A stretch of 64,000 nucleotides of DNA, from NCBI GenBank assembly GCA_963727455.1, contig CAVSGG010000008.1, positions 32,001-96,000 of the forward strand. The letters run 5' to 3'. Position numbers and translations under genes: made by a program. How positions within the stretch are numbered: the first letter of the stretch is position 1; every line of letters starts with the position of its first letter. Source of the stretch: Candidatus Krumholzibacteriota bacterium (GTDB taxonomy: Bacteria; Krumholzibacteriota; Krumholzibacteriia; JAJRXK01). Under the pieces are notes generated by a model, which saw only the letters and a program-made list of their open reading frames with translations, ran no database searches and was not told the origin of the DNA. Shown here in pieces: positions 1-64,000 of this stretch.

Positions 1-90
1 CTCAAGCACACAGGGACCTGCGATGAGCAGAAGCGGCGCGCCTGCGCCAATCTCCACTTCGTCGATCTTGAATCTACGTGCCGTCGCCAA
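1..90 (-). CDS. kdsA: KDO8P synthase, 5' fragment (runs off window)
   Basis: Manual translation from TTG at 90 gives MATARRFKIDEVEIGAGAPLLLIAGPCVLE; LIAGPCVxE is the KdsA N-terminal motif; directly follows pyrG in kdsB-pyrG-kdsA order. Confidence 0.85.
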   Translation of the reverse strand, partial: MATARRFKIDEVEIGAGAPLLLIAGPCVLE

Positions 91-91
91 C

Positions 92-1774
<1,683 letters not shown>

Positions 1775-1857
1775 CGGATCCTCCTTGAAACGAGAACTCG
1801 TCGCGACCCTAACCCATCTTCGCCCAGCAGGGAAGAAGCGGCCATGGGGATGCCGCG

Positions 1858-2643
1858 TCAGCGCCCTTCGTTGGCCAATTGCCGCTCGATTCGCTCGAGA
1901 TCCTGTGGGGTATCGACCCCAGGGGGCAGAGCGGCAATGGTGCCCACGATGATCCGCTCCCCACTCTCCAAGAAACGCAATTGCTCCAGATTTTCCATCT
2001 TCTCCAGGCGGCCGCCCGGGCGCTTCAGGAATTCCAGAAGCGCTTGCCGGCGAAAACCGTAGAGACCGACGTGCCGCAGAGCTGAAGCGGGGTCACTCTT
2101 GCGCTCCCGACCGAGCTCGGCGCGGCGGCCGGGAATGGATGCCCTGGAAAAATAGAGAGCAAAACCGCGTTCGTCACAAACCACCTTGACCACGTTGGGG
2201 TCGAGGTAGGCTTCGTCGGATATCGGAAGCGGAGAGGCCAGGGTGCTGACGGCTGCTTCAGGATGTTCCTCGAGAAGCTCCACGAGCCGGTCGATTGCGG
2301 CCGAGGGAACCAGTGGCTCGTCTCCTTGAACGTTGAGCACGACCGCCTCTTCGCGATTCTCCACGACCTCGCCGATCCGGTCGCTTCCGGTGGCGTGATT
2401 CCCGCGCGTGAGCACTGCGCTAGCCCCGGCTTCGCGGGCGGCCCGAGCAATGCGCTCGTCATCCGTCGCTACCAGCACTTCCCCCACACGCTTTGCCCCT
2501 TGGGCCGCATGAACCACGTGCGCGATCACGGGCTTGCCGTGAAGAAGAGCCAGCGGCTTGCCGGGGAACCGCGTGCTCCCGTAGCGGGCAGGAATGACCG
2601 CCACGACCTGAATCTTCTCGATCGAAGAACTCCGCTGCCTCAT
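1858..2643 (-). CDS. kdsB: 3-deoxy-manno-octulosonate cytidylyltransferase
   Basis: IPARYGSTRFPGKPL, NVQGDEP, ALYFSR, LEQLR motifs. Confidence 0.98.
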   Translation of the reverse strand: MRQRSSSIEKIQVVAVIPARYGSTRFPGKPLALLHGKPVIAHVVHAAQGAKRVGEVLVATDDERIARAAREAGASAVLTRGNHATGSDRIGEVVENREEAVVLNVQGDEPLVPSAAIDRLVELLEEHPEAAVSTLASPLPISDEAYLDPNVVKVVCDERGFALYFSRASIPGRRAELGRERKSDPASALRHVGLYGFRRQALLEFLKRPGGRLEKMENLEQLRFLESGERIIVGTIAALPPGVDTPQDLERIERQLANEGR

Positions 2644-2711
2644 CGTCGTGCCTTCGCTCCTCTAGGACTCACCGCTCCACTTAGCCCCCGCTCCCGTTGC
2701 TTTGTCAACAG

Positions 2712-2745
2712 AGACGCCCACCCCCCGTCTGGGAGGTGGGCGTCT
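2712..2745 (-). terminator. GC-rich hairpin after rpmA, probable terminator
   Basis: AGACGCCCACC...GGTGGGCGTCT inverted repeat 25 nt past the rpmA stop; weak U-tract. Confidence 0.65.
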
Positions 2746-2769
2746 GGAAAATCTTCAGGCATCGCGGCC

Positions 2770-3027
2770 TCAGTTGACCGTGAGAACGTTGACCCGTTTG
2801 CGACCCTTGCCCCATTCCTCGTACTGCACTTCCCCATCCACCTTGGCGTAGAGCGTGTAGTCCTTGCCCGTGCCCACGTTGGTTCCTGCGTGGATCTTGG
2901 TTCCCAGCTGGCGCACGAGAATGCTGCCCGCTGAAACTCTTTGTCCTCCGAAGACCTTCACGCCCCGGTGCTGGGGATTGCTGTCGCGTCCGTTGCGGCT
3001 GGAGCCGACACCCTTCTTGTGAGCCAT
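2770..3027 (-). CDS. rpmA: 50S ribosomal protein L27
   Basis: [16 protein letters not shown]. Confidence 0.99.
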
Positions 3028-3039
3028 GGTTCTGTCTCC

Positions 3040-3354
3040 TTAGCCTTGAATGCCGGTGATCTTGACGGCGGTGTAGAGCTGGCGGTGGCCCTGTGTTCTC
3101 TGGAAGTTCTTGCGCCGCTTCTTCTTGAAGACGACCACCTTCTCTTCCTTGCCCTGAGCCACGACCTCGGCCAAGACCTTGGCGCCTTCCACCAGCGGCG
3201 CCCCCACCTGGACCTCGTCCCCTCCGACCAGGAGGACTTCGTCGAACTCCAGCTTCGCGCCCACTTCGGCCTCCATGAGAGGCACCCGGATGATGTCGTT
3301 CTCACTCACCCGAAACTGGACATCCGCGATCCGAACTACGGCGGATTGAGACAT
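3040..3354 (-). CDS. rplU: 50S ribosomal protein L21
   Basis: KKKRRKNFQRTQGHRQLYT motif; start moved to ATG 3354 (MSQSAVV), downstream of the promoter. Confidence 0.97.
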   Translation of the reverse strand: MSQSAVVRIADVQFRVSENDIIRVPLMEAEVGAKLEFDEVLLVGGDEVQVGAPLVEGAKVLAEVVAQGKEEKVVVFKKKRRKNFQRTQGHRQLYTAVKITGIQG

Positions 3355-3459
3355 GATAGCACCCTGCTTGTTTCGATTGCCTTCTAGCCGCGTGCTCAGG
3401 CCGACGCCGGTTGGCGTTGTCGGCGGGAGGCCCCGGAGGGCTCTCAGCACGGACCGAAA

Positions 3460-3488
3460 AATGTATCAAGGGCTTCCCTCCTCGTCAA
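3460..3488 (-). promoter_or_regulatory. sigma70-type promoter of rplU-rpmA
   Basis: TTGACG-17-TACATT with TG extended -10. Confidence 0.7.
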
Positions 3489-3624
3489 GGCCGCGGGCCG
3501 CGGCGCCTTGCCAAAGCTCCGGCCTGAGTATAGTACTTGAGCGTCCGAAGGGCTCGACGAGGGGCCGTCGAGCGAGTTTGCGCCGTTTTGAGGGCTTTGG
3601 CCCGCGAGAACAGTGAGGTTGGCA

Positions 3625-4557
3625 ATGAGCGAGATCCGCAAGAGCATCGTCATCGGTTCGGGTCCGGCAGGTCTCACGGCCGCCCTCTATCTCTCCCGCG
3701 CCAACCTGAGCCCCAAGGTCTTCGAGGGGGAGCAACCCGGGGGACAGCTCACCATCACCACCGAGGTGGAAAACTATCCCGGATTCCCCGAGGGCATCCA
3801 GGGGCCCGAACTCATGGACCTATTTCGCAAGCAGGCCCAGCGCTTTGGCGCCGAATGCGAGTTCAAGACCGTCACAAAAGTGGATTTCTCCCAGAGGCCC
3901 TTCACCGTGAGTGTGGACGACGGCAGCGAGCACCAAGCGCATTCGGTGGTAATCTCCACCGGGAGCTCGGCACGCTGGCTGGGGTTGAAGAACGAGTCTC
4001 GCTTGCGCGGCCATGGTGTAAGCGCTTGTGCCACATGCGATGGATTCTTCTTCAAGGACGAGGTCGTCACCATCGTCGGGGGCGGCGACACGGCCATGGA
4101 AGAGGCCCTCTTCCTCACGAAATTTGCGAGCAAGGTGATCATCGTTCACCGCCGCAACGAGCTACGCGCCTCGAAGGTCATGCAGGATCGGGCCCTGGCC
4201 AACAAGAAGATCGAGGTGGTGTGGAACAAAGTGGTCGTCGAGGTCCTGGGCGACGACAAGGTCGAAGGGGTGCGAGTGAAGGACACCGAGACCGATGAAG
4301 AATCCACGATCGAATGCGGGGGTTTCTTCCTCGCCATCGGACACGAACCCAACACGAAGATCTTCGAGGGTCAACTGGAATTGGATGAACTCGGCTACAT
4401 CAAGACCCACGACCAAGTTCTCACCAATATCGAGGGAGTCTTCGCCGCCGGAGACGTGCAGGATCACGTCTACCGGCAAGCAGTGACTGCAGCGGGAAGC
4501 GGCTGTCAGGCCGCAATTCGTGCGGAGCGTTGGCTGGGCGAACAGGGAATCGAGTAG
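3625..4557 (+). CDS. trxB: thioredoxin-disulfide reductase
   Basis: [30 protein letters not shown] motifs; start set at ATG 3625. Confidence 0.98.
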
Positions 4558-4600
4558 TTCGCCAGTCCTGAGCCGGATTTCACTTGGTCAGGCCTCAATC

Positions 4601-5146
4601 TCAGGCGTCACGCAAGAGGCTCAGCACCTCGGCCCGGGTCGCAGGACGGTTACGGAAGGCCCCCAGCATTTCGCTGGTGATGGCCACCGAGTTCTGCTTC
4701 TCCACTCCCCGCATCATCATGCACAAGTGCTGGGCACGGATCACCACCGCAACGCCCTGGGGGTGAAGGTAGTCGTTGAGCGCGTTGGCAATTTGCGTGG
4801 TGAGCCGCTCTTGCACTTGCAGACGACGGGCGAAGATCTCCACGATGCGCGCCATCTTGCTCAACCCGATAATCTTGCCGTCGGGAATGTAGGCAACGCC
4901 CGCTTTTCCGAAGAACGGCAGCATGTGGTGCTCACACATGCTGTAGAAGTCGATGTTTCTCACCAGCACCATCTCGCGATTGTCCGAATCGAAGATTGCG
5001 TCGTTCATCGCCGCTTCCACATCGCCCCCATAGCCGCTGCACAGGAACTGCCAGGCTTCCGCCACTCGCTGCGGCGTTCTCTGCAGACCCTCGCGCTCTG
5101 GATCTTCGCCGATCTCCACGAGCATCTTCCGGATTAGATCTTCCAT
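4601..5146 (-). CDS. folE: GTP cyclohydrolase I
   Basis: [41 protein letters not shown]; start ATG 5146 with GGAG upstream. Confidence 0.98.
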
Positions 5147-5227
5147 CTCGACTCCTTCGCGCGCGCTACTCCACTGGCGCAAACCTGCCGCTCTCCCTCG
5201 AGCAATTCGGTGGACTCAAGAACGAAC

Positions 5228-5617
5228 TCAACTCGCCACGAAGCGATTTCTCGGAGTTTCCACGAGTTCGACGGAAACCAGCTGTGGGCCTCCTGCAAAC
5301 TCTTGCTCTAGCCAGCGCCGGAACACTAGAGCGAGATTCTCACCCGTGGTCACCTCGTCGATGATGTCATCGAGGTGGCGGTGGTCCACTTTGGAGATCA
5401 GACACTCCTCGACGCGCCGATCGACTTGCAAACGATCGAAGAGCATGCCGGTGAGCGGATCCGGCTCTCCCTCGAAGAGGACGACGAGCTCGTAGTTATG
5501 CCCGTGCCCACCTTCGTTTGCGCACTTTCCGTAGACCTCCTCGTTCTCCTCTTCGGCCAAGGCGGAGGTATACAAGCGGTGCGAAGCCTCGAAGCGGTAG
5601 ATCCGTCCCACCCTCAT
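5228..5617 (-). CDS. 6-pyruvoyl-tetrahydropterin synthase family protein (C-X5-HGH type)
   Basis: ASHRL, CANEGGHGHNY, TTGENLA, ETP; ATGA overlap with the upstream paralogue. Confidence 0.9.
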   Translation of the reverse strand: MRVGRIYRFEASHRLYTSALAEEENEEVYGKCANEGGHGHNYELVVLFEGEPDPLTGMLFDRLQVDRRVEECLISKVDHRHLDDIIDEVTTGENLALVFRRWLEQEFAGGPQLVSVELVETPRNRFVAS

Positions 5618-6054
5618 TGCGTCGGCTCCCTTTCCAGCTCTGCAAAGAGGTCTTCGCTCTCCCACAGGCGAATCAAGGAGAGCCGGCATTTGCCCAGCTC
5701 GGCGATCGGTTGCTCCAGAACCGACCAGAGGTAGCGAACGATATTCTCACAGCTCGGGATGACGTCGGTGAAATACTCGAGATCATAGTTGAGGAAAGAG
5801 TGGTCGAGCTTCTCCACCACGATCTGGCGCAGCAGTTTGTCCAGATCGGCCAGATTGATCACCATGCCCGTGACCGGATCCACCGGACCTTCCACACCAA
5901 CCTCAAGGCGATAGTTGTGTCCGTGCCCGTGCGGCCGGTTGCAGGCACCGAACACTTCACGATTCTGCTCTTCGCTAAGCGCCTCGCTGTGATAGCGATG
6001 TCCGGCGCAGAAGCGCACCGTCCTGAGGATTCGAAGGCGGGAAGTCGCGGACAA
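5614..6054 (-). CDS. 6-pyruvoyl-tetrahydropterin synthase family protein (C-X5-HGH type)
   Basis: AGHRY, CNRPHGHGHNY, LDHSFLN, SCEN, WES; TTG start with GAGGAGG SD. Confidence 0.92.
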   Translation of the reverse strand: MSATSRLRILRTVRFCAGHRYHSEALSEEQNREVFGACNRPHGHGHNYRLEVGVEGPVDPVTGMVINLADLDKLLRQIVVEKLDHSFLNYDLEYFTDVIPSCENIVRYLWSVLEQPIAELGKCRLSLIRLWESEDLFAELEREPTQ

Positions 6055-6188
6055 TTGGCACCTCCTCGCTAAGCGTCAGTTCGATCGCGAGCTCGGGAGG
6101 GGATCTGCAGTCACAAAAGTTCCCATAGGATATGACGCTCCTTGCCTACTCGCCACGAGCGAAAGCGGAACCGATCCGTGCGTCGAAC

Positions 6189-6926
6189 TCACACGAGGTG
6201 GAGTCCGCCGTCGACCGAGAAGTCGCTGCCAGTGGTCCAGGAAGATTCCTTGGAAGCGAGAAAGAGTATCGCGCTTGCCACTTCGTCTGCCGTGCCCACG
6301 CGACCGAGAGGATGCATCGTTGCAGCCCCTTTCAGATCCGCGCCCCTGTGGATCGGAGTCTGTACGATACCGGGACTCACGCTGACCACGCGAATTCCAT
6401 GCTCGGCCCATTCCAGGGCCAGCGATTGTCCCAAGGAGAGGAGGGCGGCCTTGGACGCGCAGTAGGCAGCGGCCCCGGGTACCGGCCGGTGAGCCAGGTT
6501 GCTGAGCACGTTGACCACCACGGCATCCTCGGCGGCCTCAAGCCAAGGATGCGCCGCCTTGCACAGCAGATAGGGGGCGCGCACGTTCAGCGCGAAATGC
6601 GCCTGCCAATCCGCGAGCTCGAGTTCCAGCACCGAGCGCGGGTGGTAGAGCCCTGCGTTGTTCACCAAAATGTCGATCCCATTCATGCTCCCGGCGGCAC
6701 TGGATACGGCTTGCTCGGCCGCCTCCACTGCATAAAGGTCTAGCGCGAGAACATCGGCGCTGCCGCCCGCGCTTACGATTTCTTCTTGGACCCTGCGGAG
6801 CTTGTCCTCGCCCCGTCCCACCAGGAAAACGGAAGCTCCCGCGCGACTGAATTGTCTGGCGGTTGCGGCGCCAATGCCGCTCCCCCCACCGGTGATCAGC
6901 GCCTTTCGACCGTGCAAAGTGAACAT
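6189..6926 (-). CDS. classical short-chain dehydrogenase/reductase
   Basis: TGGGSGIG, NNAG, YCASK, SPG, DGG; start ATG 6926 with GAGGAG SD. Confidence 0.93.
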   Translation of the reverse strand: MFTLHGRKALITGGGSGIGAATARQFSRAGASVFLVGRGEDKLRRVQEEIVSAGGSADVLALDLYAVEAAEQAVSSAAGSMNGIDILVNNAGLYHPRSVLELELADWQAHFALNVRAPYLLCKAAHPWLEAAEDAVVVNVLSNLAHRPVPGAAAYCASKAALLSLGQSLALEWAEHGIRVVSVSPGIVQTPIHRGADLKGAATMHPLGRVGTADEVASAILFLASKESSWTTGSDFSVDGGLHLV

Positions 6927-7045
6927 CGATGCTCCTCTCTCCACCCTCTGACCTGGTGCCAAAGGGCGTGATCCGGCTTACCCATGATTCCTCAGAATAC
7001 CCGGTCCTTCCCCACACCGCCCCTGGCCGTCGGCTCTGAATCAGG

Positions 7046-7061
7046 TGGCATCCGGGTTGCT
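7046..7061 (+). promoter_or_regulatory. putative sigma54 (-24/-12) promoter
   Basis: TGGCATCCGGGTTGCT = TGGCA-N6-TTGC with exact GG-N10-GC spacing; predicted +1 near 7072. Confidence 0.6.
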
Positions 7062-7071
7062 GTAAGTGTCC

Positions 7072-7208
7072 ACGTACTCGATTTCGCCGGAGGGCGGAAC
7101 GGAAAACGACAGAACGAATTCGGGCTCATCACAAAGTCGTCCCCCCCAGAGATCGTGTGATGAGTGTAGTTCTGGAGTTCCCGTTTTCGTCCTCCGGCGG
7201 ATTTTTTT
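7072..7208 (+). ncRNA. putative ~137-nt rod-shaped small RNA
   Basis: Long imperfect inverted repeat (7083-7133 with 7156-7201), with G.U pairs that work only on the + strand; C7 in the apical loop; T7 run at 7202-7208; no credible + strand CDS. Confidence 0.55.
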
Positions 7209-7229
7209 GCCCGGCATTGCACTGCAAGC

Positions 7230-7910
7230 TCAGCTGTCTCCTTCACCCTCCTCGACGGTTACTGGCTCCCATATTCCCGACTCGCCGAACGCTCCGCCAG
7301 CGGAGACTCTCAGCTTTCCCTCGGCGATCCAGCGCAGGACGCGCGGATAGAGATTGCATTCGGCTTCAAAGACGCGCGCGCGCAGGCTGACCAGATCATC
7401 GGACTCGAGCACCGGAACCTTGATTCGAGCCACAATCTGCCCTGAATCGAAGTACTCATCGACAAGGTGCACGGTTGCCCCACTCTCCTTTTCCCCGGCC
7501 GCGAGCACTGCCGAGTGCACGCGATCGCCGTAGAAGCCGGCTCCCCCGAAGCGGGGGAGCAAAGCCGGGTGAATGTTTAGAACCGGCAACTCGGCGCGAG
7601 AGGAGAGATCGAGAAGAGAGAGGTAGCCGGCAAGGCACAGCAACCGCGCCCCGCGCTCTTGCAGCCAGCGAAAGATCTCGCGATCGCGCTGCGCCCGCCC
7701 GGTGTAGTCAGATTTCTTGAACACTCGCGTGGGGATCTTCGCCTCGGCCGCGATCTGAAGTCCGCGGGCGCGCTCGCGATCGCTGCCGACCGCCACGATG
7801 CGCACTGGCAGCCTCTTCTCCTCGATTTCCTTCAGGAAGTTCGCGAGAGTGCGGCCGGTGCCGCTCAACAGCACGGCGACCGGGAGTTCTTGCGCAGGCT
7901 CGAAGGTCAT
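7230..7910 (-). CDS. purN: phosphoribosylglycinamide formyltransferase
   Basis: SGTGRTL, LAGYL, NIHPALLP, SGATVH.VDE.FDSG. Confidence 0.96.
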   Translation of the reverse strand: MTFEPAQELPVAVLLSGTGRTLANFLKEIEEKRLPVRIVAVGSDRERARGLQIAAEAKIPTRVFKKSDYTGRAQRDREIFRWLQERGARLLCLAGYLSLLDLSSRAELPVLNIHPALLPRFGGAGFYGDRVHSAVLAAGEKESGATVHLVDEYFDSGQIVARIKVPVLESDDLVSLRARVFEAECNLYPRVLRWIAEGKLRVSAGGAFGESGIWEPVTVEEGEGDS

Positions 7911-7932
7911 GGCCTCGGCGATGGCCTCCCCT

Positions 7933-9516
7933 CTACTGAGGTCTTCGGCTCACGAAGGCCAAAGTAATCGCCTGGAACAAAAGGAACAGAGCGAGTGGAA
8001 GCCCTCCCCATTTGGTGTAGGGAGAGGAAGTAGAGCTGGGATGTAGCGTACGCACGATGTAGGTCCGCTCTTGCAGGCGGGTCTGATCCACCACGCGTCC
8101 GCTGGCGAGAACGAAGAAGCAGATTCCGTTGTTGGAACAGCGAACCGTGGGGACACGATTCTCCGCGGATCGCATGACCCCCATGAGACCGTGCTGATAG
8201 GGACCCAGAGTATTTCCGAACCAGCCGTCATTACTCATGTTCACAAGGATCTCGGCACCCTTGCGCACCGCGTCGCGGCTCGGACCGGAGAAGATCGACT
8301 CGAAGCAGATGAGATTGGCGAAGCGGTACCCGTCGACTTCGAAAATCGTACGCTCAGGACCCGGGTCCCATTCGGCCTGTCCGAAGTCTACTTTTCCCAG
8401 AAAGGGAAAGACCCGTTGGAAGGGCATGCGCTCGCCAAATGGTAGAAGGTGCATTTTCCGATAACGCGCCCTCACCGCCCCCGCATCGTCCATCAAGAGA
8501 GAGCTGTTGTAGCGCAAGAGCGAGCCGTCCGACTTGACTTCACGTTCGGGAAAGCCGGTGAGCAGGTAGATTTTCTTGCGCACCACGAGATCTTGAAGCC
8601 GCATGAGATAGCGTGGTGCCCGCAGTACGTCGAGCGGAACCGCCGTCTCCGGCCATACCACCAGGCGCGCGCCGTCGTCCGCCGCCTCTTCACTGAGCTT
8701 CGTGAAGGGAATGAAGGTGGAATCACGACGCGCGGGATCGAATTTGTCCATGAGCGAAACGTTGCCCTGGATCACGCCGACGCGTAAACCCTCTCCGGGC
8801 CCCACTGGCGTCTCCAGAGCCTGCATGGTGTGCGTCCCATAGACCAGAGTGACGCCGTACAAAAGAAGCAGCGCAACCAGAGCCCACCAGCGGTAGAGCA
8901 CGGCGCGGCCAAGTCGCGGAAATTCACCGCGCAGCGAGAGCCAGGTCAAGGCGAGGAGAACGTTGGTCACTGCGACCAGCCAGCTGATGCCCAGCTCGCC
9001 GAAGATCCCGGCCACCTGCAGAATGGGCACGTAATGGAGCTGGGTCATGGCCAGACGCATCCAGGGGAAGCCCAGCTCGCCCGACCCCTCCAGCCACTCC
9101 ACCACGACCCAGATGATGGGAAACCACCAGATGGCCTGTTCGTGATAGTGCTGGCGCAATTTGGCGCTGACCCAGAATACGATCCCGTCGAAGACGGTCA
9201 TGTACAGAGCGAGCAGCACGAGCCCCATCGGCAAAAACAGCCAACGGTATTTCATCGTCGCCGCCGGATCGAGCTGCAAAAGCCAGTAGAGTTCGCTCAG
9301 ATGATGGCTCAAGCCGAAGGAGAGGATGAGCAGCTTGAGACGGAGCGGCCGTGCTTCCCTGAGGTTCCGTGGATGGAAGAGGACGAGCAGAACCGGCACC
9401 AACGCTCCGTAGGCCAAAAAACCCACGGGCGAAGGCGCTCCGGCGATGCTCAGCAGGAGTCCGCTGGTGATGCCGGCAAGAAATTCGGGAGTTGCCCAGA
9501 ACCTAGAACCTTGCAT
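7933..9516 (-). CDS. lnt: apolipoprotein N-acyltransferase
   Basis: TM N-terminus, GFPW, QGN, WPETA, YNS, K.HLLPFGE, ICFE, NDGWFG; start likely ATG 9516 because the promoter -10 lies at 9591-9596. Confidence 0.95.
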   Translation of the reverse strand: MQGSRFWATPEFLAGITSGLLLSIAGAPSPVGFLAYGALVPVLLVLFHPRNLREARPLRLKLLILSFGLSHHLSELYWLLQLDPAATMKYRWLFLPMGLVLLALYMTVFDGIVFWVSAKLRQHYHEQAIWWFPIIWVVVEWLEGSGELGFPWMRLAMTQLHYVPILQVAGIFGELGISWLVAVTNVLLALTWLSLRGEFPRLGRAVLYRWWALVALLLLYGVTLVYGTHTMQALETPVGPGEGLRVGVIQGNVSLMDKFDPARRDSTFIPFTKLSEEAADDGARLVVWPETAVPLDVLRAPRYLMRLQDLVVRKKIYLLTGFPEREVKSDGSLLRYNSSLLMDDAGAVRARYRKMHLLPFGERMPFQRVFPFLGKVDFGQAEWDPGPERTIFEVDGYRFANLICFESIFSGPSRDAVRKGAEILVNMSNDGWFGNTLGPYQHGLMGVMRSAENRVPTVRCSNNGICFFVLASGRVVDQTRLQERTYIVRTLHPSSTSSPYTKWGGLPLALFLLFQAITLAFVSRRPQ

Positions 9517-9590
9517 GGAGGCCCCTGCGAAAGAAACCAAGCGACGGTCCCCATTCCCGGGCTTCTTCCGCGGGATCCCGTCGCGCACGC

Positions 9591-9619
9591 ACTATAGGGG
9601 TCGGCCAGGTTCGTGTCGA
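9591..9619 (-). promoter_or_regulatory. sigma70-type promoter of lnt-purN
   Basis: TCGACA-17-TATAGT. Confidence 0.6.
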
Positions 9620-9626
9620 GCCCCCC

Positions 9627-10313
9627 TCATTCCTCGTTGAGAATTCCGTGGATCTTCAGCTTCTGGTAAAAGACCTGTCGGCTGAGATGCAGGGAACGTG
9701 CTGCGCGGCTCTTGTTTCCCCTCGCCCGCCTGAGGGCGCGGCGGAGGAGTTCCGCCTCCCTGCTTGCGAGTTCCCTCGGGCTGGGCTCGCGGGATTCCCT
9801 CTCGAGCTCGCGCTCTCCTGTGTCCATCGTGGAGCGCAAGAGCCAGCTCGGAGGACCCAGGGTGCGCGCGAGCGCCTCCATTCCCTCGCGCGCCACGCGC
9901 AATCTGAGCCCGCCCGGCCGCCAGTTTGCGTCGACCGCGGCCAGAAACGCCACACAGGGGATGCGATCGCCAGGAAAGGGCCAACCAACGAGTCCGTGTA
10001 CGGCACGGCCGCGCAACCACTTCACCAGGGCGTCTTTGGACTCGCGGTCAACGGCAAGAGGACGCGCCCGCAAGAAGAGTTGGCGGTAGCCCGCCAGAGG
10101 CAGGGCGGTCTCGGGGGACTCGACCGGTCCCGAGGGATTCACGACCTGAAGAACCCGGAACACCAGCTCCGATTCACGCGAGGCCTGCACATGCAGACAG
10201 CGCGCGATTCCCAAGATCTCGGCGCCCAGGGCAGCTCGCAGTGCAAGCAGTCGATCGGACAGCTCTTCCTCAGGCACAGAGGGCAGAAACTCTTCGAGTA
10301 CATCGGAATTCAT
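9627..10313 (-). CDS. protein with C-terminal Fis-type HTH (no AAA+ domain), possibly GAF-like N-terminus
   Basis: C-terminus EAELLRRALRRARGNKSRAARSLHLSRQVFYQKLKIHGI; start set at ATG 10313 (MNSDVLEE) because the longer ORF overlaps purM. Confidence 0.7.
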   Translation of the reverse strand: MNSDVLEEFLPSVPEEELSDRLLALRAALGAEILGIARCLHVQASRESELVFRVLQVVNPSGPVESPETALPLAGYRQLFLRARPLAVDRESKDALVKWLRGRAVHGLVGWPFPGDRIPCVAFLAAVDANWRPGGLRLRVAREGMEALARTLGPPSWLLRSTMDTGERELERESREPSPRELASREAELLRRALRRARGNKSRAARSLHLSRQVFYQKLKIHGILNEE

Positions 10314-10361
10314 CGTGAGCACAGAGAGGGAGGCGCGTGCATCTGTCGGCAGCGTCCAAGC

Positions 10362-10377
10362 TGCAAGGCCCGTGCCC
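10362..10377 (-). promoter_or_regulatory. putative sigma54 promoter
   Basis: GGGCACGGGCCTTGCA vs consensus TGGCACG-N4-TTGCW. Confidence 0.6.
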
Positions 10378-10467
10378 CTCGTCCTGGCGCAAAGCGCGGG
10401 GAGAATCGCGTTTCTTGCTGAGGGGCCTGTCCCGTGCTCGGTGCACCGGACAGCGCGTGGGGGCCTT

Positions 10468-11481
10468 CTAGCCCGCTCGAAAGCACACGGGAAGACCCTC
10501 TCCCCGCGCAAGAACGCGTCCGATGGGCATGGGGGGCTCGCGCAACTCCGCGGCAATCCGCGAGGAAATCTCCTCACAAATCACGACCATCCCCAAGCCC
10601 AGGTTGAAGACCCGCCGCATCTCTTCGACTTCGATTCGACCTCGCTCTTGGAGCAATCGGAAGATGGGAGGGATCTGCCAAGAGCCCGCGTCGATTTGGA
10701 CCGCCAGCCCTTCCGGGAGAACTCGGGGAATGTTGTCGACGAGACCGCCTCCGGTGATGTGAGCCAGCGCTGCGATCGACTGATGCGCACGCAGCTCCAT
10801 CACTTGTGACAGATAGCTGCGATGCACCGCGAGAAGCGCATCGGCGAGCGAGCATCCCAGCCCTCCAGGATCCTCGTCCAAAGGAAGCCTGGATTCGCCC
10901 TCGAGCAGGACTTTGCGCGCCAGACTGAATCCATTCGTGTGCAGGCCGCTGGAAGGCCAGGCGTACACCTTCATTCCCTCTCTCACCGACGCGCCGCTGA
11001 TGAGGTCGTTTTCCTCCACTCTCCCCACGATACAGCCGGCCAGGTCGAAGTCCTCACCGTGATACACCCCGGGCATCTCCGCCGTCTCTCCCCCGATCAG
11101 CGCGCAGCCGTTTTCACGGCAGGCCTTGGCGAGCCCCTCCACCACCGCGACAAAGGTCTCTTCGCTCAGACTACCGGTCCCGTAATAGTCCAGGAAGAAG
11201 AGCGGCGTGGCCCCCTGAACCAGGATGTCGTTGACGCAGTGGTTCACCAGGTCCTCGCCGACTCCGCCTGGCTGCTGGGCCGCGAGGGCGATTTTCAGCT
11301 TGGTACCCACTCCGTCGATGGAGGAAACGAGCAGGGATCCGTCGGGCTGCCGATAGAGGCCCCCGAAAGATCCCACCTCCGATGCCACGGCAGGGCCCCA
11401 GGTGGAGCGTATGGCGGCACGGGAAGAGGCGAGCGCTTGGCTGGCGGCGTCGATATCGACCCCGGATTCGCGGTATTTCAT
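10468..11481 (-). CDS. purM: phosphoribosylformylglycinamidine cyclo-ligase
   Basis: YRESGVDI, DGVGTK, LIGGETAEMPG, SSGLHTNG, HITGGG, FNLGLG. Confidence 0.98.
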   Translation of the reverse strand: MKYRESGVDIDAASQALASSRAAIRSTWGPAVASEVGSFGGLYRQPDGSLLVSSIDGVGTKLKIALAAQQPGGVGEDLVNHCVNDILVQGATPLFFLDYYGTGSLSEETFVAVVEGLAKACRENGCALIGGETAEMPGVYHGEDFDLAGCIVGRVEENDLISGASVREGMKVYAWPSSGLHTNGFSLARKVLLEGESRLPLDEDPGGLGCSLADALLAVHRSYLSQVMELRAHQSIAALAHITGGGLVDNIPRVLPEGLAVQIDAGSWQIPPIFRLLQERGRIEVEEMRRVFNLGLGMVVICEEISSRIAAELREPPMPIGRVLARGEGLPVCFRAG

Positions 11482-11487
11482 GGCGGC

Positions 11488-11516
11488 ATGCTAGGGCGAG
11501 GCGGCTGTCCTGTCAA
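11488..11516 (-). promoter_or_regulatory. sigma70-type promoter of purM (leaderless geometry)
   Basis: TTGACA-17-TAGCAT, 6 nt upstream of ATG. Confidence 0.7.
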
Positions 11517-11556
11517 AGAGAGGCATGGCGGCGGTCGGAGAGCCTCGCGACCGGCT

Positions 11557-12909
11557 CTAGCCCACCGGCAGGCCGACGGGAAGCTCGGCCTCGCGCGTGG
11601 CAGCGTCGTGCAGAATTCTCTGGATCTCCAGGGCGGTACCGTCTGCCTGAGCGATCACCTTGAAGCTGCCGTCGGCGTACATCGACTCGATTGCATCGAC
11701 CACGTCCTCGGCGAACTGGCTCCCCTTGAAGCGGCGCAACTCCTCCATGCACTGCTCGAGCGAGAGCGCAGCCCGGTAGGGACGGTTGGAGGTCATGGCG
11801 TCAATTGCGTCGCAACAGTTGAGGATGCGGCTGCCCAGTTTGACCTCGTCGTCGCGTAGACCGTCGGGATAGCCCAGGCCATCCGGACGCTCGTGGTGAT
11901 GACGCACCAAGTCCGCCGCGCCCTTGAGGAACTTCATTTGAGAGACAATTTCGCCCCCGATCGCGGGATGGGAAGCGAGGATGTCGAACTCGTCCTTGGT
12001 CAGGCGCGCCGGTTTGCAGACGATGTCGTTGGTGATGGCGATCTTGCCTATGTCGTGCAGCAGTCCGGCGTACTCGAGCTCCTCGAGTTCCTCCGGCCCC
12101 ATTCCCATCCGCTGACCGATCTGCACTGCGTACTTCGCCACGCGATAGCTGTGCCCGTGCGTGTAGGGCTCGTCCGCTTCCAGGGCGGTGGTGAGCGCGG
12201 CCACGGTGTTGATGTGCGCTTCCTTCATTTCCTCGAAGAGCTTGTGGCTCTGCCAGATGATGAACAGCGGCAATCCAAAGAGCAGCAGCGACCAGAGTCC
12301 CGCGTACTCGTAGGAGAAGATGAGGAAAGCGCTCAGGGGTGCGGTGAGCAGGCCACTCAAAAAGTGCCAGGCGTAGTCGCCGCGCCAAACTTGATTCCAG
12401 GTCCGCCCTTCATTCAGGACGAGAACCGTGCTGGTGAGCGTCATGTTGACGCCAGAGAAAACCATGTGTGCCACGAGCGCGGGAATGAGGAACAGCGGCG
12501 AGGAGAGACTATCGACGCTGCTCCAGGGCAAGCTATGAAAAACGATGCCGGCCACTCCAACGGAGAAAGTCATCATCGCGATGTTGAAGATGACCTTCAA
12601 CGGAGAGCGACGCTTGATCAAGCCATCGCCCACCAGCAAACTCGCGCCTTCCATAAGCATCGCGGCAGCCGGACCGAGGGTTGCGATCACCGCAATGTCC
12701 ACGGTGGAGGAGGCCAGCCAGTCTCCGCCTGCTGAGGTCTTGACCTCGAAGAAATCGACTCCGATCAAGAACACACTGAAGCAGAGGATCGGAAGCCACT
12801 GAAGTGGTGAGATGGGGTAACGCTGAAATACCCACCAGCCCAACGCGTACGCCGCTACGGTGAGGACAAGAACGTAGAGAATTGCGATTGGTTTGCGGCG
12901 TATGAGCAT
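11557..12909 (-). CDS. membrane-bound HD-GYP cyclic dinucleotide phosphodiesterase
   Basis: ~220-aa multi-TM N-terminus, then HGHSYRV, LLHDIGK, HHHER.DGLGYP, DAIDAMTSNRPYR. Confidence 0.92.
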   Translation of the reverse strand: MLIRRKPIAILYVLVLTVAAYALGWWVFQRYPISPLQWLPILCFSVFLIGVDFFEVKTSAGGDWLASSTVDIAVIATLGPAAAMLMEGASLLVGDGLIKRRSPLKVIFNIAMMTFSVGVAGIVFHSLPWSSVDSLSSPLFLIPALVAHMVFSGVNMTLTSTVLVLNEGRTWNQVWRGDYAWHFLSGLLTAPLSAFLIFSYEYAGLWSLLLFGLPLFIIWQSHKLFEEMKEAHINTVAALTTALEADEPYTHGHSYRVAKYAVQIGQRMGMGPEELEELEYAGLLHDIGKIAITNDIVCKPARLTKDEFDILASHPAIGGEIVSQMKFLKGAADLVRHHHERPDGLGYPDGLRDDEVKLGSRILNCCDAIDAMTSNRPYRAALSLEQCMEELRRFKGSQFAEDVVDAIESMYADGSFKVIAQADGTALEIQRILHDAATREAELPVGLPVG

Positions 12910-12938
12910 TTGACCAAGGCCGGTTGAGAAGAGTTAGA

Positions 12939-12974
12939 CTACCACTTCACCTTACTACCGAGGACCCAGAACAT
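12939..12974 (-). CDS. 11-aa micropeptide MFWVLGSKVKW
   Basis: GAGGTG SD, 5-nt spacer, ATG TTC TGG GTC CTC GGT AGT AAG GTG AAG TGG TAG; ends 29 nt before the HD-GYP ATG. Confidence 0.65.
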   Translation of the reverse strand: MFWVLGSKVKW

Positions 12975-13137
12975 TTTCCCACCTCACATCGGATTGGATT
13001 TGCCGCCATGCTCCGCTAGGGGGCGGCAGTGAGGCTTCGCTACGCGCTCGGGAATATGTGCTCCGCTCGGGGTTTCTCTGCAGACAACTCCCCTCAACCG
13101 GCCAAAAAGAGACCACGACACAAGTCGCGACTTGCCA

Positions 13138-13887
13138 TCAGGCCGAGGCGGCCCGCCACGAGATCTGCTCGAGGGTGGCGTCCTCGTCCTGTACCATCAA
13201 GTCCTGAAACTCCGCTTTGCCCAGAGGCCGATTCAGAGCATCAAGACAGGCGTAAACCGTTGATTCATAAAGAGATCCATTGTCCCAGCAGGTACCGGCC
13301 AGGCGCTGGATCTGGCGATTTGCGCCGAAATCCAGCACTACGATGACCAGGGACCCGCCGGCCAGTGAGGCCACTCGGGTGGTCCTCAATTGGATCTCAT
13401 ACTGGGGTTTCAGCAAGTTGCGCACCGCTTGGACCGCCGCCTGGGCCACCAGAGCCACGCAGGCGTCTGCGCCCAGAGCCGGGCCTTCCGAGCGGCCAGG
13501 CAGGCCCTCGAAAGCGCCCAGACTCAACTCGACCTCGGCGACGAAATTTCCGCCGCTGGTGGTGGAGTGAACTGCGGCCAGACGGATCCGTGGCTGCGAG
13601 CGCGACGGGGGCCGGCTCACGGTCGACTGGTTTGAGGGGAGGGGGGAAGTGTGCGAGGAATTGAGCTGAACCACGCCGATCTTGCGATGATCCACCTGAA
13701 CACCGTGGCGACGGAGCACCGCTTCGACATCGCGCACGATGGGACGGGGAGGACGCTGGGTATCGCTCAAAACGTCGATCTGTTCGATTTCATGCTGAGC
13801 GTCCAGAATCACGGAGGCGTAGCTGACGTTGCGAATCCTCGAGAGCTCGCGCTCCACCTCCATCACTTTCTTCGAATCGAGACTCAT
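13138..13887 (-). CDS. conserved hypothetical cytosolic protein (HD-GYP-associated type)
   Basis: EIEQIDVLSDTQRPPRPIVRDVEA, VDHRKIGVVQ, C-terminal ACLDALNR; AGGTGG SD before ATG 13887. Confidence 0.8.
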   Translation of the reverse strand: MSLDSKKVMEVERELSRIRNVSYASVILDAQHEIEQIDVLSDTQRPPRPIVRDVEAVLRRHGVQVDHRKIGVVQLNSSHTSPLPSNQSTVSRPPSRSQPRIRLAAVHSTTSGGNFVAEVELSLGAFEGLPGRSEGPALGADACVALVAQAAVQAVRNLLKPQYEIQLRTTRVASLAGGSLVIVVLDFGANRQIQRLAGTCWDNGSLYESTVYACLDALNRPLGKAEFQDLMVQDEDATLEQISWRAASA

Positions 13888-14020
13888 GGATCCACCTGAG
13901 TTCTTTCTGCCCATTCCGCTGCTCCGGCGGGATTCGTCGCGCTACGACTGTAGCACACGGCTTGATCCGCCACCAAGGAAGAAACAGACTAAGCCATGAA
14001 ATGACAAAAGATTGAAGGGT

Positions 14021-14932
14021 TTACTTCGGCCAGGCCACGAGCTGGCGCAGCTCCTCGCGTCTCTGATTCACTGCGGCCGGCCTTAGATTTTCCAGGCCGC
14101 GGACGCTGAAGTCCTCTGCGGCGAAGCTCGCGAGCACCGTACCCTCGATCATGGCCTCGCGCAGGAGATCGTGATCCAGCTTCTCGCGACCGGCCAGATG
14201 GCCCAGAAAGCCACCGGCAAAGGTGTCCCCTGCACCGGTCGGGTCCTTGACGCGGTCCAACACCACCGCCGGCAAAGCGAAGCGCTGCGCGCCGTCGAAG
14301 AGGAGAGCTCCGTGCTCTCCCTTCTTGACGACCACTCGCTCGGGTCCCATGGCCTGAATCACCCGCACCGATTCGACCAGGGAGTGCTTTCCGCTCAACA
14401 GGCGCACTTCCTCGTCGTTGAGAAAGACGAGATCGGAGCGCTCGAGCACTTTGACCAGCTCCTCGCGCGAGGATTCGATCCACAGATTCATGGTGTCCAC
14501 CGCCACCAGTCGCGGGCTCTTGACCTGCTCGAGAACTTCCAGCTGCAGAGAGGGGTGGATGTTGGCGAGGAAGAGAAGTTCGGGATCCCGGAAGCTCCAA
14601 GGGAGAACGGGATGGAAGTGCTCGAAGACGTTCAAGTGGGTGAAGAGAGTGTCACGCCGATTCATGTCCTCGTGATAGCGCCCTCCCCAACGGAAACACT
14701 CCCCCTTCTCCACTTGGAGTCCGCTAGTGTCGATCTCCTTGCTCGACAGGAGATCACGGGCACTCTGGGGAAGGTCCTCTCCCACCACAGCGACCAGTCC
14801 CACCTGCGCATTGCGCGCGGCGGCGAGCGAGAAAAACGTGGCGCTCCCGCCCAGGGCGTTTTCTGCCTTTCCCCAGCGAGTCTCCACCGAGTCCAAGGCT
14901 ACCGAGCCCACTACGACGATCTGCATGAGCAT
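14021..14932 (-). CDS. PfkB-family carbohydrate/nucleoside kinase
   Basis: GSVALD, GGSATFF, DTMNLWI, NDEE, DPTGAGDTFAGG. Confidence 0.93.
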   Translation of the reverse strand: MLMQIVVVGSVALDSVETRWGKAENALGGSATFFSLAAARNAQVGLVAVVGEDLPQSARDLLSSKEIDTSGLQVEKGECFRWGGRYHEDMNRRDTLFTHLNVFEHFHPVLPWSFRDPELLFLANIHPSLQLEVLEQVKSPRLVAVDTMNLWIESSREELVKVLERSDLVFLNDEEVRLLSGKHSLVESVRVIQAMGPERVVVKKGEHGALLFDGAQRFALPAVVLDRVKDPTGAGDTFAGGFLGHLAGREKLDHDLLREAMIEGTVLASFAAEDFSVRGLENLRPAAVNQRREELRQLVAWPK

Positions 14933-14954
14933 GCCCCCGATCGATTTCTTGCGT

Positions 14955-16685
14955 TCACATTTGCTCCGGGGTGTCCATCCCCAGCAGAGTCAGCGTGTTG
15001 GCCAAGACGACGCGCGTCGCCGAACTCAGCGCCAGACGCGCGCGTGAGAGATCCGAGTCGTCCGTGAGGATCCTGCAATGCTGGTAGAAGTGATGGAATG
15101 CCGACGCCAAATCGACGGAATATCTCGTCAAGCGCGATACCTCGCGAGTCGCAGCGCTGCGCGCAATGATGTGCGGCAGATCGGGCAGTAGCCGGCAAAG
15201 CGCAATCTCCGCGTCTTCGCATAGAAGTCTCAGTTCTTTCTCCGTGGCTGGATGTTTGTCCGCGCCCTGAGCCTTCGCATTGCGCAGCACACTGCAGATC
15301 CGGGCGTGCGCGTACTTCACATACCAACCGGGATTGTCATTGCTCTGCTTCCGCGCCAGGTCCAAATCAAAATCCAGATGGGAGGAGTTTTTGCGCGACA
15401 AGAAGAAGAACCGCGCCACGTCCGCGCCCACATCATCGATGAGCTGATCCATGGTCACCAGTCGGCCCGCGCGCTTGGACATCTCCAGGGGAAGACCGTC
15501 TTGGATGAGGTTCACTTGCTGCAAAAGGATGATCTCGAGCCAATTGGGCGGAAAACCCAAGCACTCGCTGGCCGCCGCCATGCGAGCGATGTAGCCGTGG
15601 TGGTCGGGTCCCAGAAGATCAATGGCCACCTCCGCTCCGCGTTCCTTCTTGCTCAAGTGGTAGGCGATGTCGGGCAGAAAGTAGGTGGGCACGCCATCGC
15701 TCTTCACCAAAACCCGGTCTTTCTCGTCCTCGAATTCGCCCGTGGCCAGCCAGGTCGCGCCGTCCTTTTCGTAGACGTGTCCGGCATCCTTCAAAGTCTC
15801 CAGAGTCTTCTCGAGCTTTCCACTGCGGTGCAGCTCCGTTTCGAGATACCAGGAGTCGAAGCGAACTCCGTAGCGCCGGCAGGTCGCCCTTTGGGAGAGA
15901 AGCATCGCGGCAATCCCGAAGGAGCCGAAGGCCTGAGCGGAATCCTCGTCGCTTTTAAGCGCGAGCCAATCGTCCGGCTCACCCTTGGGCAAGGAGAGAT
16001 CTCCGATGATCCGTCCCGCCTCTTCATCGCTCTCCTGGCTGAGAAGAGAGGTGCCACGCTCCAGCAATTTGCGCGCGAGTTCCTCCAGGTACTCGCCTTG
16101 GTATCCCTCTTCGGGCAGCTCGACCGCCTCCCCTTTCGCCTGGAGATAGCGCGCCCGGAAACTGCGTCCGAAGAGCAGGACCTGCCGGCCGGCATTGTTC
16201 ACGTAGAACTCGCTGCTGGGCCGATAACCCGCGCGTTCCATGACGCGATGCAGAGTCGAACCCACCGCGGCGGCCCGTGCGCTCACGATGTTCAAGGGTC
16301 CCGTGGGATTCGCGCTGATGTACTCCAGGCTGATACGCTCTCCCTCCCCGGCCTGGCTGCGCCCGTAGTCCTCGGCCTCTTCCAGGATGCGAAGAATCGG
16401 CTCGGTCAACGCTTGGTGCGAATAACGGAAGTTGATGAAACCCGGACCCGCGATCTCCAGCGACTCCACTAGCGACTTATCCAGCTCCAGGCTTGCCGCG
16501 ATCTCTCCCGCGAGCTCCCGGGGCTTGCGTTCGAGACGCTTCGCCAAAAGTAGAGCGACGTTGGAGCTGAGATCTCCGTGGCTGGGGTCCTTGGGCTGCT
16601 CCAGCTCGAGGCGCACGTCCTCCTCGAAGACACCGTAGCCCTCCAAGGCCTTCATGAGGGCGTCGCGAATGAGCTTCTCGATCAT
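14955..16685 (-). CDS. argS: arginine--tRNA ligase
   Basis: HGDLSSN, AGPGFIN, SANPTGPL, MSKRAG, YVKYAHAR, TPEQM end. Confidence 0.97.
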   Translation of the reverse strand: MIEKLIRDALMKALEGYGVFEEDVRLELEQPKDPSHGDLSSNVALLLAKRLERKPRELAGEIAASLELDKSLVESLEIAGPGFINFRYSHQALTEPILRILEEAEDYGRSQAGEGERISLEYISANPTGPLNIVSARAAAVGSTLHRVMERAGYRPSSEFYVNNAGRQVLLFGRSFRARYLQAKGEAVELPEEGYQGEYLEELARKLLERGTSLLSQESDEEAGRIIGDLSLPKGEPDDWLALKSDEDSAQAFGSFGIAAMLLSQRATCRRYGVRFDSWYLETELHRSGKLEKTLETLKDAGHVYEKDGATWLATGEFEDEKDRVLVKSDGVPTYFLPDIAYHLSKKERGAEVAIDLLGPDHHGYIARMAAASECLGFPPNWLEIILLQQVNLIQDGLPLEMSKRAGRLVTMDQLIDDVGADVARFFFLSRKNSSHLDFDLDLARKQSNDNPGWYVKYAHARICSVLRNAKAQGADKHPATEKELRLLCEDAEIALCRLLPDLPHIIARSAATREVSRLTRYSVDLASAFHHFYQHCRILTDDSDLSRARLALSSATRVVLANTLTLLGMDTPEQM

Positions 16686-17050
16686 TGGGAAGCTCCACTT
16701 TCGTCGAAGCGTGTAAGAGGTGCATCGCCCCAGAGTCTCTCCAGAGCGTAGTAACTACGGGCCCGGGGCTGCATTACGTGCGCGACCACGTCGAAGAAAT
16801 CGATGAGTACCCAGCTTCCCACGTCCTTCCCTTCCACATGGAGAGGTTTCTCGCCTCGAGTCTGGGCCCCATCCAGGATTGCATTGGCAATCGTCCGCAC
16901 CTGGAGTTGGGAGCCCCCGCTGAGAAGAACGAAGTAGTCGGTGACGTCGCTCAACTCGCTGACATCGAGGAGAACCACGTCCTCCGCCTTTTTCGAAAGA
17001 CCCCATTCCACGATGGCGCGAGCCAGCTCATGGCTTTGCTCTTTGTTCAT
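16682..17050 (-). CDS. rsfS: ribosome silencing factor
   Basis: KKAEDVVLLDV, TDYFV, WVLIDFFDVVAHV, YALERLW. Confidence 0.95.
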   Translation of the reverse strand: MNKEQSHELARAIVEWGLSKKAEDVVLLDVSELSDVTDYFVLLSGGSQLQVRTIANAILDGAQTRGEKPLHVEGKDVGSWVLIDFFDVVAHVMQPRARSYYALERLWGDAPLTRFDESGASQ

Positions 17051-17086
17051 AGTCTCGTCCGCAAAAGATTCCACGAGAATTGAGGC

Positions 17087-18085
17087 TCAGTTGAGGCGGC
17101 GAAGCACATAGTCCACCGCGTCGCTGAGGATCGCGGTCTGAGGATGCGGGCCGAGCGCATGGAGGCTCTCCTTCGCGCGCTCACCATAGTGCGCGGCCAT
17201 CTTGGAGGCATATTCCAATCCACCGTGCTGGTGCACCATTTCACGGACTTCGGCCCACAGACGAGGCTCGTCCGGACCGGCCACCATCGCCTTGCGCAGC
17301 CGCGCTTTCAGTGGAGCTGACGCGTTTCGCCAGGCCGCGATGAACGGAAGCGTGATACGCCCCTCGCGCCAATCCCCTCCTACCGGCTTGCCAAGCCGCT
17401 TGGGATCGCCGCGATAGTCGAAAATGTCATCGGTGATCTGAAAGGCCATTCCCAAGTTCTGTCCGAATGCTGAAAGAGCAGGGCGATGGTGTTGCAAACC
17501 GGGATGGAACAGCGCGCCGATTTCGCAAGAGGCCGCGATCAAACACGCGGTCTTCTCGGAGATGATCGTGAAGTAGTCCTCTTCCGGTAGGTCGAGGCGA
17601 CTGCGACTCTCCAGCTGCATCATCTCCGCCACGCTCATGCGGTGCGTGGTGGCCGCGATGATTCGCATCGCATCCTCCATGCCGCGCGCGGTGAGCAGGG
17701 AAAAGACCTTGGTGTAGAGGAAGTCGCCCATGATGAGTGCGGCCGCAGGACCCCACTTTACGTTCACGGTAGGAAGACGGCGGCGCGTGGCTGCATCGTC
17801 GATGAAATCGTCGTGAACTAGCGTTGCGGTGTGGACCAGCTCGACACAGGCCGCCGCGAATGCGGCATCCGGATGCATCTCGCTGCCGTTCTTGGAGGCA
17901 ATGAGCACTAGAGTCGGGCGAAAGCGCTTGGACTTCCCCTCTTTCAAATGCTCGCAGATCTTCCCCAGCAGCTCCAGCTCACCGTTGAGAAGGGTCTCGT
18001 ACTCGCGCTCGAAGGAAATCAACTCCTCGGCCACGAAGGACTGAAGCGACTGGAGTTTGACGCGGTCCTCGCCGGCCAGAGGCAC
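17087..18085 (-). CDS. polyprenyl diphosphate synthase (IspB-like)
   Basis: KRFRP, LVHDDFID...RR, FQITDDIFD, GGDWREG. Confidence 0.93.
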   Translation of the reverse strand: MPLAGEDRVKLQSLQSFVAEELISFEREYETLLNGELELLGKICEHLKEGKSKRFRPTLVLIASKNGSEMHPDAAFAAACVELVHTATLVHDDFIDDAATRRRLPTVNVKWGPAAALIMGDFLYTKVFSLLTARGMEDAMRIIAATTHRMSVAEMMQLESRSRLDLPEEDYFTIISEKTACLIAASCEIGALFHPGLQHHRPALSAFGQNLGMAFQITDDIFDYRGDPKRLGKPVGGDWREGRITLPFIAAWRNASAPLKARLRKAMVAGPDEPRLWAEVREMVHQHGGLEYASKMAAHYGERAKESLHALGPHPQTAILSDAVDYVLRRLN

Positions 18086-18172
18086 TGTAATCCTGCCTTC
18101 AATGGAGATGCGACCTTCGAGCGAACCCCGGAGGAGTCACGCAAGAGCCTTACAGGTATACAATTGTCGCTG

Positions 18173-18931
18173 CTAGCTGTCAATGTCGTCCGGTTTGCGG
18201 TCTTTTCGCCTCCGCATGATCAACGCCACCACGACGCTGGACATGTACAGGACCATGACCGGCCCGGCCAGCATGATCTGACTGATGATGTCCGGCGGTG
18301 TCAAAATCGCCGAAACGGTCAGAATGGCGATGAGGGCGAAGCGCCAGCCCCTGAGCAGCATCCGCGGGTGCACCACCCCGGCCCAGGAGAGCGCCAGGAC
18401 CACCATGGGCAGCTCGAAGAGCAGGCCGAAGGCCAGACAGAGCCGCACGGCCAGGTCGAAATATTCCCGCGCAGTGAGAAGAGGTTGAAGCTGCTTGGTG
18501 GCGAAACCGATCGCGAAACGGATCACCAGGGGCAAGAGAACGAAAAAGCAGAAGGCGACTCCCACGTAGAATAATCCGGTGGCAGTCACCAGCAGCGGCG
18601 TCACCACTCTCTTTTCGCGGGGGTGCAAGCCAGGCGTGACGAAGCGGTAGAGCTTGAGAAGAATCAGAGGGAGCACCAGAAAGAGACCGACCGCGCTCGA
18701 GGCCTTCAACTTGAGAAGAAAGGCCTCCATGGGAGCAGTGAAGTAGAGACTCTCCTGCCCCGCCTTGCGGGCCGGACTGAGTAATCCGTCCACGATCTGG
18801 TCACTGAAGAACCAGGCCACGATCGTAGCAAGGACCGCGAGTGCCAACGCCCAGAGGATAGTCTTCCTCAGCTCCGCGATATGCTCGATCATCGTCATTT
18901 CGCCGCGTGACTTGCCGGCTCCATGACTCAT
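18173..18931 (-). CDS. tatC: twin-arginine translocase subunit TatC
   Basis: MIEHIAELR, F.TPGL.PRE, FELP, LTPPD; start approximate. Confidence 0.95.
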   Translation of the reverse strand: MSHGAGKSRGEMTMIEHIAELRKTILWALALAVLATIVAWFFSDQIVDGLLSPARKAGQESLYFTAPMEAFLLKLKASSAVGLFLVLPLILLKLYRFVTPGLHPREKRVVTPLLVTATGLFYVGVAFCFFVLLPLVIRFAIGFATKQLQPLLTAREYFDLAVRLCLAFGLLFELPMVVLALSWAGVVHPRMLLRGWRFALIAILTVSAILTPPDIISQIMLAGPVMVLYMSSVVVALIMRRRKDRKPDDIDS

Positions 18932-18935
18932 GGCA

Positions 18936-19415
18936 TCACGTACCTTTCGCGGCGCGTCCCGCATCGCGCTTGAGGAGGGATCGTAGCTCGTCCATGAACT
19001 GGCTAGCGTTCTGGAAACTGCGATACACCGATGCGAAGCGCAGGTAAGCCACCTCGTCGAGCTGTTCGAGCTCTTCCATCACCGCCCTTCCAATCTCTTC
19101 GCTGGGGATTTCCTCGCGGGCGGGAGCGAAAACGGTGGCCTCGACCCGATCGGCCAGAGCATCCATCTCCTCGCGCGTGACCGGTCGCTTGTGACAAGCT
19201 TGGATGACCCCTGCCAGCAGGCGGTCGCGATCGTAGGTCTGGTGCCGGCCATCCTTCTTCACCACCAGAGCCGAAGTGCGTTCCACATATTCATAGGTGG
19301 TGTAACGATGCGAACAGCTCACGCATTCGCGGCGCCGCCGAATTGCCGCACCTTCCTTCGTGGAACGCGAATCGACGACCCGGTCCTCGAGATTGCCGCA
19401 GTTGGGGCAACGCAT
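18936..19415 (-). CDS. nrdR: transcriptional repressor NrdR
   Basis: MRCPNCG...VVDSR...IRRRREC..C, ATP cone, VAYLRFASVYR; true start inside the long listed ORF. Confidence 0.97.
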   Translation of the reverse strand: MRCPNCGNLEDRVVDSRSTKEGAAIRRRRECVSCSHRYTTYEYVERTSALVVKKDGRHQTYDRDRLLAGVIQACHKRPVTREEMDALADRVEATVFAPAREEIPSEEIGRAVMEELEQLDEVAYLRFASVYRSFQNASQFMDELRSLLKRDAGRAAKGT

Positions 19416-19432
19416 GCAGCGGAACCTCCCTC

Positions 19433-20680
19433 TCAGGTCAATTCCGGATACAGGGGATGTGCGTTGGCGAGACTTCGGCTGCGCTGGCGAAGTTCCTCGA
19501 GCTCCGGACTCTCGAGTCCCACGCTCAGCGCGCGGCCGATGATCTCCGCGATCTCTTCCATTTCGGCTTCCTTCATGCCGCGCGTGGTAAGAGCAGGAGT
19601 TCCGATGCGGATTCCACTGGTGACGAAGGGCGATTCCGGGTCGAAGGGAATGGTGTTCTTGTTCACCGTGATGCCGACTTTCTCGAGAATCTCCTCGGCG
19701 GCTTTGCCGGTCAGCTTTTTTCCCCTGACGTCCACCAGTAGCAGGTGCGTATCCGTACCTCCACTCACCAAGCGGAGACCGTGTTCGGTGAGACGCTCTC
19801 CCAGCCTCTTGGCATTGGCGAGAGTTTGCTTCTGATCGACGAGGAAGGGCTCCCGCATCGCCTCCAGAAAGCAAACCGCTTTGGCGGCGATGATGTGCAT
19901 GAAAGGCCCGCCCTGAGTCCCGGGAAAGTTGATTTTGTTGACCGCTTTGGAACTCTCGGGATCCATGGTGAGAATCAAGCCCCCACGCGGACCTCGCAGA
20001 GTCTTGTGCGTGGTAGAAGTCACTACGGTCGCGTGCGGCATGGGATCGGGATGCAACTTTGCCGCGACCAGGCCGGCGAAGTGCGCCATGTCGACCAGAA
20101 GCGGAATCTCGAGTTCGCGTGAAATCTGTCCCAATTTCTTGAAATCCCAGGCGCGCGGATAGGCGCTGCTTCCGGTGACCAAGAGCGCGGGGCGCAGTTC
20201 CTTGCACTGCTTCTTCAAGGCATCGTAGTCGATTCTCTCGCTCTCGCGATCCACCTCGTAGTGGTGAGCCTCGAAGAGCATTCCACTGAAGTTGACCTTG
20301 TGCCCGTGGGTGAGGTGGCCCCCGTGACTCAAACTGAGTCCCAGCACTTTCGATCCGGGATTCACGAAGGCAAGGTAGGCCGTGAGATTCGCAGAGGAAC
20401 CTGAGTGAGGCTGCACATTGGCGTAGGCGGCACCGAAAAGCTCCTTGGCTCGATCGCGCGCAAGCCGCTCCGCCTCATCGACGAATTCGCAGCCCCCGTA
20501 GTAACGGCGTCCAGGGTATCCCTCCGCGTACTTGTTGGTGAGTACGCTGCCCATCGCTTCCATCACTGCCAAACTGGTGAAGTTCTCGCTCGCGATCATC
20601 TCCAACTGGCCGCGTTGGCGGTTCAGTTCGTTGTTCACCACTTCGGCAATCGCGGGATCAACCGACTTCAGGTTGTTCAT
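19433..20680 (-). CDS. glyA: serine hydroxymethyltransferase
   Basis: [33 protein letters not shown]. Confidence 0.99.
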
Positions 20681-21152
20681 GATCTTCCCTCTCGCTCAAG
20701 TCGTCCACGAGTCGCGGAAGCGCGGCTCGCAGATGCTCTTCGATCGAAGCCCAGGTCTCGCGGTAGCGCGCCGGATCCCCGCCGTAGGGATCGATGAGAT
20801 CGCCCTTCTCCGTGAGGCCGGAAAATTCGGAGAGACAGTACACCTTTCCTCGCGCCATAGGGTAGGCACGGAGAATGGCGTCCCGGTGGCTTTTGGTCAT
20901 GGTCAAAATCAGGTCGCTCTGCCCTACGAGATCGGGATTCAAGGGACGCGTTCGGTGGGAACTCAGGTCCGCTCCCTGCTCGCGGGCCACGAGCTGGGCG
21001 TTGAGCGATGCCGGCTGGCCCAGCGGAGCCTTGAGACCGGCGGACGAAACTCGGGGCGGCTTGGAAACACGGTCCAAGAGGCGCCGCGCCAGGACCTCGG
21101 CCATGGGGCTGCGGCAGCTATTGCCAGTGCATACGAAAAGAAGAGAACTCAT
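20658..21152 (-). CDS. low-molecular-weight protein tyrosine/arginine phosphatase
   Basis: [14 protein letters not shown]-loop, DPY. Confidence 0.93.
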
Positions 21153-21185
21153 AGTGAAATCGTAAGTTGTGAGATTTGCTGCTGA

Positions 21186-21214
21186 AGCCTATTCATCCCC
21201 CGCGGCAAAGTCAA
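21186..21214 (-). promoter_or_regulatory. sigma70-type promoter of phosphatase-glyA-nrdR-tatC
   Basis: TTGACT-17-TAGGCT. Confidence 0.6.
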
Positions 21215-21774
21215 GCCGGCGGAGGCCACGGCAGATGACCCTTCCTGAGGAGCTGAGGATGGTCCCCGCGCAAGTCCACCAGGGTCGAGGCGACGCCGGG
21301 CGCGACCTCTCCCAGGGCGAAGAACGCGAGCTGGGGAAAGCGCGCACAGGCCTCCTCCAGGCTGGTAGCCGGCTCCTCCCCGGCCCGATTGGCACTGGTG
21401 GAAAAGAGCGGCGCACCGAGCTCTTCCAACAGGGCGCGCAAGGGGGCACAGCCGGGCACACGCGCTGCGATGCTCCCTCCCTCCGCGATCCACTCCGGCG
21501 GAGCGCTCTCACTCGCAGAGAGGAGCACGGTCAAAGCCCCGGGCCAGGTTCGCCGGAGCAGGCCCAGCGTTTCATCCTTGGGCCGAACCGCATGCCGAAG
21601 CACCGCTTCGAGTGAGGGAAAAAGCAGCAGGAAGGGCCGTCCATCCGCCGAGCCTTTCAACTCGCGGAGCAATTGCGCCGCAGCGGGCAAGGTGGCCAGG
21701 GCGTGCAGGCCGGGAAGAGTATCGGTATCCAGCAGTACGACTTTGCCCGCGCGGAGTGTCCCCGCCGCGTTCAC
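21211..21774 (-). CDS. Sua5/YrdC (TsaC) family protein, divergent
   Basis: TDT..GL, WPGALT, IAARVP, STSAN, STLVD, LLRKG. Confidence 0.85.
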   Translation of the reverse strand: MNAAGTLRAGKVVLLDTDTLPGLHALATLPAAAQLLRELKGSADGRPFLLLFPSLEAVLRHAVRPKDETLGLLRRTWPGALTVLLSASESAPPEWIAEGGSIAARVPGCAPLRALLEELGAPLFSTSANRAGEEPATSLEEACARFPQLAFFALGEVAPGVASTLVDLRGDHPQLLRKGHLPWPPPA

Positions 21775-22250
21775 CGTGTGCCCTCAGCCATCTCTTGGCG
21801 GACTTCCTCGACCTTGTCCGAGAGCTCGGAGTTAGACATGGCCAGAATCCGCGCCGCGAGATGAGCGGCGTTCTTCGCTCCCGCCTTGCCCACGGCCAGA
21901 CTCGCCACTGGCACTCCGGCCGGCATCTGCGCGATCGAGAGCAGGGCATCCACCCCGTCCAAGACACCTCCGGGCAGAGGAACGCCGAGCACGGGTTTCG
22001 CGCTGAGCGATGCAACGACCCCCGGAAGATGGGCCGCCATGCCCGCCATCGCGATGAAGAGAGCACAACCTCTACCCTCCATCTCGTCCACCCAGGAGCG
22101 CAAGAGGTCAGCTTGGCGGTGGGCGCTGATCACTCGGTCTTCGTGGGGAATCTGGTAGCGATCGAGAATGGCGATACAGGCCTTCACCATCTCGGCGTCA
22201 CTGGGACTTCCCGAGACGATCCCGACGAGTGGCAGCGAGTTCATGCTCAC
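21771..22250 (-). CDS. purE: N5-carboxyaminoimidazole ribonucleotide mutase
   Basis: GSPSD, SAHR, AGMAAHLPG, QMPAGVPVA. Confidence 0.97.
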   Translation of the reverse strand: MSMNSLPLVGIVSGSPSDAEMVKACIAILDRYQIPHEDRVISAHRQADLLRSWVDEMEGRGCALFIAMAGMAAHLPGVVASLSAKPVLGVPLPGGVLDGVDALLSIAQMPAGVPVASLAVGKAGAKNAAHLAARILAMSNSELSDKVEEVRQEMAEGTR

Positions 22251-23512
22251 TCTGCTCCCTCCTTGGCTGCGATATCCTTGCGCATTTGAACTCCTTCGAA
22301 CTGAAGCCTCGTCGCCAGCCTCCGGGCCCCATCCATGGCGGTCGGTAGGGTTTCCGAGCGCGCCACCGCACAGAGCACGCGCCCACCCTTGGTCAGCCAG
22401 CGCCCCTGATCGCGGCAGGTTCCCGCATGAAAGACCAGGGCCCCGTCCTGGAGAGCGTCCAAGCCCTCGATGACCCGCCCCAGGCGCGGCTCTTCAGGAT
22501 AGCCCTCCGAAGCCAGGACCACCCCCACTGCCGCGCCTTGCAGGGGCAGAGCGCCCTCCACCGGCAGCCTACCTTCAGCTGCGCCGTGCAGGAGTGGATA
22601 GAGGTCCCCCGGGAACACAGGCAGCACGACCTGGGTCTCCGGATCTCCGAAGCGACAATTGTACTCGAGTAGTTTCGGTCCGTCTTCGGTGAGAATCAGC
22701 CCCAAGTAGAGCAGGCCGCGATAGTCCAGTTCTCGCCGCCCCAATTCTCGCAGAGTGGGAGTCAAAATCTCGTCGACGATGCGGCTCATCAAGCCCTCGT
22801 CGGCCTCGGCTACCGGAGTGTAAGCCCCCATGCCGCCGGTGTTGGGTCCCGTGTCGCCATCACGCAGTCGCTTGTGGTCGCGGCTGGGGGCGAACCACGC
22901 CGCTCGGGTTCCGTCCAGGAGCACGAAGACGGAGAGCTCGGGCCCGAAGAGTCTCTCCTCGAGCAGCACGACCTTCCCTGCCGAGCCGAAAGCATTCTTC
23001 AAAAGGATGGTTCGCAGGGCCGATTCCGCCTGGGCCGTATCCTCGCAGACGATGACGCCCTTCCCCGCGGCCAGGCCACTCGCTTTCACCACGCAGGGCC
23101 CTGGATTGCACCGAAGCCACTCTTGCGCGGAAGGCAGCTCCGTGAAGCTCTTCGAGCGCGCGCAGGGAATCCCCGCCGCGCGCATGAATTCCTTGGCGTA
23201 GGACTTGTCGCCTTCCAAGCGCGCGGCCAACGCCGAGGGACCGAAGACCGCAACCCCCTTCTCCCGCAGACGATCCGCGAGGCCCTCGACGAGGGGTTTC
23301 TCCGGGCCGATGACGACCAAGTCCACCTCGTGCCGCAGCGCAGCCTGCACCCAGCTTTCCGCTTCGTTGGCGTCGACCAAGCGCGCACAGGCGCCCATGG
23401 CATCACTGCCGGGGGCCGCGAAGATCTCGCTCACTTTGTTCGATTGGGCTAGCTTCCACGCGAGCGCGTGCTCACGCCCACCGCTGCCGATGATCAGAAC
23501 CCTGCCCGCCAT
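22247..23512 (-). CDS. purD: phosphoribosylamine--glycine ligase
   Basis: GSGGREHA, GLAAGKGV, DHKR..DGDTGPNTGGMG, EYNCRFGDPE. Confidence 0.98.
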   Translation of the reverse strand: MAGRVLIIGSGGREHALAWKLAQSNKVSEIFAAPGSDAMGACARLVDANEAESWVQAALRHEVDLVVIGPEKPLVEGLADRLREKGVAVFGPSALAARLEGDKSYAKEFMRAAGIPCARSKSFTELPSAQEWLRCNPGPCVVKASGLAAGKGVIVCEDTAQAESALRTILLKNAFGSAGKVVLLEERLFGPELSVFVLLDGTRAAWFAPSRDHKRLRDGDTGPNTGGMGAYTPVAEADEGLMSRIVDEILTPTLRELGRRELDYRGLLYLGLILTEDGPKLLEYNCRFGDPETQVVLPVFPGDLYPLLHGAAEGRLPVEGALPLQGAAVGVVLASEGYPEEPRLGRVIEGLDALQDGALVFHAGTCRDQGRWLTKGGRVLCAVARSETLPTAMDGARRLATRLQFEGVQMRKDIAAKEGAE

Positions 23513-23556
23513 GGTTCCTATCGTCCCGAGAGAATCCGGCTGTTTGTCGCGGCCCT

Positions 23557-24729
23557 TTACGTCAAGGTTTCCGCGTAGGCTTTCAGGCGGGAGACTCCCT
23601 CGGCCAGATTCTCGCGCGAGTTGGCGTAGCTGAATCTGAGGTACCCGTCGCCGAAGGAACCGAAGGAGGTTCCCGCCAATGCAGCTACACCATACTCATC
23701 GAGTAGGGTCGACGCGAACTCGCGGCACGGTACCCCCAGCTTCTTGATGTTGGGGAAGACGTAGAACGCGCCGCCCGGGGTGAGACAGCTCACGCCGGGG
23801 ACTTCGTTCAGGAGGCCGACGACGAGATCGCGGCGTTCCTTGAACTCCTTCACCATGGCCTGGGCTCCCGATTGGTCACCAAGGAGCGCCTCCACTCCAG
23901 CCAATTGGGTGAAGGTCGAGGTACACGAGGTGGAGTTGGTCTGCAGCCTGGCGATGCTGGGAGCCAAGCTCTGCGGCATCACGCCAAACCCCAAACGCCA
24001 CCCGGTCATGGCATAGGTCTTCGAATGCCCATCGAGCACGATCGTGCGGTCCTGCATGCCCTCGATCTCGAGCATGCTGTGGTGCTTCCTGTCGTAGATG
24101 ATCTTGGAGTAGATTTCGTCGCTCAGTACCCAGCAGTCGTGCTCCTTGGCGACCTCGGCCACTGCCTTCAGATCCTCTGGGGACAGAACGCCACCGCAGG
24201 GATTACCCGGGGTGTTGATGATGATCAGCTTGGTCCTGTCATTCGCCAGCCGCCGCAACTCTTTTGGATCGATGCTGAAACCGTTCTCTTCACGCAGAGG
24301 AAGAGGAACTGCCTTGCCGCCGGTGAAGTGGATCATCGATTCGTAGATGGGGAAACCAGGATTGGGATAAATGACTTCATCACCCTCCTGGACGAGTGCA
24401 GTGAGCACGAAATAGATGATGGGCTTGGCGCCAGGCGTGATCACGATCTGATCCCCGTCGACCTCGACTCCACGGTCCTTGCTAAACCACTTCGCGAAGC
24501 TCTCTCTCGCCTCCGGCAGACCCGCGGAGGGACCATAGTGGGTCGCGCCGCCTTTCAACGCCTTGACCGCGGCCTCCACGATGTTCGCGGGGGTATCGAA
24601 GTCGGGTTCCCCGATCTCCAGGTGAACGACGCTTTTCCCCGCAGCTTCGAGCTTCTTGGCCCGTGCCAGGACCTCGAATGCGGTCTCGGTGCCGAGCCTC
24701 TCCATCCTAGACGCCAGTTCTTTCGCCAC
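23557..24729 (-). CDS. class I/II PLP-dependent aminotransferase (aspartate aminotransferase-like)
   Basis: IGEPDF, N.PGNP.G, SDEIY, SKTYAMTGWRLG; GTG 24729 with GGAGG SD. Confidence 0.93.
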   Translation of the reverse strand: MAKELASRMERLGTETAFEVLARAKKLEAAGKSVVHLEIGEPDFDTPANIVEAAVKALKGGATHYGPSAGLPEARESFAKWFSKDRGVEVDGDQIVITPGAKPIIYFVLTALVQEGDEVIYPNPGFPIYESMIHFTGGKAVPLPLREENGFSIDPKELRRLANDRTKLIIINTPGNPCGGVLSPEDLKAVAEVAKEHDCWVLSDEIYSKIIYDRKHHSMLEIEGMQDRTIVLDGHSKTYAMTGWRLGFGVMPQSLAPSIARLQTNSTSCTSTFTQLAGVEALLGDQSGAQAMVKEFKERRDLVVGLLNEVPGVSCLTPGGAFYVFPNIKKLGVPCREFASTLLDEYGVAALAGTSFGSFGDGYLRFSYANSRENLAEGVSRLKAYAETLT

Positions 24730-24899
24730 GACGGCTACCTCCCCACCAGGGTACGGAAATTGAGATGAGACCCAGCGAATGTAGTCCCTTGGGGGCAAAA
24801 ACTCCAAGCGCCCCTGTGAAAGAAAATAAGGAATGAGAGGAACTGCGAGTCGCGAGAGAGGATGGACTCAGGCTCAAGCGCCGATAGGCTCGGCCGCAC

Positions 24900-26489
24900 T
24901 CAGGCCAGACTTTTCAGGTAGTCCTGGATTTCGTCGTAAATCTCTCGGCGCAATCCGGACTTGTCCCTGGCCAGGCGGCGCAGTTCGACGCCGCGGATGT
25001 ATTTGACGTGGATGAAACGCCGGACCAGCTTCACCGGCAGACGTACTGGCGAGCGGACGATCGCTAGGGGTACATCCTTGTTCGCGAAGCCGGAGTGAAG
25101 CTTCTTGGTAGTGGCGATGTACTCCAGCACGGCGGGGAGCCGGCAGGAACTCGCGATGAAGTTTACGATTCCCGGCTTGTTCACGACCTTGGGATTGCGG
25201 AGTAGCCCGAGCAGGATGCTCGTATTGTTGATGTTGGCCATAATGAGGTCTTTCACATTCTCGTTTTCCTCCACCTCGTCCTCTTCGGAAGTGGGAGGAA
25301 ACGGCAGGCCCAAGGGTGCCCGCACGCGTCGGGCAGCATGCAGGTCGAAGCGTATGACCAACTCTCCATTCTGGAGCTCCACGCCGTCAATCTTCGAGGA
25401 TTCCAGTACTCGTTCGACGCTCGGCCCCACCCTGAGCCTCAAGCTGTTTTCCTCGGCATACTGGTAACTCAGGAGGACCGATTCGAGAGAATCGATCGGG
25501 ATCGGCCGGAGCTTGTGAGCAAAAAGCGTTCTTCCGATTTCCATGAGCAGCCGGGAGTAGTACACCAGCTTTTTGTTCTCGATGGGACGTTCGTGCATCG
25601 CATTCAGTAAACCCACCATGGGCTGTAGCAACTCTTCCGTCTCAAAGAGGTCGAGAATTCGCTCGAGTTCCTCCGGCGCCAGGGTTTCGCGAAATACCGA
25701 ATGCTGCTCGTTGAAAAGGCGGCAGTCTTTGCTCTCTTGCAGTGCGTCCAGAAAATTGGAGACCTCTCGAATAGACACGTCGAGTTCGACCAGCCTGGGC
25801 ATCATGGTGCCTACCGCTTTGGCCGCGTAGGGATCGATCTCCCCCGCGATGGCGGCCGCTCGCTGCTGGGCCGCATGCTGTTCGAGGCGCGCCAGACGCA
25901 CGAAGGCGCTCAATTTCCGCTCTGGCAACTCTTCCTTCTCGCGGAGCTCCTCGTGAAGGATACCGAAGACCTTCCGCGGTATGCGGGCCGCGCCCAAGTC
26001 AAGCGGCGAGGGAAGCGCAAAGGGATTTTGTTCGTGAGGAAGAAGATCGGCCAGCTCGCGTTCGACGGCTTCGATCTCGTCCAGGAGTTCGGCCTGCAAC
26101 GGTTCGAGGGTCTGACCCCGATCCCTTCGGTGACGGTAGCGTGTTCCAACCCGATGAAGATGGCGGAATTCGAAGACACCCTCGATGACCGAGGAGCCCT
26201 GTGCCCTCACCGCGATGAACGCCGCCAGTCCGGCGATCCCGGAGTTCTCGTCGTCCGCCGCGACTGCGAACAAACCCTTCAGCATCTCCTTGAGGGAATC
26301 ACTTCCGATTCGTTTGCGCAGTGACTCGGTGAGAAGTTGAGCGCGCTTGATGAGCTCCCCTTCCCCCTCCAGCTGGTGCAACCAGCGTCGCACCACCGGA
26401 CGCGGACGGCAACGTGCCAGCGCCTTTGTCCGGATTTCGAGCAGAGGTTCAGTCGTCAAGAGGGGGCTGGCTGTCTGGGATTGACTCAT
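24900..26489 (-). CDS. hypothetical all-alpha protein, 529 aa
   Basis: Long ORF with GAGGA SD, helical charged composition, acidic linker followed by a compact basic C-terminal domain. Confidence 0.8.
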   Translation of the reverse strand: MSQSQTASPLLTTEPLLEIRTKALARCRPRPVVRRWLHQLEGEGELIKRAQLLTESLRKRIGSDSLKEMLKGLFAVAADDENSGIAGLAAFIAVRAQGSSVIEGVFEFRHLHRVGTRYRHRRDRGQTLEPLQAELLDEIEAVERELADLLPHEQNPFALPSPLDLGAARIPRKVFGILHEELREKEELPERKLSAFVRLARLEQHAAQQRAAAIAGEIDPYAAKAVGTMMPRLVELDVSIREVSNFLDALQESKDCRLFNEQHSVFRETLAPEELERILDLFETEELLQPMVGLLNAMHERPIENKKLVYYSRLLMEIGRTLFAHKLRPIPIDSLESVLLSYQYAEENSLRLRVGPSVERVLESSKIDGVELQNGELVIRFDLHAARRVRAPLGLPFPPTSEEDEVEENENVKDLIMANINNTSILLGLLRNPKVVNKPGIVNFIASSCRLPAVLEYIATTKKLHSGFANKDVPLAIVRSPVRLPVKLVRRFIHVKYIRGVELRRLARDKSGLRREIYDEIQDYLKSLA

Positions 26490-26541
26490 ACTTCCTCATG
26501 AGGGAGAGAAGTTCCGCATTGAAGTGCCTATGCAGAACGGA

Positions 26542-26557
26542 TGCAATCATCACACCA
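26542..26557 (-). promoter_or_regulatory. possible sigma54 promoter
   Basis: TGGTGTGATGATTGCA, GG-N10-GC with TTGCA; weaker -24 box. Confidence 0.4.
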
Positions 26558-26563
26558 CCCCAC

Positions 26564-28159
26564 TCAGTCCTTCCCTCCCAATCGCAACGAGAACCCGAGT
26601 CCTCCAGAGAATTCAAAAAGCTCACAGGGGTCCCGTACCAATCGCAGCCACACGCCGGCTCTGCAGCTACCGTCACGCCGGGCCAACGCGCAGAGCAGTC
26701 CCGACCCGCCAGGCTGAAGCCAGGTACTCGCGAGACCTGCCGCTGAAACCCCGACCGCCCAGGGCGAGGAACGATCGCCCCTTGCCAGTGCCATAATCCC
26801 TCGCCAAAGCCACTCTCTTCCCCGTTCGAGACTCAGCGCCAGGAGAGTGGCCACGGTGTCATTTCGCCGCTGATGGCGAAAGCGTAGGCCGCGCCGCAGT
26901 GCGCCGCCGTGCGCCCTCTCCTGCCAATCCACTTTGAGAGTGAACGCGGTCGGTTCCTCTCGCTCTTCGTCAACTTGCAGGGAGACGGCGAGACGTGTTG
27001 CGGCCAGGGGACCCGAGGCTCTCAACTGCCAGCGCTCGTCGAGGCGTGCCTGCCCCGTCTTGCCGCGACGGCGCAGTCGGGCCAGAGCGGCGAAGGTCCA
27101 AGCTCCTCCACTCAGGCGGCCACTGGTCTGAATCACGCGGTGCTCGCGGTCGGTGGGCTGGCCGGTGATGGGATCCTGGCCTCCGGTATCCCCGGGCCCG
27201 GCCTGTGTCATCGCGATCCCCCACCGAGCGGGGCCGTCCTGAACCTCCATTGCCGCGGAGATTCGATCCGAAAGGGAAGGGCTGGTGCCCAGGGGATGCA
27301 CCCATTCCAGGCGAGCCCGTAAGTCCTCCTGGTGCAGCGCGAGGGACAACCCCGCCTGAGCGCGATCGCGAAGTGCCAGTCCCAGACTCGTTCCCGAAGA
27401 GCCCGCGAAATGGTGCTCCAGGAGAGCGAGAAAGGGCGCGCCTCGTGAGCCTTCTCGTGCGCTTTGTGCCAAGAGAAGATGCCAGCCTTTGAGCTCGAGT
27501 TCGAGGCCCCCACCGTGCCAGCTTTCACCAAAGGAACTGAGACGAGGACGCAGGCGAGCTGTTCCGTTCAGGGAGGGAGCGGCGGTCCGCGAACGTAGCG
27601 AGGGGTTGTCCAAAAGAAGAGGCCAGGGGAGCTTGGGGCGGAAGTCGCCCACGATCACTCTCCCCCAGCTTGCACTCCAGCTCGCCGTCGAAGCGCTCAC
27701 GACACTTCGTCCGGGTTCCCCTTGTGCGAGAATCGTCAGCTCATCGCGTTGCGCAAGCAAACGGGATCGATGTCGTGCACCCGCGTTTGGATTCCAAGCG
27801 CTACGATCTTCGTAACGGAGCTGGGTCTCGTGAACCCTCGGGTCCAAAGTGACGAAAGGAGTCAGAGCGGCGATGCGAGATTGGTCCATGCCGGGGATGC
27901 CCTCGAGGTCCTTCAGAGCGGAGAGCCCGCCGTGTTCTCGCAGCCCCACGATCGCGCCGGCCAAGCCAGCGTCCAGCCAGGGCAAAAGGGCCAGCTCCTC
28001 CTCGGTCGCGAGTTGGAGATCCAGAGGTTGGACCAGCCACTCCTCGAGTTGATCGATTATTTCATCGCTTTGCGAGGCGCGGGCCACCCACCTGCTTTGC
28101 AAGGGGCCGATACAGAGAAACAGAATCAAGAAGATGCTCACGCGACTGCTCCGCCTCAT
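26564..28159 (-). CDS. exported ComEA-type helix-hairpin-helix protein with probable beta-barrel C-terminus
   Basis: Signal peptide MRRSSRVSIFLILFL; LDLQLATEEELALLPWL...LKDLEGIPGM; alternating beta-strand pattern to the C-terminus; ATGA overlap sets start 28159. Confidence 0.75.
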   Translation of the reverse strand: MRRSSRVSIFLILFLCIGPLQSRWVARASQSDEIIDQLEEWLVQPLDLQLATEEELALLPWLDAGLAGAIVGLREHGGLSALKDLEGIPGMDQSRIAALTPFVTLDPRVHETQLRYEDRSAWNPNAGARHRSRLLAQRDELTILAQGEPGRSVVSASTASWSASWGRVIVGDFRPKLPWPLLLDNPSLRSRTAAPSLNGTARLRPRLSSFGESWHGGGLELELKGWHLLLAQSAREGSRGAPFLALLEHHFAGSSGTSLGLALRDRAQAGLSLALHQEDLRARLEWVHPLGTSPSLSDRISAAMEVQDGPARWGIAMTQAGPGDTGGQDPITGQPTDREHRVIQTSGRLSGGAWTFAALARLRRRGKTGQARLDERWQLRASGPLAATRLAVSLQVDEEREEPTAFTLKVDWQERAHGGALRRGLRFRHQRRNDTVATLLALSLERGREWLWRGIMALARGDRSSPWAVGVSAAGLASTWLQPGGSGLLCALARRDGSCRAGVWLRLVRDPCELFEFSGGLGFSLRLGGKD

Positions 28160-28914
28160 CTGGGCTCCCTCCCCCGGCGCCCACCGAGTTCCAGCGCGAG
28201 ATAGGGTCCCGCGTCGATGCTGGACACGAGAGGAAGTGCGAGCAGGAGATTGAGAGGGGAAAGACTCAAGCCCAGGTGCAGGCTCCCTCCGCTTCCGTCT
28301 CCTCGACAGGCCAGTGAAAGCGGAGCAAGCAGTAACTCCAGGCCCGCACTCCAGACGCCGCGTTCTTCGAAGGGAGAATCCTCTCGCATCAGCGCCGCCA
28401 CCCAACCACTTCCCTTTAGTTCGAACACGTACGCGGCAGTCGCCGGGAGTCGAGCAGGCCTGTGGTCCAGTGGAAACTCCTGCTCGAGCCCGAAGGAGAA
28501 GCCTCGCGTGCTCATCACCAAAGCCAGCTCGGCCCGCGCACTCAGCTCGCTGGCAATCGTCTCCACTACTCTTTCTTGCCGGTGCACGCGGGCGTGCAGA
28601 CCAAGCGACGGCCCCTCGACTCGAATCCCCAAGCCAAAGTTCTGTTCGGAATAGGCCGCTGCGTGTAGCTGCCCGACCAGGGCCCAAACGTGGAGGGAGG
28701 AACTCGGTGTCCAGCTACCCTCCAACCAGGCCTGACTGGTGAGCGCGAAGCTGACCGGGTTTCCTGCCGCCAGCCGCAGCCTGGCCGTGGGTGCTCTCAT
28801 CCAGGAATCGCCAGGGAGGGTTTCCAGGCGCTTCGGTCCCGAGAAGCTCCCGGCTTGAGCGCTCGCGTGCAAGCATGAGAGCAAGACCATACCTAGCAGG
28901 CTCGGCCACTTCAT
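28156..28914 (-). CDS. exported hypothetical protein, probable small outer-membrane beta-barrel
   Basis: Signal peptide MKWPSLLGMVLLSCLHASAQA; amphipathic beta pattern; ATGA-coupled on both sides. Confidence 0.65.
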   Translation of the reverse strand: MKWPSLLGMVLLSCLHASAQAGSFSGPKRLETLPGDSWMRAPTARLRLAAGNPVSFALTSQAWLEGSWTPSSSLHVWALVGQLHAAAYSEQNFGLGIRVEGPSLGLHARVHRQERVVETIASELSARAELALVMSTRGFSFGLEQEFPLDHRPARLPATAAYVFELKGSGWVAALMREDSPFEERGVWSAGLELLLAPLSLACRGDGSGGSLHLGLSLSPLNLLLALPLVSSIDAGPYLALELGGRRGREPR

Positions 28915-30539
28915 GGCCGCCGCCCCAAGGCCACCAGCGCCGTCCAACGCCGCGGGGCCGACTCTCCACCCTCGCTCTGCACGAGGACGACGTAGGCCCC
29001 CATGGGAACGGGTTGGCCGCGGCTGCTACGACCATCCCAGATCCACTGCCGCAGATTCCCCCCCGACTCGTCGTTTCCCAACTCGGCCACGGTTGCCCCC
29101 AGGAGGTCCCTGATCTCGGCCTGTACCCTGAGTCCGGTAAGTTCGGCCTGCAGGAGCACGTGGAGGACGTCTCCTTTGCCGTCACCGTCGGGGCTGAAGG
29201 GATTGGGCGACAGCGCCAGACCACTCTTCGGAGTGATGAGGGCGGCGGCCGAGTTCTCCTCTCCGGGGCTGGGGGCACCCGGAGAAAGAAACCAGGCGCG
29301 CGGAGAATCCGGACTGACGATACCGCGTTCCATGCTCCTTCCAGCCTCGCCTACCAAGTCGTCGGTGTAACGGAGCTCATCCACGACGGTTCCGCTGTCG
29401 TCGCGCAGCAGAACTCTGTCCGCGAATTCGCTCGCGCCGCTCGCGCTGTTGTTGAGCGAAGGCCATCCGCCGATGGGAAGGATGATGGGCACTTGTGGAG
29501 AAATCGCGAAGATGGACCGGAGCGCCTGCGGGTCGGAAGCGAGGAGCGCAAAGCCCTCGGCGGAGAAATCGAGACCGTCGAGCCCCCGCCAATCTTCGCT
29601 GGCGTCGGTGATCGCCCACCCGTCCAGCACCGAGGGCGCGTCCGGCTGTCGCTTCAACTCGATCCACTCGGGTTGACCGGCGAGCGGCTTCGCCATGACC
29701 TCGTTCAAGAGGACCGACCCCGGTCCCACTTGATAACCCGAGCTGGCAACCGTAGTGCTGTCGCTCCCCCAAGTGACCTCGATGTGGTGGCGGCCAGGAC
29801 CGAGCCAGACTTCCACTCGACTCACGAGCGTATCTCGAGGGGCCGCTTGGAGAAGCTGCTGGTCCAGAGGAGTCGAATCCAGGCTCCAACGCAGCGAGAA
29901 TTCCTGCTGGGGAGCAAATCCATCGACTTCAGCGGAGAACTCGAGTGCAACCTCTCCGGGGAAGGCCCGGACCGGCGGAGACCCACCCAGCCGCAGAAAA
30001 TTCAGGCTCTCGGCCACTGCGTTGGGACGGCCCGGAGTGGGAGGACTCAGCGCGGAAAAGTCCGTGCGATTGTCGTCGCGATCCCGTCCGTCGGGGATGC
30101 GGCCCAGACTCGCACCCGAGACGTCCGGCGCCGCTTCGCCCTCACCGAGTCCTTCGATTTCGCCCCAAGCCACTCGGTCCAAGATGCTCTCGTTGCGAGC
30201 CAACCAAAGAGCATCCGGACCGTTCTGCAGGTTCAGTGTCGCCTCGTCGTCTCTCCCTGCGACCTCGCTTCCGCCCACGAGATAGAACTCGCCCGGCGCC
30301 AAGCTGAGTCCCGGTCGAGCCATCCACACGACACTGGGTTGTTCGGGTGCCGCGCCGTTGACGAAGAGCAGTCGAACACCGTCCAGAGAAATTGCGGTGT
30401 CTCCGCCGGCGTAGAGCTCCACGAACTCCAGACCCGCGTCGCTCCCCTTTGGATCGTAGAGAATCTCGTTGAGAACGAGTTGGGCCTGTGAGCTGACGGG
30501 AAGCGTGAGACAGAACAGGAGACCGAGGATGCGTAGCAT
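28911..30539 (-). CDS. secreted lamin-tail-domain protein with T9SS-like (FlgD-Ig) C-terminal domain
   Basis: Signal peptide; two LTDs (LVLNEILYDP..EFVELY..PTPG; LLNEVMA..EWIEL..PSPG); PNPFSPDGDG...WDG...G.YVV. Confidence 0.88.
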   Translation of the reverse strand: MLRILGLLFCLTLPVSSQAQLVLNEILYDPKGSDAGLEFVELYAGGDTAISLDGVRLLFVNGAAPEQPSVVWMARPGLSLAPGEFYLVGGSEVAGRDDEATLNLQNGPDALWLARNESILDRVAWGEIEGLGEGEAAPDVSGASLGRIPDGRDRDDNRTDFSALSPPTPGRPNAVAESLNFLRLGGSPPVRAFPGEVALEFSAEVDGFAPQQEFSLRWSLDSTPLDQQLLQAAPRDTLVSRVEVWLGPGRHHIEVTWGSDSTTVASSGYQVGPGSVLLNEVMAKPLAGQPEWIELKRQPDAPSVLDGWAITDASEDWRGLDGLDFSAEGFALLASDPQALRSIFAISPQVPIILPIGGWPSLNNSASGASEFADRVLLRDDSGTVVDELRYTDDLVGEAGRSMERGIVSPDSPRAWFLSPGAPSPGEENSAAALITPKSGLALSPNPFSPDGDGKGDVLHVLLQAELTGLRVQAEIRDLLGATVAELGNDESGGNLRQWIWDGRSSRGQPVPMGAYVVLVQSEGGESAPRRWTALVALGRRP

Positions 30540-30625
30540 GGAACGCACCTCCCGGGAGACTTCATCGAGGGAGGCGCGACGGGTCCTGGCCTAAATAGAG
30601 GAGACTATGGAAAGCGGGCGTGGGA

Positions 30626-32860
30626 TCAGACGAGCCCCCAACGCCGTCTTAGCATCCACTCTAGACTGAGCAGGAACAGAAGTGGCGCGAAGAGTTTGAA
30701 ACTCGCCCAAAGAGGGCTGCGAGATCGACTTACTTTGAGCTTCGAGCTCAGCGGTAGATTACGTGCCCATGCGCCCAGGTTTTCGGCTTGCACCACGTTT
30801 CCACCAGTCGCACGCGCTATGGAGGCGAGCTGTGCGAAGTCCACCCCAGGGTGTCGATATTCCACTGAGTAGGGATCCACGCTAAGCGAACTCCAGGGAG
30901 AGAAGATCCGTCCCGAATCCTCCTCCAAGGCAAGTCGAAACTGGTAGTGGCCCGCGGGCAGAGGAGGAATCGCGAGCTGTCTGCCTCCGGCCGGACCAGA
31001 TTGCGCGCGCTGCATGAGAGCGCGGCCCAATACGGTGCCACTGGAATCGGCGGCGGCACCAGCTTCCCTTCTCCATTCGATCCATAGGTCACTGCTCTCG
31101 TCCGGCTGACGACGGGCATCGAGTACCACTGCGCGCAGCAGGGCATCTTCGCCGCGCGCGACCACTGGGCGCGGAAGGATGAGCTGCAAGCGCTTTCGGC
31201 TCGCGCCTTCCGCGAGGTAGTAGATGAGGTTGCCTACCAGGGCCTGATAGACGTCCTCGCCCTGTCTCTCGCCGAGCCGCCAGAAGGACCAGCTCCACAT
31301 CGGGGACGCCGTCCAGCACGCCACCGTTCCCTTGGCACTGCTTCCGAGCACAAGCAAGGGAGTTGTCTCATCGGAGTCTTGTGCTTGCAGGAGTACGTCA
31401 GCATCGGGTTTGGGCATGAGGCCGTGAACTGCGTCCCACAGGGGAGGCATCTGTTTTAGTCGCTCAACGGGATCTCCCACCGAGCCGGGAAAGGCAAAAA
31501 TCGGATGTGTGATTCCGGCTGGGAGAAGACGCACGCGATGGCGCGCGCGCTTCCAGCGGGAAGCAGAACTGAGCTGAACGGGTAGCAGCGCACTGGCTTC
31601 ACGAGGCAGCGAGCCGGGCAGCGCCCCTCGAGCCTCTCCGAAGAGCACCCAGAGTCCAGCCCCGTCCTGTACGGAAGCGATCATTCCCGGTGCACTCTCG
31701 CTCAACCGTGCAAAGTCATCCAAGGAGAGAATGATCCAGGCATCGATCCCCTCGACCGCCGCGGCAGTCGCAGGTGGGGTCCAGGTGCTGTCGCTTCCGG
31801 CCTCTTGCCATCCCTCCACCGCACGGTAGACACCATCGACTTCGAAACGTGGATCCTGGGCGAGACGACGTCGCAGAAAATGAAAGTCCCAACCGGGTCG
31901 CGACTCCACGAGCATTATGTGAAGGCGGTCCTTGAGGACCTCTGCGCCAATTTCAATCGCGTTGTTCGCCTGGAGAGCTTCCGAGGGAAGGGGGGTCAAT
32001 CGCAGGACGCGGCGCAACATGCCCAGGCTGTCGGCCTGCACGGTGAAGCTCAGGGGAATGCGTCCGCCTCCTTTGGGCCAAGAGAAGCTGAGAGAATCCG
32101 GGCCTGCACCACCCTGCAAGATGGCGCTCGCGTGTCCGGCATTGGCGGATTCCACCACCGCCTCGGCCGTGATTTCGATCTCATCGCCGCGGTAAGCCAC
32201 GGTAGGGTAGTGAACACGATCGAGTCGCAGATCTCCGGGACCATTGCTGTCACCAACGGCAATCGTGAATACCGGAACACTGAGACCGCGCAGTGAGGGC
32301 AGCTCGGGGTCCGTGCTTCTTCCGTCACTCAGTAGCAGGATCGCCTGCAGGTTGTCCTCCAGGTGAGATTGAGCTGCGGACAAGAGAAGCGCGGGTAGAT
32401 TGGTTCCCTCCTTTGAGCCCGTCTGCAGATCACGATGCAGTCGGCGCGATCCCTCCGAGTCGAAAACCTGCGGCTTTTCTCGTCGCCCGGCTAGTTGCCT
32501 TTGGGCAAGTTCGGCCAAGCTGCGGGCATCCTGGAGACGCGTCGAACCATCGCGGGACTTCAGTGTCATACTTCCACTGTCGTCCACGAGCGTGAGCACC
32601 GACGGCGGAAGCTGCTTGCTGTGACGCGAGAAGAGAACAGGTTCGAGAATCAGGAACAACAAGATGAGAAGTGCGCCAGCGCGCAGAGCACGCAGAATCC
32701 AGCGTCGGTTCGCGCTGAGCGAGGGCTGCGTGCGGTAGTAAGCGAGATACGAGACCGCAAGACCGACGAGCAGCAGCAGGACGACCAATGACCAGTCGAA
32801 AGCGCCCCTCGGCCAGACACTCAGTTTTGCCAGAGGGAGAGAAAGGGATGAGAGGGTCAC
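30626..32860 (-). CDS. membrane-anchored vWA-like / glutamine-amidotransferase-like domain protein
   Basis: N-terminal TMs, DDSGSM, LLSDG, W.W motif, ATGG, C-terminal LLSLEWMLRRRWGL. Confidence 0.82.
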   Translation of the reverse strand: MTLSSLSLPLAKLSVWPRGAFDWSLVVLLLLVGLAVSYLAYYRTQPSLSANRRWILRALRAGALLILLFLILEPVLFSRHSKQLPPSVLTLVDDSGSMTLKSRDGSTRLQDARSLAELAQRQLAGRREKPQVFDSEGSRRLHRDLQTGSKEGTNLPALLLSAAQSHLEDNLQAILLLSDGRSTDPELPSLRGLSVPVFTIAVGDSNGPGDLRLDRVHYPTVAYRGDEIEITAEAVVESANAGHASAILQGGAGPDSLSFSWPKGGGRIPLSFTVQADSLGMLRRVLRLTPLPSEALQANNAIEIGAEVLKDRLHIMLVESRPGWDFHFLRRRLAQDPRFEVDGVYRAVEGWQEAGSDSTWTPPATAAAVEGIDAWIILSLDDFARLSESAPGMIASVQDGAGLWVLFGEARGALPGSLPREASALLPVQLSSASRWKRARHRVRLLPAGITHPIFAFPGSVGDPVERLKQMPPLWDAVHGLMPKPDADVLLQAQDSDETTPLLVLGSSAKGTVACWTASPMWSWSFWRLGERQGEDVYQALVGNLIYYLAEGASRKRLQLILPRPVVARGEDALLRAVVLDARRQPDESSDLWIEWRREAGAAADSSGTVLGRALMQRAQSGPAGGRQLAIPPLPAGHYQFRLALEEDSGRIFSPWSSLSVDPYSVEYRHPGVDFAQLASIARATGGNVVQAENLGAWARNLPLSSKLKVSRSRSPLWASFKLFAPLLFLLSLEWMLRRRWGLV

Positions 32861-33012
32861 CGCGAATCCACTGCTCCGGGAAGGCTCTTGAAAGAGTCGG
32901 GGTGCGGGGCTGGCCCGAGGTCCACGCGTGTTCCCCCGCGGCGAGGACGAGAATTATCCGTGGAGGACTTGCTGAATACTCTACATACGATCGGACCGGA
33001 TTCGCCACCCGG

Positions 33013-33045
33013 AAACAAAAGCGCCGGCGTAGGTAGCCGGCGCTT
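33013..33045 (-). terminator. intrinsic terminator after the STAS gene
   Basis: AAGCGCCGGC-7nt-GCCGGCGCTT followed by TTGTTT on the minus strand. Confidence 0.8.
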
Positions 33046-33068
33046 CGAGGCTCAGGAAGGCAGTTTTC

Positions 33069-33428
33069 TCAAGTCGTTGCTGATGCGCTCACGGCTTCTT
33101 CCACCGTCGCGAAGGCCTCGAGGATGTTCTGGAACTCCAGCAGTTCGAACACTTCGTAGACGTCGGGAACCATACCGACCAAGCGCAGGTCGCCGCCGTT
33201 CTCCCGGATCTCGCGAATGACGCTGATGAAAATACCCCAGCCAGCCGAGGAGATGTAGGAGACCCGGGAAAGGTCCACGATGATCTTGTAGCGCTTCGAC
33301 TGAATCAGGGACTTTATTTCCTTCTCGAATTCGGCCGAGGTGGTCGTGTCGATGTAGCCTGCCACCTCCAGGACCTGCTGATCCGGGCAGGATTCGTGCG
33401 CCTTCGAAATGACCATGATCCCATCCAT
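33069..33428 (-). CDS. STAS-domain anti-sigma factor antagonist (RsbV/SpoIIAA family)
   Basis: GYID, VDLSRVSYISSAGWG (phospho-Ser motif), GGDLRL, VFELL. Confidence 0.93.
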   Translation of the reverse strand: MDGIMVISKAHESCPDQQVLEVAGYIDTTTSAEFEKEIKSLIQSKRYKIIVDLSRVSYISSAGWGIFISVIREIRENGGDLRLVGMVPDVYEVFELLEFQNILEAFATVEEAVSASATT

Positions 33429-33484
33429 CGAAAGCCCGTCTCTTTCTCTACTTGAGCTACTTTAGCAAAGCTGTTGTAGCATAA

Positions 33485-36007
33485 CTAGTTACGTGTTTTT
33501 TCCAATCCGGCGTCTACGGACTCCGTCCCCGCTTCCTGCGACGCCGGCGGTTGCTCTTCATCCGTGTGCAAGCTTCGGTCCAAGCCAAGGCCGTGATCGG
33601 CCCGATTCTCTTCGGGTGCGCCCTCCTGGGGATCCAGGCCCCGGCGCCGCAAATAGAGGCGTCGTTTGGGCTCGTTGCTGAGGTCCAGGCGTACGAGTTC
33701 GTCGTAGACCATCTTGGCATTGGCCTCGTGGCCCCGCTCGCTCAGGCGATCGGCCAGGCGTTTGGCACCCAGACTTGGATCCGTCCGCACGAGCTCGACC
33801 ATCGCCTCGCGCCCCTCGACGGTGAGGCGGCGCAAACCCGCCTGGGAGGCCCGGCCAGCGAGGGCCTCCTCGCCACCCAGCTCGCGCATTCGCCGCCAGC
33901 GGTAGTACGTGGAGACGGAGGTACCATAGGTCCCGCAGGCCTCCTCGATGCTCATCCCCTCGACTTCCACCATGTCCAGTAGGCGTTGTCGCCGCTCGAT
34001 CTCCAACGAGGCCGGTCGTAGCTTCTCCTTCACCGCAACCACCGTGATGTCGTCGTTTTGCGCGTTGCCTCCGGTGAAGGCGGCAATGTCATCATTGAAG
34101 GCAGCAATGAACTCTTCAGCTGTCCGGCCCGCGTTCTTGCGCACGCACTCGATGAGACGCTGCTCGCCGTACTGTTCCCGCGCAGCGTTCATCGCCTCGG
34201 TCACGCCATCGGTGTAGATGAGGAGCAAATCGTCTTGCTGCAGCTGGACCTTCTCCACCTCGATCGTCTTGGAGAACAGCTCTGGATCGGGCAGCGAAAT
34301 TCCTACCGGGAATCCGGCCGGATTCAAGAAGAAGACCTCGTCGGTTTCAATGCGATACAGGAGCATCGGGTTGTGGCCGGCCGAGGAGTAACTGATCACG
34401 CGATTCCGCGAGTCGAGAATGATGTAAAAGAGGGTGATGAACATGCCACGGCGCATGTCCTCGGTGATGAAGGTGTTGACGCGGCTCATTACGTCGCTGG
34501 CCGAGTGATTTCCCCTGGCCTCCATGCGCATGGCGGTGCGGATCATGGTCATCACCAGGCTACCGGGGATTCCTTTCCCCGAGACGTCCGCGACCACGAT
34601 TCCCACTGTGTCCTCGTCCACCGCGAAGAAATCGTAATAGTCGCCGCCGACTTCCGCCGCTGCGCGATACATCGCGGCGATCTCGTATCCGGACAGTTCC
34701 GGCATCGCGGTTGGCAGCAGGGTGTGCTGAATCTCCCGCGCGAGTTGCATTTCCTTTTGGAGGCGTTCCTGCTCGACCAGATGCGATTGCGCATGGCGGA
34801 ACTTGGACGCAATTTCATTGAATGCAGCCGCGATGGTGGAGATCTCCTCGGGGCCGTGCACCTCGATGTTCTGCTCGAGCACCCCGTCACCGATCGCGAG
34901 CACGCCCTCGGTGAGCTGCTGGATGGGACGAACGAAGAGATTCACCATCACGAGGATGAGCAGGATACCCACCAGCAAGATGACCAGTCCGATTCCCATG
35001 GCGTGTAGAAGGGCCGCGCGATATCGCCGCTCCAGGTCCGAGGTCTTCAGTCCCAACACCACCCGTCCCAATTCGACTCTCTTCCCGGAGGGCCCTTGGA
35101 TGCTCACCGGGTAGTTCAGCTGGAGCACCCGTCCTGAGTCGAACTGGATACGCGTCCACGCTCCCGAATTCTCTCCGTGGTCGATGAGTCGACCGGGCTC
35201 GGGGTGCCAGGCGTTGAAGAGATCGTCCAGCACACTATCGGCCCAGATGCTGCCATCGGTGCCGTGCACCACGCGCGCGAAGGCGATGGTGGAATCGTGA
35301 CGCGCGAGTTCAGTGACGCTCTGCTGCAGAAGCGTTCGTTCCACCGAATAGGGATCGCTGCTGGCAAGCACGCTCCTGGACTGCACGGCCAGGTCGCGCG
35401 CGGTCGCCTCGATACGGCTGAGCTCTTGGTCGAAGATCGTCTGCCGTTGGCGATAATGCACGACCGAGAGAGCGAGAATCACCAAGAGCGCCAGACCGAA
35501 GGAGGCGCGTAGGGTGAACCGCATCCTCAAGCTACGGTGAAGAGCGGAGAACTGGATTCCCGGAATCCAGCGGTCGATGGGCGGACGCCGGTCCATGCAC
35601 ATTCGGAGCTCGTTGCTTCCGTCCGTGGTCGTGTAAATCACCTCATCCATGATCCGATTGATGAGGTAGATCCCGAGTCCTCCACGTTTCCCGATCGCCA
35701 CGTAATGGTCCAGGTCCGGTACCGCCACCGAGCCAAAGTCGAAAGACTCGCCGGTGTCCTTCAGGACGATCTCCACCTGACCGGAGAAGTACTTCACCTG
35801 GATGGCGATCTCACCGCCCTGATTGTGATAGGAATGCTGGATGATGTTCGTGCAGGCTTCGTCGACCGCGAGTTTGAAGTTGGCGGTGTCCGCCGGATCG
35901 AATCCGGCCTGCATGCAGATGCGTGCCACGAAATCGCGTACCTGAGCCAGATGACTCTCGCGGGCCTCGATTACGAGCTCCGCCGTCTTGATCCGGCTGC
36001 CGATCAC
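33485..36007 (-). CDS. membrane RsbW-like kinase / periplasmic sensor / HAMP / PP2C (SpoIIE) phosphatase / HTH fusion
   Basis: LAVDEACTNIIQH, DTG, GGLGIYLI; two TMs; RPIQQL..EIS.IAAAFN; VGGDYYD, ADVSGKG, YTDGVTE, DDIT; C-terminal HTHs; GTGA overlap sets start 36007. Confidence 0.9.
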   Translation of the reverse strand: MIGSRIKTAELVIEARESHLAQVRDFVARICMQAGFDPADTANFKLAVDEACTNIIQHSYHNQGGEIAIQVKYFSGQVEIVLKDTGESFDFGSVAVPDLDHYVAIGKRGGLGIYLINRIMDEVIYTTTDGSNELRMCMDRRPPIDRWIPGIQFSALHRSLRMRFTLRASFGLALLVILALSVVHYRQRQTIFDQELSRIEATARDLAVQSRSVLASSDPYSVERTLLQQSVTELARHDSTIAFARVVHGTDGSIWADSVLDDLFNAWHPEPGRLIDHGENSGAWTRIQFDSGRVLQLNYPVSIQGPSGKRVELGRVVLGLKTSDLERRYRAALLHAMGIGLVILLVGILLILVMVNLFVRPIQQLTEGVLAIGDGVLEQNIEVHGPEEISTIAAAFNEIASKFRHAQSHLVEQERLQKEMQLAREIQHTLLPTAMPELSGYEIAAMYRAAAEVGGDYYDFFAVDEDTVGIVVADVSGKGIPGSLVMTMIRTAMRMEARGNHSASDVMSRVNTFITEDMRRGMFITLFYIILDSRNRVISYSSAGHNPMLLYRIETDEVFFLNPAGFPVGISLPDPELFSKTIEVEKVQLQQDDLLLIYTDGVTEAMNAAREQYGEQRLIECVRKNAGRTAEEFIAAFNDDIAAFTGGNAQNDDITVVAVKEKLRPASLEIERRQRLLDMVEVEGMSIEEACGTYGTSVSTYYRWRRMRELGGEEALAGRASQAGLRRLTVEGREAMVELVRTDPSLGAKRLADRLSERGHEANAKMVYDELVRLDLSNEPKRRLYLRRRGLDPQEGAPEENRADHGLGLDRSLHTDEEQPPASQEAGTESVDAGLEKTRN

Positions 36008-38019
36008 TTGGGTCCACCCTCTCGGCCAGTGTCCTGCTCGATGCGTTCGATCCTTGCCTTGGCTTCGGCAATATTGTTTTGGGCGCCCTGGTTTCCAGGA
36101 TCGACCTTGAGAATTTGCTCCCACTGCCGAATCGCCTCTTCGTAGTTGCCCTCGGTGAAGGAACGCAGTCCCGCCAGATAATACTGACGCACCTGCTTCT
36201 CCTCACTCGGACTGAGCCTAGTCGGTCCGGATTTGCGGTGGGCGATCTGATCGAGAAGGGCCAGCGCCTGAGCGTGCTTGGGCTCACGCTTCAGGACCTC
36301 ATGGCACAGCGCTTCAGCTTGGTCCAGTTCACCTTTCGAGAATGCCTCGAGTGCCTGGGTGAAGCGTCGCTCCTGCGCGAGCTCGCCGCGGGCGCGCTCG
36401 GCATCGGCCTGCGCTTGTTCGCTCTCGTGACGCGCAGCATCCAGCTTCGCCTTCCATCGTTTCAGGGCGGCAGCGGGAGCGGGATTCTCCGGATCGAGAG
36501 AGGCCACGACGCTCCAAGCGTTCAGCGCGGATTCCCAATCGCCCGCCTCTTCCGCCGCGGTGGCTTTGGAGGTGGCGGTGGCCATCGCACTGGCCTCGAG
36601 GTCCTCCACCTGCAGGGTGAGTCGCGGCAGCATGGGATAGTCCGCCGCGAGTTCGCTGAGAGCGTTCAGCTCCGCTCGGGCCCTCAATGCGTCATTCTGG
36701 TTCAGAGCGGCCCGAACTTGAGTTTCCGCGTCTTCGATCCGAAGCGCGCGGCGCTGCTCGTCGGCTTTCTGCCTGCCAACGCGCTGCTCCAGATCCTGCA
36801 GGCTTGCCAGCTGGGTCGAGAGAGAGTCGTCGGCCACTCCGAGGCTGCGCGCCCGCGCCAGGCTCCTTTGCGCGTCCGGTAGAGAACCGCGGCTCAGGGC
36901 GTCCTGGAATTCCTGCACCGCGCTCTCAATCTGTGATTTGCGCCAATTCTCCACCGCCTCCATGCGGGCCTGCATCAGCTCTTTGGCCCGCAGCTCGTCG
37001 CGGTGACGGCGACGATCCTTCATGTCCTGGCCGAAGTACCAGGAAAGGCTCAAGAACTGCGAGGAACCCAGTTCTCCGCCCGAGCGAAATGCGTAATCCA
37101 GGGAGTAGTCGCGCCAACGGCCGCCCAAGCCGGCGTTGAAATGACCGTCGTCGTAACTCAGGCGCAGAGTGTAGAGTCCTTCATACTCAGCCTCCGCGCC
37201 CAATCCGAGACGATTGTCGGCGTACTGTGGTTTGTCGTAGACCGCCGCTAACTGGACCGTCGTATTCTCACTGAAATCATACCGCTTGCTGAACGCAAAG
37301 CGTTGGGCATAGGGGAGCTTGTCTTCACGCTCGATCAGGCGGAAGCTCGGGGCGATCAGATTTTGGTATACGAAAGAGACCCGTACCCCCCCGAGACGCG
37401 GAGGAACCCAGGCGAGTCCCAGGTCCATGCCGCCACTGGTGCTCTTCTCGCCCAGATCCAGGCTGTGGATCTTGGCGCTGGTGCCGAGATCGAGTCGGCC
37501 ACCCAGGTAGGGCAGCCTTCCCCCGTATCCATAGCTCAAGAGAAGTTGGGTCTCACCGTAGCTGATGCTTCCGGTGGGTCGACTCGTGCTATCGTAAGTC
37601 TCGATGTCACCCAATTTGAGCCGCAGGATGCCGATACCGAAGCCCCCCGCGTTCAGAGTTGGGTAGGCAAGTCCCAAGTAGCCGTAGGTCGCGCCGCCGT
37701 CGAGACCATAGAGACGGTTGTAACTGAAGGTGAGCTGTGAACCACGCGCATGGGGCAAGAGCGCCGGATTCCAGAAACAGGCGCTCGCATCATCGGCCAG
37801 CCCCACCATGGTTGATCCCAAACCCACTCCGCGCGCAGTCGGACCCAGCTTGAATATGGACTCCGTTCCTCCTCCGTCGCCGGCAGCACTCGCGGAGCTT
37901 GCCGTAAGGAAACAGCCGAGCAGAAGCATCAGAGCGGCTACGCTCAGCGTTCCGCATGCGCTCTTGTGGAGAGAGGAACGCGGCGCGGTGAACTCGGGGA
38001 TGGGGCAGCCGGGCTTCAT
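36004..38019 (-). CDS. PorV/PorQ-like outer-membrane beta-barrel fused to coiled-coil/TPR domain
   Basis: Signal peptide; FKLGPTARGVGLG, ADDASACFWNPA; barrel ends FLSLSWYFG; TPRs such as YLAGL..F.EGNYEEAIRQWEQILKVDPGN. Confidence 0.82.
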   Translation of the reverse strand: MKPGCPIPEFTAPRSSLHKSACGTLSVAALMLLLGCFLTASSASAAGDGGGTESIFKLGPTARGVGLGSTMVGLADDASACFWNPALLPHARGSQLTFSYNRLYGLDGGATYGYLGLAYPTLNAGGFGIGILRLKLGDIETYDSTSRPTGSISYGETQLLLSYGYGGRLPYLGGRLDLGTSAKIHSLDLGEKSTSGGMDLGLAWVPPRLGGVRVSFVYQNLIAPSFRLIEREDKLPYAQRFAFSKRYDFSENTTVQLAAVYDKPQYADNRLGLGAEAEYEGLYTLRLSYDDGHFNAGLGGRWRDYSLDYAFRSGGELGSSQFLSLSWYFGQDMKDRRRHRDELRAKELMQARMEAVENWRKSQIESAVQEFQDALSRGSLPDAQRSLARARSLGVADDSLSTQLASLQDLEQRVGRQKADEQRRALRIEDAETQVRAALNQNDALRARAELNALSELAADYPMLPRLTLQVEDLEASAMATATSKATAAEEAGDWESALNAWSVVASLDPENPAPAAALKRWKAKLDAARHESEQAQADAERARGELAQERRFTQALEAFSKGELDQAEALCHEVLKREPKHAQALALLDQIAHRKSGPTRLSPSEEKQVRQYYLAGLRSFTEGNYEEAIRQWEQILKVDPGNQGAQNNIAEAKARIERIEQDTGREGGPK

Positions 38020-41000
38020 CGTGTCACCGCGATTCTAAAGTAGATCTCCCGTCCGGCCGCGCGCACACGGCAGAGGTAGACTCCATTCCGCACCTCTTGA
38101 CCGAGACCGTTTCGCCCGTCCCAGAGCACGTCGCCGTCGTGAATCCCCGGCTCGGTTTCAGGACTGCCGTTGGCAAAACTCCACTGGCGAACTCGCTTTC
38201 CCAAAAGATCGAAGATCTCGATCTCGACCGGGCCGCTCTCGGGAAGCGAATACGAGAGGGTGGCGGGCTGCCGGCTCGGAACGAAGGGATTGGGGTAGCT
38301 ATGTGCATCCAGTTCGGAAGACGCTTTCGCCGTGACACTGTGGCCAGCCAAGATGAGCGAATGGCCGCCTCCCTCTACGTCGAGCAAGGCGTAGCTGAGC
38401 TCAAATCCTCCGGAGTCCAGAATCGAAGCACTACCGCCATCCACCGCGAAACGGAATGAGACGTAGCCCGCGTCGGATTTGGCCTGCGCTCCCACTCGGA
38501 ACGCAGCCGAGGTGTCCGAATCGATGACCAGATCTACAGGAATACTCACCGGATTTCCGCCGACCGTCGCACTCCAGCTTCCCGTGCCGTCGGTACGCCG
38601 CACCTGAATGGTCTGCAAGAAGCTCGAGGGATCGGCGAAAGGCTGTCCTGCGTCGTCGACCAGTGTCAGCTCGAGCTGGGTGAAGTGCACCGCTTCGGGA
38701 TGCCCGTTGCTGAGATGCATTGCCAAGCGCTCGTAGATGCGATCGCTGCCGATCAGCGGGCCCGTGTCGCTCAAATCACTGATCGTGAGCCGCAGAGGGT
38801 CTGCCAGGATCGAGAGCGCGACAGTGCTCTCGGCCGTCGATTCTCCAGCTGCCAGTCCGCTGTTTTCGTCCACCGGGATCTGCTCAGCCGTCAGAGTAAT
38901 CTTCTGCACCCCAAGGTCCAGACTCATGGGACCCTGGACTCTCCACACGAATTGGTCACTGGGATCGGCAAGGTCGACGCTGGCCGGCTGGCCATCGAGA
39001 ATGGTGAAACCGGAGGGCACCGAAAGGTGAAGACGCGCCGGTCCCAGAACCTGGGCGCTGCCACTGAGCGCGAAATCTCCGCGAAGCTCGACGACCGCTC
39101 CCGGCGGTAGTTCGCCTCGATCGCGCGCGCTGTTGGGCTCGAGAATCGCGAGACGGGGAACCGCATGCGCAGCTTCCACGATGTCCAGAGCCGAACTCGC
39201 ACAGGTGTCCGCCAACACACTGCCACTCTGCACGTCGGTGGCGTGAGCCACCGTGCGCAGCAGGAGGCCGGAAACCGGCGTGCTCGAACAGAGCAGCTGC
39301 CAACTCACCGTCGTCTGTCCAGGCACCATCTCTTGACGCGCATTCCCGCCAACGAGCGCCAACTGTGGCGGCAAGAGCAACTCGAGGGAGCGCTGCTGCA
39401 AATTCGCCGGCCCGTCCACTTCCCCTTGCAGGGTGAAGGTCTGCCCCGTGCTCAAGACCGTATCCTGAGCCCCCTGGGGTGAGAGAATGCTCAAGCCGCA
39501 GGAGTTGAAGGAGACTCCGCCAAACACCTCGACTTGCAGGGTTTGGCTGGACGCCGTGGTGAGCGGCCGCGCATCGGGATCGTTGACGTCCAGGTCCACC
39601 CGCGACAGCTCCGCCACCAGCTCGGCGGTCTGGGCCGTCGCAGGAGCCACGAGTTGAATGGTGGCTTGGGGATTGGAGGGATCGAGCTGGACTGGGAGAG
39701 TGCTCTGGGAGTCCAGAGTAAAACCCTGCAAACTGCTGAAATCGACCTGGACGGGCAACCAGGATCCCGATTCCTGTAGGGAGTTGTTCTCATCCAGAGC
39801 GAAACGGACCGAAATGACCTGGCCTGGCGATACGGACATGGTGAGGGGATCGAGGCTGTCCACGAGTTCGGCGTTGAAGCTGAGAGAGACCGGCTGTTGA
39901 ACCTGAAGATTCGCGAGATCGTCCAGGGGAGTCTGCGGAATGATTTCCTGCTGGGTGGTGGATGACAGAGCGCGCACGATGGAAACGCGCAGCGATTCGG
40001 GACCCGGAGATGTCGTGACGGTCGTATCGAAGTAGAGGGTATCGACTTCACTGGATTGCAGTCGTGGAATCAAGATATCCGCCGCGCTCGAAGCGGGTAC
40101 TGCGCTCCCGCCGAGACGCACGGTCAGCGAATCGATGGCCTCGCCGGCGTTGTTACCCACGACCACTCGCACCGGAATGAGCTGGCCGGTGTTCACCTGG
40201 GTGAGAGGGGCGCTCGGATTTAGAGCTACGGTGGAGAGAATGCGCAATCCGGCCGGGTCGAAGAGCGAGAGCGTTCCGTCGGGTAGGGCCAGATCGGTGC
40301 TGAATGGCAGACCATTCTGCGTACCCCGCACTTGGAGGTATCCCTGCGGAGTGCCCAGTGCCAGATCCGAGGGTAGGCTCAGGGGGGAGAAAGCGAGTTG
40401 GGTGCTGCCGGTGGTCAGTTTCGACGGCCCAAGAGGATCCAGTACGGCCCCGATTCTCGTCCCCTGAGGCTCACCGAAGTTGAAGCGCGTCGCGAGGGGA
40501 TCGAGGACGATCTCCGCCTCTCCCTGGTTCTGCAGAGAGAGCTTGAACGCGACCGTCGATCCACGCAACGCCGAGGCCGGTTCGAGAGGAGTCGGTACAA
40601 GCGCGAGATTGGCCGGGGTTTCGGTGGTGATCGCGCCTGCTCCGATGAGATCCGCGGAGAAAGCAAAGCTGTTCTCGGTGCCCTCCAAGTGCAGTTGAAG
40701 ATCCTGACTTCGACTCCCTAAAGCCGCGTCAACGGGCGTGGGGCCAAAGCTGAGTTCCGCTTCCTGGCCGGGCGCGAGAGCGAGAGATGTGGTCAACGCG
40801 CCGCTCCAGAGCCCGCCTCCGAAGCTCGCAAGGGAAGTCGCCGGGTTCAGAGAGACCGTGGCGCCGCCGTTGTTCTTGACCCGCGCCTTCAACAGCAGAT
40901 CGGCTCCGTAGTGGATTCGGGAGGGACTCACGCTGCCGTCCACGAACTCGAGCTGTGAGGCCGCACTTACCAACAGCGGAGTAGCCGATGAGTCCGGTGG

Positions 41001-44000
41001 AGCCGTGAAATCGGCCCCCGCCACCGTCCCCGTGACGCGCGCTATGAAGCGGTATGTTCCAGGTGGAGTGGCAGTGCCCACTCTGACTCGCGAGCTCAAA
41101 TCATTCTGACCCCCGGCTGCGACCGTTCCGAGGGGATCCTGATCGACCAGTGTGAAGTCCGCCGGCGGTGAAGACTGCAGCGCGAGTTGCGAAATTCCGA
41201 TCGGACCCGCACCGAGGTTCTCCACCGTAACGCGAAGATTGAGAGTATCTCCGGGTACCGCCTGGGTTTCGTGAGCCACCGAGCGGATGACCAAGGCGCT
41301 GACCAGAAACGAGCCTTGAGGAAGCACGATGAAGCTCGTAACGGCTTGACCATGGATGTCCTGTCCGGCCAGTTGCAGCGTGGGTCGAAAAGAGCCCAGA
41401 GCGAAACTGGCGGGGAGGGTCGCCGTGCCGAAGCTGAGGGTTCGGCTCGACGAAGCCGGCACAGTCGTATCGCTGAGCAGGGAAGCGCTAAGGATTCCCC
41501 CCTGTCCGTCCTCGATCCTCAGCTGCGAGAGACCGGCGTCCAGAATCGCGTCGACGCCACCTTTGTTTTGGAGGGAGATGGTGAAGTTGAGATCCTGACC
41601 CGGCACCGCGGCCGCGGGAGCAAGAGTGCCGTCGATTGCAAGCGCTGCTGGCGCTGCAAAGATCGCATTCGCACTACCAGTTGCGGCTGCACTCGCGAAA
41701 CTGACGGTGACCGTGCCGGCAGTGAGAGGTGATGCCAGCCGGAGGTCCACCATTCCCGACTCGTCGCTCGCTCTCTGGACTCCGCTGCGCTGAAGATCGA
41801 AATCGTCGGAGATGATCCCACCCCCGGTCGCGCTCACGTCCACCGAAGTCCCCGTTGCCACCACGTTTCCGAATGCATCGCGAATCGGCCCCGCACTCAG
41901 GCGCGTCACCGAGAGCCCGTTTGCCGTGTTCTCGCTTGGATCCACCAGGGGCACTGGAATCGTTCCCGAAGCCGACGCGGGAACCACCAGAAGATTGTTC
42001 AGGCTGCCCGTGACGGCGGGAAGGGAGGCAAGGCTCACATCCACGGTCAAAGGTCCGGCCTGCAGAGCACTCAGTTCCACCGTGGCCTTTCCCGCCACCA
42101 GGGAAGCCGGCGAAGGCGTAACGCCTACCCCAGACGGTGTCGAATTGAAGACGAGCTGACCCGTCAGGTCCACAACGTTGCCGGCGGAGTCCTTGGCGAT
42201 GATCGTGAGGGTGTTCGGGTCTCCCGCGGTAAAGAGGGTATCGCTGATCGCGAGTTCGAGATGGTCCGCGGAACCGGGCAGAGCCTGCACCGTCCAACGA
42301 GCGGTCTCCAGCGCAGCGGGGTTGCCGTCCAGGATCGAAGCGCGCACCCGATGGTCTCCGCTGGTCGCCGAGAGATGAAGGTCGAAAGACAATTCCCCGT
42401 TGCTGTCGGTCGAAGCAAGACCGTCGTCCGGGGGTGCGGTGGGGTCTTCCAGGCTTGCGCCTGCGGGGGAAGCCAAGAGACTCAAGTGAACGGGAACCCC
42501 ACTCACCGCGTTGCCGTAGGCGTCGACGACACGCGCGAGGAGTGAGACCGTCGTTCCGGCGGGCGCGCTCTGGAGCGTGTCCCCTACAGCCCTAAGCTGG
42601 AAGGCAGTGCCGGACGCCACGCTGATCAAGGGACTCTGGGCGTTGATCGAGGGTTGTGATTTCAGACTGGCAGTGATGGAGAACTGCTCCACCAGCGTGT
42701 CCCGCGCGCTGGCCGAGAGAAGGCCCGCGTTCAGCGCTCCTTCGTCGGGAGTCAGGACCACTCCAGACCCGGTGGAGCTCAGCATTATGGAGTCCGCGGC
42801 CGCCAACACCTGGTTGCCTGCGGCATCGAGGGCAGTGATCGCAAGCGGGAGGTTCTGCCCCGCAGTCACATTCGTCTGCGAGGGGAACACACTGAGCGAG
42901 GCGATGGGACCAGCCACGGTCTGCACCACGAAAAGAACCGTCTCCCGTCCCACGGGATTTCCATCCAGGATTCCCACACGCAGACGCAGGGTTTGCACCG
43001 TCGAGTCCGTGAGGACCGTGAAGGTGGCCTGGCCGTTGCCGTCGCTGACGGTCGGGCCGACTTGGATCACTCCCCCCTCCAAGGACAAAACGTTCAACGC
43101 CTCGTTGCCTACCGCATTGCCGAAGGCGTCCAGTACCTGCACTCCGAGGTTGACGCTCGAGCCTGAAGTCACACCGGACAATGTATCCGCGCTCGTGCTC
43201 GCGAGTTCGTAGGCGCTGGCCGGGCCCACCGTCAAAGGCGGTCCCACGTACCCTTTCCCGTCCGCACTGAGCCGGATTCTGTAACTCCCAGAGGTATCAA
43301 TGCGTTGCAGAGAGGTCGAAAAAGTGCCCCGGGTAAGTTGGCCCTCACTGACCATGAGCGGGAGCGAAACCACCGTGGTGGTGTCCGCGCCATCGACGAG
43401 ATCGAAAGAGAAGCTATCGAGAGCGGCGCTCGCCACATTTCCGAAGGCATCGTACGCAGTTGCGCTCAAGCTGAAGGGCGTTCCCGCTGTCACGATCGCG
43501 GGATAGGCGAGCTGATAGTCGGCCACCATCGAGTTCGCCAGGATTTGTAGGCTCCCGCTATCTCCGTCCAGGAACGCCGCTGAATCGTCCGCGGTCAAAG
43601 CGTGAGTTCCGGCCACACTTCCCTGGTAATAGACCGTAGCCTGACCGTTGACCGGGAGGTTCAGTGTATCGAGGTACGGTCCGCCGCTCTGCGCAGAAAA
43701 GGCGAGACCGGTCGAGGGATCGGCGTGCACGATGACGGTAGCGGAGTTGGTGAAACTCGTATTGGAAAAGCTGTCCACCAGTGCCAGACCGAAGCTGCCC
43801 TCGACTCCCGCCTCGATGCCGCCCGTGGGCAGAGCGAGTTCAATCGCGCTCGCGCTTCCCACCACCGAGGTGTAGACGAGATCTTGAACCGCGGCTGAGG
43901 GAACTTGACTCGAGCTCGCGTCCAGAACGTCCTGGCGACCCGCCGCCGAAGGTGCGTGGTACATCACGTGGATTTGTCCGTCGACATCGGTCAGTCCACG

Positions 44001-46568
44001 CTGTGAAGCCAATCCGAGAGAATCCGTCTCTCCCACTCCGGAAAGTACCCCGTCGAGCAGGTCGCTGGAAAACACGGTGACCTCGACGCCAGCCACCGGG
44101 TTTCCGTAAGTGTCGGTGGCCAGGGCCGCGACCAGTTCCGAGCCGCCCACCACGAGATCGCGCGCGCCGTTGGGTTGCAGGACGAGTGAAACGGTCTGTC
44201 CGGCGGTAGCGACGGCGTTGAAGTTCAAGGGCGACGCGAAGGAAGTCTCCGCCGAGAGACTCTGTGGACCGGCCACCGTGCCCAATTCCCACAGATCACA
44301 GCTCGCGTAGCCCAGTGAATCACTGAGAGCTGCACTCTGATCACCCGGAGCGAGGGGATCCGTGTCGACACGTCCACCGTCGGTCGGAAGGAACTGGACG
44401 GAAGCGCCACTCACGGGATTGCCAAAGGCATCCAGCACGCGCGTTCTAAGCGCCAGCGCTAGGGCAGTTCCCACCGTGGCGCTCTGTCCGTCTCCCGAAA
44501 TCTCTTGCAGAACACTCGCGGGAGCGGCAAGAAACTCAAGATCCACCTCAGCTGAAGCCGATCCGTCACTGAGAGTGACACTCAGATCTTCCGCCAAGGT
44601 GTTCGTCAGCTGGAGCTCGACTCTTCCCGAGTCGGCCGGAGCGAAGACGTAGTCCGCCTCACCGGAGGGCAGAAGGCTCAGACTGCCAGCGCCGTTGCTC
44701 GCCCAGCTCAGATTGCTCCCGTCACCGATACTCGTGCTTGAAAGATGCATCGTGCCGCCGTAGCCGCTCACGCGGTTTCCCGATACATCCAGCGCATCCA
44801 CCTGAATAGCCAGGGCTGCACCCGCTGTTCCGACATTTCCCGCCGGAAGGTTCACCGTGAAATGGTCGAGCGGTCCGGGCACGAATTCCAAGTTCCGTTG
44901 GGGCCCCACCAATAGACCATCGAGGCTTGCCTGCGCAGTTCCCGCGCCGGCTGCAGTGGAACGCAGGCGCGCATGAAACTCTCCCAACGCATCACTGCTC
45001 GCGTCCAACTTGTCGAGCTGCCACGCAGCGGAGAGCGTGAAACCGATGCGGCTCGAGTCGATCCCCGCCACAGGATTCCCGAACGCGTCTTTCAGGCCCA
45101 ATAACAAGTCGATGGTATCGACTCCGTCTGCGACCGCGGATGCGTTGGCGGAGAGCGAGGTGGCAGAAGAATCCACGGCAGAGGCGGTGAATACGGCGAG
45201 GGGTTGGGCGCTGAGCGCCGCACCGCCGGCCGTTACGCTCACTGGCCTGGTGCCAGCGGTCGTCGAACGAAGCCGTGCCGCGAAAGTACCGTCCGTCGCG
45301 CTCGATCCACTCAGCTTCTCCACCGCGACCGCGCTGGCGCTGATCACGATCTGCGCGCTGTCCACCCCGGCCACGGCATTGTCGAAGGCATCTCGCAGAG
45401 TCGTCTGCAGAGTCGTGAAATCCGTACCATCCGCCAGCGCCGGCCCGCTGACCACGGCTGAGGAATGGTCGGGGTCCACGGGTCCCGCGCGGAAATCGAT
45501 GTCAAGAGTATCACTCAGTGCCACTCCACCTACGGTAACGGCGAGGCGACGTGAGGACGCGACAGTGGTGCGCAAGAGGGTCGTAAACGAGCCATCCAGG
45601 GCCGAACTTGCCGCCAATTTTTCCACGGACAGTCCATCTCCCAGTACCGTGAAGACAATTGCGGACGAGTCCACGCCCGAAACCGCGAGTCCTCCACCGT
45701 CGCGTAGAACGAGGTCCACCTGGATTGCATCCACACCGTCCGCTACTGCGCCCGGGCCGCCACTCAGGCTTGATTGTGTCGAGTCGATCGCTCGCGGCGT
45801 GAATTCGATCACTGGGTGATCGCTGAGCGTCGTTCCATCCACTGCCGCGTCCAGACTCCAAGAACCAGCCAGAAGCGTTCTGACCCGCAGGGGGAAGCTG
45901 CCCTCGGCTGCACTCGCCGCCGACGGCTTCTCCACCGTGAAAGCGGAAGCTGACAACGCGGCTGAAATTCGCGCACTGTCCACTCCTGCAATCGTGTTCC
46001 CAAAGGAGTCGCGCAGGACCAAAGTGACCGAGCTGAACGCGCTTCCGTCGGCCACAACCGGTGAAGTTGAACTCACCGAGCTCTGCTGTGAATCCACTGC
46101 AGCGGGAATCAAGGTGATCGAGGCCTGGTCGTAGCCCAAATCCGGAGAGCTGGTCGATCCATCGACCACCGTGAGTCCAACGGGAAGCGAAGTGACGTGG
46201 GTGGCGCGATACAGGAGATCCACTCCGGAGGAATCGGCGGCGATGCTGGCCGAACTCACCGCGGGCCCTCCCACGAAGCGATAGTAACTTCCGGAGGAAT
46301 TGTCGCTGAAGAGGTCGATTACCTGCGCAGCGGATACGGGCGAAGGATCGCCGGAGACATCCACACTGGAGACCCGAATGGGCAAGTACTCCCCCGCGAT
46401 GGCCGTGTCCGAGGCGGCCTGGATCACCAGGGCTGAGGGGGGTTGCACGGCCAGGGCCGTCCGAGGCAATAGCAGGCAGATGCACGCCGCGCTGAGGAGC
46501 AGGGAAACCCGTCCCAGTTGAGCGAGACGTTCGTGAATGCGCGTGAGTGGTCCCGGCATAGTGTTCAT
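38016..46568 (-). CDS. giant (2850 aa) secreted Ig-like repeat protein with T9SS-like C-terminal domain
   Basis: Signal peptide; invasin/Big-type ADG...LRD.FGN repeats; many D-x-x-G-N units; C-terminus SYPNPF...IFDLLG...WDGRN..G..V.NGVY...IAVTR. Confidence 0.9.
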   Translation of the reverse strand: MNTMPGPLTRIHERLAQLGRVSLLLSAACICLLLPRTALAVQPPSALVIQAASDTAIAGEYLPIRVSSVDVSGDPSPVSAAQVIDLFSDNSSGSYYRFVGGPAVSSASIAADSSGVDLLYRATHVTSLPVGLTVVDGSTSSPDLGYDQASITLIPAAVDSQQSSVSSTSPVVADGSAFSSVTLVLRDSFGNTIAGVDSARISAALSASAFTVEKPSAASAAEGSFPLRVRTLLAGSWSLDAAVDGTTLSDHPVIEFTPRAIDSTQSSLSGGPGAVADGVDAIQVDLVLRDGGGLAVSGVDSSAIVFTVLGDGLSVEKLAASSALDGSFTTLLRTTVASSRRLAVTVGGVALSDTLDIDFRAGPVDPDHSSAVVSGPALADGTDFTTLQTTLRDAFDNAVAGVDSAQIVISASAVAVEKLSGSSATDGTFAARLRSTTAGTRPVSVTAGGAALSAQPLAVFTASAVDSSATSLSANASAVADGVDTIDLLLGLKDAFGNPVAGIDSSRIGFTLSAAWQLDKLDASSDALGEFHARLRSTAAGAGTAQASLDGLLVGPQRNLEFVPGPLDHFTVNLPAGNVGTAGAALAIQVDALDVSGNRVSGYGGTMHLSSTSIGDGSNLSWASNGAGSLSLLPSGEADYVFAPADSGRVELQLTNTLAEDLSVTLSDGSASAEVDLEFLAAPASVLQEISGDGQSATVGTALALALRTRVLDAFGNPVSGASVQFLPTDGGRVDTDPLAPGDQSAALSDSLGYASCDLWELGTVAGPQSLSAETSFASPLNFNAVATAGQTVSLVLQPNGARDLVVGGSELVAALATDTYGNPVAGVEVTVFSSDLLDGVLSGVGETDSLGLASQRGLTDVDGQIHVMYHAPSAAGRQDVLDASSSQVPSAAVQDLVYTSVVGSASAIELALPTGGIEAGVEGSFGLALVDSFSNTSFTNSATVIVHADPSTGLAFSAQSGGPYLDTLNLPVNGQATVYYQGSVAGTHALTADDSAAFLDGDSGSLQILANSMVADYQLAYPAIVTAGTPFSLSATAYDAFGNVASAALDSFSFDLVDGADTTTVVSLPLMVSEGQLTRGTFSTSLQRIDTSGSYRIRLSADGKGYVGPPLTVGPASAYELASTSADTLSGVTSGSSVNLGVQVLDAFGNAVGNEALNVLSLEGGVIQVGPTVSDGNGQATFTVLTDSTVQTLRLRVGILDGNPVGRETVLFVVQTVAGPIASLSVFPSQTNVTAGQNLPLAITALDAAGNQVLAAADSIMLSSTGSGVVLTPDEGALNAGLLSASARDTLVEQFSITASLKSQPSINAQSPLISVASGTAFQLRAVGDTLQSAPAGTTVSLLARVVDAYGNAVSGVPVHLSLLASPAGASLEDPTAPPDDGLASTDSNGELSFDLHLSATSGDHRVRASILDGNPAALETARWTVQALPGSADHLELAISDTLFTAGDPNTLTIIAKDSAGNVVDLTGQLVFNSTPSGVGVTPSPASLVAGKATVELSALQAGPLTVDVSLASLPAVTGSLNNLLVVPASASGTIPVPLVDPSENTANGLSVTRLSAGPIRDAFGNVVATGTSVDVSATGGGIISDDFDLQRSGVQRASDESGMVDLRLASPLTAGTVTVSFASAAATGSANAIFAAPAALAIDGTLAPAAAVPGQDLNFTISLQNKGGVDAILDAGLSQLRIEDGQGGILSASLLSDTTVPASSSRTLSFGTATLPASFALGSFRPTLQLAGQDIHGQAVTSFIVLPQGSFLVSALVIRSVAHETQAVPGDTLNLRVTVENLGAGPIGISQLALQSSPPADFTLVDQDPLGTVAAGGQNDLSSRVRVGTATPPGTYRFIARVTGTVAGADFTAPPDSSATPLLVSAASQLEFVDGSVSPSRIHYGADLLLKARVKNNGGATVSLNPATSLASFGGGLWSGALTTSLALAPGQEAELSFGPTPVDAALGSRSQDLQLHLEGTENSFAFSADLIGAGAITTETPANLALVPTPLEPASALRGSTVAFKLSLQNQGEAEIVLDPLATRFNFGEPQGTRIGAVLDPLGPSKLTTGSTQLAFSPLSLPSDLALGTPQGYLQVRGTQNGLPFSTDLALPDGTLSLFDPAGLRILSTVALNPSAPLTQVNTGQLIPVRVVVGNNAGEAIDSLTVRLGGSAVPASSAADILIPRLQSSEVDTLYFDTTVTTSPGPESLRVSIVRALSSTTQQEIIPQTPLDDLANLQVQQPVSLSFNAELVDSLDPLTMSVSPGQVISVRFALDENNSLQESGSWLPVQVDFSSLQGFTLDSQSTLPVQLDPSNPQATIQLVAPATAQTAELVAELSRVDLDVNDPDARPLTTASSQTLQVEVFGGVSFNSCGLSILSPQGAQDTVLSTGQTFTLQGEVDGPANLQQRSLELLLPPQLALVGGNARQEMVPGQTTVSWQLLCSSTPVSGLLLRTVAHATDVQSGSVLADTCASSALDIVEAAHAVPRLAILEPNSARDRGELPPGAVVELRGDFALSGSAQVLGPARLHLSVPSGFTILDGQPASVDLADPSDQFVWRVQGPMSLDLGVQKITLTAEQIPVDENSGLAAGESTAESTVALSILADPLRLTISDLSDTGPLIGSDRIYERLAMHLSNGHPEAVHFTQLELTLVDDAGQPFADPSSFLQTIQVRRTDGTGSWSATVGGNPVSIPVDLVIDSDTSAAFRVGAQAKSDAGYVSFRFAVDGGSASILDSGGFELSYALLDVEGGGHSLILAGHSVTAKASSELDAHSYPNPFVPSRQPATLSYSLPESGPVEIEIFDLLGKRVRQWSFANGSPETEPGIHDGDVLWDGRNGLGQEVRNGVYLCRVRAAGREIYFRIAVTR
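44870..46090 (-). repeat. four tandem ~105-aa invasin-like Ig repeats (protein level)
   Basis: VVADGSAF..LRDSFGNTIAGVDS; AVADGVDA..LRDGGGLAVSGVDS; ALADGTDF..LRDAFDNAVAGVDS; AVADGVDT..LKDAFGNPVAGIDS; bounds approximate. Confidence 0.75.
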
Positions 46569-46603
46569 CGCAACCCAAGTGTCTGTGGATCAAGAACTTG
46601 GAA

Positions 46604-46619
46604 AGCAATGACCGTGCCC
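46604..46619 (-). promoter_or_regulatory. putative sigma54 promoter of the giant-protein operon
   Basis: GGGCACGGTCATTGCT, GG-N10-GC, 35 nt upstream of ATG 46568. Confidence 0.62.
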
Positions 46620-46770
46620 GGAGCGCGGGAGGTGGAAACAGAATGTCAGGGGGTCTTCCAAGGGGCTCAGGCAAGGGAATCTGTACGATCCTCGGCCGCC
46701 GGCGCACAGGAACCGGCCGGCCCCGTCCCCAAAGGAGAGGGTCCTGGGACCAAAGCGGCGCAGCGGGTTC

Positions 46771-47268
46771 TCAAGATGCGTCTTGGCTGCCCAGCTCGTC
46801 CAGTTTGCGCATCCCCTCGAGCATCAGATAGTCGAGACTGACGTCGAGCAGGATGTCTTCGTTCTCGGGGTAGATCTGAGAGTAGAAGGCGAAGGTGCCT
46901 TCCTCGATCGTCACCAGTTGAAAGACGATTTCCTCGATCTGACTGCGCACGGCTTCTTTGAGCTGCTGGTCGGTGATCGAGCCCACCTCGACCAGGATGG
47001 TACCGATCCTCTTACCGCCGGCCAGCCCCGCCTTCATTTTGGCGCCTTCCAGTTGGGAGCGCTCCAGCAGCCCGCTGCGCACCAGGTAATCGCCCAGGCG
47101 TTCGGTCCGGGCATCCGTGCGCGCGTAGATCAATCGTCCCTGGTGGAAATAGACGCGGGCCCGTTGCTGCGAGCCGTGAAGCACCAGCTTCCCGGTGGCC
47201 TGCGCAAGGTGCAGGAGCTGAAAGATGTTCGCCACACCGAAGAGTTCGATTCGGCCCCGCAGATCCAA
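46771..47268 (-). CDS. stand-alone DUF4388 (PATAN-like) protein with MshEN-like motifs
   Basis: LRGRIELFGVANIFQLL...TGKL, RLGDYLVRSGLL, RIGTILVEVG, EGTFAF, LEGMRKLDE; TTG 47268 has GGGGAG SD. Confidence 0.85.
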   Translation of the reverse strand: MDLRGRIELFGVANIFQLLHLAQATGKLVLHGSQQRARVYFHQGRLIYARTDARTERLGDYLVRSGLLERSQLEGAKMKAGLAGGKRIGTILVEVGSITDQQLKEAVRSQIEEIVFQLVTIEEGTFAFYSQIYPENEDILLDVSLDYLMLEGMRKLDELGSQDAS

Positions 47269-47331
47269 GATTCTCTCCCCCTGAACACGGCTCAAATCCG
47301 CCCAGGATGGCGGACTTTGGACCGCCTTCGC

Positions 47332-49992
47332 TCAACCGGCGCTCCCGTTCTTTTCGAGAGCAGCCTGTGCGGCGGCCAACCGGGCAATCGGCACCCGGTA
47401 GGGAGAACAACTAACATAATCCAGGCCAACTCGATGGAAGAATGCCACCGAGTCGGGATCACCTCCATGCTCCCCACAAACTCCCAGTTTGAGACCCGGC
47501 TTCACTCGGCGCCCCTTCTCACAGGCCATCTTAACCAGCTGACCCACGCCCTTCTGGTCAAGGCTCTGGAAGGGATCCTTGGGGAGAATTCCCTGTCCGA
47601 CATAGCCCGGCAGGAAGGAGCCAGCGTCGTCCCGGCTGAAGCCAAAGCTCATCTGCGTGAGATCGTTGGTCCCAAAGGAGAAGAAGTCCGCCTCCTTTGC
47701 CACCGCGTCCGCGGTCAGAGCTGCGCGCGGAATCTCAATCATGGTTCCCACCAGGTATGTGAGTTCTTGTCCGCTGTCCGCGATCAGCTCGTCCGCCTTG
47801 GCGATAGCCTGCCCGCGTAGGATGCGCAGCTCCTCGTCGATTCCCACCAAGGGAATCATGATTTCGGGCTTGGGGGTTTTCCCCGCCTTTTGCACTTCTA
47901 GAGCGGCGCGGATGATCGCCTCCACCTGCATCAAGTAGATCTGGGGATAGCTGATCCCGAGGCGGCAACCCCGGTGCCCCAGCATCGGATTGAACTCCTG
48001 CAGCGAATCTACGATGCGGCGCATTTCATCGACATCCATGGAGAGTTCACGGGCCAGCCGCTCGATCTCTTCTTTCTCGTGCGGTAAGAATTCGTGCAGC
48101 GGCGGATCGAGCAGACGAATGGTGACGGGAAGACCGTCCATCGCCTCGAAGATTCCCTTGAAGTCCTCCATTTGGTAGGGGAGCAACTTGGCCAGCGCCT
48201 TCGCTCTCTGGTCGTCGTTCTGAGCCACGATCATTTCGCGTACCGCGCCGATCCGCTCTTCCCCGAAGAACATGTGCTCGGTGCGACAGAGTCCGATCCC
48301 CTCGGCTCCGAATTCGCGGGCGAGTTCGCTGTCGTGAGGGGTATCCGCGTTCGTGCGGACTCCGAGCCGACGGAATTCGTCAGCCCAAGCCATGAGTGTG
48401 CGAAAATTCTCGTCCTGCTTGGGAGGAAGAGTCGGGACCTCACCTTCGATCACTTCCCCCGAACTTCCGTCCAGAGTGATGATATCTCCGCGGTGGAAGA
48501 CCTTCCCCTTGACCTTCATGGTCCCCGCAGACTCCTCGAGTGATATCTCGCCGCAACCGGCGACGCAGCACTTCCCCATCCCCCTCGCCACGACGGCCGC
48601 GTGGCTGGTCATCCCACCTCGCTGAGTGAGGATGGCGCGCGCCGCAGCCATTCCTCGGATGTCCTCGGGGCTGGTCTCCTTGCGCACCAGAATGACCGCG
48701 CGCTTTTCGTCGGCGGCATCGACCGCTTCTTCCGCGCTGAACACCAATTCCCCGCTCGCGGCGCCGGGGCTGGCTGGCAGACCCTTGGCCAACACGGTAT
48801 AGCTCGCCGAGCTGTCCAGCATCGGATGAAGCAATTGATCGAGTTGGTCGGGAAGAACTCGCTGGACGGCAGTTTTCTTGTCGATGAACTTCTCCTGGAC
48901 CATCTCCACCGCGATTCTCACTGCCGCGGCTCCTGTGCGTTTACCGGAACGCACTTGCAGCATCCACAGACGGTTTCTCTGAATCGTGAATTCGATGTCC
49001 AGCATGTCCCGGTAGTGATCCTCTAGCTTGCGCACGATCTCCAGAAGCTCTTGGTAGATCTCGGGCATCAGTTCCTCGAGCGAACCGCTCTCACCCTTTC
49101 GCTTGGCGAGATGCTGCGGAGTGCGCACTCCGGCCACGACGTCCTCGCCTTGGGCGTTGGGCAGATACTCCCCGTAGAAAGTGTGCTCCCCCGTGGAGGG
49201 GTCCCGCGTGAATGCCACACCCGTGGCGCAGTCGTCCCCCATGTTCCCGAAGACCATCGACTGGACGCTCACCGCAGTACCCCATTCGTCGGGATAGCCG
49301 TGCATTGCGCGGTAGGCGATGGCGCGATCGTTGTTCCAGGAGCGAAATACGGCCGTGATGGCTTGCCACAACTGGTCCCAGGGATCTTGCGGGAAATCGC
49401 TCCCGTGCTCCCTGCGTACGATCTCTTTGTAACGCTCGATCAGCTCGCTCAAGTCCGCGGCATCGAGCTGGGTATCCTGCTCGACGCCCTTCTTCTCCTT
49501 GAGAGCGTCCAGGGTGTCCTCGAAATTGGAACTCTCGATGCCCAGGACCACGTTTCCGAACATCTGGATGAAACGGCGGTAGCTGTCGTTCGCGAAACGC
49601 GGGTTCTCCGTCGCCCGCGCCAGAGACTTTGCGGTTTCGTCGTTCAGACCCAGATTCAGCACCGTATCCATCATACCTGGCATCGAGACACGCGCACCCG
49701 ATCGGACCGAAACGAGGAGGGGGTTCTCGCTACCGCCGAAGCGGCTCGAGAGAATGGACTCCATGCGTGAAATTGCGGAGCGCACGAGTTCGTCCAGCTC
49801 AGACGGGAGAGACCGGTCCTTCGAGGCATAGTAGGAGGCGCAGACCTCCGTGCTGATCGTGAAGCCAGGGGGCACCGGGAGTCCCAGGTTGGTCATCTCG
49901 GCCAGGTTGGCGCCCTTTCCCCCCAGTAGATCCTTCAGTTGAGCATTTCCGTCCGCCTTGCCCTCACCGAAGAAATACAAGATCTGGCTCAC
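47332..49992 (-). CDS. ppdK: pyruvate, phosphate dikinase
   Basis: LLGGKGANLAEM, SMPGMMDT, GGMTSHAAVVAR, GLCRTEHMF, GTNDLTQ, CGEHGG; GTG 49992 with GGAGG. Confidence 0.99.
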   Translation of the reverse strand: MSQILYFFGEGKADGNAQLKDLLGGKGANLAEMTNLGLPVPPGFTISTEVCASYYASKDRSLPSELDELVRSAISRMESILSSRFGGSENPLLVSVRSGARVSMPGMMDTVLNLGLNDETAKSLARATENPRFANDSYRRFIQMFGNVVLGIESSNFEDTLDALKEKKGVEQDTQLDAADLSELIERYKEIVRREHGSDFPQDPWDQLWQAITAVFRSWNNDRAIAYRAMHGYPDEWGTAVSVQSMVFGNMGDDCATGVAFTRDPSTGEHTFYGEYLPNAQGEDVVAGVRTPQHLAKRKGESGSLEELMPEIYQELLEIVRKLEDHYRDMLDIEFTIQRNRLWMLQVRSGKRTGAAAVRIAVEMVQEKFIDKKTAVQRVLPDQLDQLLHPMLDSSASYTVLAKGLPASPGAASGELVFSAEEAVDAADEKRAVILVRKETSPEDIRGMAAARAILTQRGGMTSHAAVVARGMGKCCVAGCGEISLEESAGTMKVKGKVFHRGDIITLDGSSGEVIEGEVPTLPPKQDENFRTLMAWADEFRRLGVRTNADTPHDSELAREFGAEGIGLCRTEHMFFGEERIGAVREMIVAQNDDQRAKALAKLLPYQMEDFKGIFEAMDGLPVTIRLLDPPLHEFLPHEKEEIERLARELSMDVDEMRRIVDSLQEFNPMLGHRGCRLGISYPQIYLMQVEAIIRAALEVQKAGKTPKPEIMIPLVGIDEELRILRGQAIAKADELIADSGQELTYLVGTMIEIPRAALTADAVAKEADFFSFGTNDLTQMSFGFSRDDAGSFLPGYVGQGILPKDPFQSLDQKGVGQLVKMACEKGRRVKPGLKLGVCGEHGGDPDSVAFFHRVGLDYVSCSPYRVPIARLAAAQAALEKNGSAG

Positions 49993-50082
49993 TGCTCGTC
50001 CTCCCGGATTGATTCTCATCATTGCGGGCAAGATCGAGAGGAAGGCTCCTGCTCTCGGTGCCCATCGCGAAAAGTGCCAGCG

Positions 50083-50111
50083 ATGATAGGTTGCTGGTCG
50101 CGGAGTGTCAA
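50083..50111 (-). promoter_or_regulatory. sigma70-type promoter of ppdK
   Basis: TTGACA-17-TATCAT. Confidence 0.75.
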
Positions 50112-50163
50112 AGTCTTCGGCGGAAGCGAAGAGGAAGGAGTGAGAATTTCAGGACGCTTCCGA

Positions 50164-52584
50164 TCAGCGGATGATCGTCAGCTTACCTACCCTCTCCCCT
50201 CCCTGCGCGTTCGTAATTCTCCAGATATACACGCCACTGACGACCTCTCGGCCCCTGGAGTTCTTGGTGTCCCAGACGATGGTCCCTCGCTGTTCGCCGC
50301 TCACAACCTCGTTGCTCAGCTCGGTCACGAGGTCCCCGGCCAAGGTGAAGATCTCCGCCTTGGAGTTCAGAGAAACGTTGACAAAGTGAATCGAGGACCC
50401 ACCCGTCTCATCCCAGCCCGCGTTGCGACGGAGTGGATTGGGAACGACCCAGATTTTCGAGAGATCGGGAGAGACCTTCTTGCTGACGGTAAATACCGTA
50501 TCGTTGTAGTTGCCGGGGAGAATTTGGTCCTGTGCCTGGGGCGATGACTCGTATTCCGAGCGAGGCGAGAACTCCATATCCCGATCCAAACCGCGGGGAC
50601 TGATATTGCCGACGAAACCGTAATCGAAGGTACTCACCGCGTAGTGATAGGTGAAGCCATCGTAAATGTCCCGATCGAAGAAGCTCACGCGACCAGTAGC
50701 ATCGTTGAAACTGAAACAGTTCGAGCGCTTGTCCGCGAAACAACCAGCGATGATCCGCGGGTTCTCCGCGTCGCACGGAGTCGAATAGCAAAATTCAGGA
50801 TTGTTTCGATCGTAGAGGCCGATCAGCTCCCAGAGAGGCTCCTTGCTATTGGGCACGAACTTCACCGAGCGCCAGACTGCGTACCCTTGGAAGGTCTGTG
50901 CTCGGATCGAAAAGCTATCTCCTTGACGCAATAATCCGTTGCTGTCCGCGGTGTCGGCGACCATGAATCTCATAATGAGACCTACGTCGGCGTTTCGTAG
51001 ACTCTGAGCCGATGCGGTCACGTCAATGGTGTCCGTGAGTGGAATAGGCGCCCCCGGCTCGTAGATTCCACCACCCCGGCTACCTAGAATCAGCTCCCCA
51101 GGTCGAGCCGGATTGAAGGCCAGATCTCCCACCTGAGAAGTAACCGGTGCAACGGTGAGTTCATCGTAGAGAAGTGTCCAGAGCTCACCACCATCGATGG
51201 AGTGGAGAATACCGCTCTCGGGAGTCGCCATGAAAAGCTCGCTGGGATTCGACTCGCTTTGGATGATTTTCCGCAAAGATGGGACCGGGCCATTCGTTCC
51301 TGGCGGCAAAAACGAGTTGGAGTCTGACCAACTCAAGCCGCCATCCTCGCTGATGAACAGACCTCGCGACGAAGAGGCAGCCAGAAGCCGCTGAGAATTG
51401 CTTCTGTCGATAAGCAAGTTTCGTATGCTCACCTTACGGCCGGAAGGATATTGAGTACTCGGGTTGAGGACCATGCCCCCATCCCTGCGCTCCCAGCTCG
51501 CCCCCCCATCTGTCGTTGCGTAAACGCCCCAACTCTGCAGGGCCACGTAAATGAGGTCGGGATCGCTCGGAGAACTCGCGACGTCGTAAACTTGGGGCAG
51601 AGCGACTTGAGCAGAATCGGGGCTCGTCGCGGTGGGGCGAGGCACCAGCAAAGACGAGAGGAGACTCCAAGTGTCGCCGTTATCCGTGCTCTCGAAGAAA
51701 CCCAGACCGTTGAGGGAAAGGAAGAGGCGTCCCGTCCTCCCTTCGTACTTGATCAAGCTTACCTCTTGCTTACCACTCGAGATACTCTTGCCGATACGCT
51801 CGAAGCTTGCCCCAGAATCGGTGGATCGGAAGAGGCCGTCGCTGGTCCCCACGAGGATACGATCGGCATTGTCTGGATCCACCGCAATCGAGGAACCGGT
51901 AGCACCTGCACCCTTCAGTTGATCCAAAAGGGGATCGTTCGACGAGCTCAGCGTCACGCGCCAGCTCGCTGTCCCGTCGTCACTGCGCAAGACTGGAACC
52001 CCGGGAACGACGGCGTAGACACGTGTGTTACCCTGACCATCGGACCAAGTACCGATCGCATCGATATTGGTGCGACTCAGTGACTTGGGAATCCCCTGAT
52101 TCGCTTGGCTGGCGACACCCGAGCTGAGATCGACCCGAAAAACACCCCCCGAGTTGGACAAATTCAAAGAGCCTTGGAGGTAGCCCTCCGTCACTGATTC
52201 GCTCTTCCAGATCACCGAGAGCAAATCCACGCTCGGATCCCCCACGATTCCCCGACCCACGACGATGAAGTCGATATCGCGGTCGGAGTCCAAATTGTAG
52301 CTTCCTTCCACCGTGGGCACGAACTCCGTCAGAGCATCGGCACCGGTCATTACGTAACAGGCTGTGCTGTCAGTTGGCTGCGGCTGCCAACTGAGTTGAT
52401 TGCCTTCCACCGGCGCGGCCTGGAAATCGATGGTGAGATCCAATGGCGACCGCAGCTGCAGGAAGTCCCGACAGCCGCCCTGCGCACTCGCGGCGCTCGG
52501 AGCCAAGAGACATAGTACGCCGATCAAACTCAGGGCTGAGAGTCGGACTCGGGGAAACGTGAGGTGCATGCTACTACTCTTCAC
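50164..52584 (-). CDS. secreted BNR/Asp-box beta-propeller protein with T9SS-like C-terminal domain
   Basis: Signal peptide ending ASA; about six S.D.G.(S/T)W boxes; VVPNP...IFTLAGDLV...WD.KN..G..V.SGVY...KLTIIR; start ~52584 (listed ORF overlaps the upstream gene). Confidence 0.85.
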   Translation of the reverse strand: MKSSSMHLTFPRVRLSALSLIGVLCLLAPSAASAQGGCRDFLQLRSPLDLTIDFQAAPVEGNQLSWQPQPTDSTACYVMTGADALTEFVPTVEGSYNLDSDRDIDFIVVGRGIVGDPSVDLLSVIWKSESVTEGYLQGSLNLSNSGGVFRVDLSSGVASQANQGIPKSLSRTNIDAIGTWSDGQGNTRVYAVVPGVPVLRSDDGTASWRVTLSSSNDPLLDQLKGAGATGSSIAVDPDNADRILVGTSDGLFRSTDSGASFERIGKSISSGKQEVSLIKYEGRTGRLFLSLNGLGFFESTDNGDTWSLLSSLLVPRPTATSPDSAQVALPQVYDVASSPSDPDLIYVALQSWGVYATTDGGASWERRDGGMVLNPSTQYPSGRKVSIRNLLIDRSNSQRLLAASSSRGLFISEDGGLSWSDSNSFLPPGTNGPVPSLRKIIQSESNPSELFMATPESGILHSIDGGELWTLLYDELTVAPVTSQVGDLAFNPARPGELILGSRGGGIYEPGAPIPLTDTIDVTASAQSLRNADVGLIMRFMVADTADSNGLLRQGDSFSIRAQTFQGYAVWRSVKFVPNSKEPLWELIGLYDRNNPEFCYSTPCDAENPRIIAGCFADKRSNCFSFNDATGRVSFFDRDIYDGFTYHYAVSTFDYGFVGNISPRGLDRDMEFSPRSEYESSPQAQDQILPGNYNDTVFTVSKKVSPDLSKIWVVPNPLRRNAGWDETGGSSIHFVNVSLNSKAEIFTLAGDLVTELSNEVVSGEQRGTIVWDTKNSRGREVVSGVYIWRITNAQGGERVGKLTIIR

Positions 52585-52603
52585 CGATCCATCTTCCTCG
52601 GGT

Positions 52604-54943
52604 TTAGTTCGAAACGTTGATGTTCCAGTTCTGCCCGATGATCCAGAGCAGAGCGTTTTCCACATGATCCAGGTCGAAAGCCAGCGGATTGAATCCCCAA
52701 AGAAAGTCCTGCGATCCCGGCAGCTGCTTGTAAGGTGAGTACACATTGCTAACGATGCCGACCGCTGCCCCGTCCAGGGGAGAGTCCTCCCTGCCGTAAG
52801 GCTCGCACGAATTCTTGGGGTCAGAAACGATAGGATCCCCCGCCAAGGCCGTGCCTGCCGGCCAGACCTCGTCTCTCGCGGCTCGATGCACATACATGGC
52901 CATCTGGCAATCGCGCGGGATGAGAGTGACTTCCCGCGCGGGAGCAATGTTGCGGTTGTAGAACTCTTCCCACTGGTAGCGATAGAAGGTCAGACCAATG
53001 GGTAGGCCGTTCGATTGGGGAAGCCGTGGTGAATCTGCCTTGGACACCAGATCCTGAACGATTCCCTGCGCGCTCGGATACTGTTCCAGAAATTTCGGAT
53101 CGACTTCGGCCCGGAACAGGTAGTCACAATTCAACTGGCTGGTTCTCGGATTCCCGGGTCCCTCGCCAGTCCGACCGTTACTGACGGGCCTCACATGGTC
53201 ACTGGCCTCCAGACACCATCCGCTATAAGGCCAACGCTGGGTCCCGGCCGGTGTACACACCCCTTCGCTGGAGATAGAGGTGCAACCCAGTCCCAGGGGC
53301 GGTCTCTCCTCGGTATTGTAGATAAATGGATACTCCAGCGTGACCTTCTCGATGGCACCCTCCGTGGCGTAGGGGCCCACTAGGAGGAGGTTTCCGATCT
53401 TGGACTGATAGACTTCGAGCCAATTGTATCTTGGCCCATTGCCGGTGGGACGCAACTTCGTGGCAAACCCCGTGTCGTTACTCGTTCCCTGAATGAACCA
53501 GATCACCGATTTATAGCGGTTGATCAGCCGGAAATCCACGTCCACACCCCTGACGTAGTCCACCGAGGGATCGAAACCCGCGACTTTTCCTGCCAGCATG
53601 CTCTCCCACTGCGCGCGCCAAGCTATGGCATGAGAATCGTCCGTGAGCAAGTCGTAGTCGCTGACGAAGAGGAGATTTAGCTGTTGCGAACGTGGGGTGA
53701 TCTGGACGACCTCAAATTGAAAAGTTCCACGCGAAATGGACCCCGAGTTGTCGCGGCACTGCACGATGAAGTTCGGACTGCCTTGCTGAAAGGAACGGGT
53801 CGGAGCGCGCAAATAGCTGCTCCCCTTGCCCCAAGGCACCGCCCAACCCGGGTCATTCTCGTCGTTCACGTCCTGGACCTCCCAGCCATATCGATAGGCG
53901 TCGATAATGCCGGCATAGCTGGTAGCATCCGCGTACCAGCGGAAGTTCAGCGGTTGTCCGGCAGCGATCTCGAAGGTCTTCAGTAGATTGGTACCGCCGA
54001 ACGATGAGCTCCCCAGGAACTGATCCGTCACGACCAACGAGGGGAACTTGCCCCGCGAAATCTGCACATGGCGTACGTTGGTCCCCCACTGTAAAGTGGG
54101 AGTCACCGCTCCCGCCACATCCTTGGCTTGCACCGCGAAGAAGTACGACTCTCCGACGTCCTTGACGGGAAAGGTCACCACTCTCCCACTGTCGTCGGCC
54201 GCGTCGTACGCGATCCAATCGCTCCAGTGGCCGTTGAAGATCTTGGCCGGATCGAGGGTCTCATAGACGAACCGAGTCAGGCAGGTATCCGGCCCCAAGT
54301 CTGGCTCCATCACGTCGCGCGTGTTGACCAGCGCGTAGCGAACCGCCGCCGGGTCCTTGGCGAGATTGTCCGGGTCGTTTCCCTCCCAGCCAAAGGTCAA
54401 TGCACGCGCGGAGGCCACACAGACGATCGAGTTATTGGACTTGGGAAGAGTGATGTTGATGGTTGGCGAAAGGGTCGTGGCAGTGAATGAGACCATCGCT
54501 GGGGTGGCATCAGCCATGCCGAGGTTATCCACCGCTCGCACGAAGAAGGTATGCGTTTGCCAATAACGGAAGTCCTTGGGATCGGTAATCTGGGGGTTGT
54601 CGACGTCGGTCTGGAACAAGGCGATATCCGCGCTTACCGAGAAGGTGGAATCGGTCACTACGGTGGAATGCCATGCGAGTCCCAGAGTGTCTGCCTGGTC
54701 CACAAAGCCATCTCTGCCGTTGTCGCTGATGCGCCATTCGAAGTGGTCCACCCAGCCGTCATTATCCAGCCCGGTCCAGAAGAACTTCACCGTAAAGGAG
54801 GTCTCTTCAAGAGCGGGGGGGGTCGCCGTCACTCGGGTATCGGGGGGTTGATTCGCCGTCACTGTACCTTCGAAGCCGCTCTGGCAGGCGCTGATTCCCA
54901 GCGCTGTTAGCAGTGACAGAGTTAGGCAGATTAGTTTCTTCAT
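52604..54943 (-). CDS. large lipoprotein with Ig/FN3-like 'PPDT' domains
   Basis: MKKLICLTLSLLTALGISAC lipobox, GGAGGGG SD; NQPPDT, W.G.D.DG, HTFFVRAVD..G..D.TPA. Confidence 0.82.
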   Translation of the reverse strand: MKKLICLTLSLLTALGISACQSGFEGTVTANQPPDTRVTATPPALEETSFTVKFFWTGLDNDGWVDHFEWRISDNGRDGFVDQADTLGLAWHSTVVTDSTFSVSADIALFQTDVDNPQITDPKDFRYWQTHTFFVRAVDNLGMADATPAMVSFTATTLSPTINITLPKSNNSIVCVASARALTFGWEGNDPDNLAKDPAAVRYALVNTRDVMEPDLGPDTCLTRFVYETLDPAKIFNGHWSDWIAYDAADDSGRVVTFPVKDVGESYFFAVQAKDVAGAVTPTLQWGTNVRHVQISRGKFPSLVVTDQFLGSSSFGGTNLLKTFEIAAGQPLNFRWYADATSYAGIIDAYRYGWEVQDVNDENDPGWAVPWGKGSSYLRAPTRSFQQGSPNFIVQCRDNSGSISRGTFQFEVVQITPRSQQLNLLFVSDYDLLTDDSHAIAWRAQWESMLAGKVAGFDPSVDYVRGVDVDFRLINRYKSVIWFIQGTSNDTGFATKLRPTGNGPRYNWLEVYQSKIGNLLLVGPYATEGAIEKVTLEYPFIYNTEERPPLGLGCTSISSEGVCTPAGTQRWPYSGWCLEASDHVRPVSNGRTGEGPGNPRTSQLNCDYLFRAEVDPKFLEQYPSAQGIVQDLVSKADSPRLPQSNGLPIGLTFYRYQWEEFYNRNIAPAREVTLIPRDCQMAMYVHRAARDEVWPAGTALAGDPIVSDPKNSCEPYGREDSPLDGAAVGIVSNVYSPYKQLPGSQDFLWGFNPLAFDLDHVENALLWIIGQNWNINVSN

Positions 54944-55029
54944 TGCACCCCTCCCGCACTGGGCAGGCATGATCGTTTCTGGGGGGTCGGGATTCGTTTT
55001 CGCGAGATATCGAGGCCTCCGCTCGACGC

Positions 55030-57261
55030 TCAATTGTCCGGCATATAGTCGTCCGGCGGCCAGAGCTGGGTGATCACGCCGGTGCCTCCCGGATCCAGTC
55101 CGAGGTAGGCGGGGAATACCGTCTCGACGATCTTCGAACGTCTACCCTTGTCGGACATCGGTATGTCGACCGTATTGCTACCGCAGCTTTCTCTCACGCG
55201 GAGGTAGCAGTACTGAAACACCTGACCGACTTTGGTCGTCTTCCCCTGAACTCGCAGATGAAGATGCCCGAGCTGGCGTGCCAGCACCACTCCCAACTTG
55301 TAGAACTGCCCCTCGGATGTCGTATCCGTTCCCTTCGCGAAGAGTTGCGGGGCACGCCATAGAAGCTGGGGAACGAAGATCTCGACTCCCTTGCCTGGCA
55401 CGCCGGCGCTCATTTCCCAGAAGTTGCTGGTCCCCGGGGACTCCCAGCGCCCGAACACGTCGCGTCCGGCCCCTTCTTTCGTTTGATTCAGCGGATCGTT
55501 CTCGCTGTTGAGCTGGTAAGTCCAGGATTCCAGCGAACCCTCCGGTTCACGCGCATCGGGGCGTCCCTCGAAGCGTACCGAGAAACGGATGATGTTCCCC
55601 TGGATCGCTCTCCAACTATCATCCTCTTTGGTCGCGGAGAAGACGTACTTCGAGCCATCCCAGTAGCGCACCGTGCCTTCCGGCGGATTATCCAGATTCA
55701 CGGTGTAATCCACGGTGTTCGCGGGCCAACGTTGCGTCGCAAAGGCCGGCTCCTTGATCACGAGACTGTCCGCGTTACCGGGAGAGACCGAACTGAGAAT
55801 CGGGATGAAGCCCGCCACGAAACTGAATGTGGGAGGCGAAGGATCCTTACGGAGAAGTTCGTCCTCGGTGCGAAACGACATGGAGTAATCGAAGGGCCCT
55901 ACGTGAAAACCAAGCGTGTCTGGACGTTCGGCCGGACTATAGGAGGACTTCCAGTAAAAATTCGCTCCGCGATCATTCACCGCACGCGCTTCTTCGATCC
56001 TCGTCTGGTAACTGACCTCGCTATCGGGATTGGAACTCACGTTCGGGTAGTCGCAACAAGGCAGGCCGGCAAGCAGGGGATCGTTACGATTCCGCTCGAA
56101 ACGGTCCACCCCTCGCTGCTTGAACTGCACGTAGGACTTGTCTGGTACCGTATCCCCTTCGCTGAAATTGAGCCAGTTGACGCCGTCCGTCGTGTACCTC
56201 GGCCACTGCGAGTCCCTGATCAACTCGGTTTCGGGCGGATAATTCACGTTGAAACGCAATTCTCCCGAGAGAGCCGTGCTCTGCACCAGTGCCTCATCCA
56301 GCGCCACGACCTTCAACAGATGGAAGCCAGAGTCCCACATGCGGAGTTCGGGACAATCGCCCCAGCCCGAGTTACAGCCCGAAGGGAGGTTATTAGGATC
56401 GATATTCTCGTCGTTCTGGTAGTCAAAACACGTGGTGTCCAGACCCCAACTCTCCACTTCGCGGCCGAGATCCGGATCGTAGGTCGTCGGATAGAACCTG
56501 GCATTCTGGATGTCCGACGCCTTATAGCGATACCCGGTAATGGCTCCGTTCGGTGATGAAGCCTCCCAGCAAATGCGGAAGTGATTGGCGAAACCGATGT
56601 AGGGCTCATCCGTGGACTCCGGCGAAATTACATTCGGATCGGGAGCCCAGGGCCAAATCGTGTCCCCGGAAAGCTTCGGGCCATCAGTGGTGCCTACCCA
56701 ACGCTCCGTCTCCTGACCGGACTCATCGATGGTTGTGACAGAAAAGCGAATGACCGGATTCCCCAGGCTGTTGTTGAAAAAGTGCAAGCGAGCTGGAGTC
56801 GGATCGATTGCCCCCCTATCGTCCACTGCTACGATATGGAAGGTAATGTCCTTGGAAGTGTTGGACTCTCGATCGATGGTGAAGACGAAGACCGAATCGG
56901 TCTTGGTGGTGTAGCCAACGATCCTCCCGTCTGTCTGCCTCAAGGTGAGCGCGTCGTCGGCGGGATCGAAGCGGACATCTTCCTCGTCGACGTTCGGTTG
57001 AGTCTCGTCCCGCACCGTGGAATCGGTGATCGCGAAGATGAACTTCACTACCTCTCCGTCTACGTCATTCCCATACCAATACATGTGCCGGTTGAACACC
57101 GTTCCGGTGGTCTCCGCCGGAGCCCCGGTTATGAAGGTGTCGGGAGGAATGTTGACGATGATCGGTTCGGGGTCGAAGGCCCGGCACCCGTAGAAGACCA
57201 CGAGAAAAAGCAGCAGCAAGAGTGCCGCGGAGGCAAATCTTGATTCGATTCGGCGTACCAT
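55030..57261 (-). CDS. large lipoprotein with Ig/FN3-like 'PPDT' domains
   Basis: LLLLLFLVVFYGC lipobox; NIPPDT, WYGNDVDG, TFHIVAVDDRGAIDPTPA, NYPPET. Confidence 0.82.
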   Translation of the reverse strand: MVRRIESRFASAALLLLLFLVVFYGCRAFDPEPIIVNIPPDTFITGAPAETTGTVFNRHMYWYGNDVDGEVVKFIFAITDSTVRDETQPNVDEEDVRFDPADDALTLRQTDGRIVGYTTKTDSVFVFTIDRESNTSKDITFHIVAVDDRGAIDPTPARLHFFNNSLGNPVIRFSVTTIDESGQETERWVGTTDGPKLSGDTIWPWAPDPNVISPESTDEPYIGFANHFRICWEASSPNGAITGYRYKASDIQNARFYPTTYDPDLGREVESWGLDTTCFDYQNDENIDPNNLPSGCNSGWGDCPELRMWDSGFHLLKVVALDEALVQSTALSGELRFNVNYPPETELIRDSQWPRYTTDGVNWLNFSEGDTVPDKSYVQFKQRGVDRFERNRNDPLLAGLPCCDYPNVSSNPDSEVSYQTRIEEARAVNDRGANFYWKSSYSPAERPDTLGFHVGPFDYSMSFRTEDELLRKDPSPPTFSFVAGFIPILSSVSPGNADSLVIKEPAFATQRWPANTVDYTVNLDNPPEGTVRYWDGSKYVFSATKEDDSWRAIQGNIIRFSVRFEGRPDAREPEGSLESWTYQLNSENDPLNQTKEGAGRDVFGRWESPGTSNFWEMSAGVPGKGVEIFVPQLLWRAPQLFAKGTDTTSEGQFYKLGVVLARQLGHLHLRVQGKTTKVGQVFQYCYLRVRESCGSNTVDIPMSDKGRRSKIVETVFPAYLGLDPGGTGVITQLWPPDDYMPDN

Positions 57262-57390
57262 AGACTTCCCCGAGCCCCTCGGCTATGACCCCAGCAAAGG
57301 GAGCGATTCTAGACTCTTCGATTCACCAATCGGACACCCGGTGGGGGCTGGGTGCGTACAAATCAGGAACTTCCGACTTAAGCCGCTGGA

Positions 57391-57420
57391 AATATAGGGC
57401 TTCGGTCGCGTCACTGTCAA
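57391..57420 (-). promoter_or_regulatory. sigma70-type promoter of the lipoprotein operon
   Basis: TTGACA-18-TATATT. Confidence 0.65.
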
Positions 57421-57528
57421 CACCTCCATCCCGCGGGGTGAACGCGGTAAATTCCTTTGCTAACAGTAACTTATACCGGTCGAGGGGCGACCCCCGCCGC
57501 CCCCTTCAAGACGAGGCGGAAAGCCCCT

Positions 57529-59703
57529 TCAATTGGCGGGAAGGCGGCTGAGATCGGCGAAGCGCGCAAAAAGATAGTGCAGGGATTCGAGCCAGTCCAG
57601 GCGCCGCGTCCGCACCCCGGGATCGGGCGCATTCACCAGGACCTCGACGAAATAGCGATCGATGGGCTCTCCCAGGGTTGCCAAGGCCTCGTAGGCGAGA
57701 GTGTAATCGCTGGTGCCGAGCGCCGTCTCGAGCCGCGGTAGGATCCCCTGGGCCGCCTCGACCAGCTTCTGCTCGGCCTCGTCCACCTGCTCGTTCGCGC
57801 GGTAGCTCTTCAACTCCTCCCTCTCCCAACGGGCACGCGACTCACGCTGCAACGACCGCGCCCGCTCCTGGGGCGAGAGCGATTCCTCCTCGAGCCGGTC
57901 CGCTTTCACCAAGATGTTTCGACAGCGCCGCGCCCCTTCGATGAGCATCTGAAAAGTCTCGCTCCCCTGGAGTTTGGCGAGGTCCTCGCTGGCACGAGCA
58001 TTCTCAACCGGGTCCAAAGGAAAGACCGAGAGCACGGCCTGCACGATCTCCACCGGGAGGTCCTGGAGAAGGGTCTCCAGACGGCCCCAGAAGAGGCCGG
58101 TGATCACCGAGGCGGCCTCTCTTACCGTCTCGGGCGGTTGCGAGTAGTTCTTCAGGCTCTTGTCGATCCAGCTCGTGAGATCGCACCGCAATTCGTTCTC
58201 GCTCAAAATTCGAAGAACTGCCAAGGCCTGACGCCGGAGCGCGTAGGGATCCTGGCTCCCGGTGGGAAGGAAACCGGCTAGAACACATCCCGCGAGCGTA
58301 TCGAGCCGGTCGGCCAGGGCGATCACTTGGCCCAACTCGCCCTCGGGAAGCCTATCCTCTGCGAAACGCGGATACAGGTGTTCGGCGATCGCATCTGCCA
58401 CATCCTCGTCCTCGCCGGCGGCCAGGGCATAGTAGCGTCCCATGACTCCCTGGAGTTTGGTGAACTCCTTGCCGTCCTTGATCATCTCGGTGGCCAGATC
58501 GCTTTTGGACAAGAGGCCAGCACGATGGACCTTCTCCTTGGGAAGCTTCGGCCTGAGGACTTCGGCGAGTTCACAGGCGAGCTCTGCCACGCGACGGCAT
58601 TTGTCGCCAACCGAACCAAAGCCCTCGATCCAGACCACAGAGTCCAGTTGCCGCAGCTTTTCTTCGCTGCTCTTGGCAGTGTCCTCGTTCCAGTAGAAGA
58701 CCGCATCTTCCAGACGGGCGCGCAAAACTCGTTCGTTTCCTTCCTTCACGTTCTCGAGGCCTTCGTCCGAGCCGTCTCGGAAGGTGAGGAAGCACGGGAA
58801 GAGCGCGCCCTTCTCCGACTCCACGCTGAAGTACCTCTGATGGGCGCGCATGGCGGTGATGATGACTTCGCGGGGAAGCACTTGGGTCATGGCCGGGTCG
58901 AAATCGCCGCGCACACCGCGCGGATGCTCCGCCAAGTAGACTAACTCTTCGAGGAGTTCGGGATCCTCGTGAACCCGCCCACCGATCTCCTCCGCCAGCC
59001 GGCGCCCCTCGCTCTGGATGAGTTCGCACCGCCGGGACGGCCGAACGATGACCGACGCCTCCGCGAGGCGAGTCTCGTAGGACCCGGCATCGGGCAATTC
59101 CACCCGGCCCCCGTGAAGAGTGCGATGCCCCCGGCTCTCGCGGCCCGCCTCGAGCGAGGCCAGACGCAACGGCACGACCTCCTCGCCCAAAAGACAGACC
59201 AACCAGCGGATGGGCCGCGCATAGCTCAAGTCGTTCCCGCTAATCCAGCGCATCGTCTTGGGAAAACCCAGGTTCACGAAGCGGCGCAAGGGGTCTCCCT
59301 CTTGCAGGAGATCCACGGTTCGCTCACCGCCAAGCTCCTGTTCGATTCCCAGACGCTCTCCCTTTTCCTGTGGAAATCGTCCGAGTTCCTCCACTTTCAC
59401 TCCGACGCTGCGCGCGAATCCCTCCGCCGCTTTGGTCGGTTCTCCCTGTGCATCGAAGGCCGCGCTTACCGAGGGTCCCAGCTTCAAGCTCCTGGTGCGC
59501 GGCGTGGCCAGTGCCACTTCGCGGATCAAGACGGCGATGCGACGCGGCGTAGCAAAGGACTCCATCCGGTCCTTTGGAAAGTCGATCCCCTTTTCCCTTA
59601 GGAAAGAGCTCACCCTCTCGGCCAAAACTTTACGAGCGCGACCGAGATAGCCGGCTGGAATCTCCTCACTGCCGATTTCCAGCAGAAAGTCGCTTCTATC
59701 CAC
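57529..59703 (-). CDS. glyS: glycine--tRNA ligase beta subunit
   Basis: [48 protein letters not shown]. Confidence 0.97.
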
Positions 59704-60580
59704 GACCCACCTTCTTCAGCAGAGGAAAACCCATCTCTTCTCGTTTGGCGACGTAGGCTTTTGCGGCCAGACGGGCGAGTCTGCGAACGCGCGCGATATA
59801 GCCCGTGCGCTCCGTGACGCTGATGGCGCCACAGGCTTCCAGCAAATTGAAATAGTGACTGCACTTCGTCACCGCATCGTAGCCGGGAAAGACCAAGCCC
59901 TTCTCCAGGAGGATCTCCGCCTCCTTTTCCCGCTCCTCGAACCAGCGAAAATAGAGTTTGGTGTCGACCCATTTGAAATTGAACTCGCTGAACTCACGCT
60001 CGGATTGACCGTTTACCTCACCCCAGGTGACGCCTCCTCCCCAATTCAGGTCCATGACGTGATTGCAGTCCTGGATGTACATGGCGAGGCGCAGAAGGCC
60101 GTAGGTGAGTTCGCAACTCACCGGTTCCAGCTCCAATCCACCGCACTGCTGGAAATAGGTGAACTGTGTGACCTCCATGCCATCCAGCCAGACTTCCCAG
60201 CCGAGGCCGGCCGCCCCCAGAGTCGGACTTTCCCAGTCGTCCTCCACGAAGCGAACGTCGTGTGCTTTGGGATCGATTCCGATCGCGTCGAGACTGCTGA
60301 GATAGAGATCCTGCACATCTTCTGGTGCCGGCTTGAGCAGAACCTGGTACTGCAGGAACTGCTGCACGCGATTCGGATTCTCTCCGTAGCGGCCGTCCTT
60401 GGGTCGCTTGGAGGGCTCGACGTAGGCTACGCGCCAGGGCTCCGGCCCGAGACATCTCAAGAAAGTGTTGGGATTGAAGGTTCCCGCCCCCACCTCGCTG
60501 TTGTGGGGCTGCACGATGACGCAGCCCTGGGCCATCCAGAACCGTTGCAGTTCGTGGATCATCTCCTGATAGCTCTTCAC
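59696..60580 (-). CDS. glyQ: glycine--tRNA ligase alpha subunit
   Basis: [35 protein letters not shown]; GTGA overlap with recO sets start 60580. Confidence 0.98.
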
Positions 60581-61359
60581 CGCGCGGCTCCTCGCTCGTC
60601 GTTGGGAACATTGAGCCAGAACAGCGCTTTCGGAATACGGTACTGGGGAAGGTGATAGCTCATATGCAGATGAAGACACTTGCCGATTCGTCTTCGCTGC
60701 TGATCGCTCAACTCCATTGCCTCTTCTCCGTCCAGGATCTCGTCCAAATCTCGCCAGGTGTCCAGTTCCTCGGCGCTCACCCTCTGCCCCTTGCCAAAGC
60801 TACAACGCGGGCAGCTCAGATCACCCTCATTGGGACGAAAGAAGGCGGCGTCGAACTCCTTCAGCGAGGCACTACAGACCCCACACACGTCCAGGTTGAT
60901 CCCCAGTCCCAGATTCCACAAGAGCCGCGTCTCCAGGGCGAAGAACAGGGCTGCCACACTGCGGGAGCCTCCCTCGTGCCAGCGCTGCAAATAGCCGCGA
61001 AAAACCGCGACAACTTTCGCATCCGGTTCCCTCTCCGGAAGCAGACGATCCGCGAGTTCCAGGGCAGCGAGAAGGTAGGAGAGCTTATCCAGGCTGCCGG
61101 CTCCGGTCAAGACGGCCCGGACCAGGCTCGCCTCACTCAGAGTCCAGAGCTCGCGGTCCTTGCGGGGATAAAACAGAAGCTCGACTTCGTTGCCGGGCTG
61201 GAGCACTCCTGTGAGTGGCGAGTTGGGCCGCCGCACACCCTTCGCCACGACCTTGATTTTCCCATGCTCTCTGCTGAGAGCGCTCACGATGCAGGAACTC
61301 TCCCCCAACTTCAAGCTACGGAGAACGACTGCCTCGTCCCGGCATACCGTGCCGCGCAT
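60577..61359 (-). CDS. recO: DNA repair protein RecO
   Basis: [24 protein letters not shown]...C..C zinc motif; next to glyQ. Confidence 0.93.
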
Positions 61360-61385
61360 GATGCCATCTCCTGATGGTCGAAGGC

Positions 61386-62744
61386 TCAGAGGCCGAGAAC
61401 CTTGTGGGCGAGGCTCAAATAGACCAAGAGTCCCAACACGTCGTTGCTCGTCGTGATGAAAGGACCAGTGGCCAGAGCCGGGTCAACCCCCATCCAATTC
61501 AGCACCAAGGGTACGATCGTCCCAATCGAAGTCGCGACGACGACGACGCACATCAACGCCAACCCGATCACGAAGCCGACGGCTGGGTCCTGCCGGAACA
61601 GGACCAGAGTCAGCACGAGCATTCCACCCAGAAGAAACCCGTTGAGCAGTCCGACAAATACCTCGCGGGCGATGTGTCGGCGCGCCCGGAAGCGATCGAA
61701 ATTACCCGTGGCCAACGCCCGAATGAGATTGGACGAAGTCTGTACCCCGGAATTTCCTCCCGTCGCCATCACCAGAGGAATGAAGAAGGCCAGAATCACT
61801 TTCACCTGAAGTCCGGCCTGAAATCGGGAGATCACCAGGGCCGAGAGCAATTCGCCCAGAAGTCCCATCATGAGCCAGGGCAGCCGAGCTCTGGAGATGG
61901 CCTTTACCGAAGTCTGCCCGAACTCCTCCTCGCTGGAGCCGGCGAAGCGCGCCATGTCTTCGGTCGCTTCCTCGGTCATCACGTCGATTACGTCGTCGAC
62001 GGTGATGCGACCCACCAGACGGCGGTTCGTATCCACCACCGCCATAGATAGCAAGTCTCTCCTGGCAAATAGCTGCGCCACTTTCTCCTGATCCTCCATC
62101 ACCTCGATGGAGACGGGCTCGGGATTCATGACCGCGGCGGCCTTGGCCTTCGGATCGAGAATGAAAACCTTGACGACAGGAATCTGGCCCAAAAGCCGCC
62201 CGGAGGAATCGACCACGAACACGAACTGGTGGCTGAGAAGCTCTTCCTCTCCGAGCTTTCTCAACCCTTCGGCGATCTTGCCGATCGTGTGCTCCTGGTT
62301 GACCGAGAGGAACTCCTTGGCCATGACTCCGCCGGCGGAGTCCTCGGGGTAGCGCAGCAGCTCGGAGAGCTCGACTGCGTCCTGATGGTCCACTTGGTCC
62401 AGGAGGTCGACGACGCGGACCGCTTGGTCGTTCTCCATGTGGGCCACGACGTCCGCGGCATCGTCGCTATCGAGTGCGTCGAGCATCTCCACGATCTCCT
62501 GATCTTTGAGCAGATCCAGCAGATCGGGCAAACTACGCTCGTCCAATTCGGTGAGAATCGCGGCCGCCACTTCCGCGGGAAGCAGTCTGAGTACCGCTAC
62601 TTTGCGTTCGTGTTCGAAGCCGCGCAGGATGTCGGCCACGTCCGCCGGAGTGCGATCCAGGAGAAGACGCGCCGCTCCATCGACATCCTCCGCTTCGAAG
62701 CGCTCGAGGATCTGTTCGAAAAGAGGCTGAAGATCTTCGAGCAT
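61386..62744 (-). CDS. mgtE: magnesium transporter MgtE
   Basis: DDAAD, YPEDSAGGVM, CBS pair, RLPWL, GGNSGVQ, DPALATGPFITT..D. Confidence 0.96.
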   Translation of the reverse strand: MLEDLQPLFEQILERFEAEDVDGAARLLLDRTPADVADILRGFEHERKVAVLRLLPAEVAAAILTELDERSLPDLLDLLKDQEIVEMLDALDSDDAADVVAHMENDQAVRVVDLLDQVDHQDAVELSELLRYPEDSAGGVMAKEFLSVNQEHTIGKIAEGLRKLGEEELLSHQFVFVVDSSGRLLGQIPVVKVFILDPKAKAAAVMNPEPVSIEVMEDQEKVAQLFARRDLLSMAVVDTNRRLVGRITVDDVIDVMTEEATEDMARFAGSSEEEFGQTSVKAISRARLPWLMMGLLGELLSALVISRFQAGLQVKVILAFFIPLVMATGGNSGVQTSSNLIRALATGNFDRFRARRHIAREVFVGLLNGFLLGGMLVLTLVLFRQDPAVGFVIGLALMCVVVVATSIGTIVPLVLNWMGVDPALATGPFITTSNDVLGLLVYLSLAHKVLGL

Positions 62745-62765
62745 CTCGCGCGTCCGGGCTAGAGT

Positions 62766-63437
62766 CTACACCTCGCTCATGTCGGCAGAGCGGTCGGGAT
62801 GATCGCCGATTCTCGCGAGGACCAACGCTCGGGCCCGAGGAGAGACCACCGCGCCACCTGAGATCACCATCTTGAGGCCTTCTTCGATGGAGATGTCTAG
62901 CTGAATAGCATCTTCGACGGGAATCAGCAAGAAATAGCCGCTGGTGGGGTTGGGAGTCGTGGGCAGGAAGATGTGATAGAGACCGGCGCTGCCGGGATGG
63001 TTCAACTCGTTGGTGACGAAACCCAGGCTCCACGATCCACGCCGGGGATACTCGAAAAGAACGACCTTCCGGAAGGCTCGGCTCTGGTCCGCGAAGAGCA
63101 CGGTGGTGAGCTCTTTGGTGGCGGAGTAGATCCCCTTGAGAAAGGGAATGCGCGCCACGAGGCGGTCGAATGCACCCAACACCGCCTTGCCAAAGAGACT
63201 GTTGGCCGTTGCTCCCACCGCGCTGATGGTCAGGATTGCCGCGATCAGCCCGATTGCCGTCCCGGCAATCTGCGGCAGGTGGCCGTAAAGCCAGGGAGTT
63301 CGCGCGATCCACGGCCCCAACCATCCATCTACCGTGCGCACGATAAACCAGAGCACCCAGAAGGTCACCACCACGGGTATGATCACCACGAGCCCGGTAA
63401 AAAACGCTCGCCGCAAGCCGCGCAAAGGAGTTCTCAC
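62766..63437 (-). CDS. DUF502 membrane protein
   Basis: FFTGL, RIPF..IY, EYPR.G, PTTPNPTSG, SGG. Confidence 0.92.
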   Translation of the reverse strand: MRTPLRGLRRAFFTGLVVIIPVVVTFWVLWFIVRTVDGWLGPWIARTPWLYGHLPQIAGTAIGLIAAILTISAVGATANSLFGKAVLGAFDRLVARIPFLKGIYSATKELTTVLFADQSRAFRKVVLFEYPRRGSWSLGFVTNELNHPGSAGLYHIFLPTTPNPTSGYFLLIPVEDAIQLDISIEEGLKMVISGGAVVSPRARALVLARIGDHPDRSADMSEV

Positions 63438-64000
63438 GATTCCTGCTCCGTGGAATTGCCGTTGCCCTCTTCGCGGGGAGCAAGCACGCGGTCGCTGACG
63501 AGAGTGACCTGGAGCATGCGTTGCCGTTCCACGCGATCGATGGTGAAGCGTAGACCTTCGTATTCCACCCCATCCCCCCGACTCGGCACTTTCCCCAATT
63601 CCGCGTAGAGGAACCCACCCAGGGTGTCACTGTCCTCGGTGGGAAGGGTTAGTCCGAGTTCCTCGTTCAAGTCGTCGAGATCGATGCGAGGATCGAGGAT
63701 CACGTGGTGATCGTCGAGCACACGAATGCGCTCGCCTTCCTGATCGAATTCGTCGCGAATCTCGCCGACGATCTCTTCGAGGATGTCCTCCATCGTGACG
63801 ATACCCGCCGTCCCGCCGTACTCGTCCACCACGACCGCAAGGTGAACCCTCTGCTCGCGAAATTCCCGTAGGGCCTCGTCCACGCTCTTGCTCTCAGGCA
63901 AGAAGTGCACTGGCCGAAGGAGTTGGCGCAGCGTCGGAGTCTCGCTCCTGGCGCGAGCGACCAATAGATCCTTCGTGTGCAAAATGCCCAAGATGGTGTC
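63434..64000 (-). CDS. HlyC/CorC (CBS + CorC_HlyC) family protein, 3' part
   Basis: HLAVVVDEYGGTAGIVTMEDILEEIVGEIRDEFD, DTLGG; open at the window edge. Confidence 0.93.
   Translation of the reverse strand, partial: DTILGILHTKDLLVARARSETPTLRQLLRPVHFLPESKSVDEALREFREQRVHLAVVVDEYGGTAGIVTMEDILEEIVGEIRDEFDQEGERIRVLDDHHVILDPRIDLDDLNEELGLTLPTEDSDTLGGFLYAELGKVPSRGDGVEYEGLRFTIDRVERQRMLQVTLVSDRVLAPREEGNGNSTEQES

Follow-up and report, generated by a model that had tools for sequence, protein, structure and literature searches.

Genes and features of the locus

The window, as we call the whole 64-kb stretch of DNA analyzed here, is ordinary chromosomal housekeeping DNA with a G+C content of 61%. The element under study lies in a gap between two minus-strand genes, which a sequence-only reading of this DNA had put at about 300 bp and which measures 294 bp, from the start ATG of a short-chain dehydrogenase (SDR) gene at 6935 to the stop of purN at 7230. 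Based on Pfam matches, the minus strand encodes purM, a 228-aa HTH_8 protein, lnt and purN on the purN side of the gap, and SDR, a PTPS-family enzyme and GTP cyclohydrolase I (folE) on the SDR side. The element is convergent with purN and divergent from the SDR gene. The features of the locus are as follows, with L001 denoting the closest relative described below.

6189..6935, minus strand: short-chain dehydrogenase (SDR), the divergent neighbour and first gene of SDR-PTPS-folE (Pfam adh_short_C2, PTPS, GTP_cyclohydroI)
6981..7003, no strand assigned: conserved upstream block CCCATGATTCCYCAGARTACCC, ~45-65 nt ahead of the -24 element, its sequence kept in a spacer that has otherwise diverged
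7046..7061, plus strand: sigma-54-type promoter TGGCATCCGGGTTGCT, with the -24 GG at 7047-48 and the -12 GC at 7059-60, 12 nt apart
7072..7208, plus strand: putative sRNA transcript of ~137 nt, its 5' end inferred from the promoter geometry
7072..7082, plus strand: 5' single-stranded tail ACGUACUCGAU, unpaired probability mostly 0.8-1.0, one base different in L001
7083..7201, plus strand: single long irregular hairpin of 119 nt and 43 pairs (MFE and centroid structures; RNAalifold with L001)
7116..7123, plus strand: internal loop GAAUUCGG, the largest of the hairpin
7141..7147, plus strand: C7 run within the loop GTCCCCCCCAG, identical in L001
7142..7148, plus strand: predicted apical heptaloop CCCCCCA, unpaired probability 0.98-1.0
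7202..7208, plus strand: U7 tract, intrinsic terminator (terminator scan match), kept in L001
7230..7910, minus strand: purN, formyl transferase, the convergent neighbour (Pfam Formyl_trans_N)

No plausible plus-strand gene follows the element. Two open reading frames run through the hairpin, 7066-7350 and 7157-7390; only 7066-7350 was scanned in Pfam, where it has no match, and both frames are broken in L001 by a 1-nt indel. A protein-coding reading was rejected on these grounds, and the earlier claim that no plus-strand gene is in need of this terminator holds. A riboswitch or leader in the window was also rejected, since the next gene, purN, is convergent and there is no same-strand gene to regulate.

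A sigma-54-type promoter

Sigma-54 promoters have TGGCAC-N5-TTGCW-like boxes in which GG and GC are exactly 12 nt apart, counted from first G to G. The -24/-12 element that had been claimed for this gap is present: TGGCATCCGGGTTGCT at 7046-7061 on the plus strand has the correct GG/GC spacing and is the single match to TGGCAY-N5-TTGCW on both strands of the 64-kb window, where 0.02 matches are expected from shuffles; at least one match was found in 2 of 100 shuffled windows. The counterpart in L001, at 10848-10863 on the minus strand, is identical in 16 of 16 positions, with only 30% identity over the next 10 nt. In the alignment of 11 loci described below, the GGCA and TGC of the two boxes (GG-N10-GC) are invariant at a mean column identity of 46%. 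From its promoter sequence, the transcription of the element is quite probably sigma-54-dependent.

The upstream block CCCATGATTCCYCAGARTACCC has a counterpart in L001 at about 10905-10927 on the minus strand, where the interval separating it from the promoter is shortened by an 11-nt deletion, corresponding to one helical turn. The block could be an activator or IHF site, or else the promoter of the divergent SDR operon. It is noted that other boxes of this class occur in both genomes. In the window, the sigma-54-like box GGGCACGGTCATTGCT (46604-46619, minus strand) ends 36 nt before the start, at 46568, of a gene for a 2850-aa Big_1/Invasin_D3/CARDB surface protein. L001 has a second perfect consensus box, TGGCACCATCCTTGCT, at 20276-20291 on the plus strand, 34 nt ahead of an ORF that encodes a lipid A acyltransferase domain.

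Fold of the predicted transcript

The segment 7072-7210 on the plus strand folds at -63.6 kcal/mol (z -5.9), a stability equaled by none of 200 shuffles. The minus strand folds at -52.0 kcal/mol (z -3.1; 2 of 200 shuffles equally stable), so that the plus-strand RNA is 11.6 kcal/mol more stable than its reverse complement. The four nested helices reported earlier were all found, together with the loop GTCCCCCCCAG and the T7 at 7202-7208. The argument that G.U pairs favour the plus strand is likewise borne out: the minus strand folds worse, and five G.U pairs are kept in both the window and L001, with which the reading as a plus-strand RNA agrees. The U7 tract directly follows the CGCCGGAGG/CCUCCGGCG base of the hairpin, as in an intrinsic terminator, and only about 11 nt of single strand lie outside the loops in the form shared by the window and L001.

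The internal loop at 7116-7123 contains a self-complementary GAAUUC, is unpaired with a probability of 0.8-0.99 and is identical in L001. On the predicted fold, it could serve as a kissing or dimerisation site or as a second seed.

The same element in the closest relative

A genome-collection search with PurN as the query returned 80 loci, with the window's own genome not among these. The closest relative among the 80 is L001, a Krumholzibacteriota metagenome-assembled genome (MAG) with a PurN 68% identical. The element recurs there in the corresponding position, with its orientation unchanged. RNA identity between the window and L001 is 92.7%, compared to 68-73% for the flanking coding sequences and 48-63% for the flanking intergenic DNA. 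Alignment of the RNA segment of 139-140 nt has 11 non-identical columns. Three pairs have changed on both sides in L001 (C-G to U-A, A-U to G-C and U-A to C-G); further changes include one A-U to G-U and a 1-nt indel that is incompatible with coding. With compensatory changes present and no conserved frame, the compensatory pairs and the frame-breaking indel together therefore identify a structured non-coding RNA read from the plus strand.

It should be mentioned that purN (10001-10662), PTPS (12219-12678) and ctpS (16143-17820) of L001 each match the window protein as two segments, which for purN and PTPS lie in different frames. The split genes may be frameshifts, assembly errors or pseudogenes.

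Copy number and novelty

The element has no second copy in the 64-kb window and occurs no more than once in each of the 80 loci (1.3 Mb), and blastn against plasmid and phage collections returned no match to it. A MITE or REP-type repeat, a concern of the sequence-only reading that dispersed copies would have substantiated, was rejected on the basis of this single copy per locus and the missing plasmid or phage match. Scanning of 6000-8500 of the window against Rfam 15 (cmscan, evalue mode) found nothing at the element and only an irrelevant lncRNA match of 9.4 bits at 6808-6957; no known family thus accounts for the RNA, as had been anticipated. Covariance models of RsaE/RoxS and other Rfam sRNA families gave no match. 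Rfam cmscan at the corresponding positions of four distant loci (L010, L012, L013 and L014) was also without a match, with sub-threshold miRNA/lncRNA-type matches elsewhere. In the literature, no small RNA described for Krumholzibacteriota was found among the matches listed, and work on sigma-54, sRNAs and C-rich loops concerned, among the matches listed, only other phyla. Unmatched in Rfam 15, the element represents a new RNA family, of a kind that is already known.

A probable wider family in Krumholzibacteriia

About 16 further Krumholzibacteriia-like loci have a PurN 47-59% identical, and the clade loci share the gene order ispA-argS-pfkB-...-purM-x-lnt-purN-...-folE-trxB-kdsB-ctpS. The interval between purN and folE (5228-7229 in the window; L003-L018) is a variable slot. 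The window and L001 have SDR and PTPS there, and an nfnAB-like pair, encoded on the opposite strand, fills it in L004-L008, L010, L011, L013 and L014; in L003, L012, L016 and L018 it is almost empty.

Inspection of this interval revealed nine distant loci with an equivalent element (L003, L004, L005, L006, L010, L011, L012, L013 and L014). All nine have a sigma-54-like box, NGGCAY-N5-NTGCW, on the strand opposite to folE, and in each of them a long terminal hairpin is built on an AAGGGCC/GGCCCUU base; most also have a small 5' hairpin after the promoter. A run of 5-6 C lies in a predicted 7-nt apical loop (YUCCCCC closed by G-C) in eight of the nine, the exception being L003, where the C-run is partly paired in the individual fold. 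The T-rich tail is strong in five loci and weak in four. Across the promoter-to-terminator alignment of 11 loci, five loop C are invariant. Overall, the element is present in 11 of 15 assessable clade genomes (the window and 14 loci), always in the purN-folE slot and opposite to folE, and is absent from the other four (L007, L008, L016 and L018). L002, L009 and L015 were left out of this count, as their sequence ends too soon after purN.

RNAalifold of the nine distant hairpins gives 22 consensus pairs, 14 of which have compensatory changes on both sides. In the nine-member alignment derived from a covariance model, 80.3% of cells are paired compared to 64.4% in shuffles, the pairing statistics being favoured somewhat by the fitting of this alignment to the structure. 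None of 500 shuffles reaches the observed covariation on any of five measures, and sliding the partners lowers every measure. Of the homologues with covariation in related MAGs that the sequence-only reading had proposed to look for, L001 provides one, with its three compensatory pairs; these nine further loci provide architectural equivalents, with 14 of 22 pairs covarying.

A composite test led to the same position. In 1.3 Mb there are 53 relaxed sigma-54-like sites (25 in the clade and 28 outside), nine of which are followed by a C-run in an apical loop and a T-tract, and all nine of these lie at the purN-folE slot; L003 and L005 fail the strict composite rule. Promoter and C-run are separated by 95 nt in both the window and L001, by 93-96 nt in L010, L011, L013 and L014, and by 112-120 nt in three distant members.

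Joining the two sequence types by covariance models failed in both directions. The model R1, built from the window and L001 and searched in the window and the 80 loci (1.3 Mb), finds none of the nine distant copies. The model R2, built from the nine distant loci, recovers all nine at 47-76 bits and has no match in the window or L001 at E<=10, its best score there being 3.2 bits with filters off (6900-7300). The models leave the two types unlinked, and it is therefore from position and architecture that we infer their common descent. What makes the window/L001 type and the nine-locus type equivalent is their slot, orientation, promoter class, spacing, loop motif and terminator. Protein identity between the two groups is about 50%, a level at which the stems of sRNAs are expected to be unrecognisable.

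The window/L001 form has in common with the nine-locus RNA the slot, the orientation, the promoter class, a C-rich heptaloop at the apex and a terminal hairpin that also serves as the terminator. It differs in lacking the small 5' hairpin and the AAGGGCC/GGCCCUU base, in the length of the terminal hairpin (119 nt versus roughly 70-100 nt) and in the loop register, which is CCCCCCA closed by C-G versus YUCCCCC closed by G-C.

The terminator adjoins the 3' end of the convergent purN in four cases (the window, L001, L003 and L012), with nothing further on that strand. In 7 of the 11 loci an nfnAB-like operon lies downstream on the same strand, its start 136-175 nt beyond the end of the hairpin segment; the encoded proteins have Fer4_20 plus Pyr_redox_2 and DHODB_Fe-S_bind domains. 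A conserved AT-rich region and a dyad separate the terminator from nfnA in the nfnAB-bearing loci. A conserved dyad of the TGATA-N11-TATCA type and an AT-rich promoter-like stretch were observed before the nfnAB-like operon in L005, L010, L013 and L014. The common denominator of the element in the 11 loci is a separate transcription unit.

Sigma-54 activators in the clade

At 14 clade loci, a full enhancer-binding protein with GAFTGA is encoded between purM and lnt; the seven of these proteins that were checked in Pfam have Sigma54_activat, AAA_lid_14 and HTH_8. As far as the encoded proteins indicate, sigma-54 is in use in the class Krumholzibacteriia. Sigma-54-like boxes precede several of the clade activator genes. 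Within the 64-kb window there is no rpoN and no complete enhancer-binding protein, GAFTGA is absent, and no Sigma54_activat domain was found in the 42 ORFs scanned.

A truncated activator gene lies between purM and lnt in the window (9627-10313, minus strand) and in L001 (7595-8284, plus strand). The encoded proteins have 228-229 aa only. Compared with a 538-aa activator, their residues 16-190 correspond to 17-189, and their residues 186-224 (HTH_8) to 490-528. By this alignment, the protein in the window and L001 has lost an AAA+ module of about 300 aa, a loss that would leave it unable to activate sigma-54. The truncated activator may act as a DNA-binding repressor or competitor, given its conservation in two species (59% identity).

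Upstream of the truncated gene, a sigma-54-like box GGGCACGGGCCTTGCA was observed in the window at 10362-10377 (minus strand), ~45 nt before the ATG, with the counterpart AGGCATGCAGCTTGCA at 7536-7551 in L001. A TGTCC...GGACA dyad lies upstream of this box in the window (about 10400-10440) and in L001. In L013, L014 and L015, TGGCAY-N5-NTGCA and palindromes of the GGGACATGTCCC type were observed upstream of the activator gene. The GGGACA/TGTCCC dyads upstream of the gene in these three loci and the TGTCC..GGACA dyads of the window and L001 are its presumed sites, and the arrangement suggests that the activator gene may be autoregulated.

The neighbouring activator was considered as the regulator of the sRNA and rejected. 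Neither its GGGACA/TGTCCC half-sites nor the TGTCC..GGACA form occurs upstream of any of the 11 sRNA promoters, and the syntenic activator is also present in four loci without the sRNA. No upstream activator site shared among the 11 sRNA promoters was found. Since the local protein has no AAA+ module and its sites are missing at the 11 sRNA promoters, the activator of the sRNA is probably encoded outside the 64-kb window.

Possible targets of the C-rich loop

The apical loop was compared with 40 translation-initiation regions in the window, and its best duplex was matched by 84 of 200 shuffled seeds. For the 5' tail and the internal loop, shuffled seeds were equal in 136 and 90 of 200, respectively. 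None of the three accessible segments thus has a target better than shuffles among the 40 start regions. Two targets had been named by the sequence-only reading and were not supported. At the ribosome-binding site at 54943, GGGAGGGG is present but 68 of 500 shuffled targets are as good; for the DUF4388 gene the number is 271 of 500. Both were rejected, the duplex energies being no better than those of shuffled targets. The neighbouring genes were rejected as well, pairing of the loop being within shuffles for the divergent folE/SDR leader in 9 of 11 loci and for the nfnA start region in 6 of 7 loci. There are 22 G-runs of at least 6 in the window, and only one lies just upstream of a start codon, at -38 of lnt; in L001 it reads GGGAGG.

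These tests cover 64 kb of one genome and the neighbouring genes in relatives. They span a small part of one genome and are therefore a weak argument against pairing in trans. Of the earlier proposal of a new trans-acting sRNA, a stand-alone plus-strand non-coding gene with a sigma-54-type promoter and a terminator, not in Rfam, stands, while the named targets are at the level of shuffles. C-rich regions of RoxS are described as pairing with G-rich target sites in the relevant passages of PMC5419742. By analogy, the C-loop would pair as a seed with G-rich regions of mRNAs. A trans-acting base-pairing RNA is favoured here because the C-rich loop is conserved on a covarying stem and because of the RoxS precedent.

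Proposed mode of action and alternative explanations

We propose that RNA polymerase with sigma-54 would bind the -24/-12 element at 7046-7061, an activity read from its sequence. On some signal, an enhancer-binding ATPase encoded outside the window would open the promoter, with transcription starting near 7072. According to folding and comparison, the transcript would then fold into the long irregular hairpin at 7083-7201, and transcription would stop near 7208, short of the convergent purN, at the GC-rich hairpin base with the U7. The working part would be the exposed C-rich apical loop at 7141-7148, a C-rich apical loop being the one feature that all 11 versions of the element share. Most likely it would pair with G-rich stretches, for example ribosome-binding regions, of mRNAs encoded elsewhere, and such pairing would alter the translation or stability of the target.

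The confidence differs among the parts of this proposal. That the element is a real, conserved, structured RNA gene can be stated with high confidence. Action in trans by base pairing of the C-loop has a little less than an even chance by analogy with known RNAs. Taken as a whole, a stand-alone, sigma-54-dependent, trans-acting sRNA of ~137 nt, formed by one hairpin with a working C-loop, is with moderate confidence the best explanation. With its promoter, hairpin, terminator and look-alikes in the same slot of relatives, the element is very likely an undescribed regulatory RNA gene.

The closest competitor keeps the RNA gene and changes the partner of the loop. The C-rich heptaloop on its rigid stem would dock an RNA-binding protein, such as a KH-type poly(C) binder or a chaperone, and the RNA would titrate or recruit that protein. 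An invariant short loop motif on a long helix whose stems covary freely is what such docking would leave behind, no mRNA partner is detectable in the window or in the neighbouring genes tested, and the window/L001 form leaves only about 11 nt unpaired outside its loops. However, no candidate binding protein was identified in the window, and the RNA has a single loop and no repeated motifs, which sponge RNAs typically carry. The target tests, having covered a small part of one genome, also carry little weight against base pairing. We consider protein docking rather unlikely. Action in cis at its own locus is less probable still. The element would be a two-way terminator or insulator between purN and SDR-PTPS-folE, or a perfect antisense to purN read-through RNA that directs its cleavage, with no distant targets. 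Its position at a boundary of convergent or divergent units in every case fits this explanation, as do the A-tract before and T-tract after the hairpin in L003, L012 and L014, which make bidirectional termination possible, and the minus-strand RNA still folds at -52 kcal/mol. However, the minus-strand hairpin in the window is followed by AAAUCGAGU with no U-tract, and on that strand A.C mismatches would take the place of the G.U pairs that both species keep. Neither a fixed distance to a sigma-54 promoter nor conservation of a C-rich loop would be required of a terminator, and in 7 loci the downstream neighbour is the same-strand nfnAB-like operon and not purN.

That operon raises the question of a leader or attenuator with regulated read-through into nfnAB in relatives, of which the window copy would be a remnant after the loss of nfnAB. 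The same-strand operon in 7 of the 11 loci, starting at the distance from the hairpin segment given above (136-175 nt), is compatible with it. We regard this explanation as very unlikely: in the window, L001, L003 and L012 that strand carries nothing downstream, the window/L001 RNA is strongly constrained (about 93% identity with compensatory changes), and the nfnAB genes appear to have their own promoter in the conserved AT-rich promoter-like region with its dyad. Least probable of all, to the point of being hardly credible, is that there is no gene and that a promoter-like string lies by chance next to a palindromic repeat (MITE/REP-type) or an ordinary terminator. Long, near-perfect intergenic palindromes are indeed typical of such repeats. 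Nevertheless, the element occurs no more than once in the window and in each of the 80 related or unrelated loci (1.3 Mb), and the plasmid and phage collections have no match to it; in 11 genomes its syntenic position is unchanged, with pairs that covary and a promoter whose core is invariant.

A broader and speculative extension of the trans-acting sRNA, which we think improbable as a whole, is that it is an ancient sigma-54-gated sRNA and the first recognised riboregulator of Krumholzibacteriota, kept beside folE, purN and often nfnAB through the history of the class. The C-loop would couple the signal of the enhancer-binding protein to one-carbon, purine or redox metabolism, through G-rich start regions or a poly(C)-binding protein, and the window lineage would have remodelled the RNA to a 119-nt hairpin. 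The genes folE, purN and nfnAB serve pterin/folate, purine and NADPH supply, and the single 119-nt hairpin and the loss of the AAA+ module from the neighbouring activator occur in the same lineage.

Comparison with known systems

The candidate is comparatively well supported by promoter, structure, terminator, covariation and synteny in 11 genomes, and could be entered in RNA family databases. It could serve as a metatranscriptome marker for sigma-54 activity in uncultured Krumholzibacteriota. The two sequence types also illustrate that the stems of an sRNA can become too divergent for covariance models to link, with the promoter class, position, length and loop motif still retained. No new principle is involved, sigma-54-dependent sRNAs and C-rich seed loops both being established.

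As a long irregular hairpin RNA, the element resembles 6S RNA. It differs in its smaller size, in the absence of a large central bubble and in its intrinsic terminator, and Rfam gave no 6S match to it at E<=10.

C-rich motifs that pair with G-rich or Shine-Dalgarno regions are found in several sRNAs, including RepG of Helicobacter and CcsR of Rhodobacter. With RoxS/RsaE of Firmicutes, as far as these are characterized in the relevant passages of PMC5419742, the element has in common a conserved unpaired C-run in a hairpin loop, a plausible seed for G-rich partners. Unlike RoxS/RsaE, it has one C-run instead of three or four, a sigma-54-type promoter and putative targets, and the Rfam scans gave no homology between them.

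Several further sRNAs depend on RpoN, including Qrr, GlmY/GlmZ, Pxr, CrcZ and NfiS. The element differs from RpoN-dependent sRNAs in having no sequence or structure match in Rfam 15, in belonging to the phylum Krumholzibacteriota and in forming one long hairpin, not several short stem-loops. What it would share with NrsZ of Pseudomonas aeruginosa and GlnZ of enterobacteria, as these RpoN-dependent sRNAs are described in the relevant passages of PMC9731577, is -24/-12-gated synthesis, which implies an enhancer-binding ATPase, and the organization as a stand-alone gene with its own terminator.

Follow-up and report, generated by a model that had tools for sequence, protein, structure and literature searches.

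Four genes in one orientation occupy positions 33069-46568 on the minus strand of the window, by which we mean the whole 64,000-nucleotide stretch of DNA that was analysed. The genes, the domains predicted in their products, and the signals and neighbours on either side are listed here from upstream to downstream.

46771-47295, minus strand: upstream neighbour encoding a DUF4388 protein (PF14332, 104 bits) whose c-di-GMP-binding motif is MshEN-like
46604-46619, minus strand: -24/-12 (sigma-54-type) promoter-like element, GGGCACGGTCATTGCT, 35 nt 5′ of the ATG of the giant gene
38016-46568, minus strand: gene for a giant secreted protein, 2850 aa
38019-38312, minus strand: predicted type IX secretion system (T9SS) type A-like C-terminal sorting domain (CTD), giant protein residues ~2753-2850
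36004-38019, minus strand: gene for a PorV/PorQ-family barrel with a periplasmic helical/TPR tail, 671 aa
37033-37740, minus strand: barrel part of the 671-aa protein, residues 94-329
36028-37023, minus strand: helical/TPR tail of the 671-aa protein, residues 333-664
33485-36007, minus strand: kinase/PP2C protein gene, 840 aa from a GTG start (longest ORF to 36124)
35597-35971, minus strand: RsbW-type Ser kinase domain (HATPase_c_2), residues 13-137 (PF13581, 99 bits)
35012-35449, minus strand: Cache/PDC-like periplasmic domain, residues 187-332, between TM1 and TM2
34808-34948, minus strand: HAMP domain, residues 354-400
34028-34618, minus strand: PP2C/SpoIIE domain, residues 464-660 (PF07228, 166.8 bits)
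33638-34006, minus strand: transposase-type HTH, with HTH_23/HTH_28/HTH_32 matches at residues 668-759
33069-33428, minus strand: gene for a STAS-only protein, 119 aa
33013-33045, minus strand: intrinsic terminator, hairpin and T-run 3′ of the STAS gene, called from sequence and fold
30626-32860, minus strand: downstream neighbour, 744 aa; two TM segments near its N terminus, a hydrophobic stretch at its C terminus, and a DDSGS motif that is VWA-like

A preliminary description of this DNA had reported co-oriented genes joined by 4-nt overlaps, and both overlaps can be read directly in the sequence. The giant and barrel genes share an ATGA ('cacgATGAagc', 38019-38016), and the barrel and kinase/PP2C genes share a GTGA ('aaGTGAtcg', 36007-36004). 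The intrinsic terminator described 3′ of the unit is also there: GCGCCGGC-TACCTAC-GCCGGCGC followed by TTTTGTTT, at 33043-33013, forms a hairpin and T-run in a region with a folding energy of -28.3 kcal/mol (z -3.2), and it is not among the calls of a consensus terminator scan.

The -24/-12 motif claimed 5′ of the unit fared less evenly. It is present, with one difference from what we take to be the sigma-54 consensus, and the ~41-nt block at 46580-46620 that holds it is near-identical 5′ of the orthologous gene in locus L001, where the flanks have diverged. By itself, however, the element is not significant; the window has 2 such sites with at most one mismatch against 0.55 expected, and at least 2 arose in 10 of 100 shuffles. 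The promoter call stays unconfirmed because the 64-kb window encodes no sigma-54 activator. Ignavibacteria loci have TTGACA-17-TATCAT upstream in place of this element.

The neighbours on either side are more loosely associated. The upstream DUF4388 protein, which scores 37.7 bits against a cutoff of 38 with NF053729, is kept in this position only in the close relative L001 and is a possible associate of the unit. The 744-aa downstream neighbour has homologues behind the STAS genes of L001, L004, L009 and L014; searches of Pfam and NCBIfam gave zero matches, and an ESM Atlas grouping with GATase1_like/VWA membrane proteins (0.99) is a lead only. It is probably a separate transcript, loosely attached to the unit.

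Domain architecture of the predicted products

Domain matches in all four proteins agree with the product families proposed earlier, and domain, topology and barrel-model evidence supports the proposed locations, which step inward in gene order. The giant protein has a predicted signal peptide, with a hydrophobic N-terminal segment at residues 15-42, and contains Big_1 in 8 stretches, Invasin_D3 in 6, and CARDB/DUF11-type repeats. It has a conserved C-terminal module of ~780 aa. The products of the upstream genes in L004, L006, L009, L010 and L014 align collinearly with its last ~750-800 aa, and the one in L015 does so with its last ~500 aa. At the C terminus, the type A sorting domain model TIGR04183 reaches 23.1 bits against a cutoff of 23, and FlgD_ig (19-23 bits) and Por_Secre_tail (18.8 bits) both lie under their cutoff of 27. 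Taken alone, this putative CTD is a borderline assignment; it gains weight because the weak signature recurs in 12/12 of the orthologous upstream genes in the class A loci described below. No T9SS core genes lie within the 64-kb window.

The second protein begins with a hydrophobic N-terminal segment and narrowly passes the PorV/PorQ family model NF033709 over residues 56-327 (91.5 bits, cutoff 90), with TPR_2 at residues 613-643. Because the equivalog cutoffs are far from reached (18.6 against 250 bits for the PorV model NF033710, 52.9 against 220 for PorQ), it is by these models a member of the PorV/PorQ family but an orthologue of neither. Its AF2 model (pLDDT 74) has 14 strands followed by helices, and the top Foldseek matches are the solved T9SS translocon chains 8gl6_F and 6h3i_F, which we take to be PorV (target-normalised TM 0.59-0.60). 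The tail of ~330 residues consists of long helices in the model and may reach into the periplasm; its last TPR has many invariant residues, from Y614 to R656. The family appears to be large: a PorV-TPR profile found 1232 cluster representatives at E up to 1e-30, and among the best 148 of these the barrel and the terminal TPR occur together in 124. The long representatives (1100-1440 aa) have extra TPR repeats only, with no fused signalling domain.

The third protein has two TM segments (162-186 and 329-366) that bound the periplasmic domain. Across 12 sequences, many columns are invariant, among them E50, N54, D84, G86, G106 and G109-G112 in the kinase region and G454-Y457 and A473-G479 in the PP2C region, where Y598-G601 and D652-D653 are nearly so; we take these columns to be ATP-binding and metal-binding motifs. 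The kinase domain misses the cutoffs of the RsbW equivalog models (79 against 145 bits, 71 against 155), and no sigma factor gene lies within the 64-kb window. The C-terminal HTH, absent from the preliminary description, is conserved; the kinase-sensor-PP2C-HTH family has at least 120 matches, all at about E 1e-220 or better. Set against solved structures, this HTH matched nothing but protein A constructs, and these helical matches were dropped as spurious. A kinase, a sensor, a PP2C phosphatase and an apparently exapted transposase HTH in one chain would make this an unusual signalling protein.

The fourth protein is a STAS protein (PF01740, 74.5 bits; TIGR00377, 68.3 bits against a cutoff of 53.45) with zero predicted TM segments. 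When it is aligned to 1sbo and 4hyl, its 'ISSAG' falls on the 'DSAG' of 1sbo and places Ser61 at the Ser of D-S-x-G, presumably the phospho-acceptor position of SpoIIAA and RsbV. Given this Ser and the invariant kinase and PP2C columns, the enzymes look active. In HsbA the phospho-acceptor is Ser56, according to PMC5085249. No output target (sigma factor or GGDEF protein) is encoded beside the window's STAS gene.

Conservation of the cluster across loci

Loci that encode a full-length PorV-TPR relative followed by a kinase/PP2C gene form our class A. HATPase_c_2 starts the next gene in 14/14 of them; the contig reaches the SpoIIE region in 11/14, and SpoIIE is present in each of these (11/11). 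The upstream protein matches the giant protein and has the CTD-type signature in 12/12 loci with upstream sequence, and STAS, fused or separate, is found in all nine that extend past the PP2C/HTH region (9/9). Where the records name a lineage, it is Krumholzibacteriia, Latescibacterota, Ignavibacteria or KSB1. Synteny of the four genes elsewhere, on which the preliminary description had staked its proposal, is indeed found: the order is kept across several phyla, and at only ~25-30% barrel identity in Ignavibacteria, KSB1 and Elusimicrobia-type loci.

The locus in the window is a reduced form. In most relatives three STAS domains are fused to the kinase, sensor, PP2C and HTH in one chain, and the locus further encodes a TPR protein, an ATPase of ParA-like type and, in two additional genes, STAS proteins. 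Ignavibacteria loci continue with ParA-like ATPase, STAS, GGDEF, Wza-like, Wzz-like and TPR genes. The cluster is widespread and uncharacterised, and its gene content, domains, topology, catalytic-motif conservation and synteny can be read directly from these loci.

Three Elusimicrobia-type loci (L019, L033 and L051; class B) have an sCache_3_2-HAMP-HisKA-HATPase_c kinase directly behind the PorV-TPR gene and a CTD-bearing protein directly upstream (3/3). By hhalign, their TM1-sensor-TM2-HAMP module and the one in the window protein are homologues (probability 99.3, E 4.2e-20, 236 columns), and phmmer scores the match at 31-36 bits. As judged by these alignments, the PorV-TPR gene keeps the sensor module as its neighbour even where the output is a histidine kinase. 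From this retention and the cross-phylum synteny we conclude that the four genes, on the sequence evidence, are functionally linked. Krumholzibacteriia and Latescibacterota, which are related lineages, supply many of the class A loci, and synteny among these loci is partly inheritance and not independent evidence. The genes could on that account adjoin by shared ancestry only, with no functional link, but we disfavour this as highly improbable: the order survives at the low barrel identities given above, the gene junctions overlap, and the sensor module is retained where the output is swapped.

A quick IQ-TREE analysis of 72 PorV-like ORFs (392 columns; truncated L003, L012, L037 and L061 excluded) did not recover class A and class B barrels as one clade, in a tree whose deep branches are open and in which rows of both classes are flagged for odd composition. 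The AU test rejected joining them (p 0.00108, for a group named after the tree was seen); we rest no conclusion on this analysis.

The structural matches of the barrel also bear on what it might carry. FadL, TodX and TbuX rank below the two translocon chains in the Foldseek list, and the highly conserved pre-barrel segment contains a WNPA motif that we set beside what we take to be the NPA motif of FadL. Outer-membrane uptake channels can lie beside sensors, as todX adjoins todST. On this reading the barrel would be an uptake channel of the FadL type, the Cache domain would sense the hydrophobic compound it admits, and the link to a CTD protein would be incidental. We consider this very unlikely, because the best HMM and fold matches are to the PorV/PorQ family and to the chains taken as PorV, because the barrels of class B score above the cutoff of Pfam PorV (41.6 bits, cutoff 27), and because a CTD-bearing protein lies directly upstream in every class A locus with upstream sequence and in every class B locus. 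The Foldseek list also includes a 'delta NPA' FadL mutant.

A proposed pathway and what its sensor may read

From these loci we infer every contact, what kind of signal is read and which output follows. We propose that the operon encodes a giant T9SS-type adhesin, its own PorV-family carrier or anchor, and a dedicated sensor that reads a protein signal from the adhesin and carrier; our confidence in this reading is evenly balanced. The periplasmic domain would read the signal from the adhesin/carrier pair, and there are two candidates for it: the cargo CTD waiting in the periplasm, as with PorA and PorY, or the TPR tail of the carrier. HAMP would then shift the balance between kinase and phosphatase, this balance would set the phosphorylation of STAS Ser61, and outputs would run through STAS partners and the DNA-binding HTH, with surface or biofilm functions adjusted. 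The arrangement suggests that cells monitor their own surface adhesin. We counted in favour of this proposal the conserved order, the overlaps, the swapped output, the active-looking enzymes, the precedent of PorA and PorY, and the fold match of the sensor to WalK/YycG. The output genes of the Ignavibacteria loci follow a logic that resembles SiaABCD and HsbR/HsbA/HsbD, as these are presented in PMC7278518 and PMC5085249.

The AF2 model of the sensor domain (pLDDT 90.3) has a long N-terminal helix and a PAS-like sheet. In Foldseek it is closest to the extracellular domains of WalK/YycG; DctB, CitA and DcuS are also matched, and rank 41 is 6mab, the solved periplasmic domain of Chlamydia trachomatis RsbU. 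Pfam sCache_3_2 is not matched by the window protein and is matched in L009 and the class B kinases. Cache/PDC domains commonly bind small molecules. This is also the least conserved domain of the protein (31% mean pairwise identity vs 72% for PP2C), and zero columns are invariant over classes A and B. We counted against our proposal the DctB, CitA and DcuS matches, the poor conservation, the borderline CTD, the partly inherited synteny and the lack of an output target beside the window's STAS gene. The matches to small-ligand sensors, sCache_3_2 in relatives and the poor conservation fit instead a sensor that binds a small molecule and a regulator that merely controls the adhesin operon, with the barrel as carrier and the tail bound to secretion or cell-wall components. 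The protein's own HTH would suit such a self-contained regulator, and the canonical T9SS TPR proteins SprE/PorW and PorE contact secretion components, according to PMC10994853 and PMC9143113. We regard this as possible though doubtful. The sensor gene is translationally coupled right behind the barrel gene, in an order fixed in every class A locus; it is the sensor module, not the output, that is kept beside the PorV-TPR gene when the chemistry becomes that of a histidine kinase; and we judge it unusual for a pure regulator to be co-translated with a 2850-aa structural protein.

The tail bears on a more specific form of the proposed sensing of adhesin and carrier, the one favoured in the preliminary description, in which the barrel and its TPR arm would relay mechanical load or contact on the giant protein to the sensor. 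The length of the helical tail, which could reach into the periplasm, and the many invariant residues of its last TPR are consistent with this. Furthermore, other tailed PorV-like barrels adjoin inner-membrane motor proteins (FliG-like with MotA/MotB, or ExbB/ExbD), which fits a connection to the inner membrane. However, tail similarity does not track the type of partner, which is counted against a contact between tail and sensor and equally suits the small-molecule alternative: hhalign relates class A tails to those of class B (E 1.8e-22) and to those of class C, with the FliG-like partner (5.7e-19), whereas the tails of KSB1 barrels partnered by MotA/ExbB are the only unrelated ones (probability 0.5). 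TPR repeats inflate such scores, so this comparison tells little. We also judge a rigid barrel to be a poor conductor of force. Canonical PorV is described as a mobile carrier that leaves the translocon (PMC10994853), and the described precedent acts by a CTD in the periplasm, not by a barrel (PMC12152298). Transmission of load is thus unlikely in our estimate.

A broader generalization, which we hold only tentatively and think rather improbable, is that tailed PorV-family barrels are trans-envelope connectors in the FCB group and Elusimicrobia-type lineages, each joining one CTD cargo to one inner-membrane partner. That partner would be either a Cache-HAMP sensor or a stator-type motor (FliF/FliG-like with MotA/MotB, or ExbB/ExbD). 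If this were true, the operon would encode a signalling machine coupled to its cargo, and the kinase/phosphatase switch would receive a physical report on the state of the giant adhesin.

Comparison with known systems

How T9SS-type secretors know that their surface proteins have arrived is largely unexplained, and the sole described case is the action of the PorA CTD on PorY. In Porphyromonas gingivalis, the PorA CTD has the sensor kinase PorY as its binding partner on the periplasmic side (PMC12152298), and PorA-PorV-PorY is described as a case of CTD-mediated signalling from a T9SS cargo to an inner-membrane sensor (PMC12152298; PMC7712824). The locus in the window resembles this PorA-PorV-PorY/PorX-SigP system, as far as its genes tell, in having a putative CTD cargo, a PorV-family barrel and an inner-membrane sensor. 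The preliminary description had stated that no characterised system has this layout; this holds only in part, as PorA-PorV-PorY is a described precedent for a T9SS cargo that signals to a sensor. The porX and porY locus tags of P. gingivalis are far apart (PGN_1019 and PGN_2001; PMC12152298). In contrast to those Por genes, cargo, barrel and sensor here form one overlapping operon. To our knowledge, porA and porV of P. gingivalis are not linked to porX/porY either. The barrel differs from P. gingivalis PorV in its 330-aa TPR tail, in place of PorY the sensor is a partner-switch protein with kinase, PP2C and HTH (a Cache-HAMP histidine kinase in class B), and the organisms lie outside the classical Bacteroidia. 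Such hard-wiring of cargo, carrier and sensor in one operon, from Krumholzibacteriia to Ignavibacteria and KSB1 and with an Elusimicrobia-type histidine-kinase variant, is a natural experiment. It supplies defined pairs: sensor domain with CTD, sensor domain with TPR tail, STAS with kinase, and STAS with PP2C.

A very large surface adhesin gene next to the gene for its own outer-membrane barrel is also found in SprB-SprF and PG1035-PorP-PorE. In these units the adhesin is bound and anchored by its own barrel, and the periplasmic TPR protein PorE joins the barrel, according to PMC9143113. Unlike the SprF/PorP barrels, the window's barrel fails the PorP/SprF model (18.8 bits against 90.55) and falls in PorV/PorQ; SprB/PG1035-type cargoes have a type B CTD, whereas the window's cargo has a weak type A match; and the TPR part is fused to the barrel rather than separate as in PorP and PorE. 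The SprB-SprF and PG1035-PorP-PorE units are without a signalling protein, unlike the window's operon. Among the literature matches listed, none combined PorV, TPR and SpoIIE, and co-mentions of type IX secretion with partner-switching were unrelated; none was found on type IX secretion in Krumholzibacteri.

On the signalling side, the locus resembles HsbR-HsbA-HsbD of Pseudomonas aeruginosa, in which Ser kinase and phosphatase are also fused in one protein, and SiaABCD of the same species. HsbR both phosphorylates and dephosphorylates its STAS antagonist on a Ser (PMC5085249); in SiaABCD, a diguanylate cyclase is under the control of SiaC, itself the target of the PP2C phosphatase SiaA and the kinase SiaB (PMC7278518). 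The Ignavibacteria relatives have GGDEF and polysaccharide export genes behind the STAS gene; the window's locus, unlike SiaABCD, is without a GGDEF gene. The input here is a periplasmic Cache-HAMP module and not a receiver domain, the domain order (kinase-sensor-PP2C-HTH) differs from both systems, and the SiaA model is matched at 70.3 bits against a cutoff of 700, so the window protein is not a SiaA orthologue. HsbR and SiaABCD of Pseudomonas are unlinked to a secreted adhesin or outer-membrane barrel. The locus thus ties a giant adhesin to partner-switching, and in relatives also to c-di-GMP and exopolysaccharide export.

PP2C, STAS and HATPase_c_2 kinase are all present, as in RsbU-RsbV-RsbW of Bacillus and in chlamydial Rsb, and Chlamydia has an RsbU in the membrane whose sensor domain is periplasmic (PMC11619594). 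In contrast to both, kinase and phosphatase are here fused in one membrane protein with an HTH, and a sigma gene is not nearby. The principle of an outer-membrane component that speaks to an inner-membrane sensor, as proposed here, is shared with FecA-FecR-FecI, RcsF and NlpE. FecA/FecR is a case of cell-surface signalling by an outer-membrane barrel; NlpE/CpxA and RcsF are cited as envelope reporters in PMC12152298. Unlike FecA-FecR-FecI, the window is without a TonB-dependent transducer, a FecR-type anti-sigma factor or an ECF sigma factor, and its barrel differs from FecA in being of the 14-stranded PorV type, with an extension that is C-terminal and made of TPR repeats.

An operon of four co-oriented genes

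The genes of the operon and the signals that flank them are as follows.

46619-46604, minus strand: sigma-54 -24/-12-like element GGGCACGGTCATTGCT, 5′ of the giant gene
38016-46568, minus strand: giant protein gene, 2850 aa
36004-38019, minus strand: barrel-TPR protein gene, 671 aa
33485-36007, minus strand: kinase/sensor/PP2C/HTH protein gene, 840 aa counted from its GTG start
33069-33428, minus strand: STAS gene, 119 aa
33043-33013, minus strand: terminator, a GC hairpin with a perfect 8-bp stem and then TTTTGTTT, 3′ of the STAS gene

Direct reading and folding of the sequence confirmed the preliminary description of four co-oriented genes with 4-nt overlaps, a -24/-12-like element and a terminator hairpin. 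The overlaps couple the first three genes (ATGA at 38019-38016 and GTGA at 36007-36004), and the terminator region has a folding energy of -28.3 kcal/mol (z -3.2); the hairpin is absent from the list produced by a consensus terminator scan. The upstream element, GGGCACGGTCATTGCT, is one base off what we take to be the sigma-54 -24/-12 consensus. Judged on site count alone it is unremarkable: the window holds two sigma-54-type sites with at most one mismatch against 0.55 expected, a number equalled in 10 of 100 shuffles. A block of ~41 nt that includes the element is nearly identical 5′ of the orthologous gene in L001, a Krumholzibacteriia locus, and the remaining spacer has diverged. No sigma-54 activator gene was found among the proteins encoded in the window. 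Within the conserved block, directly 3′ of the -12 element, lies an inverted repeat, CAAG-TT-CTTG (46580-46603, minus strand; CAAG-TG-CTTG in L001), a candidate operator that could be bound by the HTH domain of the third protein.

Domain architecture of the four proteins

The domain families originally described for the four proteins were borne out by matches to Pfam/NCBIfam-type models and by transmembrane topology. The giant protein has an N-terminal hydrophobic segment and repeats of the Big_1 (eight stretches), Invasin_D3 (six stretches) and CARDB/DUF11 types; its C-terminus barely reaches the T9SS type A sorting model TIGR04183 (23.1 bits, cutoff 23), with FlgD_ig and Por_Secre_tail below cutoff.

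The second protein clears the cutoff of the PorV/PorQ family model by a small margin (91.5 against 90); its scores with the equivalog or subfamily models for PorV, PorQ and PorP/SprF lie far under their cutoffs. An AlphaFold2 model built with an alignment of ten relatives (mean pLDDT 74) contains 14 strands (residues 94-329) and then a ~330-residue part built of long helices and TPR pairs. Its top structural matches are 8gl6_F and 6h3i_F, chains of solved T9SS translocon complexes that we take to be PorV; FadL-type channels rank after them. An exhaustive profile search recovered 1232 cluster representatives of this family at E up to 1e-30, and the barrel and terminal TPR are both present in 124 of the best 148 (median length 643.5 aa).

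The third protein joins an RsbW-type HATPase_c_2 kinase (residues 13-137), two transmembrane segments (162-186 and 329-366), a HAMP domain, a SpoIIE/PP2C domain and a C-terminal HTH_23/HTH_28/HTH_32 region resembling the DNA-binding heads of IS481 and IS630 transposases. This HTH, missing from the preliminary description, is kept in every row long enough to reach it in an alignment of the protein with its relatives. The region between the transmembrane segments is confidently modeled from 15 sequences as a Cache/PDC-like fold (pLDDT 90.3), best matched by the extracellular domains of WalK/YycG and next by those of DctB, CitA and DcuS. The kinase and PP2C regions contain many invariant columns across 12 sequences, and the catalytic motifs, as read from sequence, appear intact. 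The fourth protein is a STAS antagonist in which Ser61 aligns with the Ser in the D-S-x-G motif of solved antagonists.

Conservation of the cluster in other genomes

A search of 185,579 species genomes with the barrel-TPR profile yielded 75 loci. We searched their ORFs with the window’s proteins and scanned with Pfam 63 genes 3′ of PorV-like ORFs, together with the C-termini encoded by 65 genes preceding such ORFs and by the window’s own. In 14 loci (class A: L001, L002, L004-L012 and L014-L016; the L003 contig ends within the barrel gene) the gene directly after the full-length barrel-TPR gene begins with HATPase_c_2, and HAMP and SpoIIE follow in all 11 whose contig extends that far. A large protein that matches the giant and carries the same weak CTD signature is encoded in 12 of the 12 loci with upstream sequence, and STAS domains, in separate genes or fused, occur in 9 of the 9 that extend past the PP2C/HTH region. 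Collinearity with the giant exceeds the CTD, covering the last 750-800 residues in L004, L006, L009, L010 and L014 and ~500 terminal residues in L015. Named lineages are Krumholzibacteriia, Latescibacterota, Ignavibacteria and KSB1; the closest locus, L001, has the entire neighbourhood in common with the window, from the PPDK gene through the HHH-domain gene, so the window probably derives from an organism related to its source. The proposal had been made to depend on synteny in other genomes, and this conserved order supports the functional linkage of the operon genes.

Compared with its relatives, the window locus is reduced. L002, L004, L009 and L014 encode a longer sensor protein (1436-1486 aa) with three fused STAS domains past the HTH (domains detailed for L004). 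Behind its gene come a ParA/MinD-like ATPase gene, a 90-aa ORF, the gene for a PilW/Tgl-like TPR protein and a pair of STAS genes (for example, L004:16323-19374), then a homologue of the window’s 744-aa membrane protein. Accessory genes of this long form are kept also in L007, L011 and L015:1-738; in KSB1 the TPR protein gene sits 5′ of the giant gene. The Ignavibacteria order is sensor protein, ParA-like ATPase, STAS, GGDEF, Wza-like, Wzz-like and TPR protein, a gene content that points to c-di-GMP and exopolysaccharide as probable outputs there. None of the accessory genes of the long form or of the Ignavibacteria occurs anywhere within the window. Among 120 listed relatives of the sensor protein, all at about E 1e-220 or better, most are of the long type.

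A shared sensor beside the barrel

In three loci of the Elusimicrobia type (class B: L019, L033 and L051), a CTD protein gene and a full-length barrel-TPR gene are followed by a gene for an sCache_3_2-HAMP-HisKA-HATPase_c histidine kinase, with an additional hybrid response-regulator kinase in L019. The TM1-sensor-TM2-HAMP portion of these kinases is homologous to that of the window protein (hhalign probability 99.3, E 4.2e-20, 236 columns; phmmer 31-36 bits). The sensor module therefore stays by the barrel despite different cytoplasmic chemistry, which we consider the most telling finding. Class A and class B barrels form separate clades in a quick tree built from 72 PorV-like ORFs, and an AU test rejects joining them (p 0.00108); we do not rely on this separation because the grouping was picked after the tree was seen, the deep branches lack resolution and the lineages differ in composition.

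Other PorV-like barrels have other neighbours. Eleven further Elusimicrobia-type loci (L018, L020-L023, L025, L026, L032, L042, L043 and L062; for example, L021:9977-19465) encode a CTD giant, a barrel whose TPR tail is shorter (~530-570 aa) and a YscJ_FliF_C/FliG_M/FliG_C/TPR protein, partial at the contig end in L020, that looks like a stator/rotor-type partner of a surface-protein barrel. In L021 this gene precedes those for a 1300-aa unknown protein, MotA, MotB/OmpA and Wzy_C. The KSB1 loci L047:9983-14960, L053:9935-13702 and L065:9974-13765 encode CTD proteins, a barrel whose ~340-aa tail is unrelated to the TPR tails, and a long MotA_ExbB protein, followed in L047 by two ExbD genes. In L050:9878-12856, a CTD giant and a tail-less PorV-like gene (355 aa) precede a 633-aa FecR-domain protein, another sensor-type neighbour.

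Proposed mechanism

The gene content, the topology, the intact catalytic motifs, the translational coupling and the conserved order lead us to infer a unit in which the barrel would carry or anchor its own adhesin, in the way that SprF serves SprB and PorP serves PG1035 (PMC9143113, in excerpt). A protein signal from the adhesin/barrel pair would be sensed by the Cache-like domain, and HAMP would then tip the fused protein towards kinase or phosphatase activity; phosphorylation of STAS Ser61 would carry the message, with the HTH as a direct transcriptional arm. The signal may be a cargo CTD waiting in the periplasm. There is precedent in Porphyromonas gingivalis, where the CTD of PorA, a cargo found bound to PorV too, binds the sensor kinase PorY and switches on T9SS genes (PMC12152298 and PMC7712824, in excerpt). 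Alternatively, it may be the TPR tail of the barrel, as first proposed.

The third protein might instead be a co-located regulator that senses a small ligand. Three points speak against a protein signal. Small molecules are frequent ligands of Cache domains; conservation within the protein is lowest in the periplasmic domain (31% mean pairwise identity versus 72% for PP2C); and the class A tail resembles class B tails and the tails of barrels paired with FliG-like proteins to about the same degree. On account of these points we give the small-ligand reading a substantial likelihood, below that of a protein signal.

Relation to known systems

A signal from the adhesin/barrel pair would be alike in mechanism to cargo-to-sensor signalling by PorA-PorV-PorY of P. 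gingivalis. HsbR-HsbA-HsbD and SiaABCD resemble the unit in that kinase and phosphatase, paired or joined in one bifunctional protein, act on a small partner protein with a biofilm output (PMC5085249 and PMC7278518, in excerpt); FecA-FecR and RcsF are alike in principle only. The operon proteins fall outside the curated PorV, PorQ, PorP/SprF, RsbW and SiaA equivalogs. The component families are known. What is new is a PorV-family barrel that carries a fused TPR tail, the constant association of its gene with those for a Cache-HAMP sensor and a CTD giant within one operon, and the kinase-sensor-PP2C-HTH(-STAS x3) architecture. We found no description of this unit in the full-text literature, subscription-only papers aside. 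It is a large, conserved and uncharacterised module, carried mostly by uncultured organisms, whose defined protein pairs bear on how T9SS-type cells monitor the cargo on their surface.

Other genes in the window

A protein with DUF4388, the PATAN domain (46771-47295, minus strand), lies just 5′ of the operon and in the same place in L001; against an MshEN-related c-di-GMP-binding motif model it falls slightly short (37.7 bits, cutoff 38). An HD-GYP-like membrane protein with MASE9 and HD_5/HD domains (11557-12909, minus strand) is a possible c-di-GMP phosphodiesterase. CTD-type C-termini are found on a BNR/Sortilin protein (50164-52947, minus strand), where the match is to the ends of the PorZ and PorU models, and on a lamin-tail-domain protein (LTD, CHU_C, FlgD_ig; 28911-30548, minus strand), whose gene stands after the 744-aa gene, as it does in L001 and L014.
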